Shown piece after piece: positions 1-64,000 of a stretch of DNA of 64,000 nucleotides. Numbering within the stretch: the stretch's first letter is position 1; each line of letters opens with the position of its first letter. The stretch is from Azolla caroliniana (taxonomy: Eukaryota > Plantae > Polypodiophyta): NCBI GenBank assembly GCA_043228905.1, contig JBHGNT010000012.1:20460001-20524000 (forward strand). The letters run 5' to 3'. The notes beneath the pieces were generated by a model. It was not told the origin of the DNA, ran no database searches, and worked only from the letters and a program-made list of their open reading frames with translations. The position numbers and the translations under genes are program-made.

Positions 1-1463
1 ATGGTACTCAGGATCTAGTACCTTTGCCAAAGGACAGGAAAGCATTGCCATGCAAATGGGTATACAAGTACAAGTATACATCTGATAATGCTTCCCCAAA
101 GTATAAAGCACGCTTGGTTGCCAAAGGTTTCAAGCAAGAACATGGAATTGATTTTGATGAAACCTTTTCTCCTGTAGTTAAGATGACTACATTGTGTATG
201 TTGCTTTCATTGGCTGCAAATCAGAATTTGGAATTAGTCCAAATGGATGTGAAGACTGCCTTTTTACATGGGGACCTTGATGAGGATATTTATATGGAAC
301 AACCTGAAGGTCATGAAGTCTCGGGAAAAGAACATTTGGTATGTAAACTCAAGAAGAGTTTGTATGGGCTTAAACAGTCCCCTAGGTTGTGGTACCAAAC
401 GCTTGATGCTTTTATGAAGACTCAAGGATATACTAGAAGCAATGAGGATGCATGTCTTTATACAAAAAACTGTTTAGATGGGAGTTTTATCACATTGATA
501 CTATATGTTGATGACATGCTTATTGTTGGTAAAAACAAGGGTGAGTTATCCTCGTTGAAGAAAAACTTGGGCCTGAATTTTGACATGAAGGACTTGGGAG
601 ATGCAAAACATATTCTTGGTATGTGTATTACTCGTGATAGGAGTAAGCGATGCATTTACTTGTCTCAGGCTGAATACATATCGAAAGTGCTCAAGAGGTT
701 TAATATGGAGAATGCAAAGTCGTTGAGCACTCCATTGCCTACATATGTAAAACTGAGCACATGTGATTGCCCCACATTTGATGAGGACAAGGAATTCATG
801 TCCAAGGTTCCTTATCAATCCGCAGTTGGGAGTCTTATGTATGCCATGGTGGCTACTAGACAAGACATTGCATTTGCAGTGGGAGCTGTAAGTCGATTCA
901 TGTCAAACCCTAGTAAGAAACACTGGGATGCAATCAAGTTGATACTGAGATATCTGAGTGGCACTAAGGATAAGTGCCTTTGTTTAGGCAAAGAGAATGC
1001 CTCTATCATTGGATACACAGATTCGGATTATGCCGGATGCGCTGATAGTAGGAAATCTACTTCAGGGTACATCTTTCAGATTATGGGAGGTGTTATTGCT
1101 TGGAGATCTCGTCTTCAAGATTGTGTCGCATTGTCAACAACAGAGGCTGGGTATGTTGCAGCTAGTGAGGCATGTAAGGAAGCGGTGTGGCTATCTCGAT
1201 TAGCTAGTGACATGGGTATACCACAACATGTACCCAAACAGTTTTGTGATAGTTAGAGTGTCATTGCTTTGGCTAAGAATCCGGTATATCATGCGAAGAC
1301 CAAACATATTGGAGTGCGATACCATTTTATTCGGGAATGCATAGCTAATGTTTATATTAGCCTTGAGAAGGTTGTTTCTCGCGAAAATGCCGCAAATGCA
1401 TTGACCAAGGCCTTAGCACAAGATGCGTTGGAGCATTGTTGTTACTTGATGGGCATTACTTAG
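1..1463 (+). mobile_element. Ty1/copia RT-RNase H 3' end (defective; element runs off the left edge)
   Basis: Motifs CKWVYKYK, YKARLVAKGF, QMDVKTAFLHG, SLYGLKQ, LYVDDML, GYTDSDYAG and KHIGVRYHFIRE. In-frame TAG at 1254-1256. PPT-like AGTGGGAGAT followed by TGTT at ~1593 (probable 3' LTR start; LTR end not resolved). Confidence 0.95.
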
Positions 1464-2531
1464 TACCTTACGTTACACACTTGTCGTGTACATTGTGTAA
1501 CATGCCCATCAGGTGGGAGGTATAGATCTAGGTCTTGTACAGGACAACCTTCCATTATTTGTACTCCTAGTTTACGCCTTTTAGTGGGAGATTGTTATAC
1601 ATGTACCCCCGATACATGGTAAGTGTGAAAGAAAAATAAAAACCGTTGGCAATTACAAAAAATACAAATAAAAAGGCTAATTAAGTTTTTGCCAATTTTA
1701 GATCTTATGTTTGATTTTTCTTTCCGTTCACATTTTTGTTTTTTTTTCAATTGAGAATCTGTTTTTCACAAGATTATTGGAAGGATATTCGGAAATTATA
1801 TCCAAAAAGGTAAATTTTGGCGTGTAGCGGTCATTTTATTTCCCACTCTTAATCACAGCAGATTATCACTAATCCTTCTAATTATCACTAGGCCATCCCT
1901 AATCACATCCTAATGAGATTCCTAATCATGCGCTGTCGAGGATGCGTTCAGCAGACACGTGTCATTTTTTATTTATTTAATGCTGCGTTAAAGTACGGCT
2001 TCCAATTATCGCAAGCCACGTGGCTCTCTCTCTCTCTCTCTCTCTTCTATTTTAACCTAAGGTTTAACACTTTAGGAAATTTAAGAAGAACTGATTCTGC
2101 ATTTTTATAGTGAGAGCTGAGAAGAACATCAGAAATACACGAGCAATCTATATACATCTATGTTAAGTATGTATTTATGTACACAAAAATGATTTGGGGG
2201 AGGGGGGTTTGGGTTATTAGCAATCTGGCCTGCAGGAAAGAATTAGGGTCAGTAATCGATGATTTTGAATCTGAATTACATCTGAAGCTTGGCTGCTTTA
2301 ATCCTTCCATCAAATGCACGCACTTTGGTCCCCTGAAGAAATCGATTCACATAATCTGGCATAGTATACATAAATTCGCCGATTGATTTGTGATAATGTC
2401 TGTCCAAAATCACAGATTGATTTAACTGTGATTCTTGGAGTCGAATGTTACACAGATTCAATGTCCAGCTCTCAATTCTTCATCAGCTTCTTCCATGTGA
2501 GAGAACCTCGTTCAGGCATCGACGTTCTCTC

Positions 2532-3989
2532 TCACACTCTTCGTTGAAGCAGGAAGTCTAAACAGTCCAGGTTCACCTCACAACCTTTCTTCACAAGGCA
2601 TGGACGAGAAGAATCTGCCATGAAACCTCGCTCTGCTTCACCGTCACCTTTTTCTTCTTCTTGATTTCTCTTATAAGCTTGCTGTCCAGAGCCTCTGACA
2701 GTTATCCATTTATTACCCTCAGGAATCTGTACAGGAGGCGGAGAAGAAGAGGTAGGAGAATTTGAATCAATCACAGGCTTTGGTGGCGTATTCTTATGAA
2801 CAAGGCGCCATCGTTCAAAACTAGAGCAGTATTCTACCATCGAATAGTCTCCTCGCTCATGATCTGATTCACCATCGCTCAGATCAAGAAAACTAAGAGT
2901 GCTTCTGGGAGAAGGTTGAGGAACCTGCAATTCACTACAGAACGACTGAGTATCTAGTGAAGGTTCATCATCATTTCTAGTAAGAAAAGGGTGTTCAAGA
3001 AGCTGAGATGCTGTCCATCTCTGGTTAGAATCTCTGTGTAGGCATTTAGACAAGAAATCTCTGCATTCTTCTGAGAGAGAATGAGGAAGAGGAGGATTGT
3101 CCTGAGAACATGCGATTTTGAAGAGGAGAGATTCGAAAGATGCCAAGGGATTGATCTTCTGAGAAGAACTACTAGATAAGAGCATCCATGGCGAACATCC
3201 TTGCAGCATCTCCACCACAGTGCAACCTAGCGACCAGATATCAGAAGGAAAGCTTTGTTCCACACCTTGCAGAACCTCAGGAGCCATCCACAATGGCGTT
3301 CCTCTCATAATCATGGCAGGAGAGTTATATACAGGCTTTTCTTCTGTTAAATCTTCTGTAGAAGCAAACGAGCAAGGTTTCCGTTTCCGTTCTTGATGAT
3401 GATAATGACGGTTATGGTGTTCCGATTGCTTCTTGGCTGAACCAAAATCTGCAATCTTGACAGAAGAACCCGATCCGATCAGAATGTTCTGTCCTTTGAT
3501 GTCGCAATGCACGATTTCTTGGCTATGGAGGTAAGCTAGGCCTTCAACGATGTCTCTGGTGAAGCGTCGAACTCGCCATTCTTCTAAGCTCCCGCCCGAT
3601 TTCTTCACCAATGCTGCAACGCTGCCACCTTCCATGTATTCTAGGAAGAGATTCGAGGAGCTATCGCTTCCGAAGCAGGAGATGATGCGAGGAGATCTGA
3701 GGCTTCGTAGGATGGAGAGCTCTGCCTTTATGGCGAGAATCTCAGGAGAAGAAGAAGAACGTTGTGATGGAGATGGAGACGAAGAATCAGAAGGTAGTTC
3801 TTCTAGGTTATTAATGGATTTGACAGCGAAGAAGTGTCCATTGTCCAGATTGATGGCGAGGGAGACACGTCCAAAGGAGCCATATCCAAGAGGTGAGAGA
3901 CGAATCCATCGTCTGATCTTCATGGGAGAAGACTCGATGGTATTCTTCGCAGTGGAAGCTTCCATGGCGTCGTAGGGGGAGGTCATCAT
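2532..3989 (-). CDS. Mitogen-activated protein kinase kinase kinase, intronless MEKK-type (MAPKKK15-21/17/18-like)
   Basis: Complete kinase motifs LGYGSFG, FAVKS, HCDIKGQNIL, DFG, GTPLWMAPE and DIWSLGCTVVEM, plus C-terminal SPRS and WITVR motifs typical of this clade. First ATG at 3989; the ORF track start at 4004 is GTG. Confidence 0.93.
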   Translation of the reverse strand: MMTSPYDAMEASTAKNTIESSPMKIRRWIRLSPLGYGSFGRVSLAINLDNGHFFAVKSINNLEELPSDSSSPSPSQRSSSSPEILAIKAELSILRSLRSPRIISCFGSDSSSNLFLEYMEGGSVAALVKKSGGSLEEWRVRRFTRDIVEGLAYLHSQEIVHCDIKGQNILIGSGSSVKIADFGSAKKQSEHHNRHYHHQERKRKPCSFASTEDLTEEKPVYNSPAMIMRGTPLWMAPEVLQGVEQSFPSDIWSLGCTVVEMLQGCSPWMLLSSSSSQKINPLASFESLLFKIACSQDNPPLPHSLSEECRDFLSKCLHRDSNQRWTASQLLEHPFLTRNDDEPSLDTQSFCSELQVPQPSPRSTLSFLDLSDGESDHERGDYSMVEYCSSFERWRLVHKNTPPKPVIDSNSPTSSSPPPVQIPEGNKWITVRGSGQQAYKRNQEEEKGDGEAERGFMADSSRPCLVKKGCEVNLDCLDFLLQRRV

Positions 3990-4180
3990 AACAACAGAAT
4001 TCACAAAATAGAGGAGAAAAAAAAGAGAAAACAGAAGAGGAAGTGAGGATTAGGGCATGGGAGATGGAGGAGGAGATCGATCGATCAGTTATCAGAGATT
4101 TACCAGAGAATGAAGAAACGATCTGCAGACACAAAATCAATGAGGCCGAAGGAGGGTTTTTGAAGACAGTCCCGCATTTC

Positions 4181-4266
4181 ATGTATGTATGTGTGTATGT
4201 ATGTATGTATGTATGTATATACTTATGTATGTTTGTATGTACATATGTATGTATGTATGTATGTAC

Positions 4267-4297
<31 letters not shown>

Positions 4298-4490
4298 TGT
4301 ATGTATGTATGTATGTATGTATGTATGTATGTATGTATGTATGTATGTATGTTATGTATGTATGTATGTATGTATGTATGTATTATGTATGAATATTTCA
4401 TGTATGTATGTGTGTTATGTATGTATGTATGTATGTATGTATGTATGTATGTATGTATGTATGTATGTATGTATGTATGTATGTATGTGC
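4181..4490. repeat. (GTAT)n tetranucleotide microsatellite, ~310 bp, interrupted
   Basis: Directly visible. It generates the spurious MYVC/IHTY ORFs. Confidence 0.98.
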
Positions 4491-4647
4491 GTATACATAT
4501 ACACATATGCATAGGTTCACGACCTTGCTTTTGCTAATCTTTTCTGATTTGGGGAGCACCAATAAATTTGTCCACCTAAGATGTCTGGTAAACTCACATT
4601 CAGAAGTGTTGCAAGAAGACTTGGGACTCGGTTACGATTTCCAAATC

Positions 4648-4746
4648 CAAATATGAGCAAACGCTAACCGTTGACAGACACAAGCCATTACCATCAAATA
4701 TGAGCAAACACTCGAATCGTTGACAAACACAAGCCACTACCATCAA
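4648..4746. repeat. ~47-bp tandem duplication
   Basis: caaatatgagcaaac...gttgaca.acacaagcca.taccat occurs twice in tandem. Confidence 0.8.
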
Positions 4747-5824
4747 CCAGTATGGTTTTTTTTGCCTTTCCTTGCAATGCTTAGGATACCCAAACAAGCT
4801 TTTTTATTTTTGTTGTATACGGTTGTGTGCACATTAGTTTTGAGAAAACAAAAGAGCTAAACATAGGCCAATTTATGCGCTATGTTACAAGATTGATCGT
4901 GAACTAATGATGAATACATGGTTCGTCTACTCGCTTGAAGGCACCTATTCTAGTGCAATAACCTACTGTATGTGGTCGAGGGATTGGGTTCTCATATGTG
5001 GGTAAAACGTATAGCGCTCTGAGTGTGGGTAACTAATGTGTGCTTTGGTTTTTACTTAACAAGTCTAGGGATTGATTGCCCTTGGGACGGGACCTTGTGA
5101 ACATGCATATTATTATAGGTTCCTGCTTTTCACCGAAAATAGGAGAAACAAAAAAGCTACTGTTTATTGGCTTTTCAGAAAGTGAAACCATATTTTTGGT
5201 CGTGACCACTTCTTCCTCTAAAATTGGAGCTATTTTTGTTCCTTTCTCTTCTATATTTATACATTTATTTATTTGGTTTTAAATAATTATCCTTAAATTT
5301 ATGCGTAGCAGCCGATACATACATTTTATTTTTGTTTTTAAAACTTTTTTACATTATCTTTTTTAGTTATTAAAATGTTTTAAAATCGAATTTCTTTTGG
5401 TGTCTTTTGGGGAGTGTACTTTTTTTTCGCCACATCCATTTTTTATTTTAGTTATATAATATATTTGATTCGATTTCATTTCGCTCATTTATTTCCACTT
5501 AAGCAGTTGGAGAAAAATTAAAGTCTCTTAATCTCGGGCTCGCTTCCCTAATCAGTGCTCTAATGACGCCTTTTCAGTCCCTAATTATTATCCGTTTCAC
5601 CTTTTCTAATTCCCTAATCATGCTGCTAATCATCTCGTTTCCCGCTCTTTGGGCTTTTAGCTTTTCGAGGCTCTTTTGGTCGTCCACGTGGCATGCACCT
5701 ATTCGTTCTGAACTGCCGTACATCTTTGCGTTGATTTTATTATTGACTTTTTCTTGCATTATTTAAGAGATACTCACGGTCTAGTGTCGAACGAGATTGC
5801 GACACGTGGCAATCGAAAAGTGCA

Positions 5825-5846
5825 CCCCCCCCCCCCCCCCCCCCCC
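5825..5846. repeat. Poly-C tract (C22)
   Basis: Directly visible. Confidence 0.95.
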
Positions 5847-5968
5847 AAGGCTTTAAAACCATTCACAAGGCAAGAGAATTAAAATGGATGATTGGTTTGA
5901 TATTTCTAGTAAAAATTAGAATTCAAAAACATGTGTGCATGTGCACCCCCACCCCCCCATAAAAACTC

Positions 5969-6042
5969 TATGGATGTTAAAAATATCAAGATAAGTGTTG
6001 CACTTATGGATGTAAAAAATATCAAGATAATTGTTGCACTTA
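5969..6042. repeat. ~36-bp tandem duplication
   Basis: tatggatgt.aaaaatatcaagataa.tgttgcact twice. Confidence 0.8.
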
Positions 6043-6764
6043 GGGGTTATGGGTCAATATTGGCCTCTCTATAGACGCTAAAAATATCTATCTATCTAAT
6101 ATATTTGTGTCCTAAGCGCATGAACCAGTTGGCCATATACCTGAACAGCCCCAATCTTCTCATATGTTGATTCTTTGAACTTTGCCCTTACTATACCATT
6201 CCTCTCATCCGTACAACAGAGAACCGAATGTAGAAAGCCTCATGTCCCTCGTATTTTTACAAGCCCGACGATCGTCAATGCATCGTTTATTGTTGGTCCT
6301 AGAAGATGACATTGAATGGTCCTATAGATTAATAAGTAACATGGGAACAAGCCGCAAGCCGCGTGATGTATTGTTTGGCGACATGTGTTCACGACCACAT
6401 GCTCGGTTACATTCGAGAAGCCAAGACGCCGAAGGAAGCGTGGGAAAACCTACGAAAGATTTTCGCCGCCAACACGACCGCGAGGAAGCTTCAACTCCAC
6501 CAAGAGTTAAACAACATTCAACAAAGGGATATGTCTATCATGACATACACCTTGAAGATCAAGGAGCTTTGTGACTCGCTCGGCTCAATAAGCGTAAGTA
6601 TAGATGATGATGAGATGGTGCAAATATGCCTCGGCGGCCTCGCACCACGGTTAGGCGCGATGCGAACCGCCGTTCTAGCACGGGAGAAATCTCCCTCCTT
6701 CTTCGAGCTCCAATCAATGTTATTAGTCGAAGAAAACCACGTGCGTGCAAGGAGCAATGAGTCG

Positions 6765-8328
6765 GAAGGCCACATGCTCTACACGCACTCTAATGGAGGA
6801 AGAGGGCGCGGACGACCTACGCACTCTAATGGAGGAAGAGGGCGTGGACGAGCGGCCAAGGACAAGGCAGACGAGGTCCGACCTACGACAACAACTCCCA
6901 ATTTCGGCCGCAAAACGAAGGCCAACGAGGAACCTTCGCAAGAAGGGGGAGCTTCCACTCCGGCCCGAGCCGTCAAAACGCAACCGAATACAGATATTGC
7001 GGAAAGTTCGGCCACCACGAAGAAGAGTGCCGAAAGAAGATGCGTGAATCGGCTTCCACAAGCCGACAACTCACGAATTACGGAGGAAGGCCACATGCTC
7101 TACACGCACTCTAATGGAGGAAGAGGGCGCGGACGAGCGGCCAAGGACAAGGCAGACGAGGTCCGACCTACGACAACAACTCCCAATTTCGGCCGCAAAA
7201 CGAAGGCCAACGAGGAACCTTCGCAAGAAGGGGGAGCTTCCACTCCGGCCCGAGCCGTCAAAACGCAACCGAATACAGATATTGCGGAAAGTTCGGCCAC
7301 CACGAAGAAGAGTGCCGAAAGAAGATGCGTGAATCGGCTTCCACAAGCCGACAACTCACGAATTACGGAGGAAGGCCACATGCTCTACACGCACTCTAAT
7401 GGAGGAAGAGGGCGCGGACGACCTACGCACTCTAATGGAGGAAGAGGGCGCGGACGAGCGGCCAAGGACAAGGCAGACGAGGTCCGACCTACGACAACAA
7501 CTCCCAATTTCGGCCGCAAAACGAAGGCCAACGAGGAACCTTCGCAAGAAGGGGGAGCTTCCACTCCGGCCCGAGCCGTCAAAACGCAACCGAATACAGA
7601 TATTGCGGAAAGTTCGGCCACCACGAAGAAGAGTGCCGAAAGAAGATGCGTGAATCGGCTTCCACAAGCCGACAACTCACGAATTACGGAGGAAGGCCAC
7701 ATGCTCTACACGCACTCTAATGGAGGAAGAGGGCGCGGACGACCTACGCACTCTAATGGAGGAAGAGGGCGCGGACGAGCGGCCAAGGACAAGGCAGACG
7801 AGGTCCGACCTACGACAACAACTCCCAATTTCGGCCGCAAAACGAAGGCCAACGAGGAACCTTCGCAAGAAGGGGGAGCTTCCACTCCGGCCCGAGCCGT
7901 CAAAACACAACCGAATACAGATATTGCGGAAAGTTCGGCCACCACGAAGAAGAGTGCCGAAAGAAGATGCGTGAATCGGCTTCCACAAGCCGACAACTCA
8001 CGAATTACGGAGGAAGGCCACATGCTCTACACGCACTCTAATGGAGGAAGAGGGCGGACGACCTACGCACTCTAATGGAGGAAGAGGGCGCAGACGAGCG
8101 GCCAAGGACAAGGCAGACGAGGTCCGACCTACGACAACAACTCCCAATTTCGGCCGCAAAACGAAGGCCAACAAGGAACCTTCGCAAGAAGGGGGAGCTT
8201 CCACTCTGGCCCAAGCCGTCAAAACGCAACCGAATACAGATATTGCGGAAAGTTCGGCCACCACGAAGAAGAGTGCCGAAAGAAGATGCGTGAATCGGCT
8301 TCCACAAGCCGACAACTCACGAATTACG
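6765..8328 (+). repeat. Five near-identical tandem copies (321/285/321/321/~310 bp) of the gag nucleocapsid segment
   Basis: Anchor CACATGCTCTACACG at 6771, 7092, 7377, 7698 and 8019. A nested 36-bp sub-repeat is absent from copy 2. Confidence 0.97.
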
Positions 8329-11300
8329 CGCACAATTCCGACTACGAAGAGTATAGCGGAATGTACGGGCACAACTCCAACTACGAGGATCGTGGCGGAA
8401 TGTACGCATACAACTCCGACCGTGGCGGAATGTTCATGATGAAACATAGAGCAAAGTCTATGTCGGCCTCTACCTCAACTAGTGCCCTCAATCTGGAGGA
8501 CGTATGGTTTGTTGACTCCGAAGCCTCAAACCATATGACATCCCACAAAGAATGGTTTCTCGAACTTCGAGAGCCGGAGCGACCCGGTTATGTCGAAACC
8601 GGAGATGACACTACGCACCCGATTCGGCACATCGGCAATGTTCCGTTCGGCGAAAGAGGTAAGCAAACATACATTAAAAATGTCTTGCATGTACCCACCA
8701 TCACAAAGAATTTGGTCTCGGTCGGCCAAATGGTTGAGCAAGGGATGCAAATACGATTCGACCAAGAAGGGTGCTTCATCGAAAAAGAAGGTTGAATCAT
8801 CGCACGCGGAAGAAGAGAGGGCCGGATGTTCATTCTCGATTCGCACGAGATGAAATCCGCCATGTTCGCAAAAAGCACGAAAGCCGACTCTGACATAGAG
8901 CTATGGCATAAGCGAATCGGCCACATCAATTTCAACAAACTCAAAGCAATGAAATCGAAAGGAGTCTTCATCGGACTCCCGACATTCAAAGAGAAGGAGA
9001 TTGAAGGTGTATGCGAAGCGTGCCAATTCGGCAAGCAACACCGACACCCATTTCCGAAGGAGCGAAATGTGAGCAAAGGCGTACTCGACGTAATTCATTC
9101 CGATGTATGGGGTCCGGCTCAAACGGCGACATTCGGCGGATGCCGATATTACGTGCTCTTCATCGACGACTTTTCAAGGCACACTTGGATCTACCCGATG
9201 CGGCAAAAGAGCGAAGTGTTCGGACACTTCCAAAATTTCAAGAATGATGTCGAGAAAGCCACGGGCCGACATGTACGATGCCGATCGGATGGCGGCAAGG
9301 AGTACTTCTCGAACGATTTCACGACGTATCTCCGAAAGGAAGGAATTCAGCGAGAATTCACTTGCCGACACACTCCGCAACAAAACGGAGTAGTCGAGCG
9401 CAAAAATCGGCATATCCTCGAAGTAGCGCGGGCCATGATGAACGAGAAGCATATGCCCAAGTCATATTGGGCCGAAGCGGCAAATACGGTCGTCTACCTA
9501 ATGAACCGGTGCACAACATCTTGCGTGCACGAGGTCACTTCGCACGAAAGATTCTTCGGAAAGAAGCCAAACCTATCACATGTTCGGATATTCGGCTCTA
9601 TTGCGTACGTGCACATCCCCGATGAGAAGCGTCAAAAGCTTGACCCAAAGTCAGAGAAATGTATCCTTGTAGGATACTCATTGGAGCAAAAGGGGTACAA
9701 GTGCTACAACCCCTCAACTCGAAAACCTTGAGTAAGTCGAGACATCGTTTTTGACAAGTCCGCATCCTGGTACGCACCAGAGACAACTCCAACTCCGACT
9801 CCACTCGTCCCAGAATCTGCCGAACAAGAGATCGAGGATGAAGATCGCCCTACGCGCATGATCGAAGAAAGTACGATCACGACCCGACTGAGCGAACCAC
9901 AAGAGCCTTTGAGCAATCAAAGCACATCACGGCCTAGCTCTAAGATGGACAAAGGCAAGGCGAAAATGGCGGAATATGAAGACGACCGCTTCGACGACGA
10001 TGAATTGACTCACTCACTCGATAGTGAGTTCAGCGGCTTCGATGTACCAATCGGAGCTAAGAAAGCCCTCACCTCTGCAAATGAAAAGCTCCGCCGATCC
10101 ACTCGTGAAAAGAACCCCGTAAGCCGATTCGGATACAACGATTATATGGCGTACCATTACACCTTTATGATGAAGGTAGCGACAGTACGGGAGCCGCGAA
10201 GGACCCGCGAGGGATCGAAGCAATGAACGAGGAGATGCAGGCACTGCGGAAGAACGAGACGTGGGATCTCATTCTCACCTCACCACACAAAAAGGCGATC
10301 GGATGCAGATGGATCTACAAGGTGAAGTATAACGTCGATGGCTCCGTAAACCGCTACAAAGCTCGACTCGTAGCAAAAGGATACGCTCAGACGCATGGCG
10401 TCGACTACGAAGAGACCTTTGCCCCGGTGGCAAAGATGACGACGGTACGGCCCGTAATTGCGATTACCGCGGCGAAAGGGTGGCACCTCCATCAAATGGA
10501 CGTCAAGAACACCTTTCTACAAGGTGAATTAGAAGAGTAGATGTACATGATCCAACCACCCGGCTTCAACTCAAGCACCCATCCGAAAGTTGTATGCCGA
10601 CTCAAGAAGCCACTCTACGGCCTCAAGCAAGCACCGCGTGCTTGGCATTCGAAGATAACACAATATCTTCATCAAATCAACTTCCGTATGTCAAAATCGA
10701 ACAACTCCCTCTACATACGAAGCGATTCCGCAAGTCCGATCGTCATCATTTTATATGTGGATGACCTAGTCATTGGAGGTGAGCATCTCGTCGAAATCAA
10801 TAAAGTCAAATCCCTCCTTTCCGACAAGTTCGAGATGACGGACATGAAGGAGCTCCACTACTTCCTCGGCATCGAGGTAATTCGGACTCCGGCCGGAATC
10901 ATGATCTCTCAACGACACTACATCCTCAACTTGTTATACAAGTTCGGGATGGCTGAGTGCAAATCCGTGGCAACCCCGCTCGATTGTAATCTCAAACTAG
11001 ATGCGCACTCTGGCACCAAAGCGTGTGAGCCGACTCAGTATCGGCAACTCATCGGGAGTCTCATCTACCTCACGATCACACGACCCGATCTCAGTTATCC
11101 GGTCGGCCTCCTTAGCCAATTCATGCAAACACCGCGTGATACTCACTTGGATTGCGCTAAACGAGTTCTACGATACGTGAGTGGCACAATGGATTGCGGC
11201 ATCCTCTACAAGACGCCAATACGACTCGAGGGGTACACCGACGCCGATTGGGCCGGCTACAAAGCCGATAGAAGATCAACCTCCGGATTTGTTTTCTCCC

Positions 11301-11999
11301 TCGGCAGCGGAGCCATATCCTAGAGTAGCAAGAAGCAGCCTACCATCGCTCTTTCGAGTACGGAGGCGGAATACAGGGGCGCAGCCGTAGCTGCGTGTGA
11401 AGTCGTATGGCTCAAGAGGATTTTGAAGGATCTCGGCGTACCCATCAAGGATCTGACTCCCCTTTACTGCGACAACATGAGCAGTATCTATCTGTCTCGG
11501 AACCCAGTGTTCCACGCGCGGACAAAGCACATCGAAGTGCACTATCACTTCATCCGAGAGCGCGTCCTGGCTGGCGATGTCGACCTACAACACATTAGCA
11601 CCAATCTTCAAACGACCGACATCTTCACTAAATCCTTAGGAGCCGTCACTAAATCCTTAGGAGCCAACAAGCTATGGCAATTCATGACCGATCTCGGATT
11701 GACGATCCCTGACCTGCCAAGCTTGAGGGGGAGAACTGAAGACACTACACAATAACGCGTAGATTCTGCAACCATGCAACAAAGCCACGAAGGAAGACGC
11801 AAGCCGAAGCACAGACTTCGCAACTACACACGCAAGCCGAAGCACTGACTTCGTAACTACGCACAACGCAAGTTGGAGCACGGATTCCGCAACTCCGCAT
11901 ACATGCGAGTCGACACGAGTTGACGCGGACTCCAGAACGCGAGTTGAAGTGGATTTCGGATATAGTCTGAAACCGACCCGACTTGAGCTTGAGGGGGCG

Positions 12000-12289
12000 T
12001 GTTGAGAATCAAGCTCAACTTGGTCTAGTGTGTGAACTCACCTTGAGAGTGAAGAGACACTCCAACGGTAAAGAGTCACCATTATGTCACCACTATGGTA
12101 TTCTAGCATTTAGTATGAGTCATAGAATCATATTCTATGACACATAACTTATGAGCTTTCACATTCCCCATGCTCCATGAGCCTTGTAGTTAATGAAGAG
12201 AGAGGGTGACTACATAAAGCACCCTCCTCCCACCTTGTATAATGTTAAGTCTTTCTCCTTTGTTAATAGACGTTTACATTGTGTATTCC

Positions 12290-12325
<36 letters not shown>

Positions 12326-12369
12326 CACACACATACACTTCACAAGAATCCATCTCTTGATTCTTTACA
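12000..12369 (+). repeat. 3' LTR of the copia at 6341-12369
   Basis: Starts TGTTGAG directly after the PPT, contains a (TC)n tract and ends ...TTCTTTACA. The end is inferred from similarity to the end of the LTR at 49331-49770. Confidence 0.75.
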
Positions 12370-12379
12370 TTGTGGAAAG

Positions 12380-13112
12380 TAAATCACACAAAAACTTGAT
12401 TTTAAGGGTATAGTTGTTGACAAACATACCCTTTTGTTGAACATCATTAAACTCTTGATAGCTTTGACGCTTGAGAGAGGTTGTGTAAACAGTATTCAGA
12501 TCTTCTTTAGTTTTTCAATTGTTCCCTTCAGCATCTTTGCATCCCTCATGTTGTCGAGTATATGATCTTAGATTCAAGCTGGGAGACAAACATTTCTCAC
12601 TGTTTGTTTCCATCCTAGATAGTTGGTATCAATTATGTCAGACATATTTTCGAGGTTTTCTTTGATATATCCCCAATACCCTTGACCAACAAGGTATTGG
12701 TGCATCTTGTACTTCCATGATGTGAAGGGTCAAGCTTCTCACAAGGGAGAGAGCTACCCATTTGTTGAAACATCTTGATATACATAATTTAGCCTTCTCT
12801 TCTTTTTTCACTTCTTCCAATACTCTCAACACATGAAATATGGTGGAGCTCCTCCACACGGGTGCCGTGAAGTTGCATTACACTAGAAATGATCAAGTAC
12901 TCGACATGTATGAGTCTACTCTTCTTGTACAACATCAAACACCACACACAAGAAGTGGATGGGCTATGATAACAAGGGAGTGAGTTGGATTTTAATGCAA
13001 TTCACACGCCGCTTGTGTGATCATACACATGTTGGATAGTTTAACCACATATGCATGCCCTCTACTTTTGGGATCATGTACACATTAGATAGTTGAGCTT
13101 GATATCTCAACA
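12380..13112 (-). mobile_element. Old degraded copia 5' part (LTR remnant plus gag N-terminus), related to the 6341-12369 family
   Basis: Minus strand starts TGTTGAGATATCAAGCTCAAC at 13112. Translated fragments WKYKMHQYLVGQGYWGYIK and QEFNDVQQKGMFVNNYTLKIKFLCD; the latter matches QELNNIQQRDMSIMTYTLKIKELCD of the + copy. Confidence 0.7.
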
Positions 13113-14206
13113 CGTCAACAATCACTTGTATACTTAGAGGCAAGTACAGGGATTTAGTTATTCTATACTACCATTATACAAACTACCTTAAAGAGCAAGA
13201 AAACATTAAATGTGATGGCACGTGTAAGGAAGTATTTTATTCAAATGTATACATTTTGCCCATCCTACACAAGAAAAAATCCCATTTCAAAACTTTTTGA
13301 CCATTATGAAATGGTATATATTGCTTTGTTTTCTTGTTGTATGCTTCAAACACAAATGGAAAATCCACTAATAAAGAATATCTTATTATCAATGAACAAT
13401 GAAGTTCTAATTGCTCGTTTTTAATCCCAAAGATATCAAACCAAAGAAATAACATGAAAAATACAATAAAAGCTAACGCAAAGAAATTTGTTGTGTGGAG
13501 ATTAAAGGTCATGTAGGGAAAATATGAGGAAAATGATTTCCACATTAGAATAAATGTGAGATCAGTCTTCAATACATAAGCTTAACATCATCTTAAAGAA
13601 TGACAAAGTTTGTGCTTGTAATGCCTTGACCATTGTTATTCCCGTACAATCAATTGTCATAAGGATCAATGGAATGAATGGTTTGATTTCGCATTATGTG
13701 GTTGTTAATTTGTAGGCAAATTCCTTTACAAAATCATTACAAGATTATCCTCTAGCCTCACGTAAAAGTCCAATTGCAATTGGTCATTTTGCACATAATC
13801 CAGCAATATTATAATCCTGTGTGCAAGATAGGTCCCTTCATATAGAGATTGGAGTATTGCTTACCCATGATGACAATCACTTGAAAGAGCCAAATGTCTC
13901 TGTTTTTGTAAATTATTAACCCCCCCTCAAAGTGAGACAGCACCATTGAGCTCAGTGCGGATAAAGTACAAAAACCTGAGATTCCAACAATGGAGAACAC
14001 TTGGACATCTAACTGAGGGTGTATGAAAGCTTGGAGAAAACTCCTTGACCACTCTCCAAGTTCCATGGGTCCAACCTCTTAGTACCATGAGGCCTTTCAC
14101 AACAATGCCAACTCAATGAGTGTGGATGTCTAAAGACTCCAAATTTGTCCTCTACACCATGTGGCAATACATACATATATGGTCAAGGATTTTTAAAAAA
14201 TGCAGT

Positions 14207-16141
14207 TTATATCACACTACTCGATGATGCATAAAGGTTAGAAAGAGAGATATATGAAGCAGCATTATTTGGAGCAAGCTCAACTAAATTTGCTGCAATC
14301 TTAACTCCACGGTCCACATCATCATGCATTCGGCATGCACCTAGCAAGCACGCCCATGCCATCACCTTCTTTTCTTTTGGGACCCAATTAACCACATCTT
14401 CAGCTTCATCTAGACGGCCAGCACGTCCAAGAAGGTCAATTATTGACAAGCTATGCTCTTCTTCTGTAGGCGATAACCCATTTATATGACCCCTAGATAG
14501 AAAAGAATGAAGACCACTCGTGATTTCCCCAGCATAGCTGCAAGCTGTGAGAACACTCCGGGATGTGACTTCATTTGGCACTATGCGTTGATCTTCCATC
14601 TTCCGGAACAAACCAATCGCCTCCTTTTCATACCCATTATGAGCATATGCCGCAATCATGGCGCTCCATGTGACCATATTCCGGCATCCATCTATCCTTT
14701 GGAATACCATCTCGGCATTGTATGGACTACCACATTTGCCATACATGTTGATGAGGGCAGTAGCTACAGTGATATCTCTATCATGTCTACTTTCAACAAT
14801 GGCTGAATGCAGGTTTTGGCCTTTGTCGAGAGCTGATAACTTACCACATGCATCGAGGACTGAAACAAAGATTGCGGCATCCGCATCAAGACCCCTGAGG
14901 TGATGCATCTGCTGGAAATATCTCAATGCTTCTTTATCATGCCCATTATGCATGCATGCAGTGATGATGGCACACCAAGAGATGGCATCTGGATGCATTA
15001 TCTCATGGAAATTTTCTTTTGCCAAACCAAGGGCTTCGCATTTTCCATACATCGTAATCATAGCTGTTTGCAAGATGATATTGCCGTGGAGACCACCAAG
15101 AACCACTCTAGAGTGCAACCTTCTTCCATCTTCAAGGTGTGATATGGTATTGCATGCATTGAGAACCGAGATATAAGTGGACACATCTGGACATATGCCC
15201 TCGAGTTGCATCTGGCAAAAGAAAGAAATGGCCTCTTCATTGCGGCCATTCGCTGCAAATATCGCGATGGCAGAGTTCCACGTTATCAGATTCTTATCCG
15301 GGATTTGAGCAAAAACCACCATTGCTCTCTCGAGGTCCCCACACTTTCCATACATATTAAAGAGGGAAGAACTCATAACAATGTCGTGTGAGTATCCACT
15401 GTCCAGCACAACAACATGAATTCGTTGGCCTTCTTTCAATTCTCGAATACAGGAACAGGCATCAATGGCACAAAGGCAAGTGATTTGGTCGGGGACAAAG
15501 CATGAATTCTTCATAAGATAATACAATTGAATGGCCTCGAGGCCATGGTTGTTATGAGTATATGCCACCATGATAGAGCTCCACGCGATCAAGTCCTTAT
15601 CTTGCATCAAATCAAATACTGTTCTCGCATCCTCCAGGGCACCACATCGACCATACATTTTCACAAGAGCTGTCGCTACGACAAGCTCATTTTCACACCG
15701 GACCGATTCCACGATTGCAGCTGCGTGGAGATTCCGACCCATCTCAAGAAGGACCCATTTCGCACACGCATTCACAATGCACACACACGTGTAGGAATTC
15801 ATCAACAATTCTTGTTTCTTTAGCATATGGGAGAAAGCATGGAAAACTTCATCGGCTTTCTCGGACTTCACACAGACATTGATGAATATATTCCATGAGT
15901 GTGTATTGGGATTCCGTATACTAGAAAAAGCTTCTTTTGCTTCTGAGAAGCTATGGCATGACCCATACATGTGTACTACAGAATTCATGAGAAACGTATT
16001 GTGTGCATATTTCTCTGATTTCGTGATAAAGGCATGGATGAGCTTACCTTGATGAAGGTTCTGAACTTTAGCGCAATGCTTGAGTTGAGACGCCATGGTT
16101 TCGATGGAAATAGGAGAGGCCCTGCTCCATTGTGTTGACAT
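14207..16141 (-). CDS. Pentatricopeptide repeat protein, PLS class with E-domain C-terminus and no DYW domain (probable organellar RNA-editing factor)
   Basis: 644-aa intronless ORF with repeated P-L-S triplets (MYGKCG, W.AII.A, PD..T...VL.AC). It ends in DLLGRAGRLDEA...WACLLGACRMH...ELAPNNAASYISLSNLYA. Confidence 0.95.
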   Translation of the reverse strand: MSTQWSRASPISIETMASQLKHCAKVQNLHQGKLIHAFITKSEKYAHNTFLMNSVVHMYGSCHSFSEAKEAFSSIRNPNTHSWNIFINVCVKSEKADEVFHAFSHMLKKQELLMNSYTCVCIVNACAKWVLLEMGRNLHAAAIVESVRCENELVVATALVKMYGRCGALEDARTVFDLMQDKDLIAWSSIMVAYTHNNHGLEAIQLYYLMKNSCFVPDQITCLCAIDACSCIRELKEGQRIHVVVLDSGYSHDIVMSSSLFNMYGKCGDLERAMVVFAQIPDKNLITWNSAIAIFAANGRNEEAISFFCQMQLEGICPDVSTYISVLNACNTISHLEDGRRLHSRVVLGGLHGNIILQTAMITMYGKCEALGLAKENFHEIMHPDAISWCAIITACMHNGHDKEALRYFQQMHHLRGLDADAAIFVSVLDACGKLSALDKGQNLHSAIVESRHDRDITVATALINMYGKCGSPYNAEMVFQRIDGCRNMVTWSAMIAAYAHNGYEKEAIGLFRKMEDQRIVPNEVTSRSVLTACSYAGEITSGLHSFLSRGHINGLSPTEEEHSLSIIDLLGRAGRLDEAEDVVNWVPKEKKVMAWACLLGACRMHDDVDRGVKIAANLVELAPNNAASYISLSNLYASSSSVI

Positions 16142-16729
16142 TCTCCCTCTCTCTCACTCTGTCTCTCAGATCGTCAGGAGAAATACTTCTTGAAAGAAGA
16201 ATAAAACCTTCTTTTCTTACTCAAATTCAAGAATGTTAATTGAATCCACCATTAGAATTTTACTGATGCCTTTTGAACATGACCATTTCACTCTCTCGGA
16301 TCCCAATCTGTATGGAACCGAAACAAATACTGCAGAAGAAGAAGAGTACACAGAAAGTGACAGATAATTTGAGAAGGGAGAAACAATCCCAATCGTGTGA
16401 TCACTCAAGCAACCCTGTACACGGTATCTCATACTAGGTAGCCTAGTTAAGATGGCTTCTCTTAGTGTCGCTGTGGAATTCATCACATATCTTTGGCTTC
16501 TTTCTTCTCTGTCTTTTCCTCTTTCTTCTTCTTCTTCTTCTTCTTCTTCTTCTCTGTGTGGAACCATAGCTTACGTTTTCTCAAGCTATGCCGATGGTCT
16601 AAGACAGGGGAATCCTTCCTCAAGATGAGAGTTTCTGTGTTTTTTAGGGTTTTTAGATGCCCAGAGAGGAGTGCAGAAGAGCAGGAAGAAGGAAGAAGAA
16701 GGGACTCTCTATTCTGGCTTTGGGTCATG

Positions 16730-17645
16730 TGCTTGGACCAATGGCAGCCCTCCACATCATCGGATTTGTCCGCCATGTGGCGCATAGTGATTTGCCCACG
16801 TGGCTCGCTCGTCACATTCAGAGATGCCCATGTACACTTGGACCAATGGCAGCCCAGCATCACAGGAATGACATGTGGCGGCAGGCAACAAGTGTCCCAC
16901 GTGGCTCACATGTCAACTTTCGAAGATGCTCGTACTGCTTGGACCAATGGTAGCTCTCCATGTCATCAGCGCCATCGCCTGCAATATAGGCAACAGTGTC
17001 ACACGTGGCTCACGTGTCAGCTTTCAGATATCATCGTATTGCTCAGACCAATGGTAGCTCTCCATGTCCATCAACATCATCACCCGCCCATGTGGCAAGC
17101 AATAGTGTCCCACGTGGCTCACATGTTAGCTTTTGGAGATGCTTGTATTGCTCAGACCAATGGTAGCTCTCCATGTTATTGGTACCATCACCTGCCATGT
17201 GGCAGCAACAGTTCCCCACGTGGCTCACATGTCAGCTTTCAGAGATGCTCATATTCCTTGGACCAATGGTAGCTCTCCATGTCATCAGCATCATCATCAT
17301 CGCTTGCCATGTGGCAGCAACAGTTCCCCCAAATGGTTCACATGTCAGGTTTCAGAGATGCTCATATTCCTTGGACCAATGATAGCTCTCCATGTCATCA
17401 GCATCATCGCCTGCCGTGTGGCAAGCAACATTGTCCCACGTGTTAGCTTTCGGAGATGCTCGTATTGCTTGGACCAATGGTAGCTCTCCCTTTCATCAAC
17501 ACCATCACCTGCCATGTGGCGGCAACAACTCCCCAGGTGGTCACATGTTAGCTTTAGAAGATGCTCATATTGCTTGGACCAATGGTAGCTACTCACGTCA
17601 TCGACACCATTGTCTACCATGTGGCACCAAGAGTTCCCCACATTA
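16730..17645. repeat. Degenerate ~105-bp minisatellite (9 units) carrying CCAAT and G-box (CACGTG) motifs
   Basis: GACCAAT anchor at 16736, 16841, 16942, 17046, 17155, 17261, 17374, 17472 and 17577. Confidence 0.9.
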
Positions 17646-17854
17646 GTTTTCAATATATGCATGTATGGTCACAAAGGTGTCTCTTTTAAGGGTTTCATTT
17701 GTCTGTGGTGTTTGTGAGTTTGTATGTCCTCCTTGATTGGAGGTTCTTTTTATGGGTTTGCATGATCGAACCAACACTCGTTGCCCTCCATTTCATCCCT
17801 TGAGTCCCCATCTTTTTATTCTCAAAAACTTGGAGTTTAGTCATTCTTCCTAAG

Positions 17855-18308
17855 TGTTAAGAGTCTATTACTAATCAATAGACCAAAATAAAGTAAAACA
17901 AAGGAAAAATGATTGGATAGAAGAACCTGTTCCACCCAACCACCCCCGAGCTATGATCAAGACATAGCCAACCTACCACTGACGTCCCATACCGTTGGAA
18001 AAGATAACACAATTGTCGAGACGAAAGCCTAGCCCGCGCACCACCGGTGTCTAATGCAACAACCTTCCGACATAATGTGCTTATGAGCTAAGCCTCATAT
18101 TTATACCTCTCCCTAAGCCCCTTGAATAAATGTGCCTTTCTAAAAGACTCTCCATTCATTGGTTGTCCAAATCATGATAGTGCATGCACCTATCATTCCT
18201 TGAACCTTCTATCTAATCACATTAGTCACTTTTTAGCATTAGTGAACATACCCTTCACTTATGTAAATATTAGTGACCTACCCTCACCTACATTATGTGT
18301 ACACAACA
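17855..18308 (-). mobile_element. Solo LTR with 5-bp target-site duplication
   Basis: TGTT...AACA termini, flanks CTAAG / CTAGG (1 mismatch), and an internal TATAAATA on the minus strand near 18100. Confidence 0.7.
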
Positions 18309-18929
18309 CTAGGTGAGACCAATAAGTTCACCATTGTTAGTCATAAGCAATGGACCTTTGTTCTCAATGTAATTCGTGGCCTTGTTCAACATTCAATGGT
18401 CGAGATAGTGGGTGTAACAAGTTTTAGGGTTGTCAAAACACTTGTTGTAGTGCAAGCGTAAAATCAATATGAACCGAAGCAAATTATAATGTTTTTTAAT
18501 CTATGCATTAAACATAGTGCTTTTGTTAATGTATGAAATATGAGTCATATTCTGGAACCCACTTACCAAAATAAGTAAAAACCCTTAGGAAAGCCTTGGT
18601 GAAGGGATTGACTTTACAATAAGTTCCCCCCTATACATCTGATTGCCAAAACATATGAGACGAATTTTCCTAACTATTCATTTGCTTTATACTAGGCCAA
18701 AATGTGAAACCTTCATTCCTCTACATGCATGTTCTTATGCTTTACACCATACTTTTGTAGAGAACTTTGTTGGAGTCTAGAAAGTTGAGTGTTTTGCATA
18801 TTTCAAGACATCGTGCACCCCTTTCAACCAATTTTAAATGCAATAATTTTCTAGTGAATTGCATATCTATTTTTTCTTGTTAGATTTAAATTCTACATTT
18901 ATCATGGCAACACCAAGCATTTACATTCA

Positions 18930-19965
18930 TAATTCATGCATGGAATAAAATGCATCATAATCAAGTGGGAATAAAGTATATGCAAACCATAAGGAGTACA
19001 TAGTAGGGTGGTGTGTTGTTGGATCTTTTACTTCCCATCTATTAATCCATTTCATAATGCCGAACTTGTCAATCACCCAACCAGATGAGAGGATTTTGCT
19101 CATATTAGTATTTTGTACCATGCAACCTATGTTCCAAGCTTGTTGAGGCAATCTATGATCAACCATATTCTTGACTTATGTGATATATTTGTATACTCTT
19201 TGCATGGCTAGTACCTCGATGGGCCAAGCATCTATTTCTAATAGCATGATAGAATAGGATGTTGAGGATTTTACACCAAATTGTCTATGTTAGAAAAAAA
19301 TTTGGATTCTATCTATTTCATTCCATGTACTATGTGAGATAGTGCCACATGCACTTCCACTCCATAAAGCAAAACTTGGACATCATTTAATGGAATAACA
19401 CCAATCTCACTTCTCATCCTCAAGTATCACTTTGGTTGCATTGATTCTCGAACATATAATAACTATTCTAACCCGCTTGAAGTCTAGACTCATAGCATAC
19501 ATTTCAACTATTTGTCGATGGGACATTATCACTAGTATATTTAAAGTGTTACACCACTTGTATTGGTTCTCCCTTGTATATAAGTGGGATAGTGTCTTAG
19601 GTGTGTGGCCTTTATTATATTGCCATCATTTTTCATTTGATCTACATTAATAGTTAGCCCATTGATTTGACAAAATGTATCCAATACATCAAGTATGTGT
19701 GGCATATCATCCAAATTAAACGAGAATAAAAGAACATCATCATATAGGAGTATAAAAATAAGTTCATGCATGAGTTTTGGGCACTCTTTGCTTGGCTCCC
19801 ATGTTGCTCAAAAAGTACTTTGAGAAACCATTATCCATTTTGCTTTGGCACCTTGCGTACTCATACAATCGTGCTACAATTGTTCTATGCACTAATGGCA
19901 TTTGATCTCTACCAGTTCACTCCTTGATATGGAATCAAAGGATTTCTTGATGTCCATAAAATAAC
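18930..19965 (-). mobile_element. Degraded non-LTR (LINE, RTE-like) reverse transcriptase fragment
   Basis: Fragments FMDIKKSFDSISR and ILLYDDVLLFS...LDVLDTFCQINGLTINVDQMK resemble LINE RT motifs. KILSSGWVID resembles KILSSDWVVD of the LINE at 35280-35639. Confidence 0.7.
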
Positions 19966-19969
19966 ATAG

Positions 19970-20370
19970 CGTTGAGAGAGAGAGAGAGAGAGAGAGAGAA
20001 TATATACTATGTGATAAAGAGGTTTGAAAGTTGAGCTTTGAACACAAGGCTTATAATTAATAGTCTAATTTACCATTGGGGTAAACTAATCATAACAAGA
20101 GACAAGAGAGAGGGTTTATTTATATAGGATTACTTTCTCACTAGATTGCAAATGTTTTCTCATTATCATCACAATTTAGCTAGGATATAAAAGATATTGT
20201 ATGTCAATGGGAGTTGCAAGCTTATAGCAAGTGTGTGAGAGGCTTGTAATGCTCATCCATGCACACACCACATGTGTGATCACACATATGTTATAAATCA
20301 AAGCCACACACATGCACCTACTAGTTGTGAGTTCACATAGACATTGGACATTGAGCTTGATTGCTCAACA
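19970..20370 (-). mobile_element. Degraded copia-family LTR
   Basis: Minus strand begins TGTTGAGCAATCAAGCTCAA, the same terminus as the LTRs at 12000, 13112 and 49770, and has a (TC)n tract near its end. Confidence 0.55.
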
Positions 20371-20879
20371 TAATGAGGTACCAAAATTTCTTGCAACACC
20401 AACTCCTCAACCAACATGGAGGTCACCATTTTTTGAGGACCCACACTTCAAAGTAAAGTTCTTTATGTGCATATCAATCCAACTTTAGGAGGAGCTCCTT
20501 TAGCAAGAAATTACAATGCTCTTTACTAGATGATAGTGCACATGCAAATAAAGAGAACGCTTTGTGGCATGAGACAACCAATGTGTTGATCACATGAAGA
20601 GTAATGGATTTTATGAGGAATACTTCATTAAGTAATGGCTACCATGATGCCTTAACCGTTTTCGTACCATGTGTTAAACTCCATTCTCAATGAAATATTG
20701 GAGAATAGAGATCTATGGTTGTGAGTGAAAAAACATTGGTTTACAATACCAAAAACTCTATGAGCAATCACATGCATAGACATATTCAATATTGCAGCTC
20801 TCCCTAAGTGTGTATAGTTTCTAGATGGTTCCATGAAATCCATGTGTTCCTCATCTTATCCCTCTTTCTCTACAACAAA

Positions 20880-21250
20880 TATCAAAGAGGTTAATAATGG
20901 AATGCAAGTCGTTCTTGGACCACAGTAACAATGAAAAAAACAATCATCGTAGGCTTTATAATACATTCCACGACTTTTAGGCCTCACATGCAGCATGCAA
21001 TGGCCAAGATTGTGACTTTCAAATTTCAATACATGAACTTATCCCTCGACTTGCTTGTCATCCATTCAACTAATTGCCCATTTCTAAGATTAACTCCCAA
21101 TGGATATCCCAAGTGTTTAAAAGTAGATCCTTTTATAACCATAGATCCTTGCCATCCCAAACATTCAAAATTAAAACTCTTAGTACATGAGATGAGGTTA
21201 GATCTACTCCAATCCATACATAATCTGGACGGTAAGGTTATTGGTTTTAT
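20880..21250 (-). mobile_element. L1-type LINE ORF2 fragment, homologous to 22800-23100 but in the opposite orientation
   Basis: DWSRSNLISC...LGWQGS...HLGYPLGVN...QLVEWMTSKSRDKFMY vs NWRKSH...LGW*GS...HYPLGIDV..QLIDWIGSKLRDKFMY. Confidence 0.75.
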
Positions 21251-21572
21251 ATGTCCATCCCCTCCTCAATAATCTAACAATAGGCATAACATAAACATGA
21301 AAGAATCATCATGCCAAAAGCTCGTGCTATGAGTTGCCCTCTAAGTGGAAGGTGTGGACTCACAACATCACAAACACATACAGAGGCAAAGACAAAGACA
21401 CAAAGACAAAGAACTAGCACAAACGCGCGCGCGCACACACACAACAGAGGCAGAGGCAGAGGCAGAGGCAGAGGCAAAGGCAAAGACAAAGTCACAAACG
21501 CAAACATCAAACATCAAACACAAACAATATACACATACAACAAACACAAGACACAAACAAACAGACAAACAC

Positions 21573-21707
21573 CATAGTTCTAGCCATACATCCCATTTGT
21601 GTCATACTCAAACGTCAATATTCGCATCATACTCATTCGTGAAAAGGCTCCAAGTATGATTGAAATCCATACACGGTACATAGATATATACATATGGTGT
21701 ACATTGT

Positions 21708-21765
<58 letters not shown>

Positions 21766-22105
21766 CCTTGTTTTGCATGTGTGAGGAGATAGTGGTTGAG
21801 TGTATATCTAGACTCTAGAGAGAGAGAGAGGAGCTATGGGTTTTGTCTATGTGAGGGAGTGTGTAATATGTATATTAGATATCTAGATTTTGTAGAGAGA
21901 GAAGATATGTCAGTTCTCGTGAGAGAGAGAGAGAGTGTGTGTGTGTCAGACGTCACTTCTAATCACAAAGAATTATGAATATCAAAAATTAAAAAAACCC
22001 AAAAAAGAAGAAGAAGCCAAACGAATATCGCGTATCATACGCGTACGTTTGCAAACGTTCGCGTACGTCTAGTAAATTGGACATACGCGAATATTATGAA
22101 CTATG
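21573..22105. mobile_element. hAT-type MITE (TIR CATAGTTC, 8-bp TSD)
   Basis: Termini CATAGTTC...GAACTATG, flanks ACAAACAC / ACAACCAC. Internal (TG)n(AG)n and CG-rich subterminal motifs. Confidence 0.7.
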
Positions 22106-22200
22106 ACAACCACACACACACACACGTACAACAAGCACACATACAACAGAGTCACAAACAATAGAGACATATTGATACACACACACACATAGAGAAATAT

Positions 22201-24180
22201 ATTTCATTGATGGGATGGTTGTACAAAGTGTTTGCAAATATATTATCCAACTGACTTAAAAAGTTCTTACCTCAACTTATTCATCCATCTCAATATGGTT
22301 TTATTACAGGTAGAAATATATTGCATAATATTTTGAATGTTCAAATGGCTACCGATTATGCTCGACATACACATCAAGAAATGGTTATGGTGCAATTAGA
22401 TTTGGAAAAATCATATGATCATGTTAATTGGTCTTTCCTCTCAGGTGTGATGTATAATATGGGGTTTGGTCCTTGTATGTGTCGACTTATCTTTTTGCTA
22501 GGGCAAAATGCAACCTCCCATGTGATGCTTAATGGCAGAGTCACTCCGAAAGTGTTTCTTACTAGATCCGTGCAGCAAGGATGTCCACTAAGCCCATTGT
22601 TATTTGCTATTGTTACACATCCTTTGTTAGTAATGTTGTCAAATCTTGCGGCTAGTGGTGATATTATGGGTTTGCATCTTCCTTCTGGTGGACAAATGGT
22701 GGCACAAGAATTGGTTGATGATTCTTTTATGTTTTTACAAGCCTCAAAAGAAAATCTTAAAAGGAGTATGCAAGTTTAGGATCAATTTGCTTTGGCTTTA
22801 GGGTTGTATATAAATTGGAGGAAGTCTCACATTGTGCGGAGAGTGATTTGGAAGGTTTGGGATGGTGAGGGTCAGTGATTACACGAGGTTCAATTTATCA
22901 ACATTATCCATTGGGCATTGATGTTACAAATGTTCAATTGATTGATTGGATTGGTAGTAAATTGAGGGACAAATTTATGTATTGAAAGTCTCAATTATGG
23001 CCCTTTCATGTATGACTCAAAGTGTTGTAATGTATCTTGATACCCATGTTATTATGTTATTATATTTTTTGCCTTTACTTCCTTGGACTAAGAAGGCATT
23101 ACAAAACATGTTACAACCTATTCGGTTCATGTTGTGGCGAAAGGAAGAAATGATGGAGTTACATGGATTTCATGGGACCATTTGGCTACGCCTAAAAGGT
23201 TAGGTGGTGCAACAATATTTGATTTGGAACGACATTTGTTGGCTCATAGATTTGCATTATTACGAGATATATGTCAACAAGATCAACCATGGATATCTAT
23301 GATGCAATGTTTTATTGAGCATGAAGGATTGGTGCATGGGAAAACAAAGATTCAAGCATCATGGTGGTCACTACTCAATGGAAGTATTCCTCTAAAGATT
23401 CGACATTCCGTATGTGGACAACATTTGGTAAGATCGTGGCAAGATGCATTATCTCTTTTTGAATGGGGACCATCAAGTGATCGAGAATATTGTAATTCAT
23501 TACAAAATGAATTGCTTGTTTCTTCTCGAGTGTTGCTTTGGCATGGGAAAGAGAAGTTGAGATCTCAATTCAATCGTTTATTTCGATGATTAGGGATTGT
23601 ACATTTGGAAGATGTGGTTGATAATGAATCTCAAAGGTTGTCGGATTTTAAAGATGCCAAGAGATGGTTATGTATTCCCCCAAATTATGGATTTATTTGG
23701 GAGAAATTACATGATATACCATTGTTGCAAGGATCTTTGCCATTGAAAACCAAATTTGCACCTTGGGTAGATTGGCGGTTACAAGATGGTACACGCTTGT
23801 TACAGGTCACTACAAATATATTGTATCATCATGCGATGGCATCATTATCTTGGATATCTCCTAAAGCAACGAAGTTGTGGAATGTATATAAGACAAATGC
23901 AAGGTGGTGGAAAATATTACAACGTGGTTGGCATTCCCATCTACCATTTTGTGCAAAGGTATTCATATGGAGAGACATGATTGGTGGGCGCCCATTAGGT
24001 TCGGCCTTAAAAGAGACGAGGACTAGGGTCTGGCGCTTGTTTTTCTTTTGCACCGTTCCATTGGAGGATAGTACACATAGGTTCATTAAATGTCCGATAT
24101 AACTAGCGTGTACCATTTGGAAGTACTTATCGGACATTTGGTAAGTTCTGACCCGTTGTTGTTTGAGACCTCAACGATGG
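22201..24180 (+). mobile_element. L1-clade LINE ORF2 (RT plus zf-RVT), 5'-truncated, defective
   Basis: YKVFANIL...IHPSQYGFITGRNILHN, QLDLEKSYDHVNWSFL, QQGCPLSPLLF, ISWDHLATPKRLGG, and the zf-RVT-like KVFIWR...FCTVPLEDSTHRFIKCP. Multiple stops and frameshifts. Confidence 0.9.
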
Positions 24181-24545
24181 GTTTCAAAATGGATGAAATG
24201 ATGAGATGGGAGATATAATTGATATAATTGTGTGCTTTTACCAAAAAGAGAAGAAGAAGAAAGTTGAGTATTAGTAAGTAAAATTCGTGTTCGTTTAGCA
24301 TAACATTCGTTTTCCTACGTTGGAAAACGAATGCGAATGGTTTTCAAACATTCTTGTGTTTTTGGTTTTGTTTTTCCCCATTTTTTTAAATGTTTTTTTT
24401 TTCTCCATTTTTTAGGTTTATTTACCTCATAATAAATAGTTAATCCAAAAGTATGGTATTTATCATTCTTGGAGGGTGTTTTTTCGTACGCGAATGATTT
24501 AATCATTCGGGAATGCGAATGCACGTATGATTCATACTATGGAAG

Positions 24546-24582
<37 letters not shown>

Positions 24583-24651
24583 GAGAGAAACAGAGAGACG
24601 CAGAAAAGCAAGAAACGCAGGAGCAGAAACGCAGAAGCAAGAGAAGGCGCC

Positions 24652-25437
24652 ATGGATACCACCGCCGCCGCCGCAGAGGTGGAGGCGTCGTCTTCCATGG
24701 CCCCCCCCTCATCGCAGAGCGCATGGTCTGACGATGACTATGAAGGGAACGACTCCTCTGATCAGGCCAGAGGTCATCAGCATAGCTACCATCACCATCA
24801 CCATCACCAGAGTAATAATCCCCACAACCACCACCACAATCACCATCATCATCATCACCACCACCAAAATCACCATCAGAAGAGAGCGAGAAGCATGTCC
24901 TCAGAGATGGGGGTAGGAGAAAGAGAAAGGGAAATGAGGGAAAGAAGTTCCTCTTCTGTTGTTTTGCCCCCCTTCAGCATGGAGCAGAGCTCTGATGATC
25001 CGTACGAATTCCACCATGGATCCAGGTCTAGCAATAGTGGAATAGGAGGAGGAGGCGGAGGAGGAGGGAATTGCATACAAAAACAGAGCAATAGTAATGG
25101 CATGAAAGGAACCAGTTCTTTCTCAGGAGAGACGACAACGATGACGGTTGCAGAGTCGTCCCCAGCAGTGTGCTCTTCTTCTTCTGCTTCTTCGAAAGGC
25201 AAAGGAACCGGAAGCATATTTTTCAAGACGAAATTGTGTTGTAAATTCCGCGCAGGCACGTGCCCTTACAACTCCAATTGTAATTTCGCTCATGGGATGG
25301 AGGAGCTACGCAAACCACCGCCCGGATGGGAGGAAATGGTGGCTGCCCAAGAGGCCGAACGAGCATCGCGGGGTCAAGGTCAATCCCAAAGTGAATGTCA
25401 AGGTCCAACCCAGGGTCCACCCCAAGGCCAAGGCCAA

Positions 25438-25476
<39 letters not shown>

Positions 25477-28400
25477 GAACCAACGGGCTCTGATAATGCA
25501 AGGTTCCACAAGACCCCCCGCCCTTGCCGCAAGTTTTATACAGAAGAAGGATGTCCTTATGGCGATAGGTGCATCTTCTTGCATGACGATCAAGGCTCTC
25601 AAGTCCGAGTGCTTAGAGAGAGCAATGCGATCAGTCTCGGCCCCAGTATGGTTGGTCCTCCATCTAACGGTTTGGCTAATGTAAGTGGTGGTGGTAATGG
25701 TGGTGGTCTTAATGAGCGCCCCTCAAATTGGAAAACTCGAGTTTGCAATAAATGGGAGACGACTGGACATTGCCCTTTCGGTCAGAAATGCCACTTTGTT
25801 CATGGCTCTTCAGGTTCCATTTTACTTGATTTCATTTTGGTATATGTTCCTTTTTGGATGCCTAGTGAAATTTGATGCTGGTTGATTTTCGAAAGTACCA
25901 CTCTGTTCATATAACATTCCGTGCTTTAGTAAGCGGTCTTTCTTTTTTGGTCACATTCTCTTCCTTTTGTTCGAAAATGCCAGTTTCTGCATACATTACT
26001 TGATTTAATAAGTAGACATTTCTTTTTTGGTCAAAGTGCCATTACTTCATTTTGATTTTATTCGCCATATGTGTTACTTTTCAGTTGTGGCGGTCAAATA
26101 AACTTGATGTTGCTTGATTTGCATTGTCCTGTTAAGTGTCACTTCGTTCATGTTACTATAGCTATGTACTCCATTAGTTGATTTTATTTCAATCAGTGTT
26201 TGGGATTTTTTTCGTTATTAATCACCAAATTTTCTTTGTGTTTTTGTTGTATTTTGTCCCCTTTGTACATGTCAAGGTCAAAAACTTGACTGGAAGTTTC
26301 TTGGATAGGGATTGTCTGACACAGCCATTCCTTTCAAATTTTCAATGCTTCATTTGGTTTCCTTGTAAATGTAATATTTCTTGATGTTATAAGTGGACAC
26401 TGCCTGTTCACTTCAAAGTGCGATTTAGTAACGCTCTCTTCTATTTATTATGTTATTTGAGTTTATTTCTATATATTCTCCTTTTGGCTGCCCAGGAAAT
26501 TTAATGTTCTTTAATTTATTAAGTGAGCCAAACAGAAGCATCATGAAAGTGAAGTGTGTAATGTGGTGTTTGGAAAATGATGAAAGGATTCCAGAGACAT
26601 AAGAATGTTGGGTTGGAATTGCTCGTTACTATTATCGTATCTTTACCTTTGGGGTTCGGTATGAGGATATGGATCCTGATTATTTACAGCAGGGACATGA
26701 ACATTGTCTGTAATTGCAGTCAATCCCCATAGTATATTGTCATCATGCAAAGGTCTTGTCCGATACAACATCAATCATTAGGTTTTTGGATTAGTTATTC
26801 AAGAATCCCTATGATATCTAAAAAGAATGACACGAATGGGTGGATCTCTATGATGCTATATGAAAATAATGCATATGCATGGCAACGTAAAGATGTCTAC
26901 GCATTACTGAAGTTGAGATACATAATGTCATGCATCAGTGGAGTTGCTGTTGCCAGCCTATCTTAAGACCAATAGTAATGACAGGCAATTAATTAAAAGA
27001 TTAAAGAAAGAATGGATTAAACATGCTTGAACGTACCAGCCACCCCCAAGAAATGGATAAGAGACAAATACTAAACTGCATTGGCATCCCATACCTCCTC
27101 ATATGACCTTGTATTATATTTTGGAGTTCCAACAAACCGCGGTTCCAAAATATGAGAGCTTTACCTTACTAATATAGCCTTTGCAACTTCTCTGAGTTGC
27201 TTTGTCAATGGTGGTAGATAGTCTTCTTTATATAGCTGAACTTCTGGGGCTCCTCGACCACCACGTGTCCCAAGTTTTTGTGAGTCATCTAAATTGCTAG
27301 GATAATGGGTTTTTTACTTATCCTACACTTATATCCATTATAATTGGCTTTTAACTTTGGTCCTTAGGGCTACACCCGTAATAGGGCATGAATGCAGTAT
27401 GGCTGTCAGGTTCAAGGATTTGTGAGCTGGGTTCCGGCTCAGTGGATCTCTTATGGCTAGCAAGCAGCACCCTCCTTGGTGAATTGGTCTTTTGTAGACT
27501 ATATTTCCTGCAATCTCTGTCCATCTTAAGAGCTTCTACGAGGTTATACTGGGTTGGGTAATGGACATCAGAAAGAAGTTAGTGATCTCTGACTCTTTCC
27601 TTCCCCTTCCCCTGCGTTGCAGAAGATGACTCAATGAATGAACTCTCTGCCTCTGAAGCTCTTGTAGAACCTGCCCAATCTGATGTGGTTAAACTCACTT
27701 CATAACCTGGCAGAGTGGAGAGTATAGGATGTACTCTTTGATGCAATTGTTTGCTTAGATCTTGTGATTGATCTCCTCTTTCTTTTACCTTCTTGCAGAA
27801 CCCAGATATCCTGTCTGCTTTTGACATATAAGCAGCCTGGCCCTCTCTGCATCAATCTCTAGTGTTTGTGAGGATAGTTGGAACTTAGCTAACCTCTAAT
27901 CGTACATTGAAAATTATACACATTCGTGTATCTCGGTTTATGTATGAATCCATGTAGGGAGATGCTCATGCCTCATTGATGGATGTATAATTTAGTTTCT
28001 GTGACTATGGGATTGCCAAAGGTATGGTAATCAGGTAGGGCTCTGAAACTGCCAATTGTTCTCGGCACTTTCAATAGCATGGCCGTCTATCTAGCCTGAT
28101 CATTTATCCCATATTCTTGGGTGCAGCCTGAATGATAAAGAACTGCCTACCTAGATAGATGCATGGATCAACCACCTTGATCTGATTTTGGTTAAGGTTG
28201 AAGAGAACATGCTGTCTAACTTGTGTGCAATGTATAGAGCACAATCCTGAAACAAGGATGGTGGGAAATGGGTGAAACAGAGTTCCTCGGGATGGGAAAG
28301 TTAGAAACATAGGGTAGCATTGTATAACATGTGTAAATGTGTTTCAGTAATCAATTTATTAAACTATGACATAATTAACGAGTTTCAACATATTGAAAAA

Positions 28401-31162
28401 CATTTTGACGATTGTGGATAGCCAGAAATAGATGGATAAAATTTCAAGTGTCAATTGTTAGAGTCAGTGTTAGTAGGAGTAAAGGAGGAGAGATCAACAT
28501 CTGGAAGGAGAAAGTAACAAATGAGAAGAAAAGAAATATTGCAATGATGGGGAAGGTTCAATGATATGGTTGCAAGTAGATGGATGACAAAGAAAAGATG
28601 AAGTTAAAACTCAAGGAAGGGAAATGGAAAGAAAGATGTATGCATGTCTTTTAATAGGTCAAAATGGCCAATGAGACTGTATAAGAAATTATATTTTAAA
28701 CTGTATCTCATCTTTGAGAATTAGAAACTAAAATAAATATAAGAATTTCATTAAAATAGCCTAAGGATCATATCTTCTGGTTAGCTAAACGCTTAACATT
28801 GATCTTAGATGAATTGGTGCTTCTGCCTCTGAAAGATATACTGTATGGGCTTATCCAAAATAGAGAGGTCTCTGAAGTGAGGGAAGAACCTTCGGTGTTG
28901 GTTTGAGTGCCTTCAATTTGTCAATAACAAGGGTGAATGGGCACATGCACGACAATTTGCCTTTGCTTGATCTATCATAACCTCTTATAAATGCTATGAT
29001 GGAGATGCTATTTGTGTTTGTGTAGCCTTTGAGTCCCTTGTCTGAGGAGGGATGATGGCTCTAAAGAAGGTTATAATGGTTCATCACCTTGTAGATTGAA
29101 CCAGAGCTTTGTTCAAAGAGGCAGCGGTATCTCCATTTCATTTCTTAATAAACAGCACATGGCAAACATAGTGCTCCACTAATTCCACATACACTGATTG
29201 GATGATTGACAGATCTCTTCTTCCATGACTTTGTGTGCATGTTTGCATCACTCAAACTCAAACTGATGCGAAGATTTCGTTAGCTGCCCTGCCTTGCCAC
29301 TCCAAAGAGCGTATGAGAGAGATGTGTTTATATGAGAGGGCCTGATGATAAATCCATCTAGTGACAAGTGTTGAAATAGGCCTTTATAGTGGTCCATCTT
29401 CCTATCAAGAGTCGTTCGTGGATTTGATCCACGTTTTCTCATTATCCAATTCAATGATATAAGTGTGGTATGGTTCTTACTCATTGCATCAATTTAGACC
29501 ATATTTGTTGACTCTATTCTTTTCCACCTTTGGTGATGATCATATATACACCATTCAAGTTATACTTGAAGGGGTGGAGTGCATTTATGCTATCTGATTG
29601 GAGCCTGTCCTGGGTTATAGCATACCAACAATGATTATCTCCATCTTCTGCCAGCTATATTGATGATTTAATTGCCAATATCGAGTACATTTGCCTTAGA
29701 TGAGGCAAATGATATATTATGATGAAGATAATGATTGTAGCATATATTGTGTTTTATGTATCGTCTATGTGATTAACTCATGGTGTCATCCAGATACTAA
29801 TGTGTTTTTGGGTCTTTATTTTCGTTTTAAAAAGCTTATCTGTTTCTGGAGTTTTTGAATGTTGTTTTCCCTATTTTCTATCTGATCAAGGTCACATTTA
29901 CTTTTAAATACGTTATCTCACCACTAAGAGTTTTCAATCTATTGCATCAATAGATTGAAACACCAATATAAGCGAAAGCACATTACCCAAACTGTATAGA
30001 AAAAAATCCTGAGTACACAGATAAATAAAAACATGAGATGTATCTGTTTTTGAGATGAGAGATAGTGCAGCACAGGCAGGGCAGGGTCTTGTTGCATTTT
30101 AAAAGCTATCTCTGTTAATTCCATTCTAGAATAATGACTGAATCGATGCCTTTGATGAGTAATTCTGAAGGATGAAGAATTTTAGAGTACAAAAATATTC
30201 GGTCCCAGATTCTCCCTTTGCTACCCTTACTTTCCATTTGCGAGTAAGAGTAAAGAAAAAGAAGAAGATTCTGTCCAATCTAATGTGGAAATCAAGAAAT
30301 AAAGATTCATTCCAATCCGATGTGGATATCAAGAGATAAAGATCTAGAACAACGTAAAGGATCCCCGAATTCCAATCTTGAAAATGCCATTTAGCCATTG
30401 ACAAAATTTCCTGAATGTTTTTTGCCACAAGACCTACTCACTGTACAGAAGGTTCAGCCTGTTATATTATTTCTTCAATTAAAGACACTGGCCGTTGCTA
30501 CTCCACCTGCAAAAAATTCTTTTGTCTGAGCAATAGTCTTGTGGATTAGGAGGAGATAGAGATACACCTTTTCAGTTACGCTTTAGGATTATAAAGACTG
30601 ATATGCATCTAATTAACAAATGAGAAGGAATTGTTTCTAGTAAAGTAAGCTTTATGTTTCTTGAAAGGGAAATATGCTAAAAATATAGGAAATTAGATCT
30701 AAATAAAAAAAGTATGCATAATTAGTTGATACTCTGCCCAAAAAGGGGGAAATAAGGGGAAAGAAGGTACACTTAAAAATTAGAATGTAATCATTTTGGG
30801 CCAAAAAAAGTCACCAGAAAAATTGTGCGAAATATTTGATAGATACAAGTAATTCTTGAAACAGTGAGGTAAAATGACTTACTGTATAACTAGTCACAAA
30901 TGGTTTCCTTGGGGCAATACTTTCTCCATGCTTACTGAAATGACTCTGTCATGTTTTTGTTATGGTCCCAGAATCCTACAATTCTGGTTCGGTTTTGAAG
31001 AATGGGAGCGCCATCCCCACGAGCGTGGTGCAATCTCAAAAGCAAGGGCAAAAGTCTCAGGTGAAGTGGAAGGGTCCTACTGATATGATTTCGACAATCT
31101 ATGGGGATTGGATTGAAGAAGATGAGTGGGAAATTCCACCTTTGAATGTTGTAGCTGGATAA
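24652..31162 (+). CDS. Tandem CCCH zinc-finger protein (three C3H fingers, AtC3H12/C3H39-like); exon 1 24652-25813, exon 2 30972-31162
   Basis: Fingers FFKTKLCCKF..C.....C...H, CRKFY...C.....C...H and NWKTRVCNKW...C.....C...H. Joining CAG|GT at 25813 to CCCAG|AA at 30972 restores HGSSE and adds the family C-terminal motif KWKGP..ISTIYGDWI. Additional small exons cannot be excluded. Confidence 0.88.
26600..29700 (-). mobile_element. Highly degraded LINE-like sequence within the CCCH gene intron
   Basis: Only scattered, stop-riddled fragments (DIIGILE, YLGRQFFIIQ, LISLNWIMRKRG) reminiscent of L1 ORF1/APE/ORF2. Boundaries uncertain. Confidence 0.35.
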
Positions 31163-33099
31163 AAACCATCTTCTCTTCTCTTTTTTTTTAATGACAGCTG
31201 ATAGATAGGTATAGATTAGGGTTCCTTGTCATGAGATGCCAGCATCATACGAGAATTGAGTTAAGAGGAATTTGTCGAAAATAGTCTTGTTTTTTAAAAC
31301 TGTCTATTATCCAATTATGAGATAATAATGCCTCTAGCTTCCTCTTTTGATTAATATCAACACTCATTGTTTCAATTGGATGAATGAGTATACAAAAATG
31401 GGGGGCAGGGTACCCAAGTGATATTGTCTTGAATAGTAAAGTTTGGTTCAAAAATGGAACCAATTCTGTAGGCTAACAAGTATTTAAGCAGTTCATATAT
31501 ATGTATACATATATAGTTGTTTTCTTTGATAGGCTAGAGTCAGACACCATGTGGTGGCTTGCTAATCAATCACGAGAAAACATGAATCATGTAGTGAATC
31601 ATAACGTTCAGATTGTAACAGGGAAATCATGAATGGCATCAACATGTATGATAAACAAAATCAGGAATCGTTTGTGCCAGAAGAACAGGCGTATCATTAC
31701 CATCCATCTTTAGAAACCTCATCATTAGAATTGTAGTTGATTTATTAGAATTATAGTTAGTTTTGTACTTAATAGTATTTTCAGCATCGACATCTATTGT
31801 CTCGAAAACATTATCATTGTTGTCAAATTTTTGATGCTTGTTATCACCAGCAGTGCCATCAATGTTGTTGTGTCAGTTATGCAATGAATGTGTGTTTGAC
31901 ATCTTCATCAGACATTGTATAAAGAAAACGTGAACTATCTACAATGTGTCTTCATTTTATGCTAAAGAAACACCTTTGCAAGGAATGGAAGATGAGATTG
32001 CCATCCTGCATTTAAAACTCAAAGCCACCATATTACAAATCTTGTAATGTGGCATGTATTTGAGTCCTTTAGTAACGAAGCTCCACCTTCAATTGACTAA
32101 TGGTCATACACCAATTGTGTGCATTACAAATATCAAGTTTGTATTATCAAATGACCAATCTTTCCGTGGTTGTTCCTCTACCATTAACTCTAGTGTTGGG
32201 CCAAATAGAGTAGGCAATGCCAATATTGATTGCTAAATATAACCACATCCCATATTTATATGAAAACCTAGTTGTTTCTATCTAAAAGATTGCTACTCTT
32301 GTGTGACTCTAAAGTAGGATTGTCCACAATTATCAGCCTAATCCTTGCCATTCGATTGAACTTTGACTTGCCATTAAAGCTAGTGTCTTGAGGAGAGCTT
32401 ACCTCTCCTAATGAAGAAATTTTCCTATCTTTTTTGCTCTTGGAGGGTTGCTGGTTGAACAATTTCAAATGTTGTTGCCAAGGGAGCAATAATCTCTCTA
32501 TCTCTTCAAAAAACATAGAATCAGTTTTTTTTTTTCTGATGTAGTTATGGACTTTACTCCACTATTTAATGCCAACCAGGTAGTCAAAAATTATGTAGTC
32601 CATATGTACTATGTCACCTAATAGGGATGACACATTTTTGATGCAAATATTTTTGGGAAAACTCCATTAAATTCTTCTTGCAACATACATAGAAGTTTGG
32701 ACCATTAAAAGGCCTTGAATTTCATCTTGAGGATTTGTAAAAACATTTTTACGATTTAGTGTGTCAAACCCAAACTCTCATAAAGTGTACGCCATACAAG
32801 AGACACCAATCAAATGTTAATGCAATATTTGATGAACATGTCTTTGAGTCAATTGGGTGGCAATCGTTGAGTCACTCTACTTGCCAATCATTTGTGGCAA
32901 AGAAATATTGTCATTTGTGGAAGCTAATTATTTGCCAAAAATAAAAGACATTAAAAAATCTCAAAGCCAATGTAACCAAGAAGCATATCATGTATCTACT
33001 TTCTATATTAACAAACCTTTATGACTTCTTCGTCATGATTGCCAATCTTTACAACCTTTGTGGAAGTTAGACAATATAGGATTTGAGCATTACCGTAAA

Positions 33100-33490
33100 A
33101 AATGATGTTCCAAACTTAGAGTAACTTAATACATTTCGGTCATATTTTATATTAATTTGAGCCTCATCCAAAGGTCTGAATTGTTGCATGCATCGAGAAC
33201 AGCACAAAATATTACCTCATCTAGAAAGATGCCCTCAATCTCCATCCATTCCAAACAATTTAATGCTTCATGGTAGAGCCTAAAACTAGAGTGGACCAAA
33301 AAACTAAGTTCGAGTGGGAAGGTCTTCAAACACCTCTTGTGGTTTTGTAAGTAAGCCACATTTGTCATACACAACCACCAAAGGATTGACAAGCAAAATG
33401 CCCTTTTTCCTAGCAATACCTCTTTCACATCCTTATTGTACATGTGATTACCATTCTTTATAGATACCAAAAGTGAATGAATTTTCCCCA
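33100..33490 (-). pseudogene. PPR gene fragment (PLS type), frameshifted
   Basis: YDKCGLLTKPQEVFEDLP, HEALNCLEWMEIEGIFLDEVIFCAVLDAC and MY*VTLSLEHH across shifting frames. Confidence 0.7.
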
Positions 33491-34904
33491 AAAATTTGCA
33501 TCTAAATGTGTCATCCCTCTAAGTGATAAAGTACACATAGACTACAACCTTTTTTGCTACTTCTTGAATTGGCATAATATAGCACAGGAAAATGCATGAA
33601 ATCCATAGCTTCGTTAGAAAAAAAAAGACCAAGATTATGGATTTTTTTGTAGAGGGGGAGAGAGAAGGAAGAAGAGAAAGGCAAAAATTATATTATTGTC
33701 ATTGGAGGTCAAATAATACCAATGAGACAAAAAATATAATGTTTTCATAGTACATGTTCAAGAGATTTACTGATGAATGTTACCATTGAGAGTACACATT
33801 GTGATTGTGAGGGAAATTCGTGCAAGTATTGGGCTGAGTCGAAGATATGTGGGAAATGTATACGATCAAAGGCAAAACATTCTATCAAAGTGTGATACTG
33901 ATATCCCAAACTTGTTTAAGATAGTATGCACATAATTTACTAGTCTCATCACATGTTCCACAATGTCCCCTCTCACATCAAAGTGAGATGAACTAAGTCG
34001 TATCAAAGCAATTGTAGAGAGAGAGAGAGAGAATATGTAATGCATACTCGAGGCCAAAATTGACCTTTTAGACAAACCATTATTACAAAAATGTTCGAAT
34101 TCATGACATTCATACTAAAAAAAACAAAAGTTTTAAGTTGTTAAAAGATCCATGCTCATTATTTGAATGCATTTGGTGGAATGATTTTTAAAATGGCGTA
34201 CAAGCATGAATTGTGAAGGTAATATGTGTGAGAATTTATACTGGTGACTTCATATCCAATGTTGGTAGGTGTGGTGTAATGATGCCATGACACACTTTAA
34301 CAAGTGCATCCAGGTGTCTTAGCAATGTGGTGAGCAATAATTTGGTGATGGTATGGTCCATGTGCCATATATCCTCCATCCTCAAAATTCTTCTGTTGGC
34401 TCTATGGTGACTCTTTGGCATGTTGTTAGTAAGAAGAAATTAGTGGTTTGATAGCTATTGCATACTGTATGCTAATGCAAGGGTTGATTCCCTATGCTTT
34501 TGAAACTCAAGCAATATTTGGCCAATCTTTTTTTTTTAAAGATTTTCTTCAATAGTATTAAGAAAAAAACGCTGAAGGCTACAACTTGGATTTCATTTGG
34601 TGAAACTATTGTAGGTCAACCTCCATTATTTGCCAAATGGCAAAAGTAGCACACTTTTTTATGATGTGGTTGAACATTGTGCAAAATGTTCCTTGCTTTT
34701 GATCTCTCATTCAAATAATTTGTAGAACCTTTGAACTCTAGATATTGAAAGTGCTTGTCCCAGCTTGATCTCTAGTTGATGGGAGGAAAATCTGAGTTGT
34801 CTTATTGCTTTGCTCTTGTCCATGTACTTAGGTCTCTGTATGAATTTATCCTCTCATACAATAATGAATTAATCTATGTTGTAAGCTATCTTTGGGGAAG
34901 TGTC

Positions 34905-35640
34905 TTAGAATTAGAATTAGAATTTTTTATCATCCATAAAGAGGCCAATTTTGACCTATGGGACCAGAGTATACATGTGTTCTTGATATGTGTCTCCTTC
35001 CTAAGAAGGGGTATTCATAGATTGAAGCACAAAGTCTCTATGTGTGAATAAAGCACACACATATGAGCTCAACTTTCTAGGTGGTGTCTTAAGTATGGCA
35101 CTTAAGTTATCACTACTTCTTAGTATGTCAACATATCTTGAACAAATTGCACTATATGTCGAGCATGTGAAGAGCAAGTGACATTCATCCTCTACCATGC
35201 CTTCATTGCATACTTTACATCTCTTCAAATTCGTTACATTTTGATATCATGATGCAACTTCAATACCTAGCTTGTGAGATCAAGTGCAAAGTAGTGTAAG
35301 GGCTCTACGAGCATTACTACTCATATTGGCAATGAGATAAGGTTGGATATGATCAATAGGCATTCTTGCTTTATATTGAGACCAACATTCAGGATTGACA
35401 TTTGTAATGTAATATTCTAGCTTCGTCCTCTTCGCATCTTCCCACTTCATCCTTAATGATTCCACCAACCTTTCCTCAATCATTACATACTGCAAAACAT
35501 TGCCCGAAAGCTCTAAAAGATCATTCACACCCCATCTTCTAAACCATTTCCTTATGTCAACAACCCAATCAGACGAGAGAATCTTACTTTTATGATTCTT
35601 GGTGTGAGAGAAGGCTTTGGTTTGGTATAGAGTTACCATA
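34905..35640 (-). mobile_element. 3' end of an RTE-like LINE with Cys/His motif and (TTCTAA)n tail
   Basis: CKVCNEGMVEDECHLLFTCSTY motif, upstream helical ORF2 segment (35280-35639), and TTAGAA x3 at ~34905-34924 as the 3' tail. Confidence 0.8.
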
Positions 35641-35929
35641 GATCTTGTTGTAATATATTTTTTCTTTCATAATTTGTGAGAGGTGTATAATATGAAAAGG
35701 GTGATAAGTTCTCGATTTTGAGGCCATTGTTATTGGACTTCATCATGTATGAGTACCATTATCGTTCTTCATGTTTTTTTGTCACTATTTTCTTTGATGC
35801 TTTAAATGCCTCATTGTTTAGTATCTGCAAAACATCTCACCTTTGATGCTATGGTTTGGGAAGAAAATGAGAACTCATTGAATAGAAGATATATTCTATG
35901 TCGTCCATGAGGAGGCCAAATTTAACCGA

Positions 35930-36720
35930 TAGGATGCGTCTCCTTCCCAAGAAAGGGGGTTATTACTTTGTAGTAAAAATCTTTATGTGAAAATAACACG
36001 CACACATATGTTCTCACCCTTCTTGGCAGGGATTTCAATATCACACTTTAATTATCATGCCAAATAAACATATCACCTTGGAGTATGTGTCTCCTTCCGA
36101 AGGGGTTTACTACTTAGTAAAAACTCTCCATGTGAAAATAATGCACACTTAAATATATGTGCTTTTTCGTGGAGATTTAAGTATGACACTTAAATTATCA
36201 TGCCCGTTTAACAAGCTAGCATACTTCTTCCGAATTATTATAGATGATGAGCATGCGAGAAGTAAGTGATGGTCATCCTCCCATGCCTTGCATATCTTCA
36301 TACTAGGGTGATGACTCCATGATGTTACCTCAACGCCGAGCTTGTGTGAGTAAGTTCCAAGAATGGTTAAGTCTTTCTCGGAGCCAAGGCTCCTAGGGGT
36401 AGTAAGATGTAGTTGGACATGTTTTGGCATTTCTATCTTGTATTTGCACCAATATTGGGGGGTTAATGTTTGCAATGTAATATTCTAATTCATTTTAGCA
36501 TCTTGCCACTTCATCCTTAGCGCATCTATCAATCAATGCTCCATGATCACATACTTTATAGAAACAACTTCCATTAAGCAAAACATGGACCACCATAGCA
36601 TTGAATAGCATAACTATCACTTCCCATCCTCGAGTATCACTTTGGTTGCATTGATTCTCAAGCATATAATAACTATTCCAACCTACTTGAAGTCTAGACT
36701 CACACCACACGTTTCACCTA
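35930..36720 (-). mobile_element. Further degraded copies of the same LINE 3' region
   Basis: SHKLGVEV..W....KICKAWEDDHHLLLACS...DNLSVILKSP matches 35001-35300. 36630-36705 matches 19420-19500. Confidence 0.7.
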
Positions 36721-37718
36721 TTTGTTAACGTGATATTGATACGAAGATTTGAAGCTTTGTACAACATAGTGTAGTTGATATGATGATAAAAACAATTTCC
36801 ATTTAAAACGTCAAGCATTTCTTAGAATTATTACAAGTCATCTTAAATTAATAAGGAGTGGGTACCAGAATACCAAAGAAAGGTGGTGCTACATGAGTAT
36901 AAAAACAAGACCCTTAGAGAAGGCAAAATAAACTAAGACCAAGGTGGAGTAATTAAAGCTCTTAATGTGTTTTTAATCAAGTCAAATGTTTTTTATAATG
37001 GGTTGAATCATTACATGTTAGGGAGGTCTTTCCATGTTAGACAAATGTCTACTGTTTGTTATGTTTATAATGGCCAACAAATAGGCATTCTTTCTTTGTG
37101 ATGGAACAACAAAAGAAGAGAAAACAATTTGAGAGTGAAAAAACCGTTCTTTTGACTTCTTGTGAAGTGCTTAACAATGATTCCTAAGTTTTTAAGTGAC
37201 AGTGAAAACCAAATGGTAAGTAAGGTCAAGAGTTTTCTCCTATACACCACTTTGAAAATGGAAAGTAGATCTCTCTTGTGGACGCATACAATTTGCTGAA
37301 TTGCATGATTTTATCACGCCCTCATTTTCCTTTTGTTTTGTTATGCTTTGGTCAGCCCATATCGTCTTTGCAAAAGGTATCATAATTTATCGCTTCTACA
37401 CACCATAACATCTAAAGTCAAGGAGGAGGCTTAACATTTGAATAAGTGGTGGTCATTGAGACATGCATGTCAAGAACTCCATGGCTTGAGATCTAGGCAA
37501 TGGATGAATGGAGATTTTCCATTTGTCCATGTCCATGTTTTAATGGATCCCCTCTAGATCTCTCTTCAATTGTTGGATGGTCATTAGTGTTATCTTATTC
37601 AATTGACCCCGGGTGTTAAAGCCATAGTGGTTGAATTGGGGATCAGATGAATACCCAATGTCAACCATTTCATATAGGTTCCTTGTATTAAAGCTTTGGA
37701 TTGTTGGTAGGAGGTCAT

Positions 37719-37976
37719 ATACATTTTCATGATGTTCTTGGCCAATTTATGTCCAAACTCGTGTTTCCTTAATGTTTTTTTGGGTTGCTATGTTTGTCAT
37801 CCTTATGAAGTACTTGGCCACTGTACATTTTCATGAAGTACTTGGCATGTTTATGACCAAAATCGTGTTTTCTTAATGGTTTTTTGTGTTTCTATGTTTG
37901 TCATCCTCATGAAGTACTTGACCATGTACATTTGCATGAAGTATTTGGCCAATTTATGACCAAACTCATGTTTTCA
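37719..37976. repeat. ~104-bp tandem repeat, ~2.5 copies
   Basis: tacattttcatga.gt.cttggc...ttatg.ccaaa.tcgtgttt...atgtttgtcatcct.atgaagtacttg repeated. Confidence 0.8.
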
Positions 37977-40173
37977 AAGCCTCTCCGAAGGAAGTTCATG
38001 CTATGTGCTTGGCATTTTTATGTTGCATGATCAACATCCTTATGGTTATACACTCTACGACGATAGGACAAGATTGATTTCTATTAGTCATTATAACTAT
38101 TTATACACTCGAACATAACAAGGGAGTAGTAGCTTCGGTTTCTAAATAATCACATCTTTTTTATATCACACACTGTGTAGAGGAGTGACTCCTCTTTTCC
38201 CAAAAAATTCCCCCTTGTGTACAACAACTTTTGTAATGCAGTTCATGCTACCAAATTGTCTTTTTGGGTTCTTCCAAAATCGATGCGTGCTAAAGATAAC
38301 AATGACAAGAATCAATCTTGAGCTCTTTGTCCTACAATGTGGTTTTTTGTGCCCTTTAGTTCACATTTTGTGTTGGAGACTAAAAACCCTTGACAATTAG
38401 TAGATCAAGAGTGGCCTCTTTTGAGGTACAAGTTGAGAAGAATGACTTCTTGTGTGCGGTGCAAGTTTTGTAGATGATGATTATGCTACCAACATAGTCT
38501 TTTTATCATTTCACGTGTTTTATGATATGCCTATGTTTTGTCAATTTTATTTGAAACTAACCTATTTTCAGTAATAAATGCATTTATTTTTATTAACATT
38601 TTTGTGTGATATGTAAAAGTGCTTTAATAAGCTATTTCCAAAATAAATATATGCGTTTTAATTAGTATTCTTGTGTGACAAGGCATTTCCGAAAGATAAA
38701 ATAAATATTTATCTTGAAGGAAGAGATGCATACAATTGTTATTATAATGTATATTTGATGTGGTTTATATACTCGAGAAGAAGGTAAAGTGGAACTTTTG
38801 GCCCTCAGTGGGTTTGATAGTAAGCTAAAATTGGTATAGAAACTAAGAAGGTTACTGACCCAAAATTAGATCAATTGAGTCGAACGATGTGAATGCTTGA
38901 GCCAAAATTGTCTCCAACTAGCTTTGACGAATTACAATGAGTCTTTGAATGCTGACATGAAATGCCATAGTTTTCACATCACTAAATTTTCTCAATGAAG
39001 ACTTGATTTCTCATTACAAAAACCTTCCCAAAACTCTTATCGATCAAAATTAGATAGCTCTTTGTATTTATTTTCTCCTTTTCTTTCCCTTCCAGTTTTG
39101 TGATCCCAATTGTGTTATAGCGGCGAAAGTTGGAAGCTACTTAACATGAATAAAAATGATAATCTTGCCTCTACAATATGCTAATGGTATATGATTAACA
39201 TTCATCATAATGTTGATTAACATTGCAATTAATGGATCTCTACGAATGGATAATTGTGATAATGGATAAAGTTATATTAAAATATGATTTGAAGTATGGG
39301 ATGAGGTGTATTGCTTTTGACTATGGCACCGGATGTATCGCTTTTCAAGCATGGCACAAGTGATATTTTTATTATGTCTCCAAATATTCAAAGTAAAATA
39401 TTCGCAATCTTTCTCCTCTTTTCTAAGAGACATTGTTTTGGTTTCTTTATAATAAGAGACGAAAGGACTTGCTAGTTAAAGTTTCTCCCTACATATTTTG
39501 TTCCCTTTATACACACTCTTGGGAATTCTCCTCAAGAAAAGAAAGGATCTTGATTCTCCTTTAAGAGTAAAAGTGAAATCTCTATACACATTTTATACGG
39601 GCATTTGCATCTATTTATCACATCACACTATAGTACACGCCATCGTCTTAACATGAACATGTGGTTAGTAAGACCAAGGGGGAGGGAAGAACATTGAACC
39701 AACAAAGTAAACTATGGGAAATTCTATATTGTAGATTACTTGGTTAGGCAATGAAATTTAAGAAAAACATAAACATTGGTGACAATATCTAAGAGCACTT
39801 TAAATTTAACAACAAATAATGATGAGAAAACATGGATTCGTATTATTAATTGGAACCAAATAAACATCCATAATGAAGATGAGGTGGTACAAGATGTGGG
39901 CTAACTGTCATTAAACCACATATATTGTTATGTGTCTTGCTCTCTTTAGCCTTTAGAGGGATAATCTTTACAAAGTAATTTCAATAGGTGAGGCTTGATT
40001 CCTAAACTAGCATTCCAAGTAGATATATTGATCATGGCAAGTGGAGGAAGGTTTACAATAAGTTGAATCCTAGTAAACATTATTAATGCAAGTGTTATAG
40101 TTTGGCCTTTTGTGATCAGGTACTTAAAAGGAACACCAAATTATACTATAAGAGTTCTTATAAATTTGGCAAT

Positions 40174-40911
40174 CTAAGGGAAGGTACAAGTAGCATTGCA
40201 TGCGGCGTGGAAATCGGCGACGATGGGCCGACAAAGAAGCTGGTAGCACCAGAACATGATAATTGAGGAGATAAGGATGACGGTGACGAAGACAACAATG
40301 TCGAAAGCGTAGTTTCGGAGCACGTAAAGTAGGCGAAGGTGCAATGGCGTATCGGTTCCAAGAAGAATAACGTTGCTCGACGATAGAATGTCTAGAGGCT
40401 CGTTGGATGGGTTGGAGATGTCAAGTAGTGCACCATGGGTCATGATCTTATCGATCGCGGTCAAGATCGCATCGACCTCTCCATTTATTTGGTCTAGCTC
40501 CCAATGGCGGTAGTGGAGTCGTCGGAGCTTGGGGACAAGGGACACAAGTGTGACTATCGTGGTGGTGAGCGAGATCATGAACGGAACCCACCATCGTTCG
40601 CACCCGAGGGCCGTGTTGGACTGCACGAGGGCCGTCAAAACTATCCCTTGAAAGACCGAAAAGAGGGATAGGAATTGGTAGATTTGTTGTTGCGTCGAAC
40701 TCAAGTCTTGAAGCTTCCGGTGCCTTCGGCACCACAACTTCTGCTCCTCCTTCCGGTACCTCTCGAGCCATGACCGGTGACACTTGCTCGCGCAAAGCTC
40801 CGCTAGGACAACCATCTTCGGCCTCCTCTCCACCATCGCTATATGGACCAATACATCATCGCCATGGGTGCTTGACACATTCTCGAGGTCCATTGTAAAG
40901 TGTTGATCCAT
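40174..40911 (-). CDS. Intronless membrane protein of unknown function (helix, 2 TM, helix, TM); resembles an uncharacterised plant family with an IYQ..xFxVFQG...C..WWxP signature
   Basis: Uninterrupted 245 codons from ATG 40911 (frame open to 40995). GC/CpG-rich island in AT-rich DNA. Three hydrophobic segments. An upstream exon is possible. Confidence 0.8.
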   Translation of the reverse strand: MDQHFTMDLENVSSTHGDDVLVHIAMVERRPKMVVLAELCASKCHRSWLERYRKEEQKLWCRRHRKLQDLSSTQQQIYQFLSLFSVFQGIVLTALVQSNTALGCERWWVPFMISLTTTIVTLVSLVPKLRRLHYRHWELDQINGEVDAILTAIDKIMTHGALLDISNPSNEPLDILSSSNVILLGTDTPLHLRLLYVLRNYAFDIVVFVTVILISSIIMFWCYQLLCRPIVADFHAACNATCTFP

Positions 40912-42666
40912 GAACCTAGGCTCGATCGATGACTTCTCTCGTTTAAATTCGTCTTCACTTCCTTGGGATGGCTTCTTAAACCTTACTCTAGCCACACTTG
41001 AGATAAATATTTTCCCATCTCTTTTCTTTTAAGTTTTAACCATTTATTCTTCACACATTGAATTGTACTACTCTTAGAGACCCCATCGATAGTAAAGAAA
41101 AAGGAGCCACGACATGTGCCTTTAATTTATTCTTTTATTACCCGACAATGTGATTACCACTTTGACACAATTTTGCTACATCATGTATCGTTTATCATTT
41201 TTCTAAATTGCTTGCCACATCATATCCATTCAAGAGGGGGTTAACAAACTCAAGGTACAAAACCACCTCAACTATGACAAGGTTCTATCTTTTATCTTTT
41301 CTTCCTTGGTATGTTTATTACAACAATATGATAAAGTTGAGTTTCCAAATCCCAAAATATTGTTCTTGTTTGCTGTAACTACGTAGGAGGCACCTCAAAC
41401 ATAACATATGGAACCAATTGTAATAAGATAGTCTCCTCTAATAGGGTAGAAGTTCCATGTAATTATCGTAAGATTATCCCTCATGTGCTTAAGTAGAAAC
41501 CACACATATTTACTGAAAATATTCTTCATATGCTTAAGTAGAGAGTGGACTCATGTACTACACTACATATCTTGATGTTTCACTAGAGACTGGGGCTTCT
41601 GTGTTTGACTTGGCTAGCTTGTGCACCATTGATGCATACAATAATTGATGGTGGGAAGAATTGTTGATGTTCAATGGTTTGACGAATCCTAGTAGAAATG
41701 TTCCTCATCCTCAATCTCATTATTATCATAGAGCATATATAAGTAGTTTGATCTCGGTAATTCTCTACAAGGGCTTTGCTTTCCACCATGTTCATATTGT
41801 CGAAGGTATACATGGCCAAGTGTTTATTATAATTTTCTATGAAAGTGCACAAATACCCACATTTTAATACATTTGCAAGAAATTTAGGTTATATGATCAT
41901 CCTCCATTGATTGCCCTAATCATAACAATATAAATGATTAGGACCAAACTTTCGATAAAGATACTAATAATAAATTGTCTACTTATTCCCTTGGTTATGC
42001 TGAACATAATGCATTTGTGTATGAGAAGTATCTACACTATCTTCCTATGAAGTAAGATGTTAGTTCTAGGTCACATACTATGTTGACATTAAAAATTAAA
42101 TTGTTTAGCTAATGTTTAGTGTTTGGGCAAAACGTGAAAAAGATGTGTACTACTAGGCATTGCTAGTACCAACTAGTTAGGTCCAATGTATTCATATTGC
42201 TTGGCAACAAAATGGATGAAAAACTTATACTTCCACTAAATTTTCATGTGGTAACAATGGAGAAAGCATTTTAGACAATAACTTGGCATATTTCAATCTT
42301 GAACTTTTATCACATTAGTAATCCTAGGTAATTGTCACATACGTATAGAGATCAATGAAGATAGTTGGAAATAATCTATCCAAGTATGTTTCCAATTGCC
42401 TTTATTACTAATGCAATGAACTAGATAGCCCAAAGTTTTTCGGGTGAATATAGTCTTGTAGTGTGACAATATATATACATACATTTTGAACTTTGACCTA
42501 CTAGGCTTGAGACTTGGAGAAATCTCAAGAAAATACTTTATTCTATAGTAAATTTCAATTGATTACGATGACATTTTGAAAGATTCCAATGTAAACAATT
42601 TAACTCAATGCAAAATTATCTTTATTAATAGATCAATCAATATAATATCAAAATGAAAGAAGAAAA

Positions 42667-45600
42667 CTATGTCTCCCCAATGAGAGCTTCTTCTAATGTA
42701 TCTATCTCAGTAGTAGCATGATGTGCATTCCGAGATAGTATGTAAGAATCAATCACAGTGAGCACATACACCCCTATCCATATGACCAAAGTCCCAACAA
42801 AATATTCTATTCCGACTGGGCAGGACAAAGCAAAGATGAAGAGGACAATTCCAAACACCATCAATAGCGCCCCTGCATGAAAATAAATTTGCTTTCAACA
42901 ATGATCATGTAACATTGAAGCATAGGAAATTATATTTCCTTGTAATGTAAGTTCTATCTTGAGCTTTTGCAAGAATTAAGACAATGGTAAATGTTCACAA
43001 ATGCTAGTTAGAAATTATGACACATACATACTATTCTTGTGATAACTTGCAATCACTTGAAATTCTTGTAAACCAAAGTGATTTCAAAAATAGAGATAAT
43101 GGCAAGTGGGCATGAAAGCAACAACAATGCATATAAATATAAAAAGGCAAATTTGGACCTATAAGTAAGAACTTGCATAATGTGGTTTGATGTACACAAA
43201 ATTGTTGAAGCAAACAAAATCAAACATGCATAGAAAGTGGAACAACTTCTTGACTAATGCATGTCATGCTTGAGTAATTAAATGGAAGGATGAAGGCTTA
43301 TTTACCCGATCGTCCATGAATTCTTCTCCAATGGTGTGGTTGATGGTTTTGGAAGAAGATTGGAACTCCAATTGAGGAATTGGGATCCACGTACTTAACA
43401 AAATAGAAAGAACCAAGTTTTTAAAGTAATATTGGATTAAAAAACAAAAGGTAATCGTTATGTTTTGAAGTACTAAAATACGAGGGACAGTTAAATATGA
43501 AAAAAGTACGAGAAACCCTCACATTTATCTCTAGAGATTGGAGATTTTTTGGGATGTAGAAGATATCTCACATGTTTGAGATTTACAAGATGCCCCACAT
43601 TTTGAAAAGTCTCACACTTCATGTTACAAAATGCCCACATAAAATTTACCATATGAACATGTCTTGTCCCATAAAGCATGCATTACATTAATTTACATAT
43701 TTGGAATTTTGTGCAAGCACTTTGTAGTGACAACATTGAATGATTTTACTCATGCATATAATTGACTACATTTATCCACTTTTCTAAGCCTTCAAAAACT
43801 CGACTTGTTACAATCCACATACATATTTAATATTGAAGGTGACTGTAGTTACACATATTTATATCATTATAGTTTATCACATTTGTAGTGCTATTTATTT
43901 CTATATTTTATACATTGAATTCTAGTCAAATGATTTGTGCATACCTGGAGATTGTAGCCAAGCCAAATGAGAATTCTAGTCAAATGATTCGTGCATACCT
44001 GGAGATTGTAGCCAAGCCAAATGAGAGCCCAAATGGCAATGTTGGTGGTGAAGACTCGTGGAAGAAAGTCATTAGAGTCACTAATGGCCGATGGGATGAT
44101 GACCAATACAAAGACCATAAAAATCAGCACACCAGGTAAGGCGATGATGTTGGCCACAGCATAAGAAGACTCCCCACTAAAAAAAACACTTGATAATAAG
44201 TGTTTAGCCTCCATAAAAAATTTCAACATTTCCGTTATTAGGAAACACGTCCACACTCATGGTTTTGGATAATAATGCGAGAATAATGTTTATCATCAAC
44301 AAGTGTGTGTCCAAAAGGTACCCCATGCTTAGCTAGATGTGGATGGATGAAGAGGTCTTATACACTAAGATTTTAGTGTTTTCTTTTCCTTGTGAAAAGG
44401 AAGCCTTGTTTTTATCGTGTACTTCACCATATCACATAGATGAAATGTGCCATATCAAGTTAATACAAATTGTAGTCATTCTAGGACTCTAACCTTGCAT
44501 GTCAAAATCATTATTCATGGTTATCATCACAAAGTTTTTGTAATACATATTGGTGTAATTATTCTATGAACCTCATCTATTCTTATCTTATGTAACCATA
44601 GACCTACCTTGTAATGCCTATTGAGACTCAAATTGAAAGCTTCATATCAATCCATACATTGTTTTTATCTCATACACCTATAAGAATGGTGTCTAACATA
44701 CTGTAATTTCTCAAATAAAAAGCTTCTCGTTAAACCATACATTATTTTTTTATCTTACATGACCACGTTTGCTGTGACTTTTAGCTACTTCCTTCAATGT
44801 TTTACAAAGAATATAAACACTCACCTTGAAAATCTATGGCTAAGTAAGAGGATGTCACACTTAGTTATGTGATGAAATTTAAGAAAGAAGGAACCATTGC
44901 CATTCTAGGATTGAAACCTTGTAGGTCAAATTCATGGATATCATCATCATGTTTAACCAATTATGATATGCATGTGGGTGCAATGATCGACATACCACAT
45001 TTTAGATGTTCTTCCATGCCTAGTTTCATGTAGTATGGAGCAAAGACACCTAGCTTATAATACGTTTTTAACTATGTGTGAGAGGATTTCATTTATATAA
45101 AATATTCTAACACATCGAGGATTTTTACTCATGGAAAGAGGTTAACAAGCCATGTATGAAAAATGGTCGCGAAATTTCGCACCATATTGTTTTATATCAA
45201 AATATGTCACCTTGGTATAATATAATGGATGAGATTGGAGAGATTTTTTCCAGCTTTAGTACAAGGCAATGAACTCTATATGATGATTAAGTACCTATCT
45301 ATATATTACTCAAAAAACTACACTACCATAGAATGGGATGATTCTCATGCTTAAACTGACATTGTTAATATTATTTTAGATACAAAATTGAGAGAGTCTT
45401 ATTCTTCCTTCAAAGCTTTGGAAATTTGTTAAAAACAAATCATTGTAGGATTTGGCAACAACAACCCATTATGTAGTAGTGTTAGTGATTGGCCTACATA
45501 ATTGAGTACATGAATTACCTTTGGGCCTTTAGCTTGGGATCATGGCATGCCACTTGGTACATTACATATGGTATCACAAGTTGGAGGAATGGGAATACCA

Positions 45601-45840
45601 ATAGTCCTACCCATCTTGGTACCCACACAATTGGGTGACCTACACCATATCATTAGGTCCACAAGATTAGCTTGTTGAAAGAAATTAAAGAATATAATGG
45701 ATAACTAGCAAGATCTTGTACATACCAAAGGCGCTCCACCATAGGGGTAAAGAATCCGAGGTATTCTCCCAATTGTATATAGCAAGGATTAAGCTTGTGA
45801 TTGTGAGTAGAAGAGGAAGAGCAACTGGATTATTAGCCAT
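42667..45840 (-). CDS. Five-exon gene for a 235-aa six-TM DUF1648/SdpI-like membrane protein; exons 45840-45726, 45639-45519, 44176-43999, 43393-43306, 42872-42667
   Basis: All four introns are GT..AG with matching phases (1,2,0,1) and the spliced frame has no stops. Product: MANNPVALPLLLTITSLILAIYNWENTSDSLPLWWSAFGHPIVWVPRWVGLLVFPFLQLVIPYVMYQVACHDPKLKAQSGESSYAVANIIALPGVLIFMVFVLVIIPSAISDSNDFLPRVFTTNIAIWALIWLGYNLQYVDPNSSIGVPIFFQNHQPHHWRRIHGRSGALLMVFGIVLFIFALSCPVGIEYFVGTLVIWIGVYVLTVIDSYILSRNAHHATTEIDTLEEALIGET*. Confidence 0.85.
43917..44025. repeat. 54-bp tandem duplication spanning the exon 3 splice donor
   Basis: gaattctagtcaaatgatt(t/c)gtgcatacctggagattgtagccaagccaaatga twice, 1 mismatch. 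Confidence 0.97.
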
Positions 45841-46759
45841 AATTCAATCGATCTAGAATGTATTAATGACATGTAGTCACCCACTGCGTATCAATTTGGT
45901 CGATCTATCGACCTATCTTTAATTATGTATTTAGTGAGAATAAAAGAGAATCAAATTAGAACGTGTTGGAGACATCCTATGGCAATTTGTCATTATATTA
46001 GAGATCATGTTCACCATTATATATTAAAGCTCATTTATAATATTAAAACATTTTAACTTTTCCATTTTTGTTATGGGTATAATTTAAGGTGAATGGTTTT
46101 TTTTGTATTTTATCATGGTCAATCATCATTGATGAATCACTTTTTCACTGTAAACTTTTTATTGACTTGCCATTAATACATTGAAAAGGTCAATGATGAT
46201 ATCACCAATGTTGATTTAATCGTATTGAATGCAATATCATATAGGATATCCAGTCGTGCGTGTGACAATAGTGTAATTATGATCAAGAGTTTTGGTGTAA
46301 TTATGATCAAGAGTTGAAGGAATCAGACCCTTACTAGTCCTCTTAGTTTTGGCTTCTCCTAGGTCAATTATTGCACCAAAAATCTACATTTCCATCATTG
46401 TGGGTTCAGATTACATGTGAGTGTTGCAATAGATGCATCAATATTTATGGAGACATCTTTTTGGAGATCCCCTCTACATTTGATCTATAAAACCTTATAA
46501 GGGAAGTTCATGGAAACAAGCCAAACTCATCAAAATTGTTCCCTAGGTCTTTAAAGTTGGAAACATATAAGGTCCTTTGGAAGTTGAGATTGACAATGCC
46601 CAAAGAGTACTTTTGCTCCTCTTGGTAGGGTGGCTAAACTTTGAAAGCCAAGACTTTCAAGCTATGACCATGTACATTCTAGTGTCTGACAACATTGGAA
46701 GGTGATTGAGATATCATGGTTGCAAGAGAATCAATATGCCTAAACGGATTGCACATGAC

Positions 46760-46932
46760 AACCTCAATGCATTCATGGGAGATAATTAGAAGGATTATTA
46801 ATTTTCTCTTCAAGATTGATGTTTTGAAGGTTGCTCAATCAAGCTCACACCAACCTAATGCATACATGGGAGATAATTGAAAGATTATTAATCTTCTTTT
46901 CAAGATCGATGTTTTGAAGGTTGCTCAACCAA
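46760..46932. repeat. ~92-bp tandem duplication
   Basis: aatgcat.catgggagataatt..a.gattattaat.ttct.ttcaagat.gatgttttgaaggttgctcaa twice. Confidence 0.8.
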
Positions 46933-47899
46933 ACCAAACCTATAGTGTTGGGACACATCTATCAAATATCTAGTCACTCTCATGTGGGGTTTTGTGAGAT
47001 GGAGAAGACTTGCTGAAGAAATACAAAATTATGAAAATGAGTGTGTTGATTTTCTTCTTCTCTCTATGGAAGACAGGTATTGGATGCCTTTGTTTGGTAG
47101 AGGACAAGGTTTGCTCTACGATATCTTCTTTAGCAATTTGGCTATTGTGGAAAGCAATATGTAAATGTGTATTTTAGAAAGTCCAATAGAATGTGGTTAA
47201 CTTAGTCAAGAAGATATTGTTGATGCTTCTACATTGAACTAAGAGGTCCATATGAGGCCCAATAAATGGTTACCCTAATGTTCTGTTTTATAAGCAACAA
47301 CATTTTAGAGAAATGTGGACGAAGACAACGATCTTCACCTCTTATCGTGAGAGAATGAAGGGGCCATATGCTCCACCAAGGTGATCTTTTCCGTCCCGCA
47401 TTATGGAAAGATCATGATTTTAGATGTGTCAATATAGTTTCTAGGGTAGTTGCGTGAGGGCTTTTGCTATTCGACATGTTGATTGATGTGGGTATGGTGG
47501 TTGTGTTTTCATGTATGAGTTCATCAATACCAAGGTGAATCGTTTTAAAAAAACGGCTAGTCACTCTCACATATGCGCAGGATTCCTTGGAGAAAGAGAC
47601 ATTCAAGTGCGTGATAGTCATAGAGTGAGAAGAAAGCATCCTCAACATGGAGGTCAACCCTTATCTAGTGAATATGTCCAAAGGTCTACTGATCAAAAAG
47701 ACATATTTGCTTGGTCCTTAGTGGACGTACAATTTTGATTGTTGGCTTTACTAACATCAAATCCACTTGAAGTAGGAATCCACCCTCATACAACATTGAC
47801 AAAATAGAATGAATCCCAATTATAATATTTATTAATTTCTATTGGTGGGATTCATTCAGCTCATTAACAATGATACATTGTTTAGTTTTATTCTCATCA

Positions 47900-48050
47900 T
47901 TCCAGAGAATAAATAACAAGATACACGTTTATGTTGAATATTACAAGCTCAATGCAACCACAATATGTGACACCTTTCCTTTTCCACTTATGAATAATGT
48001 CCTCAATATAAAGGTCAACCATAAAATGTATGGTTTCCTTTATGAGCACT
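47900..48050 (+). mobile_element. Short degraded Ty3/gypsy RT fragment
   Basis: HVYVEYYKLNATTICDTFPFPLMNNVL...HKMYGFL resembles RxCVDYRKLNxxTxxDxFPLP...HxxYSFLD. Confidence 0.6.
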
Positions 48051-49330
48051 AATGAAATGAACATGTGTACATGTTTTATAGCAAGTTAACCATGTCAGAT
48101 CATTAAGTTCGCCATGTGATCAAGCTAAACTCAGCCAACACCTGCTTCTTTATAACACCTGAACATGACATCATGGAAATGAACATTAAAAGGCTAGGAT
48201 GCAACTACTATGAATCTTATTAGATTTAAAATTGTGGAAAGGGAGATGAACATTTGGATTGTTACGCACTTAAGTGGGATACAATGTGAAGTTATGTTAC
48301 TCAAATTTATAGCCATAATTTGTAAAAGAACATTGATGAGAGACACAAGAACATTAGTAAGGAACACATGCCTAGAGATTCTCTTGACTTTATTGAATGT
48401 GAGATATTGAGAATAAAAGGGAATTCGACATTGCTTATTAGTGAAGATTCACAAAACCAAACATCATTCAGGCAAGTAACACAACTTCAACCCCTTTAGA
48501 TGAGGAAGAGATATGTCACCTCCAAACGACATTCTAAGAGGCACTTTGAGGGAAAATGATTGAACAACGACATTGTTGTGAAGTGGGAAATGCATAGAAT
48601 GAATTTAGTTAAACTAGGGTTATGAAAAAGGTTGATTGATGGATCGAAGGTGTGGTGAGAAAGACATTTTGTGACTTATTATTATTATTATTTGGGAGAG
48701 TGTGTGGCATGTGCTAAAATAAAAAAGCACCTACTTTTTTATTTGGGGAGAAAACCTTGTTGACCTATAAAAGGGTGAAGAAAACTCATTGTTTGGGGGA
48801 GAAATGGAGAGACATAGAAGCTCTACTGGATTGAGAAGCGAGGAGGCTAGGGTAGTGAATCAAGAGGGCATGCAAGTCCAACATCGATAAGAGATGATGT
48901 GACCGTTGATCGTGGAGACGTTGCATTGAAACTCAAGGATTTCCCCGTGAAGCTCCACTCCAAACTTATCTTCTTCGATAATTCTTTTCTTCTTCTTCAT
49001 CATCATCTTCTCCTCTGCATACTTATTGTGTTAGGGTTTTTATTTTCTTCTTTTTCATGAAATTTAGGGTTCTTAGTTTATGCGTTATTTCTTAAAACTT
49101 ACCACAGTTCTAATCAGTTATGCCAACATATTGTAAACCCTACTTTATAAAGGGAATTTCTTTCTTAATTCAATGTTTTTTTGCCTATAAAGTGAATAAT
49201 TTGGACTTAATATTATAAAATCCATTTGTAATCTCATGGTATTTAGGTTAATTATGTGATTCAATCCTAATCTTGCGAATAATTCACTATTCAACACGTT
49301 GCTACCTTCGACTCTGGGTTACATTGAACT

Positions 49331-50091
49331 TGTAAAAGATTACGTATGGAAGCTTACAAACAACAAACACAACCGACTCTGTCCGAACAACAAAGAACAG
49401 ACAATTAGGTAAACATAGAGTAGGGGAGAGAGAGAGAGAGAGAGAGGATAAGTGAGCACAAAACGAAATGCTTAGTACATACAAAGTGCTCACATAGCAC
49501 TTTTTATACAAGCCCTGAAGAGTGGGCTGACACAAGTACTATTAGTACTTAATACTCATGAATGAGCCTTATACTGATTAGCTTATAATAGGCCTATTTA
49601 CTAAAATAGGCATATAGGATCCCTAGTGGCCTGTTGGATTCCATCCAACTCGACCAACCAATTCGGCTTTCGGTTTATTCAACTGATTCAGGGCGAGTCG
49701 ATCGCCCCCGTCTGATTCGGCTCTTGGCTTCTTCAACCAATTCGGCCCATGTTGAGCTTGTCTCTCAACACCCCCCCTCAAGCTCAACTTGAGGTCCCGA
49801 TATGTTAGCTCCAGCTGGTTCTAGCCTCCGGCTTCTCTTGGCGTCTTCACGCCTTGCTCGTGCACCTCATTCGGTCCAGTCCTGCGTCCCACGACCCCTC
49901 TTGTCTAGCACTCCTCGACCCGTCTGGTTCCGCACACCTTGACCCCTATGGTCAGCTTGTTTGCTACCCTCGCTGTCATGGCATTGGCGCCCCTCGACCT
50001 GTCGCCTCCTTCGTATCGGCATCGACATCAATTGCCTCCTTGTCCGCCTAGCCCTCACGTGATCCGTTGTCCTGAAGATTTTCAGGAACGG
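49331..50091 (-). mobile_element. 3' UTR, PPT and 3' LTR (49331-49770) of a minus-strand copia
   Basis: Minus strand reads GTTGAGCTTGAGGGGGGG|TGTTGAGAGACAAGCTCAAC...ATCTTTTACA. Confidence 0.75.
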
Positions 50092-50460
50092 TGTGAAATT
50101 CATATGGAAAGGAGAAAATCGAGAAGGGTTTAGTTTTGTGCTTCTCTCATTGTTTTTTCTCAGTGAGTTATCCCACATGTATATACAACTAATATGACTC
50201 TTTTTATACAAATACTAGCTTATCTCACTTATATATATGACTATGTGTATATATATATTTATACATTCGTTTGAACTTCTATTCAACCGATTACCATTTG
50301 GTTGAATTTTGTTTCGGCTTTCTGACCAATTTTGGCAGCCGACTCCCATTTCGGCTTTACGGTCGATTTCAGCTAATCGACTCTTGTTTCGGCTTTTTCG
50401 GTCGATTTTGGCCAATTGACTCTTGTTTCGGTTTTCTGACCAATTTCGGCCTGCCAACTC
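50092..50460 (-). mobile_element. Probable LTR fragment with ~38-bp internal repeats
   Basis: Repeats of ccgaaacaagagtc.att.gc..aaat.g and an AT-rich TATA region. Ends ...AATTTCACA on the minus strand. Confidence 0.5.
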
Positions 50461-50551
50461 TCCCACAAGGAGGGACAATCTTACATAACACAATTGACTT
50501 ACCACAAAGCTAAGTCATTTCTTAAAAAGTTGTATTTTCCTCATTATACTT

Positions 50552-53500
50552 TGTTGGGAGACAGGTCCCTCCGGATGGGAAGGGAGAAGAACAGTGCCGA
50601 TGAACAAACTCGGCCGAGGCCGAAACTGTATGAGGAGGACCCGGCTACGGAGAGCCGGATGGTGCAGGCCCGGTGTAAACCGGATGAGGAGTACCCGGCT
50701 ACGGAGAGCCGGATGGTGCAGGCCCGGTATAAACCAGATGAGGAGTACTCGGCTACGGAGAGCCGGATGGTGCAGGCCCGGTATGAACCGGATGAGGAGT
50801 ACTCGGCTACGGAGAGCCGGATGGTGCAGGCCCGGTGTGAACCAGATGAGGAGTACCCGGCTACGGAGAGCCGGATGACACAGACCCGGTACGAACCGGA
50901 GGAAGAGACATATTCGTAAATATGTTTCTGAGAGCCCATCGAGGCTACATTTGTAAATAGCCGAAAAGTCATATTAGTATAAATATGACTTAGGGCAAAC
51001 TTTTAGTTGTTGTCATTTTTTTTTCTTTGTTGGTGCAAGAAGAAGAGAGAGCACGTAATAGTGTACAGAGAGAGAGAGAAAGAGAAAGAGGTCGTTGCCT
51101 CTGTTGTAACTGCCGCGTGTGGCGAAGATCTGTGAGCACGAGGTCGTTGCCTCAGTGAACTCACTGTTGTACATTCTCACATAGTGACAGTTTGCAGCCT
51201 GTGGGCTGCCGTGGTTTTTCCCTCTTTGGGTTTTCCACGTAAACCTCCTGCGTATCTTCCTCTCCTTTGTGTCGTGTTTTATTTCCCGTTTTCTGTGTAT
51301 CATTCTACGCTCAGTTGTGGCTGAGCGTTGCGCATAAGGAACGTCGGGTTCCTGTCAAGTGGTATCAGAGCGAAATCGACACAGAAAATGGACGAATCGT
51401 TTGGCGGCATGTTCAAGCTCACCGGCTCCAACTATTCAGTGTGGAAGTCGAAGATGAGGGACATGCTCGTGGTTAAAGACCTCTGGTTGCCGGTTCAGTT
51501 CGGGGACAAGAGACCGGACAAAATCGACGCCGCAATATGGGAGGTGATGCACATGAAGACAACGGCGTACATACGGTGCTTCATCAACATGAGCCTGTAC
51601 AACAACTTCAATGAAGAGAGCAAGGCTCATGAGGTCTGGGAGAAGATCGGCATAATGTTTCAAAACAAAAATGTTGTCAATTAGGTGTCGGTATTCCGGA
51701 AGCTAGTAAGACTCCGGTACCAAGATGGCTCCAGCATGGCGGAGCATATGAATGCCTTCCAGGGGCTGATACACCAGGCAACGTCATTGGAAGTACCTCT
51801 TGCCGATGAGGTACTAGCGCTACTCCTGCTCGGTTCCCTCCCGGATAGCTGGGAGACGTTGGTTGTCACTTTGGGCAACGCCGGGCCAGAAGGAAAACGG
51901 TTATCCCTAACAAGAGTAAAGTCGAGCTTGCTAGATGAGGAGGCGCGTCGGAAAGACAAAGATGCGAGCTCCGACTCCAAAGCGCTTCTTTCCGAATCGG
52001 AACGCGGAAGACATAGAAACCGTAGTCCCCAGAACCGGGAGAAGTCGGGGACATGGTCAAAGTCAAGGGGGAGGCCTACTTGCTTCTATTGCGGCAAGCC
52101 GGGACACTTCCAAAAGAACTGTCGGCATTTCCGTAAAGACAAGGAAACCGACGGTACCGATTCGAAGCAAACCCCGAACCGTAACGGTAAAGACCGGAAG
52201 GGGCCGGACCGGAAGGGAACGACGTCAATCGCGGCAAGTGAAGAGGAGTTGATGCTCATCACCGAGGAGAGTGAGATAAACCTTACCGACGACGAGATGA
52301 CCTGGGTGGTAGACTCCGGAGCATCGTTCCACCTTACCCCGGACCGGAAATGCTTCTCATCGTACTCAGCCGGTGATCACGGCTGTGTCCGGATGGGGAA
52401 TGAAGGTACATGCCGAATTGTCGGCATAGGAGACGTGTGGCTGACAACACCAACTGGATGCAAGATGCTGCTAAAGGATGTCCGACACGTTCCGGAAGTT
52501 CGTCTGAACCTGATATCAGCCGGTCGGCTAGATGATGAAGGCTACACGGGTAGCATCCAGAATGGTGTCATGAAGTTCAGCAAAGGGAGCCTGATTGTGG
52601 CTCGGGCCCGGAAGGTAAACACACTATACCTGATGAATGCCCGGTTATGTCCGGAAGAAGTGAACGTGGCATCCGACACTACCGGTGAGCTGTGGCACAA
52701 AAGGCTGTGTCATATCAGCGAGAAGGGGATGAAGAGGCTTGCAGACGACAACCTCATTCCAGTGAAGAACGTGCACTTGGAGAAGTGCACTGATTGTCTG
52801 GCCGGTAAGCATAACCGGACCTCCTTCCGACCAAGGCCACCGATGAGACATAATGCACCACTGGAGTTGGTGCATACGGATGTGTGTCAAGTAGACATGA
52901 AGTCACATGCCGAAGCGCAGTACTTCGTGACGTTCATAGATGACCACAGCTGGAAGCTGTGGGCCACACCGCTGAAGACGAAGGATCAGGTGTTATCCGT
53001 CTTCAAAGAGCTCCACGCGAGAGTGGAAAGAGAAACTGGCCGGAAGCTGAAGACGATTCGAGCAGACAACGGAGGAGAATACCGGGGGCAGTTCGAGGAG
53101 TACTGCCGCTCAAAGGGAATCCGGCTCGAATTTACCGTGCCGAAGAGACCGGAACTAAACGGACTGGCCGAGAGGATGAACCGGACCATAATGGAGAGGG
53201 TCCGGAGTATGCTAGCGCATGCAAAACTACCCAAGAAGTTTTGGGCTGAGGCACTGTCGACGGCGACATACGTGATAAATAGATCACCCTCAGTACCCTT
53301 GGACGGAGACACGCCACAGAGAGTGTGGACCGGTAAGGAAGTATCCTACCGGCATCTGAAGGTGTTCGGGTGTCTCGCGTACGTGCATGTAGCTAAGGAC
53401 CGGAGAGGAAAGCTAGATCCAAAGACCCGGCCATGCATATTCCTCGGTTACGGTGACGATGAGTTCGGCTACCGAGTGTGGGACCCGGTCGACAAGAAGG

Positions 53501-55956
53501 TATTCCGGAGTCGAGATATTATCTTCATGGAGAACAAGTCGCTCGCCGACTGGGAGTTGGAGAAGAAGATAATGAACTCCGAGTCGACCGGTAAGGATAG
53601 ACTCTACGATGAGCAGACCCAACCGGCAAGAGACTAGTTAGCACTCGAGGAACCAGCCGGTTACGGTGAGGATACCGAACCGGCAGATGAAGAGGTAGAG
53701 GAAGCTGAGACCGGAACCGGCCAAGACTCTGAATCGGATTTGGATGAAGAGAAAATGGAGGAGCCGGTTACCGAAGCCCGAAGACGGAGATATCCTCTCA
53801 GAGAGAGAAGGCCCCCCCGGAGATTTCCGGATGCAGAGCATGTTTTGCTGACCGATGAGGGGGAGCCGGAAAGCTTCGAAGAAGTGAAGGAAGACACCCA
53901 CAGCCGAAAATGGTTAAGTGCCATGCACGATGAGATGGATTCCCTGCATGAGAACCATACGTACGAATTGGTGGAGTTGCCGAAAGGAAAGCGGGCACTC
54001 CGAAACAAGTGGGTGTACAAGTTGAAACCGGGAGATGCCGGCAACCCCCCGAGATACAAAGCCAGGATCGTGGTGAAGGGGTTCCAGCAGAAGAAGGGCG
54101 TGGACTTCGACGAGATATTTGCCCCGGTAGTAAAGATGACCTCCATCCGGACGGTGCTGAGTATAGCAGTAAGCATGGACCTCGAGGTAGAGTAGCTGGA
54201 AGTGAAGACGACATTCCTTCATGGCGACCTCGAAGAGGAGATCTACATGCAGTAACCGGAAGGATTTGTGGAGAAAGGGAAGGAGCACCTGGCATGCCGG
54301 TTGAAGAAGAGCCTGTACGGACTGAAGCAGGCTCCCCGGCAATGGTACCGGAAGTTCGACTCCTTCATGACCGATCAAGGGTACCACAAGACGCAGGCCG
54401 ATCACTGCGTGTTTGTGAAGAAGTTCGAAGGAGGGGACTTCCTGATATGCCTCCTGTACGTGGATGACATGTTGATCGTCGGACGAGACCAAGGCAAAAT
54501 ACGGATGCTGAAGAAGGCTCTCAACCGGACCTTCTCAATGAAAGACTTGGGTCCGGCAAGACAGATGTTGGGGATGCACATCATTCGGGACCGGTCAGTG
54601 AAGCAATTATGGTTGTCACAGGAGAAGTATGTGACAAAGGTGCTTCACCGGTTCAACATGTTAGAAGCAAAACCGGTCGGATTGACACTTCCGGCAAACT
54701 GCAAGCTGTCCGGTAACCAAAGCCCGAAGACGAAAGCAGAGAAGGCGGATATGATGAAGATTCCATATGCCTCTGCCGTCGGGAGCTTGATGTCCGCAAT
54801 GGTCTGTACCCGACCGGACATTGGATACACAGTCGGAGTGGTGAGCCGGTTTATGAGCAATCCCGGCAAGGAGCATTGGAACGTGGTCAAGTGGATACTC
54901 TGGTATTTGAAGGGCACTTCAAATATGTGTCTCCGATTCGGCTCCGGAAAACCTCAACTGGACGGTTTCACCGATTCGGACATGTTGGCTGATGTGGATA
55001 CCAGCCGGTCTACATCCGGGTATGTAATGACATATGTAGGGGGAGCTGTTTCGTGGCAGTCGAGGCTGCAGAAGACGGTTGCATTGTCAACCACAGAGGC
55101 GGAGTACATGGCGGCTGTGGAAGCCGGCAAGGAAATATTATGGATGAAGGACTTCATCGGAGAGCTCGGTATCCGGCAAGAGGAATACCGACTCTATTGC
55201 GACAGTCAAAGTGCCATCCACCTTTCTAAGAATGCGGCCTACCATTCTCGGATGAAGCATATCCATCGGAGGTATCACTGGATCCGGGAAAGAGTAGATG
55301 ACCAGGAGTTCGCACTGACGAAGATCCACACGGCCGAGAACGGGTCAGATATGCTGACCAAAGTGCTGACACCCGACAAGCTGGACGCATGCCGGAAGAG
55401 GATCGGACTGGTAAGACACCCCATGCCGGAGTGAAGGGGGAGTTTGTTGGGAGACAGGTCCCTCCGGATGGGAAGGTAGAAGAACAATGCCGATGAACAA
55501 ACTCGGCCAAGGCCGAAACCGTATGAGGAGGACCTGGCTACGGAGAGTCGGATGGTGCAGGCCCGGTATAAACCGGATGAGGAGTACCCGGCTACGGAGA
55601 GCCGGATGGTGCAGGCCCGGTATAAACCGGATGAGGAGTACTCGGCTACGGAGAGCCGGATGGTGCAGGCCCGGTATGAACCGGATGAGGAGTACTCGGC
55701 TACGGAGAGCCGGATGGTGCAGGCCCGGTGTGAACCAGATGAGGAGTACCCGGCTACGGAGAGCCGGATGACGCAGACCCGGTACGAACCAGAGGAAGAG
55801 ACATATTCGTAAATATGTTTCTGAGAGCCCATCGAGGCTACATTTGTAAATAGCCGAAAAGTCATATTAGTATAAATATGACTTAGGGCAAACTTTTAGT
55901 TGTTGTCATTTTTTTTTCTTTGTTGGTGCAAGAAGAAGAGAGAGCACATAATAGTG

Positions 55957-56015
<59 letters not shown>

Positions 56016-56127
56016 GTCGTTGCCTCTGTTGTAACCGCCGCGTTTGGCGAAGATCTGTGAGCACGAGGTCGTTGCCTCAGTGAACTCACTGTTGTACATT
56101 CTCACATAGTGACAGTTTGCAGCCTGT
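50552..56127 (+). mobile_element. Near-complete Ty1/copia retrotransposon: 5' LTR 50552-51357, PBS(iMet) 51360-51371, gag-pol 51388-55434, PPT, truncated 3' LTR 55445-56127
   Basis: TG..CA LTR, PBS TGGTATCAGAGC, CFYCGKPGHFQKNC knuckle, VDSGAS protease, LWHKRLCH/CTDC integrase, LYVDDML RT and RNase H. Single frame with four premature stops (51682, 53635, 54193, 54253). PPT GAAGGGGGAG. Confidence 0.97.
50630..50899 (+). repeat. 54-bp tandem repeat x5 in U3 of the 5' LTR (also at 55523-55792 in the 3' LTR)
   Basis: atgaggagtacccggctacggagagccggatggtgcaggcccggtgtaaaccgg units. Confidence 0.95.
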
Positions 56128-56479
56128 AATGCATGAGCACCAAATGGCAAACATGCATCGCATGCATTACATGCATTGTATGCATGTCTTGCACCCTCAC
56201 ATGCATCATATGCATGGGGGTATCTATAAAAGAGTGGGATGAAAAATTAAAGAGGGAACCAATCAATTGATCAAGGGCTATGTACTGATCAAGAAAAGAA
56301 TAATAAAAAATCTAGTTATCCTATTGGTGATGTATCTTGTCTAGATCAAAATTGAAATCAAGGGTTCAATCTCTCTCTCTCTCTCTCTTAGAATTGGAAT
56401 CTCCGTCTCTCTATATATCTTAAATAACCTCTCTATCTATCTTCAATACTTTCTCGCTAACGCTAGTAAATCATCGAAT

Positions 56480-59400
56480 CCTTCTGGTCCAGGAACCCGG
56501 TAGTCCCGCTTCATTTCATGAACACACGAGGATTTCCTTGACACCGTCTTGTCAGATCACTTCTCTCTACCTCGGCTATCTCTAATCCGGTACCTCTCTT
56601 GACCGATTGACTATCTCCAATTCGTCCTCTTCCAAGCCCCTGACCGCATTTGACCACGTCGTAGTCTTGGCCTTTATCTTCAGGTCGACTCTGCCCTTCT
56701 TGGCTCTACCACCTGCCTTGTCTTTCTTGGCTCTACCTTCCCCTCATTCGGATGGCTTCAACTTCAACTCTCTTTTTTGCTTGCTCCCCCCTACATCTGG
56801 CTAGTCTTCCATTACCCATTCTCCTTCCACTTGACTTCCCGTTCAATCCGTCCTCGACTTCTTCTACCGTCTTGAAATCGAATTCCTCATCCGATTCGGC
56901 TCATCGAACTTCTGCCTCCGTTTCTCCCTTGCTTCGGCTCTCGCTCCTCCCCCTCAAGTTCGGCATGTCGAGGTGTTCTAGACCAAGCATTCTCGAAAAA
57001 TGCCACAACTTTTCTAGGCCAAGAGGTTTGGAGAAGATGTTGGCAACTTGCCAATTAGTCGGAACATGAAGAAATTCCACTTCACCGGAGAGGACTCACT
57101 CACGTTCAAAGTGATAGTGCACTTCAATGTGCTTCATGTGAGCATGGAAGATGGGGTTCTTCGCTAGTTGGATGTTGTTGAGGTTGCCACAATATATCAC
57201 TATCGGCTCGGACACCTCCATGTGTAGATCCTTTAACAACCTCTTGAACCATATGGTTTCGCATGTCGCAACAACCGCTCCTCTGTATTTGGCCTTTGTG
57301 CTCGACAATGCAATTGTTGGATGCTTCTTATTGCTCTAGGTGATCATTGCGCTTCCAAGGGAAAACACATATCCTGATGTTGACTTGTGATCGCCAACAT
57401 TTCCAGCCCAATCGACATCCATGTAGCCAACCAACTCTTCGGCTACACCGGTCCGATACAACAACCCTCTATCCTTCGTCCCGCTCACATATCGCAAGTT
57501 TTGATGCACACACTAAAGGTGGTTGAATATCGTCGGCGACATAAATTGACTAATAAGTCCGGTCGGATAACTGAGGTCCAGCTGGGTGATGGTCAAGTAT
57601 ATAAGGTTTCCAAAAAATTGTCGAAACCTTGTCGCGTCACAAGTCGACCCCGATCCAAGACGAAGCTTGACATTCCTATCAAGAGGAGTTGTGATAGATT
57701 GCAAATCAGTCATTCCAAACTTGAAGAGCATACTCAACATATAATGCCTTCCAGGGGTGCATATCACATCGATCTCGAGGAAGTAATGAAGGTTTCCTCA
57801 AATCCTTCATTTCGAACAATGTCGCCAACTGGAACTTCACGCTGCCGATTTCTTCCAGGCCGGCGCCAACGATAACTAAATCATCCACACAAGTATAACC
57901 AGCCCATTCTGACCTTGCCGGATGAACAATGATGAGTCCAACTTCAACGGAACAAACCCCATCCGACGTAATCTATGTGTGATCTTCGTGTTCTAAGCAC
58001 GCAGGGCTCACTTTAGTTTGTACAAGAACTTCTTCAATCGGAAGACTACCGACATGTTCAATCGGAATTGAAATCCGAAAGGCTACACAATGTACAAGTG
58101 TTCCTCAAGCTCTCCTTGCAAGAATGCATTCTTCACATCCACCTAGTGTAGGTGTCATCCCTTTGCCATCGCTACTGTCTGGGTTGGCAACTGATGCGAA
58201 TGTATCGTCATAGTCGATGTCGTGTTGTTGCACATAGCTTTGGCCACCAATCGGGCCTTGTACCGGTTGATAGAGCCGTCAACGTTGTACTATACCTTGT
58301 ACACCCACTTGCACCTGATATGCTTCATTTCTTTGGGGGCGTCAACCAGATCCCATGTTTCGTTCTCCACCAAGGTGCACATCTCTTCCTCCATTGCGGC
58401 ATGCAAATTTGTGTCCTTTTCAGCTTCTGTGTAGTTCTCCAGCTAACGTACTTCCGCAACCTTCACCATATATTAGCAATGGGTCTGGTTTCGGCTCAAA
58501 CCGAACCAAACCGAAAATTGTGGCTTAATGATTTATAGCTTTGAAAATAAATAAACGGTTTGGTTTGGTTTCAAATGTTACTAATCGGTTTCGGTTTATG
58601 TGGTTTGGTTTAAAGGTTTAAAGGTTTATAGGTTAAAAAATACTCATAAATTTTCCCTATAGGCTCTAACTTTCAACTTTTAATTTTAAACTCTAGTTTT
58701 TAACTTATTAAAATTTATATGCATTATATGTAGAGTCTCCTTTTCATTTATGATGATCAAATATGATAAGTATGATGATCAAATTTATGATAAGTATGAT
58801 GATCAAATTTATAATTAGTATGATGACAAAATTTATGATAAGTATGATGACAAAATTTATGATGGTTTTCTCATACAAATGTATAATAAGTATGATGATT
58901 AATATCAATAAAAAATGGTTTGGTTTGGTTTGGTTTTAAATTTTTCGTAAACGGTTTGGTTTCTCATATTCTTTAAACAGTATGGTTTAATGGTTCGGCT
59001 CTAAACGGTTTGGTTTTAATGGCTTCAAAAATTTGAAAAAGTTTGGTTTGGTTTTTATTATTAATAAATGGTTTGTTTTGGTTTTAAGCCCATTGCTACC
59101 ATATACGATAATGATATGCCATATACTCATTATACCCATTGTCATGACACTCGTACCGGATTACGGGGTTCTTCTGGCGGGTGGATTGGTGCACCTTTTG
59201 GTTCGCCGATTTTATGGCCTATCATCGATCATGGCTAAGTTGGATTTGCTCCAATCTAACGTGCCAACAATATGTGCCGTATTCCAACATCTTCATCTTC
59301 CCCTTTTCCTTGCTCATAAGTCGACTACTTGGTTTCTGGTGGGGGGACTGCACATCCAACTCTCCACTACTCGCAGACTCTTGCTCAACCCCTCATTTGG

Positions 59401-59520
59401 CCCACTTAGCCGAAATGAGATTGAACTCTCCTCTAGAGTTCCGATATCCTCAGAATTTGGAGTGGAGTCCATGAGCATCGCGCTAGTAGGAGGTTGGTGC
59501 CATGAAACTGATCTGGCAAA
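56480..59520 (-). mobile_element. Degraded minus-strand Ty1/copia (IN/RT linker, RT, RNase H, 3' extension), same broad family as 6341-12369
   Basis: LIYLTITQLDLSYP, KAKYRGAVVATCETIWFKRLLKDL and KHIEVHYHF. Interrupted by a MITE at 58474 and cut by a Gypsy LTR at 59521. Confidence 0.9.
58474..59098. mobile_element. hAT-type MITE, 625 bp (TIR TAGCAATGGG, 8-bp TSD)
   Basis: Termini TAGCAATGGG...CCCATTGCTA, flanks CCATATAT / CCATATAC. GGTTT subterminal repeats and an internal ~25-bp tatgataagtatgatgatcaaatt array. Confidence 0.92.
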
Positions 59521-62500
59521 TGTCATGATATGGCAAGACTCGAACCCATGACCTTAGGTTATATGGGTCGAGCTCTTGACCATTACATCATCTATTGTAA
59601 TACGTAAGATATTATTTTCATTTACATTTTATTATAGGAAATTAGTGTATATTCCAGATTTCTCTGGAACATTCTAGAAGCTTCAGGATTACTCCTGAAA
59701 ACACTATAAAAGAGGGCACTAGGCATTATGTTGAACCAAATTGGTTCAACGCCAGTCTTAAGCCTTTTAGCCACCATTGTATATTCTCTTCATATAATAC
59801 ATATCTTTCTTATCATCACTCTCTCTCTCTCAATCTCTCTCTTTCTCTCTGTCTCGCTCACTTCTTCCTTCTCTCGAAGAAGTTCCGCACCTCTCATAGT
59901 ACTAATCCTTCGTTTAGTACTAATTCCTTCTCTGTCTCAGTACTGTTCATGACAGTTTGAACCAAATTTCCCTACCTTCTGTCTCTCTCATTTCCTACTA
60001 ATCTTTTATTCCTCTTTTCTTTCATCCCATGGCCACTGTTAGCGCCGAAGAATATCAATCTGTTTTCTCGGAATTTCAATGCTTGAAGGAGAAGTTCCAT
60101 GCTTTGGAATAAGAAAACCAACGGTTGCTGGGAGATCTTCAACAAATCTCCTTAGAAAAGCAGCAAACGCAACAACAACATGGGGAACTTGCGTTACACG
60201 TGCAACAACTCGAAGCAACCATCGTAGCGATGCAACAACAAGGGCCCGGAACACAAGGGATTAATAAAGAACCCAAGATTGGCCTTCCCACGAAGTTCGA
60301 TGGAACGCCATCGCAGTTTAGAGGGTTCCTTAACCAGGTACGATTAGTTATTCAAATGCATCCTTCCCGATATCCCACCGATGCATCACGAGTGGGTTTA
60401 GTAGGCACTTTGTTAAGTGGCTCAGCGTTGTCATGGTTCGCTCCACTATTAGAAAAGGAATCTCCGTTACTCAACAATTTTGAAGAGTTTCTAGGTGAGT
60501 TTAAAGCATGTTTCGGAGATACTGACAGCATCAGGACCGCAATCAACAAAATCCGGCGATTACGCCAAGGTGACCGTCCAGCCTCAGCATACGCTGCAGA
60601 TTTTCGCCTACTCGTCGCCGATATCCCTTGGGATGATCAAGCGTTGATGGAGCAATTCCGTTATGGTTTACGCAACGACGTCAAGGATTTACTATTGACC
60701 TTCCCCGAAGAGCCAAAGTCCTTAACAGAAGCAATCAGTCGCACGGTGAGATGTGACAACCGCCTCTTTGAGCGACGTTCGGAACGACAACTACAGATGC
60801 CGAGGGCAAGATCAGAGCCCACCTACGCCTCAATGGTAGCAATACCTTTTCCGAGGGAGTCATATAATGCGCCTCCAGCGAATACTCCGACTCCGATGGA
60901 GATTGACACTACACGTCGTCGAGGGCCGTTATCCGAAGAAGAAAAGCAGCGATGCCGTACAAATCGACTATGTCTTTACTGCGATGGACCAGGACATATC
61001 GCAATAAATTGCCCCCATAGGCCAAGAAGACAGGTAAACCAAATAGTCGCTAGTTTTAATTGTACTAAATCCGAGCCTATTTCAGTAGGGATATCTGATA
61101 GTCCTAATAGTACTAATAGTACTAATATCCCAGATCTAGCAAACAAATTTGATGTCCTTAGTCAGTTAGAAGAAGAGTTAAACGACTAAGTCCAGCCAAA
61201 ATAGGAGCCGTTTGGTTGGACAGCCCTAGATCTGTGCAACCCATTAGTGGTTCCATTCCCTCTAAGCAAGTTAGTGATGTGTTCGTAGCCCAAGTAATAG
61301 TTAGTACTAAAAGTACCCCTCCAGTACATGTCCTAGCACTCCTAGATTCCGGAGCTAACTCTTGCTTTATGGATAAGGAATTTGCTCAAGCTCATAAGAT
61401 ATCCCTAAGAAAACTCCAGTGTCCAGCCTCTGTAGTAGTCATTGATGGACGTCCCATTGCTTCCGGAAATATCATAGAAGAGTCAGAGCCCATTAATATT
61501 GTCCTAGATAACTTAGCATGTGTAGTATCATTTAATATTATTAGTATCCCAGAACATCCTATAGTTTTAGGATTACCGTGGTTCGAGTTACATAACCCAT
61601 ACATAGATTGGAGAACAAGAGAAATCCGGTGTCGACAAACCCAAGGGTCAACTCAGAAGATGGCAACCATTTCGCTACGTCAGTTGCGTAAAGAAGGGCG
61701 CAAGGAGGAAATGTTCCTCTTTGCAATATCAGTAAACCCCTCCAGCACCACTAAAGAAGAATCCACCGTTCAACTTCCCGAGAAGTATCGTCATTACGCC
61801 GATGTGTTCGATAAAGTACAAGCCAACACACTTCCTCATCATCGACCGTACGATTGCCCCATCGATTTACAACCGGGAAAAGAGCCGCCATGGGGACCGA
61901 TCTACAATTTGTCAACAACCGAGCTGGAAGTCCTTCGGGCCTATATAGAGGAGAATTTGGAAAATGGTTTCATTCGGCATTCGAAATCTCCAGCCGGCGC
62001 GCCCATTTTCTTCGTCAAAAAAAAAGATTGATCGCTTCGTCTCGTTGTAGATTACCGTGGCTTGAATAAGGTTACAATCAAGAATATGTATGCTCTTCCC
62101 CTTATCTCAAGTCTTTTGGAACGGATCAATGGTGCCAGGTTCTTCACGAAGATCGACTTACAGGGAGCATATAACCTCATACGGATCCGACCAGGAGACG
62201 AATGGAAGACTGCGTTTTGCACCAGATATGGGCACTTCGAGTATACGGTCATGCCGTTCGGCCTCACTAATGTGCCGGTAGTCTTCCAGCACATGGCTAA
62301 TGATATATTCCGAGATCTATTGGATGATTGTTTGATCATCTATTTGGATGATCTACTGGTTTATTCAAAGACCCAAGAAGAACATGATTCTCATGTACTA
62401 TTAGTACTAAAACAATTTCGAGAACATGGTCTGTATGCAAAGCTGGAAAAATGTAGTTTCGGGTGCAACCAAGTGGAATTTCTCGGCTACATCATTTCGT

Positions 62501-64000
62501 CAGAAGGCATCTCCATGGACCCAGCTAAGGTCAAAACGGTGGTAGAATGGCAGACTCCGCGTTCGGTGTGGGATGTGCAATGCTTCTTAGGCTTTGCCAA
62601 TTTTTACCGGAAGTTCATACAAGATTACTCAAAGATCGTTCTACCTCTCACACAACTGACCAGGAAGGGACAACCGTTCATCTGGTCTGAAGAAACGGAC
62701 ATGGCTTTCGAGAGTCTTAAAAAGGCATTTACATCGGCTCCAATTCTAGCTCATGTCGATCCGGAAAAACCATTCATTATCGAAGCTGACACATCGGATT
62801 TTGCATTGAGGAGCATTCTGTCACAACAGGGGAATGATGAGAAGCTACATCCTGTGGCTTTTCACTCACGCAAGTTTGATACCGCCGAAATCAACTACGA
62901 AATTCATGATAAGGAGCTATTGGCAATAGTGGATTCTTTTATGCAATTCAGGCATTTTCTGGAGGGATCCTCTCATCCAGTCACCGTATTTAGTGACCAC
63001 AAGAATCTTGCCTACTTTCAGGATGCTCGTGTGTTGAATCGACGTCAAGCTCGGTGGGCCCACTTCCTCACGCGTTTCGACTTCAAAATTACATGTCGTC
63101 CGGGGAGGCACCAAGGGAAGGCAGATGCATTATCACGGCATTCGTATCTAGCACCCCGTCCCGGCGAGCCAGCTTTCGATAACCAAAAACAAGTCATCTT
63201 GGGACCGACACGACTACAAGCAACACAGATCTTTGACATGCCTATGGATTCCCGCGTTATTGATACCATATGTGAAGACTTGAAGACAGATGCGTTAGCC
63301 CAAGCTATACTAGCACAAATTGATCCCTCTCGAGTGTCGTGTTCACAGTCGCAACCACCAGGTACGGATTATCGGCAATTCAAATACCATGATGGATTAC
63401 TCTTCTTTAAAGAACTTTTGTATGTTCCTAATGGTTCTTGCCGCCTTTGAGTAGTACAAAACTGTCATGACACATATACAACTGGGCATTTTGGTAGTAC
63501 TAAAACATTAAATGTAGTACAACGAACATTCTGGTGGCCCTGTATGCGACAATTTGTCGAGGATTTTGTTCGGACTTGTGATACATGTTGCAGAGCGAAA
63601 ATGCCAATGCATCATCCATATGATTTATTAGAACCATTACCAATTCCAAGCAAGCCGTGGCAATCCATTGCTCTAGACTTCATCACAGATCTTGCAGTCT
63701 CTAAGGGGTTCAATGCGATTCTAACGGTGGTGGATCGATATACGAAGATGGCTCATTTCTTGCCATGTACTAAGGAGATCTCCAATGAAGACACTGCCGA
63801 AATTGTCATGCGTGAAGTATGTCGGCATCATGGACTTCCCGATAGTATCATCAACGACCGTGGACCCCAGTTCGTGTCAAAATTCTGGAAGCACCTTTTT
63901 AACATGCTCAAGGTCACTTGTAACCTCTCCTCCGGCTACCACCCACAAACTGACGGCCAAGCTGAACGAACAAATCAAACGTTGGAGCAGTATCTGCGGT
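59521..64000 (+). mobile_element. Ty3/gypsy retrotransposon (Tcn1/Tf1-like chromovirus type), running off the right edge: 5' LTR 59521-59954, gag 60029-61189, pol from ~61190
   Basis: LTR TGTCATGA...TCATGACA. Gag PTKFDG, LRQG, PTPMEID and CLYCDGPGHIAINC. Pol LLDSGAN, EWKTAF, MPFGL, YLDDLL, YEIHDKELLA, HHCC integrase and GYHPQTDGQAER. Premature stops in gag, at 62029 and at 63448. Confidence 0.96.

Follow-up and report, generated by a model that had tools for sequence, protein, structure and literature searches.

A spliced and transcribed fern gene that very probably encodes a membrane protein of the bacterial-type SdpI/DUF1648 family

How a fern nucleus might come to encode a protein built like a bacterial toxin-immunity factor, and what such a protein could do there, are the questions raised by one locus in a 64-kb stretch of Azolla caroliniana DNA (64,000 nucleotides, hereafter the window). 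In bacteria SdpI is both a toxin-immunity and a signalling protein, and in Bacillus subtilis it sequesters the SdpR repressor. To our knowledge, functional tests in bacteria are limited to SdpI and YfhL of B. subtilis. The one dedicated survey of the SdpI family that we found describes it as bacterial and archaeal, with roles in immunity and signalling, and leaves eukaryotes unmentioned (PMC2910880).

Sequence reading and a script place five coding exons on the minus strand of the window between 42667 and 45840, with a total of 708 nt, or 235 codons plus a stop. The features of the locus are as follows.

45840-45726, minus strand: coding exon 1, 115 nt, with the ATG at 45840; 38 codons plus 1 nt, encoding TM1 and the first part of motif 1 (SLPLWWSAF)
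45725-45640, minus strand: intron 1, 86 nt, GT..AG, phase 1; position and phase as in Ceratopteris and Diphasiastrum
45639-45519, minus strand: coding exon 2, 121 nt; the remainder of motif 1, TM2 and the predicted cytosolic HDPK loop
45518-44177, minus strand: intron 2, 1342 nt, GT..AG, phase 2; position and phase conserved
44176-43999, minus strand: coding exon 3, 178 nt; TM3, a predicted outer loop of acidic character, TM4 and the start of motif 2 (WLGYNLQ)
43998-43394, minus strand: intron 3, 605 nt, GT..AG, phase 0; position and phase conserved
43393-43306, minus strand: coding exon 4, 88 nt; the predicted cytosolic motif-2 loop (PNSSIGVPIFF...HHWRRIHGRS)
43305-42873, minus strand: intron 4, 433 nt, GT..AG, phase 1; position and phase conserved
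42872-42667, minus strand: coding exon 5, 206 nt, of which 42667-42669 are the stop; TM5 and TM6, followed by an acidic C-terminal tail
43917-44026, no strand assigned: tandem duplication of a 54-bp unit (2.0 copies matching at 98%)

The four introns have a GC content of 30-32%, each begins with GT and ends with AG, and their phases (1, 2, 0 and 1) agree across every junction. Exon-wise hydropathy identifies six hydrophobic segments, one each in exons 1 and 2 and two each in exons 3 and 5. The initial annotation, made from the sequence, had described five GT-AG exons with matching phases, an intact 235-codon frame and six hydrophobic segments; the script, the translations and the hydropathy agree on all of these, and the peptides quoted in that annotation are the in-frame exon translations. 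An exon chain of this kind is far beyond chance. Splicing at the four predicted junctions is likewise confirmed, as all of them are present in spliced contigs of two public runs (X1 and X2) from two studies, which were taken to be RNA by guess, spliced contigs being hardly derivable from genomic DNA. The joints 43393/43999 (X2) and 44176/45519 (X1 and X2) are exact and show CT..AC at their ends on the plus strand; at the border of 42873/43308 and of 45638/45726 (both runs) one letter is substituted. The contigs over exon 3 show either 0 or 9 differences.

At the border of exon 3 and intron 3, the 54-bp unit repeats the final 26 nt of the exon, the donor and 28 intronic nt, and intron 3 includes the second copy of the duplication as well as a 27-bp repeat. 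The duplicated donor, after 43945, is in frame, and its use would add 18 codons. The donor used in the spliced contigs is the upstream one, at 43999, which the duplication leaves intact. Elsewhere in the window lie genes for a PPR protein, a kinase and a CCCH protein, along with copia and gypsy elements. The locus is a real, intact, spliced and transcribed nuclear fern gene, and its product is a 235-residue membrane protein with six TM segments.

The gene was already in databases in the form of its orthologues, which carry machine labels such as 'DUF1648 domain-containing' or are listed as uncharacterised. These relatives are found in ferns (Ceratopteris richardii KP509_03G074400 and KP509_32G026800; Adiantum capillus-veneris GOP47_0016657 and GOP47_0020942) and in clubmosses (Diphasiastrum complanatum O6H91_06G055600; Selaginella moellendorffii LOC9640772), and they share with the window gene an equal length, the five-exon structure, and identical intron positions and phases. 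In exon-wise blastp against P0008, a fern protein of 238 aa, exons 1 to 5 correspond to residues 4-39, 41-79, 81-139, 140-168 and 171-237, and the split codons alone are left uncovered. Identity to P0008 ranges from 55 to 79% over the exons (69% for exon 1, 79% for exon 2 and 71% for exon 3), and exon 4 is 55-62% identical to fern proteins. More generally, the per-exon identity of the window gene is 51-79% to ferns and 28-51% to clubmoss. The family is small, with two paralogue groups in ferns and further members in clubmosses, and the window gene is nearest to the group of P0008 and KP509_03G. An exhaustive HMMER search with exon 5 returned six matches, one of them a full-length Ceratopteris protein; P0005 and P0006, also among these matches, were dropped as repeat proteins unrelated to the gene family. 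A literature search found no paper on the fern or clubmoss members, nor on DUF1648, PF07853 or SdpI in plants or eukaryotes.

Because the introns split both domains, a Pfam scan of single window exons is uninformative; it gave no DUF1648 or SdpI match and only noise (NKAIN, PRA1 and DUF3043, E 0.1-0.3). The family assignment was therefore read from the full-length orthologues, which are 55-79% identical per exon, and from exon-wise alignments. Among eight fern homologues, DUF1648 was matched in all eight (best E 1.7e-10) and SdpI in seven (best E 4.6e-7), so that PF07853 and PF13630 both match full-length orthologues, as the initial annotation had anticipated. The fern protein P0004 scores 35.8 bits for DUF1648 over the whole profile (cut-off 28.7) and 25.9 bits for SdpI, below the cut-off of 28.2, and P0008 scores 30.3 bits for SdpI, above that cut-off, and 22.1 bits for DUF1648, below the one of 28.7. 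The fern proteins lie close to the Pfam cut-offs. Four clubmoss proteins clearly pass both, with 46-52 bits for SdpI and 33-44 bits for DUF1648. When window exons were aligned with hhalign to an SdpI profile built from prokaryotes only, exon 1 fell on columns 13-38 (E 0.015), exon 2 on 45-78 (E 3.7e-5), exon 4 on 141-162 (E 0.021) and exon 5 on 168-212 (E 0.0036), all at colinear places, those of exons 4 and 5 being weak matches; exon 3 failed to find its place on this profile.

Comparison with prokaryotic proteins and models points to the same family. A clubmoss protein used in tblastn retrieved 'SdpI family protein' genes that match 83-88% of its length at 29-30% identity (E 1e-6), and blastp of plant proteins against 89 prokaryotic proteins gave 24-35% identity, the best values (30-35%, clubmoss) extending over about 200 residues with E down to 5e-20. 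Bacterial SdpI+DUF1648 clusters made up 28 of the 30 feature neighbours retrieved from the ESM Atlas, and the structure neighbours there were likewise clusters of this kind. The P0004 model superposes on such clusters with TM scores of 0.78/0.87 over 210 residues and 0.80 over 217, and its AF2 model, which consists of six long helices with a hairpin between helices 1 and 2, superposes on a bacterial SdpI/DUF1648 model with a TM score of 0.70 over 218 residues. The structural resemblance that was to be expected of a family member is thus present, at TM 0.70-0.87 over about 210-218 residues. Exon 5 alone retrieved only unnamed bacterial clusters in the Atlas feature search, with scores below 0.9, and NCBIfam assigned no family. 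The PDB gave no sequence match, Foldseek none at E<=0.001, and a wide VIA-align search only generic partial helix bundles (Z<=9.2); therefore, the family has no solved relative.

With orthologue Pfam matches, bacterial neighbours, blast matches and colinear exon-wise alignments in agreement, the reading of the product as a bacterial-type DUF1648 and SdpI protein with six TM segments is sustained, and the window very probably holds a plant gene of this family. The plant members comprise an N-terminal DUF1648 domain (TM1, the motif-1 hairpin and TM2) and a C-terminal SdpI domain (TM4, the motif-2 loop and TM5-6). They resemble the B. subtilis SdpI/YfhL family (PF07853 and PF13630) in a length of about 210-240 residues, six TM segments, the order of the two domains and the placement of the motifs, a likeness judged through sequences of family members other than B. 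subtilis SdpI itself. Unlike that family, the plant gene is nuclear, contains four introns, has no adjacent sdpR, and encodes altered motifs and an added acidic tail; such a C-terminal tail is found on the plant proteins and is lacking from the prokaryotic ones.

The basic SdpI type has six TMS, with motif 1 ([PA][VI]H[WF][NG]ASGE...SKF) between TMS1 and TMS2 and motif 2 (...LGNY..K..PN..GIRTPWTL....W.KTH...G) between TMS4 and TMS5; these patterns are typical, and some clusters lack one motif (PMC2910880). Motif 1 of the window gene, LPLWWSAFGHPIVWVPRWVG, stands at the homologous place, and its P, W, G, P and a basic residue align with prokaryotic columns. Its substitution of W for H (LPLWW for [IV]PxHW) is common to all plant copies, in which L35, W36, W37, P43, P48, G52 and P57 of motif 1 are invariant. 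The flanks of motif 2 are preserved in the window gene as WLGYNLQYVDPNSSIG and HHWRRIHGRSG, and the core reads GVPIFFQN versus GIRTPWTL. Ferns have GVP[IV]F at this place and clubmosses GILTPWTL, and because the clubmoss copies keep this sequence, the change from GxRT to GVPI is fern-specific. The two deviations pointed out in the initial annotation, HW to WW and GxRT to GVPI, are therefore both real, the former plant-wide and the latter confined to ferns.

What these motifs do in a plant can be approached by analogy with the bacterial proteins. Given the positive-inside rule and the analogy with B. subtilis SdpI, the motif-1 hairpin would face the outside or the lumen and the motif-2 loop the cytosol, and the outward hairpin might bind or neutralise a membrane-active peptide or amphiphile. 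We regard a role in toxin or peptide protection, suggested by this analogy, as rather doubtful for the plant protein; the detoxification or sensing of antimicrobial peptides put forward in the initial annotation is a candidate function. As for signalling, an SdpR gene lies within 1.5 kb at 65 of 80 prokaryotic loci, and tblastn with three SdpR proteins (E<=1) found none in the 64-kb window or at the Ceratopteris and Diphasiastrum loci. At the plant loci examined, the signalling arm, in which the SdpR repressor is captured at the membrane, has no partner. Such a capture arm would have nothing to hold in plants, and the replacement of GIRTPWTL by GVP[IV]F in ferns would fit a loss or re-use of that surface.

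A substantial possibility, if still short of an even chance, is that gene and family are as described and the toxin or peptide role is gone, the plant protein having kept a basic activity of the fold through residues of its cytosolic loops, with ion or lipid handling and the anchoring of a cytosolic partner as candidates. The residues invariant from archaea to ferns are a D after TM2 and the LG..N, PN..G and W..H..G of the TM4-5 loop. All six columns that are invariant across plants and prokaryotes (D71, G133, N142, G146, W159 and H163 in P0015 numbering) are located in the TM2-3 and TM4-5 loops, the first of which is assigned to the cytosol by the positive-inside rule and the second of which has been placed in the cytoplasm (PMC2910880). 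Plants have no SdpR at the examined loci, yet the invariant residues are kept under selection. Moreover, a scan with the prokaryote alignment found the SdpI family in at least 599 prokaryotic genome stretches of many phyla, far beyond SDP producers, which further favours a basic activity. However, motif 1, on the putative outer face, is equally strongly conserved in plants, suggesting that an outward binding surface is still used, and no enzyme or transporter fold was recognised in the structure searches.

The age of the plant gene can be gauged from its introns. After an N-terminal offset, their positions and phases in the window gene (38/1, 78/2, 138/0 and 167/1) are those of Ceratopteris and Diphasiastrum; with all four identical, the gene must be older than the split between ferns and clubmosses, and both lineages have retained it for hundreds of millions of years. 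Between the window gene and P0008, pN is 0.19 and pS is 0.83, and because synonymous sites are saturated no dN/dS ratio is given. Variants among the RNA contigs comprise 9 synonymous and 8 replacement changes, a weak signal (binomial p 0.012 versus 75% expected). Judged from these sequence comparisons, the coding sequence is under purifying selection. The claim that the gene is maintained in the plant accords with its intact frame and with replacement changes being held down.

Whether the gene came from a prokaryote is a question of distribution and of trees. Searches that included NCBI nr, UniRef and EukProt, word-indexed and thus of limited reach, found no seed-plant, bryophyte, algal or other eukaryotic copy, and archaeal proteins of 25% identity were among their matches. 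Scanning prokaryote genomes with the plant alignment gave 23 pattern matches and 0 confirmed. The trees built have 22 and 101 rows. In them the plants are monophyletic (100/100), as are the ferns (100/100); the plant stem measures 2.49 substitutions per site, its attachment has a support of 5, and it nests within no prokaryotic group of a sample picked by likeness to a Clostridium protein. As the trees offer no supported sister group, no donor is named, and since they nest the plants in no donor group, the argument for transfer is one of distribution alone. The lack of seed-plant, bryophyte and algal copies in these searches makes an ancient prokaryotic transfer likely but unproven, and on this sequence evidence we hold it to be reasonably probable. 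The earlier proposal of a prokaryote-derived gene is thus favoured by the restriction to ferns and clubmosses among the eukaryotes found, and does not gain the support that nesting within a donor group would give.

It is unlikely that the same gene was instead inherited of old, for example from the plastid or mitochondrial endosymbiont or an early eukaryote, and survived in ferns and clubmosses after many losses. The very long plant stem, nested in no sampled bacterial group, would be consistent with such a history, as would the great age implied by four shared introns, and the limited sensitivity of the searches leaves room for further eukaryotic copies. However, none appeared in seed plants, bryophytes, algae or other eukaryotes even though archaeal proteins at 25% identity were reached, none of the 80 genome loci gave a conspicuous cyanobacterial relative, and many independent losses would be required.

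An origin by transfer would place the gene beside published bacterium-to-plant transfers, namely Tma12, the aerolysin-like genes and the phenolic acid decarboxylases in Ceratopteris (PMC9477723). Like these, it is of prokaryote type, present in ferns and/or clubmosses and not in seed plants, nuclear and expressed. The published cases are soluble toxins or enzymes whose plant genes lie among bacterial sequences in trees, whereas the window gene encodes a polytopic membrane protein of the kind known from immunity and signalling, and its trees support no donor. The main text of that study does not mention a fern SdpI-type gene (PMC9477723).

That the locus is no working plant gene at all (bacterial contamination of the assembly, ORFs chained by chance or a pseudogene in decay) is scarcely credible: single exons without a Pfam match and the duplication disturbing the exon 3/intron 3 border could be taken to suggest it, but the canonical introns have every joint in spliced contigs of both runs, the frame is intact, plant nuclear genes and LTR retrotransposons surround the locus, orthologues with the same introns sit on chromosome-scale assemblies of ferns and clubmosses, pN is much lower than pS, and the duplication spares the used donor in a copy with no lesions seen.

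Taken as a whole, the likely best explanation, in which we have good confidence, is a fern gene of the SdpI family with a probable ancient prokaryotic origin and a motif 1 that might act on membrane-active peptides. We hypothesize that one prokaryotic gene of SdpI type was taken into the nuclear genome in the common ancestor of vascular plants at the latest, that four introns and the acidic C-terminal tail were gained after this entry, and that the gene was later lost in seed plants. In a more speculative and improbable extension, the captured immunity protein might have served ferns and clubmosses for over 400 million years, shielding the cell surface from membrane-active peptides of soil and endophytic bacteria or sensing them there, with the cytosolic loop in ferns rewired to a partner other than SdpR.

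With an intron-bearing, expressed and selected plant branch of the family, the set of known prokaryote-derived genes in seed-free vascular plants gains an immunity-type polytopic membrane protein. The branch is also a natural experiment on what the SdpI fold does without SdpR, in which conservation of residues all the way from archaea to ferns shows which parts are important. Ceratopteris is transformable, and thus the function is testable. Should the protein provide no protection against peptides, it would still be a candidate for ancient gene transfer, well documented though not out of the ordinary. Should protection against bacterial peptides be true, the gene would be relevant to how plants and microbes interact and to the reason for its loss in seed plants, and a role as shield or sensor would make it a component of plant defence with no counterpart in seed plants.

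The SdpI/DUF1648-type gene of the window consists of five coding exons, E1 to E5, which were placed from the sequence and checked by script:

45840-45726, minus strand, exon E1, 115 nt
45639-45519, minus strand, exon E2, 121 nt
44176-43999, minus strand, exon E3, 178 nt
43393-43306, minus strand, exon E4, 88 nt
42872-42667, minus strand, exon E5, 206 nt including the stop codon

The exons total 708 nt, equal to 235 codons and a stop, and are separated by introns of 86, 1342, 605, and 433 nt (GC 30-32%) with phases 1, 2, 0, and 1. The initial annotation had described canonical GT-AG introns and a 235-aa frame, and all four introns indeed begin with GT and end with AG; the peptides it gave were reproduced by translating the in-frame exon parts. 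Its six hydrophobic segments were likewise recovered by exon-wise hydropathy (one each in E1 and E2, two each in E3 and E5), with E4 being hydrophilic. Statements made here about the whole protein are based on the exons taken singly and on full-length relatives. Intron 3 also carries a 27-bp tandem repeat (43547-43605; 2.2 copies, 76% match).

Spliced contigs from two public sequencing runs belonging to two studies (X1 and X2, which are RNA by guess only) omit exactly the predicted introns. All four junctions, for which an RNA check had been proposed, are present in these contigs: joints 43393/43999 and 44176/45519 match exactly and have CT..AC ends on the plus strand; 42873/43308 and 45638/45726 show a single substituted letter at the border. 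Because intron-less contigs could hardly derive from genomic DNA, they are taken as transcript evidence for the gene. Contig identity to the window is 90-100%, and exon 3 (44035-44178) occurs in both runs in two forms, with 0 and 9 differences (6 of the 8 listed for the variant form are synonymous), so that transcripts of an allele, homeologue, or close paralogue are present as well. The 17 contig differences listed divide into 9 synonymous changes and 8 replacements, a replacement share below the ~75% expected from random change (binomial p 0.012).

The end of exon 3 lies in a 54-bp tandem duplication (43917-44026, 98% match) comprising the final 26 nt of the exon and, with the splice donor, 28 nt of intron 3. 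Of the two donors, the upstream one is used in the spliced contigs; the second, after 43945, is in frame, and its use would insert 18 residues repeating LIWLGYNLQ. One 84-nt X2 contig (43943-44026) continues past the upstream donor and could represent pre-mRNA or second-donor use. A 240-nt X1 contig lies within intron 2 (44222-44449) and, compared with the window, has 13 nt inserted and 1 nt deleted; it could come from RNA that escaped splicing, from a transcript of the intron itself, or from a copy of a repeat located elsewhere. Separately, a 1,522-nt contig of ENA assembly ERZ1034427 (NODE_10043) is 98.9% identical to 42093-43614, a stretch covering exons 4 and 5, intron 4, and 3' flank; its exon-5 product differs from that of the window at 3 of 64 residues, and the sample contains DNA from this fern or a sister one.

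An exhaustive HMMER search with exon 5 recovered P0004, a Ceratopteris richardii protein of 237 residues. Follow-up word-indexed searches, using P0004, the fern alignment, and a clubmoss protein as queries, returned proteins from Ceratopteris (two), Adiantum capillus-veneris (two), A. nelumboides (one), Pteridium (one, partial), Diphasiastrum complanatum (three), and Selaginella moellendorffii (one), two transcript-derived proteins, and a small number of "SdpI family" proteins of archaeal and metagenomic origin; these fern and clubmoss queries found no homologues among seed plants, bryophytes, algae, or other eukaryotes. By exon-wise blastp, E1-E5 fall on residues 4-39, 41-79, 81-139, 140-168, and 171-237 of the fern protein P0008, the closest among the full-length proteins, at 69%, 79%, 71%, 55%, and 58% identity. 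Split codons are the sole gaps in this coverage, so each junction is independently validated. The gene had been called hidden, a description that does not extend to the databases, since its public fern and clubmoss orthologues already bear the machine labels "DUF1648 domain-containing protein" or "uncharacterized protein". Our literature search found no papers mentioning SdpI or DUF1648 proteins in plants, and the main text of the Ceratopteris genome paper, including its section on bacterial transfer, does not mention either (PMC9477723).

The proposed DUF1648 and SdpI identity, examined on the relatives, is borne out concordantly by Pfam, ESM Atlas, and AlphaFold-model matches. Pfam matches were found in 8 of 8 fern proteins for DUF1648 and in 7 of 8 for SdpI; against cut-offs of 28.7 and 28.2 bits, respectively, P0004 scores 35.8 and 25.9, P0008 22.1 and 30.3, and four clubmoss proteins 33-44 and 46-52. 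Of the 30 ESM Atlas clusters closest to P0004 in language-model features, 28 are bacterial SdpI/DUF1648, and such clusters match it structurally at TM 0.78-0.87 over ~210 residues. The AlphaFold model of P0004 (pLDDT 72.6), with six long helices and a hairpin following helix 1, matches SdpI/DUF1648 families at TM 0.70 over 218 residues. Neither sequence nor Foldseek searches found a solved SdpI-family structure in the PDB, and a wide structure search gave generic partial helix bundles only. When searched singly against a prokaryote-only profile, exons 1, 2, 4, and 5 fall colinearly on columns 13-38 (E 0.015), 45-78 (E 3.7e-5), 141-162 (E 0.021), and 168-212 (E 0.0036); no place of its own was found for exon 3. 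Against 89 prokaryotic proteins, identity is 30-35% over ~200 residues for clubmoss copies (E 5e-20) and 24-29% for fern copies. A tblastn search of plasmids with a clubmoss protein matched Clostridium "SdpI family protein" genes at 29-30% identity (E 1e-6) over 83-88% of its length.

The surroundings of the gene were read from long ORFs and their domain content:

2532-4004, minus strand, protein kinase domain ORF, 490 aa
14207-16141, minus strand, PPR-repeat ORF, 644 aa
24469-25875, plus strand, CCCH zinc-finger ORF, 468 aa
24-1256, 6363-8075, 51685-55434, and 60125-63450, copia-type (gag, integrase, RVT_2) and gypsy-type (Ty3 capsid, RVT_1, RNase H) ORFs

The first three are ordinary plant nuclear genes flanking the SdpI-type gene, and the last are the bodies of at least three LTR retrotransposons; together they identify the window as plant nuclear DNA and rule out contamination. 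Downstream, the long ORF closest to the gene (40174-40995, minus strand, 273 aa) has no Pfam match at E<=1e-5.

Expressed as full codons before the intron and phase, introns 1-4 lie at 38/1, 78/2, 138/0, and 167/1 in the window gene, 40/1, 80/2, 140/0, and 169/1 in Ceratopteris, and 37/1, 77/2, 137/0, and 166/1 in Diphasiastrum. After N-terminal offsets of +2 and -1 residues these positions are identical, indicating that all four introns are older than the fern-clubmoss split. Compared exon by exon with the P0008 coding sequence, summed pN is 0.19 and pS 0.83 (saturated), and replacement changes in the window gene are clearly held down. The Ceratopteris counterpart of the 605-nt intron 3 measures 15,376 nt (L001, the Ceratopteris locus, 5383-20758), which fits the transposon-driven intron bloat reported for that genome (PMC9477723).

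In two trees, of 22 and 101 rows, the plant proteins form one clade (100/100 and SH-aLRT 100), within which ferns are one clade with two paralogue groups, each containing Ceratopteris and Adiantum. The plant stem is very long (2.49 substitutions per site) and attaches between an archaeal/Chloroflexota group and the remaining bacteria with a support of only 5. A donor cannot be named, and the argument for a prokaryotic source therefore rests on distribution: a prokaryotic genome scan gave at least 599 matching stretches in many phyla, whereas among eukaryotes the searches found the gene only in ferns and clubmosses. The possible horizontal acquisition put forward in the initial annotation agrees with the distribution, though the tree supplies no source. 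We consider the probable history to be an ancient prokaryotic transfer that predates the vascular-plant radiation, with later loss in seed plants; vertical or endosymbiotic inheritance from an earlier time, with many losses, seems unlikely.

In Bacillus subtilis, SdpI gives immunity to the toxin derived from SdpC and also sequesters the repressor SdpR at the membrane, with mutations in its first half affecting immunity and those in its second half signalling (Ellermeier et al. 2006, via PMC2910880). A family survey placed motif 1 between TMS1 and TMS2, proposed to face outward and bind SdpC, and motif 2 between TMS4 and TMS5, proposed to be cytoplasmic and capture SdpR (PMC2910880). In our mixed alignment, motif 1 is recognisable in every plant copy with the previously noted H to W change (LPLWW). 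Motif 2 is nearly intact in clubmosses (IGILTPWTLASKTNWQKTHAHAG); ferns, including the window gene, keep its flanks (WLGYNLQ.V.PN..IG and W...H...G), and their core GIRTPWTL has become GVP[IV]F plus a variable stretch, consistent with the GxRT to GVPI change noted earlier. Unlike prokaryotic SdpI proteins, the plant proteins carry an added acidic C-terminal tail. Six columns remain unchanged between prokaryotes and plants (D71, G133, N142, G146, W159, and H163, numbered as in P0015). All of them fall in the TM2-3 and TM4-5 loops, which we place on the cytosolic side by the positive-inside rule and by the survey (PMC2910880), respectively.

In 65 of 80 prokaryotic loci fetched, the SdpI relative has an SdpR-like gene within 1.5 kb, which makes this subfamily mostly a two-gene module. 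Plasmids of C. estertheticum (L003 2634-3579), C. butyricum (L004 2642-3573), and Staphylococcus arlettae (L005 1142-2052) carry an sdpR-type autorepressor gene directly 5' of the SdpI-family gene. No sdpABC toxin operon was obvious in the short flanks of the prokaryotic loci shown, and no SdpR-like gene occurs within the 64-kb window or two other plant loci. With its N-terminus in the cytosol, the plant protein would expose the conserved hairpin of motif 1 on the outer or lumenal side, where it might bind or neutralise a membrane-active peptide or amphiphile, while the cytosolic loop would have lost SdpR capture and possibly serves another partner. It is at least as likely as such a toxin-related role that what the protein retains is a more basic function carried by its conserved cytosolic residues. 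Within the SdpI family, the window gene represents a plant branch that has some variant features.
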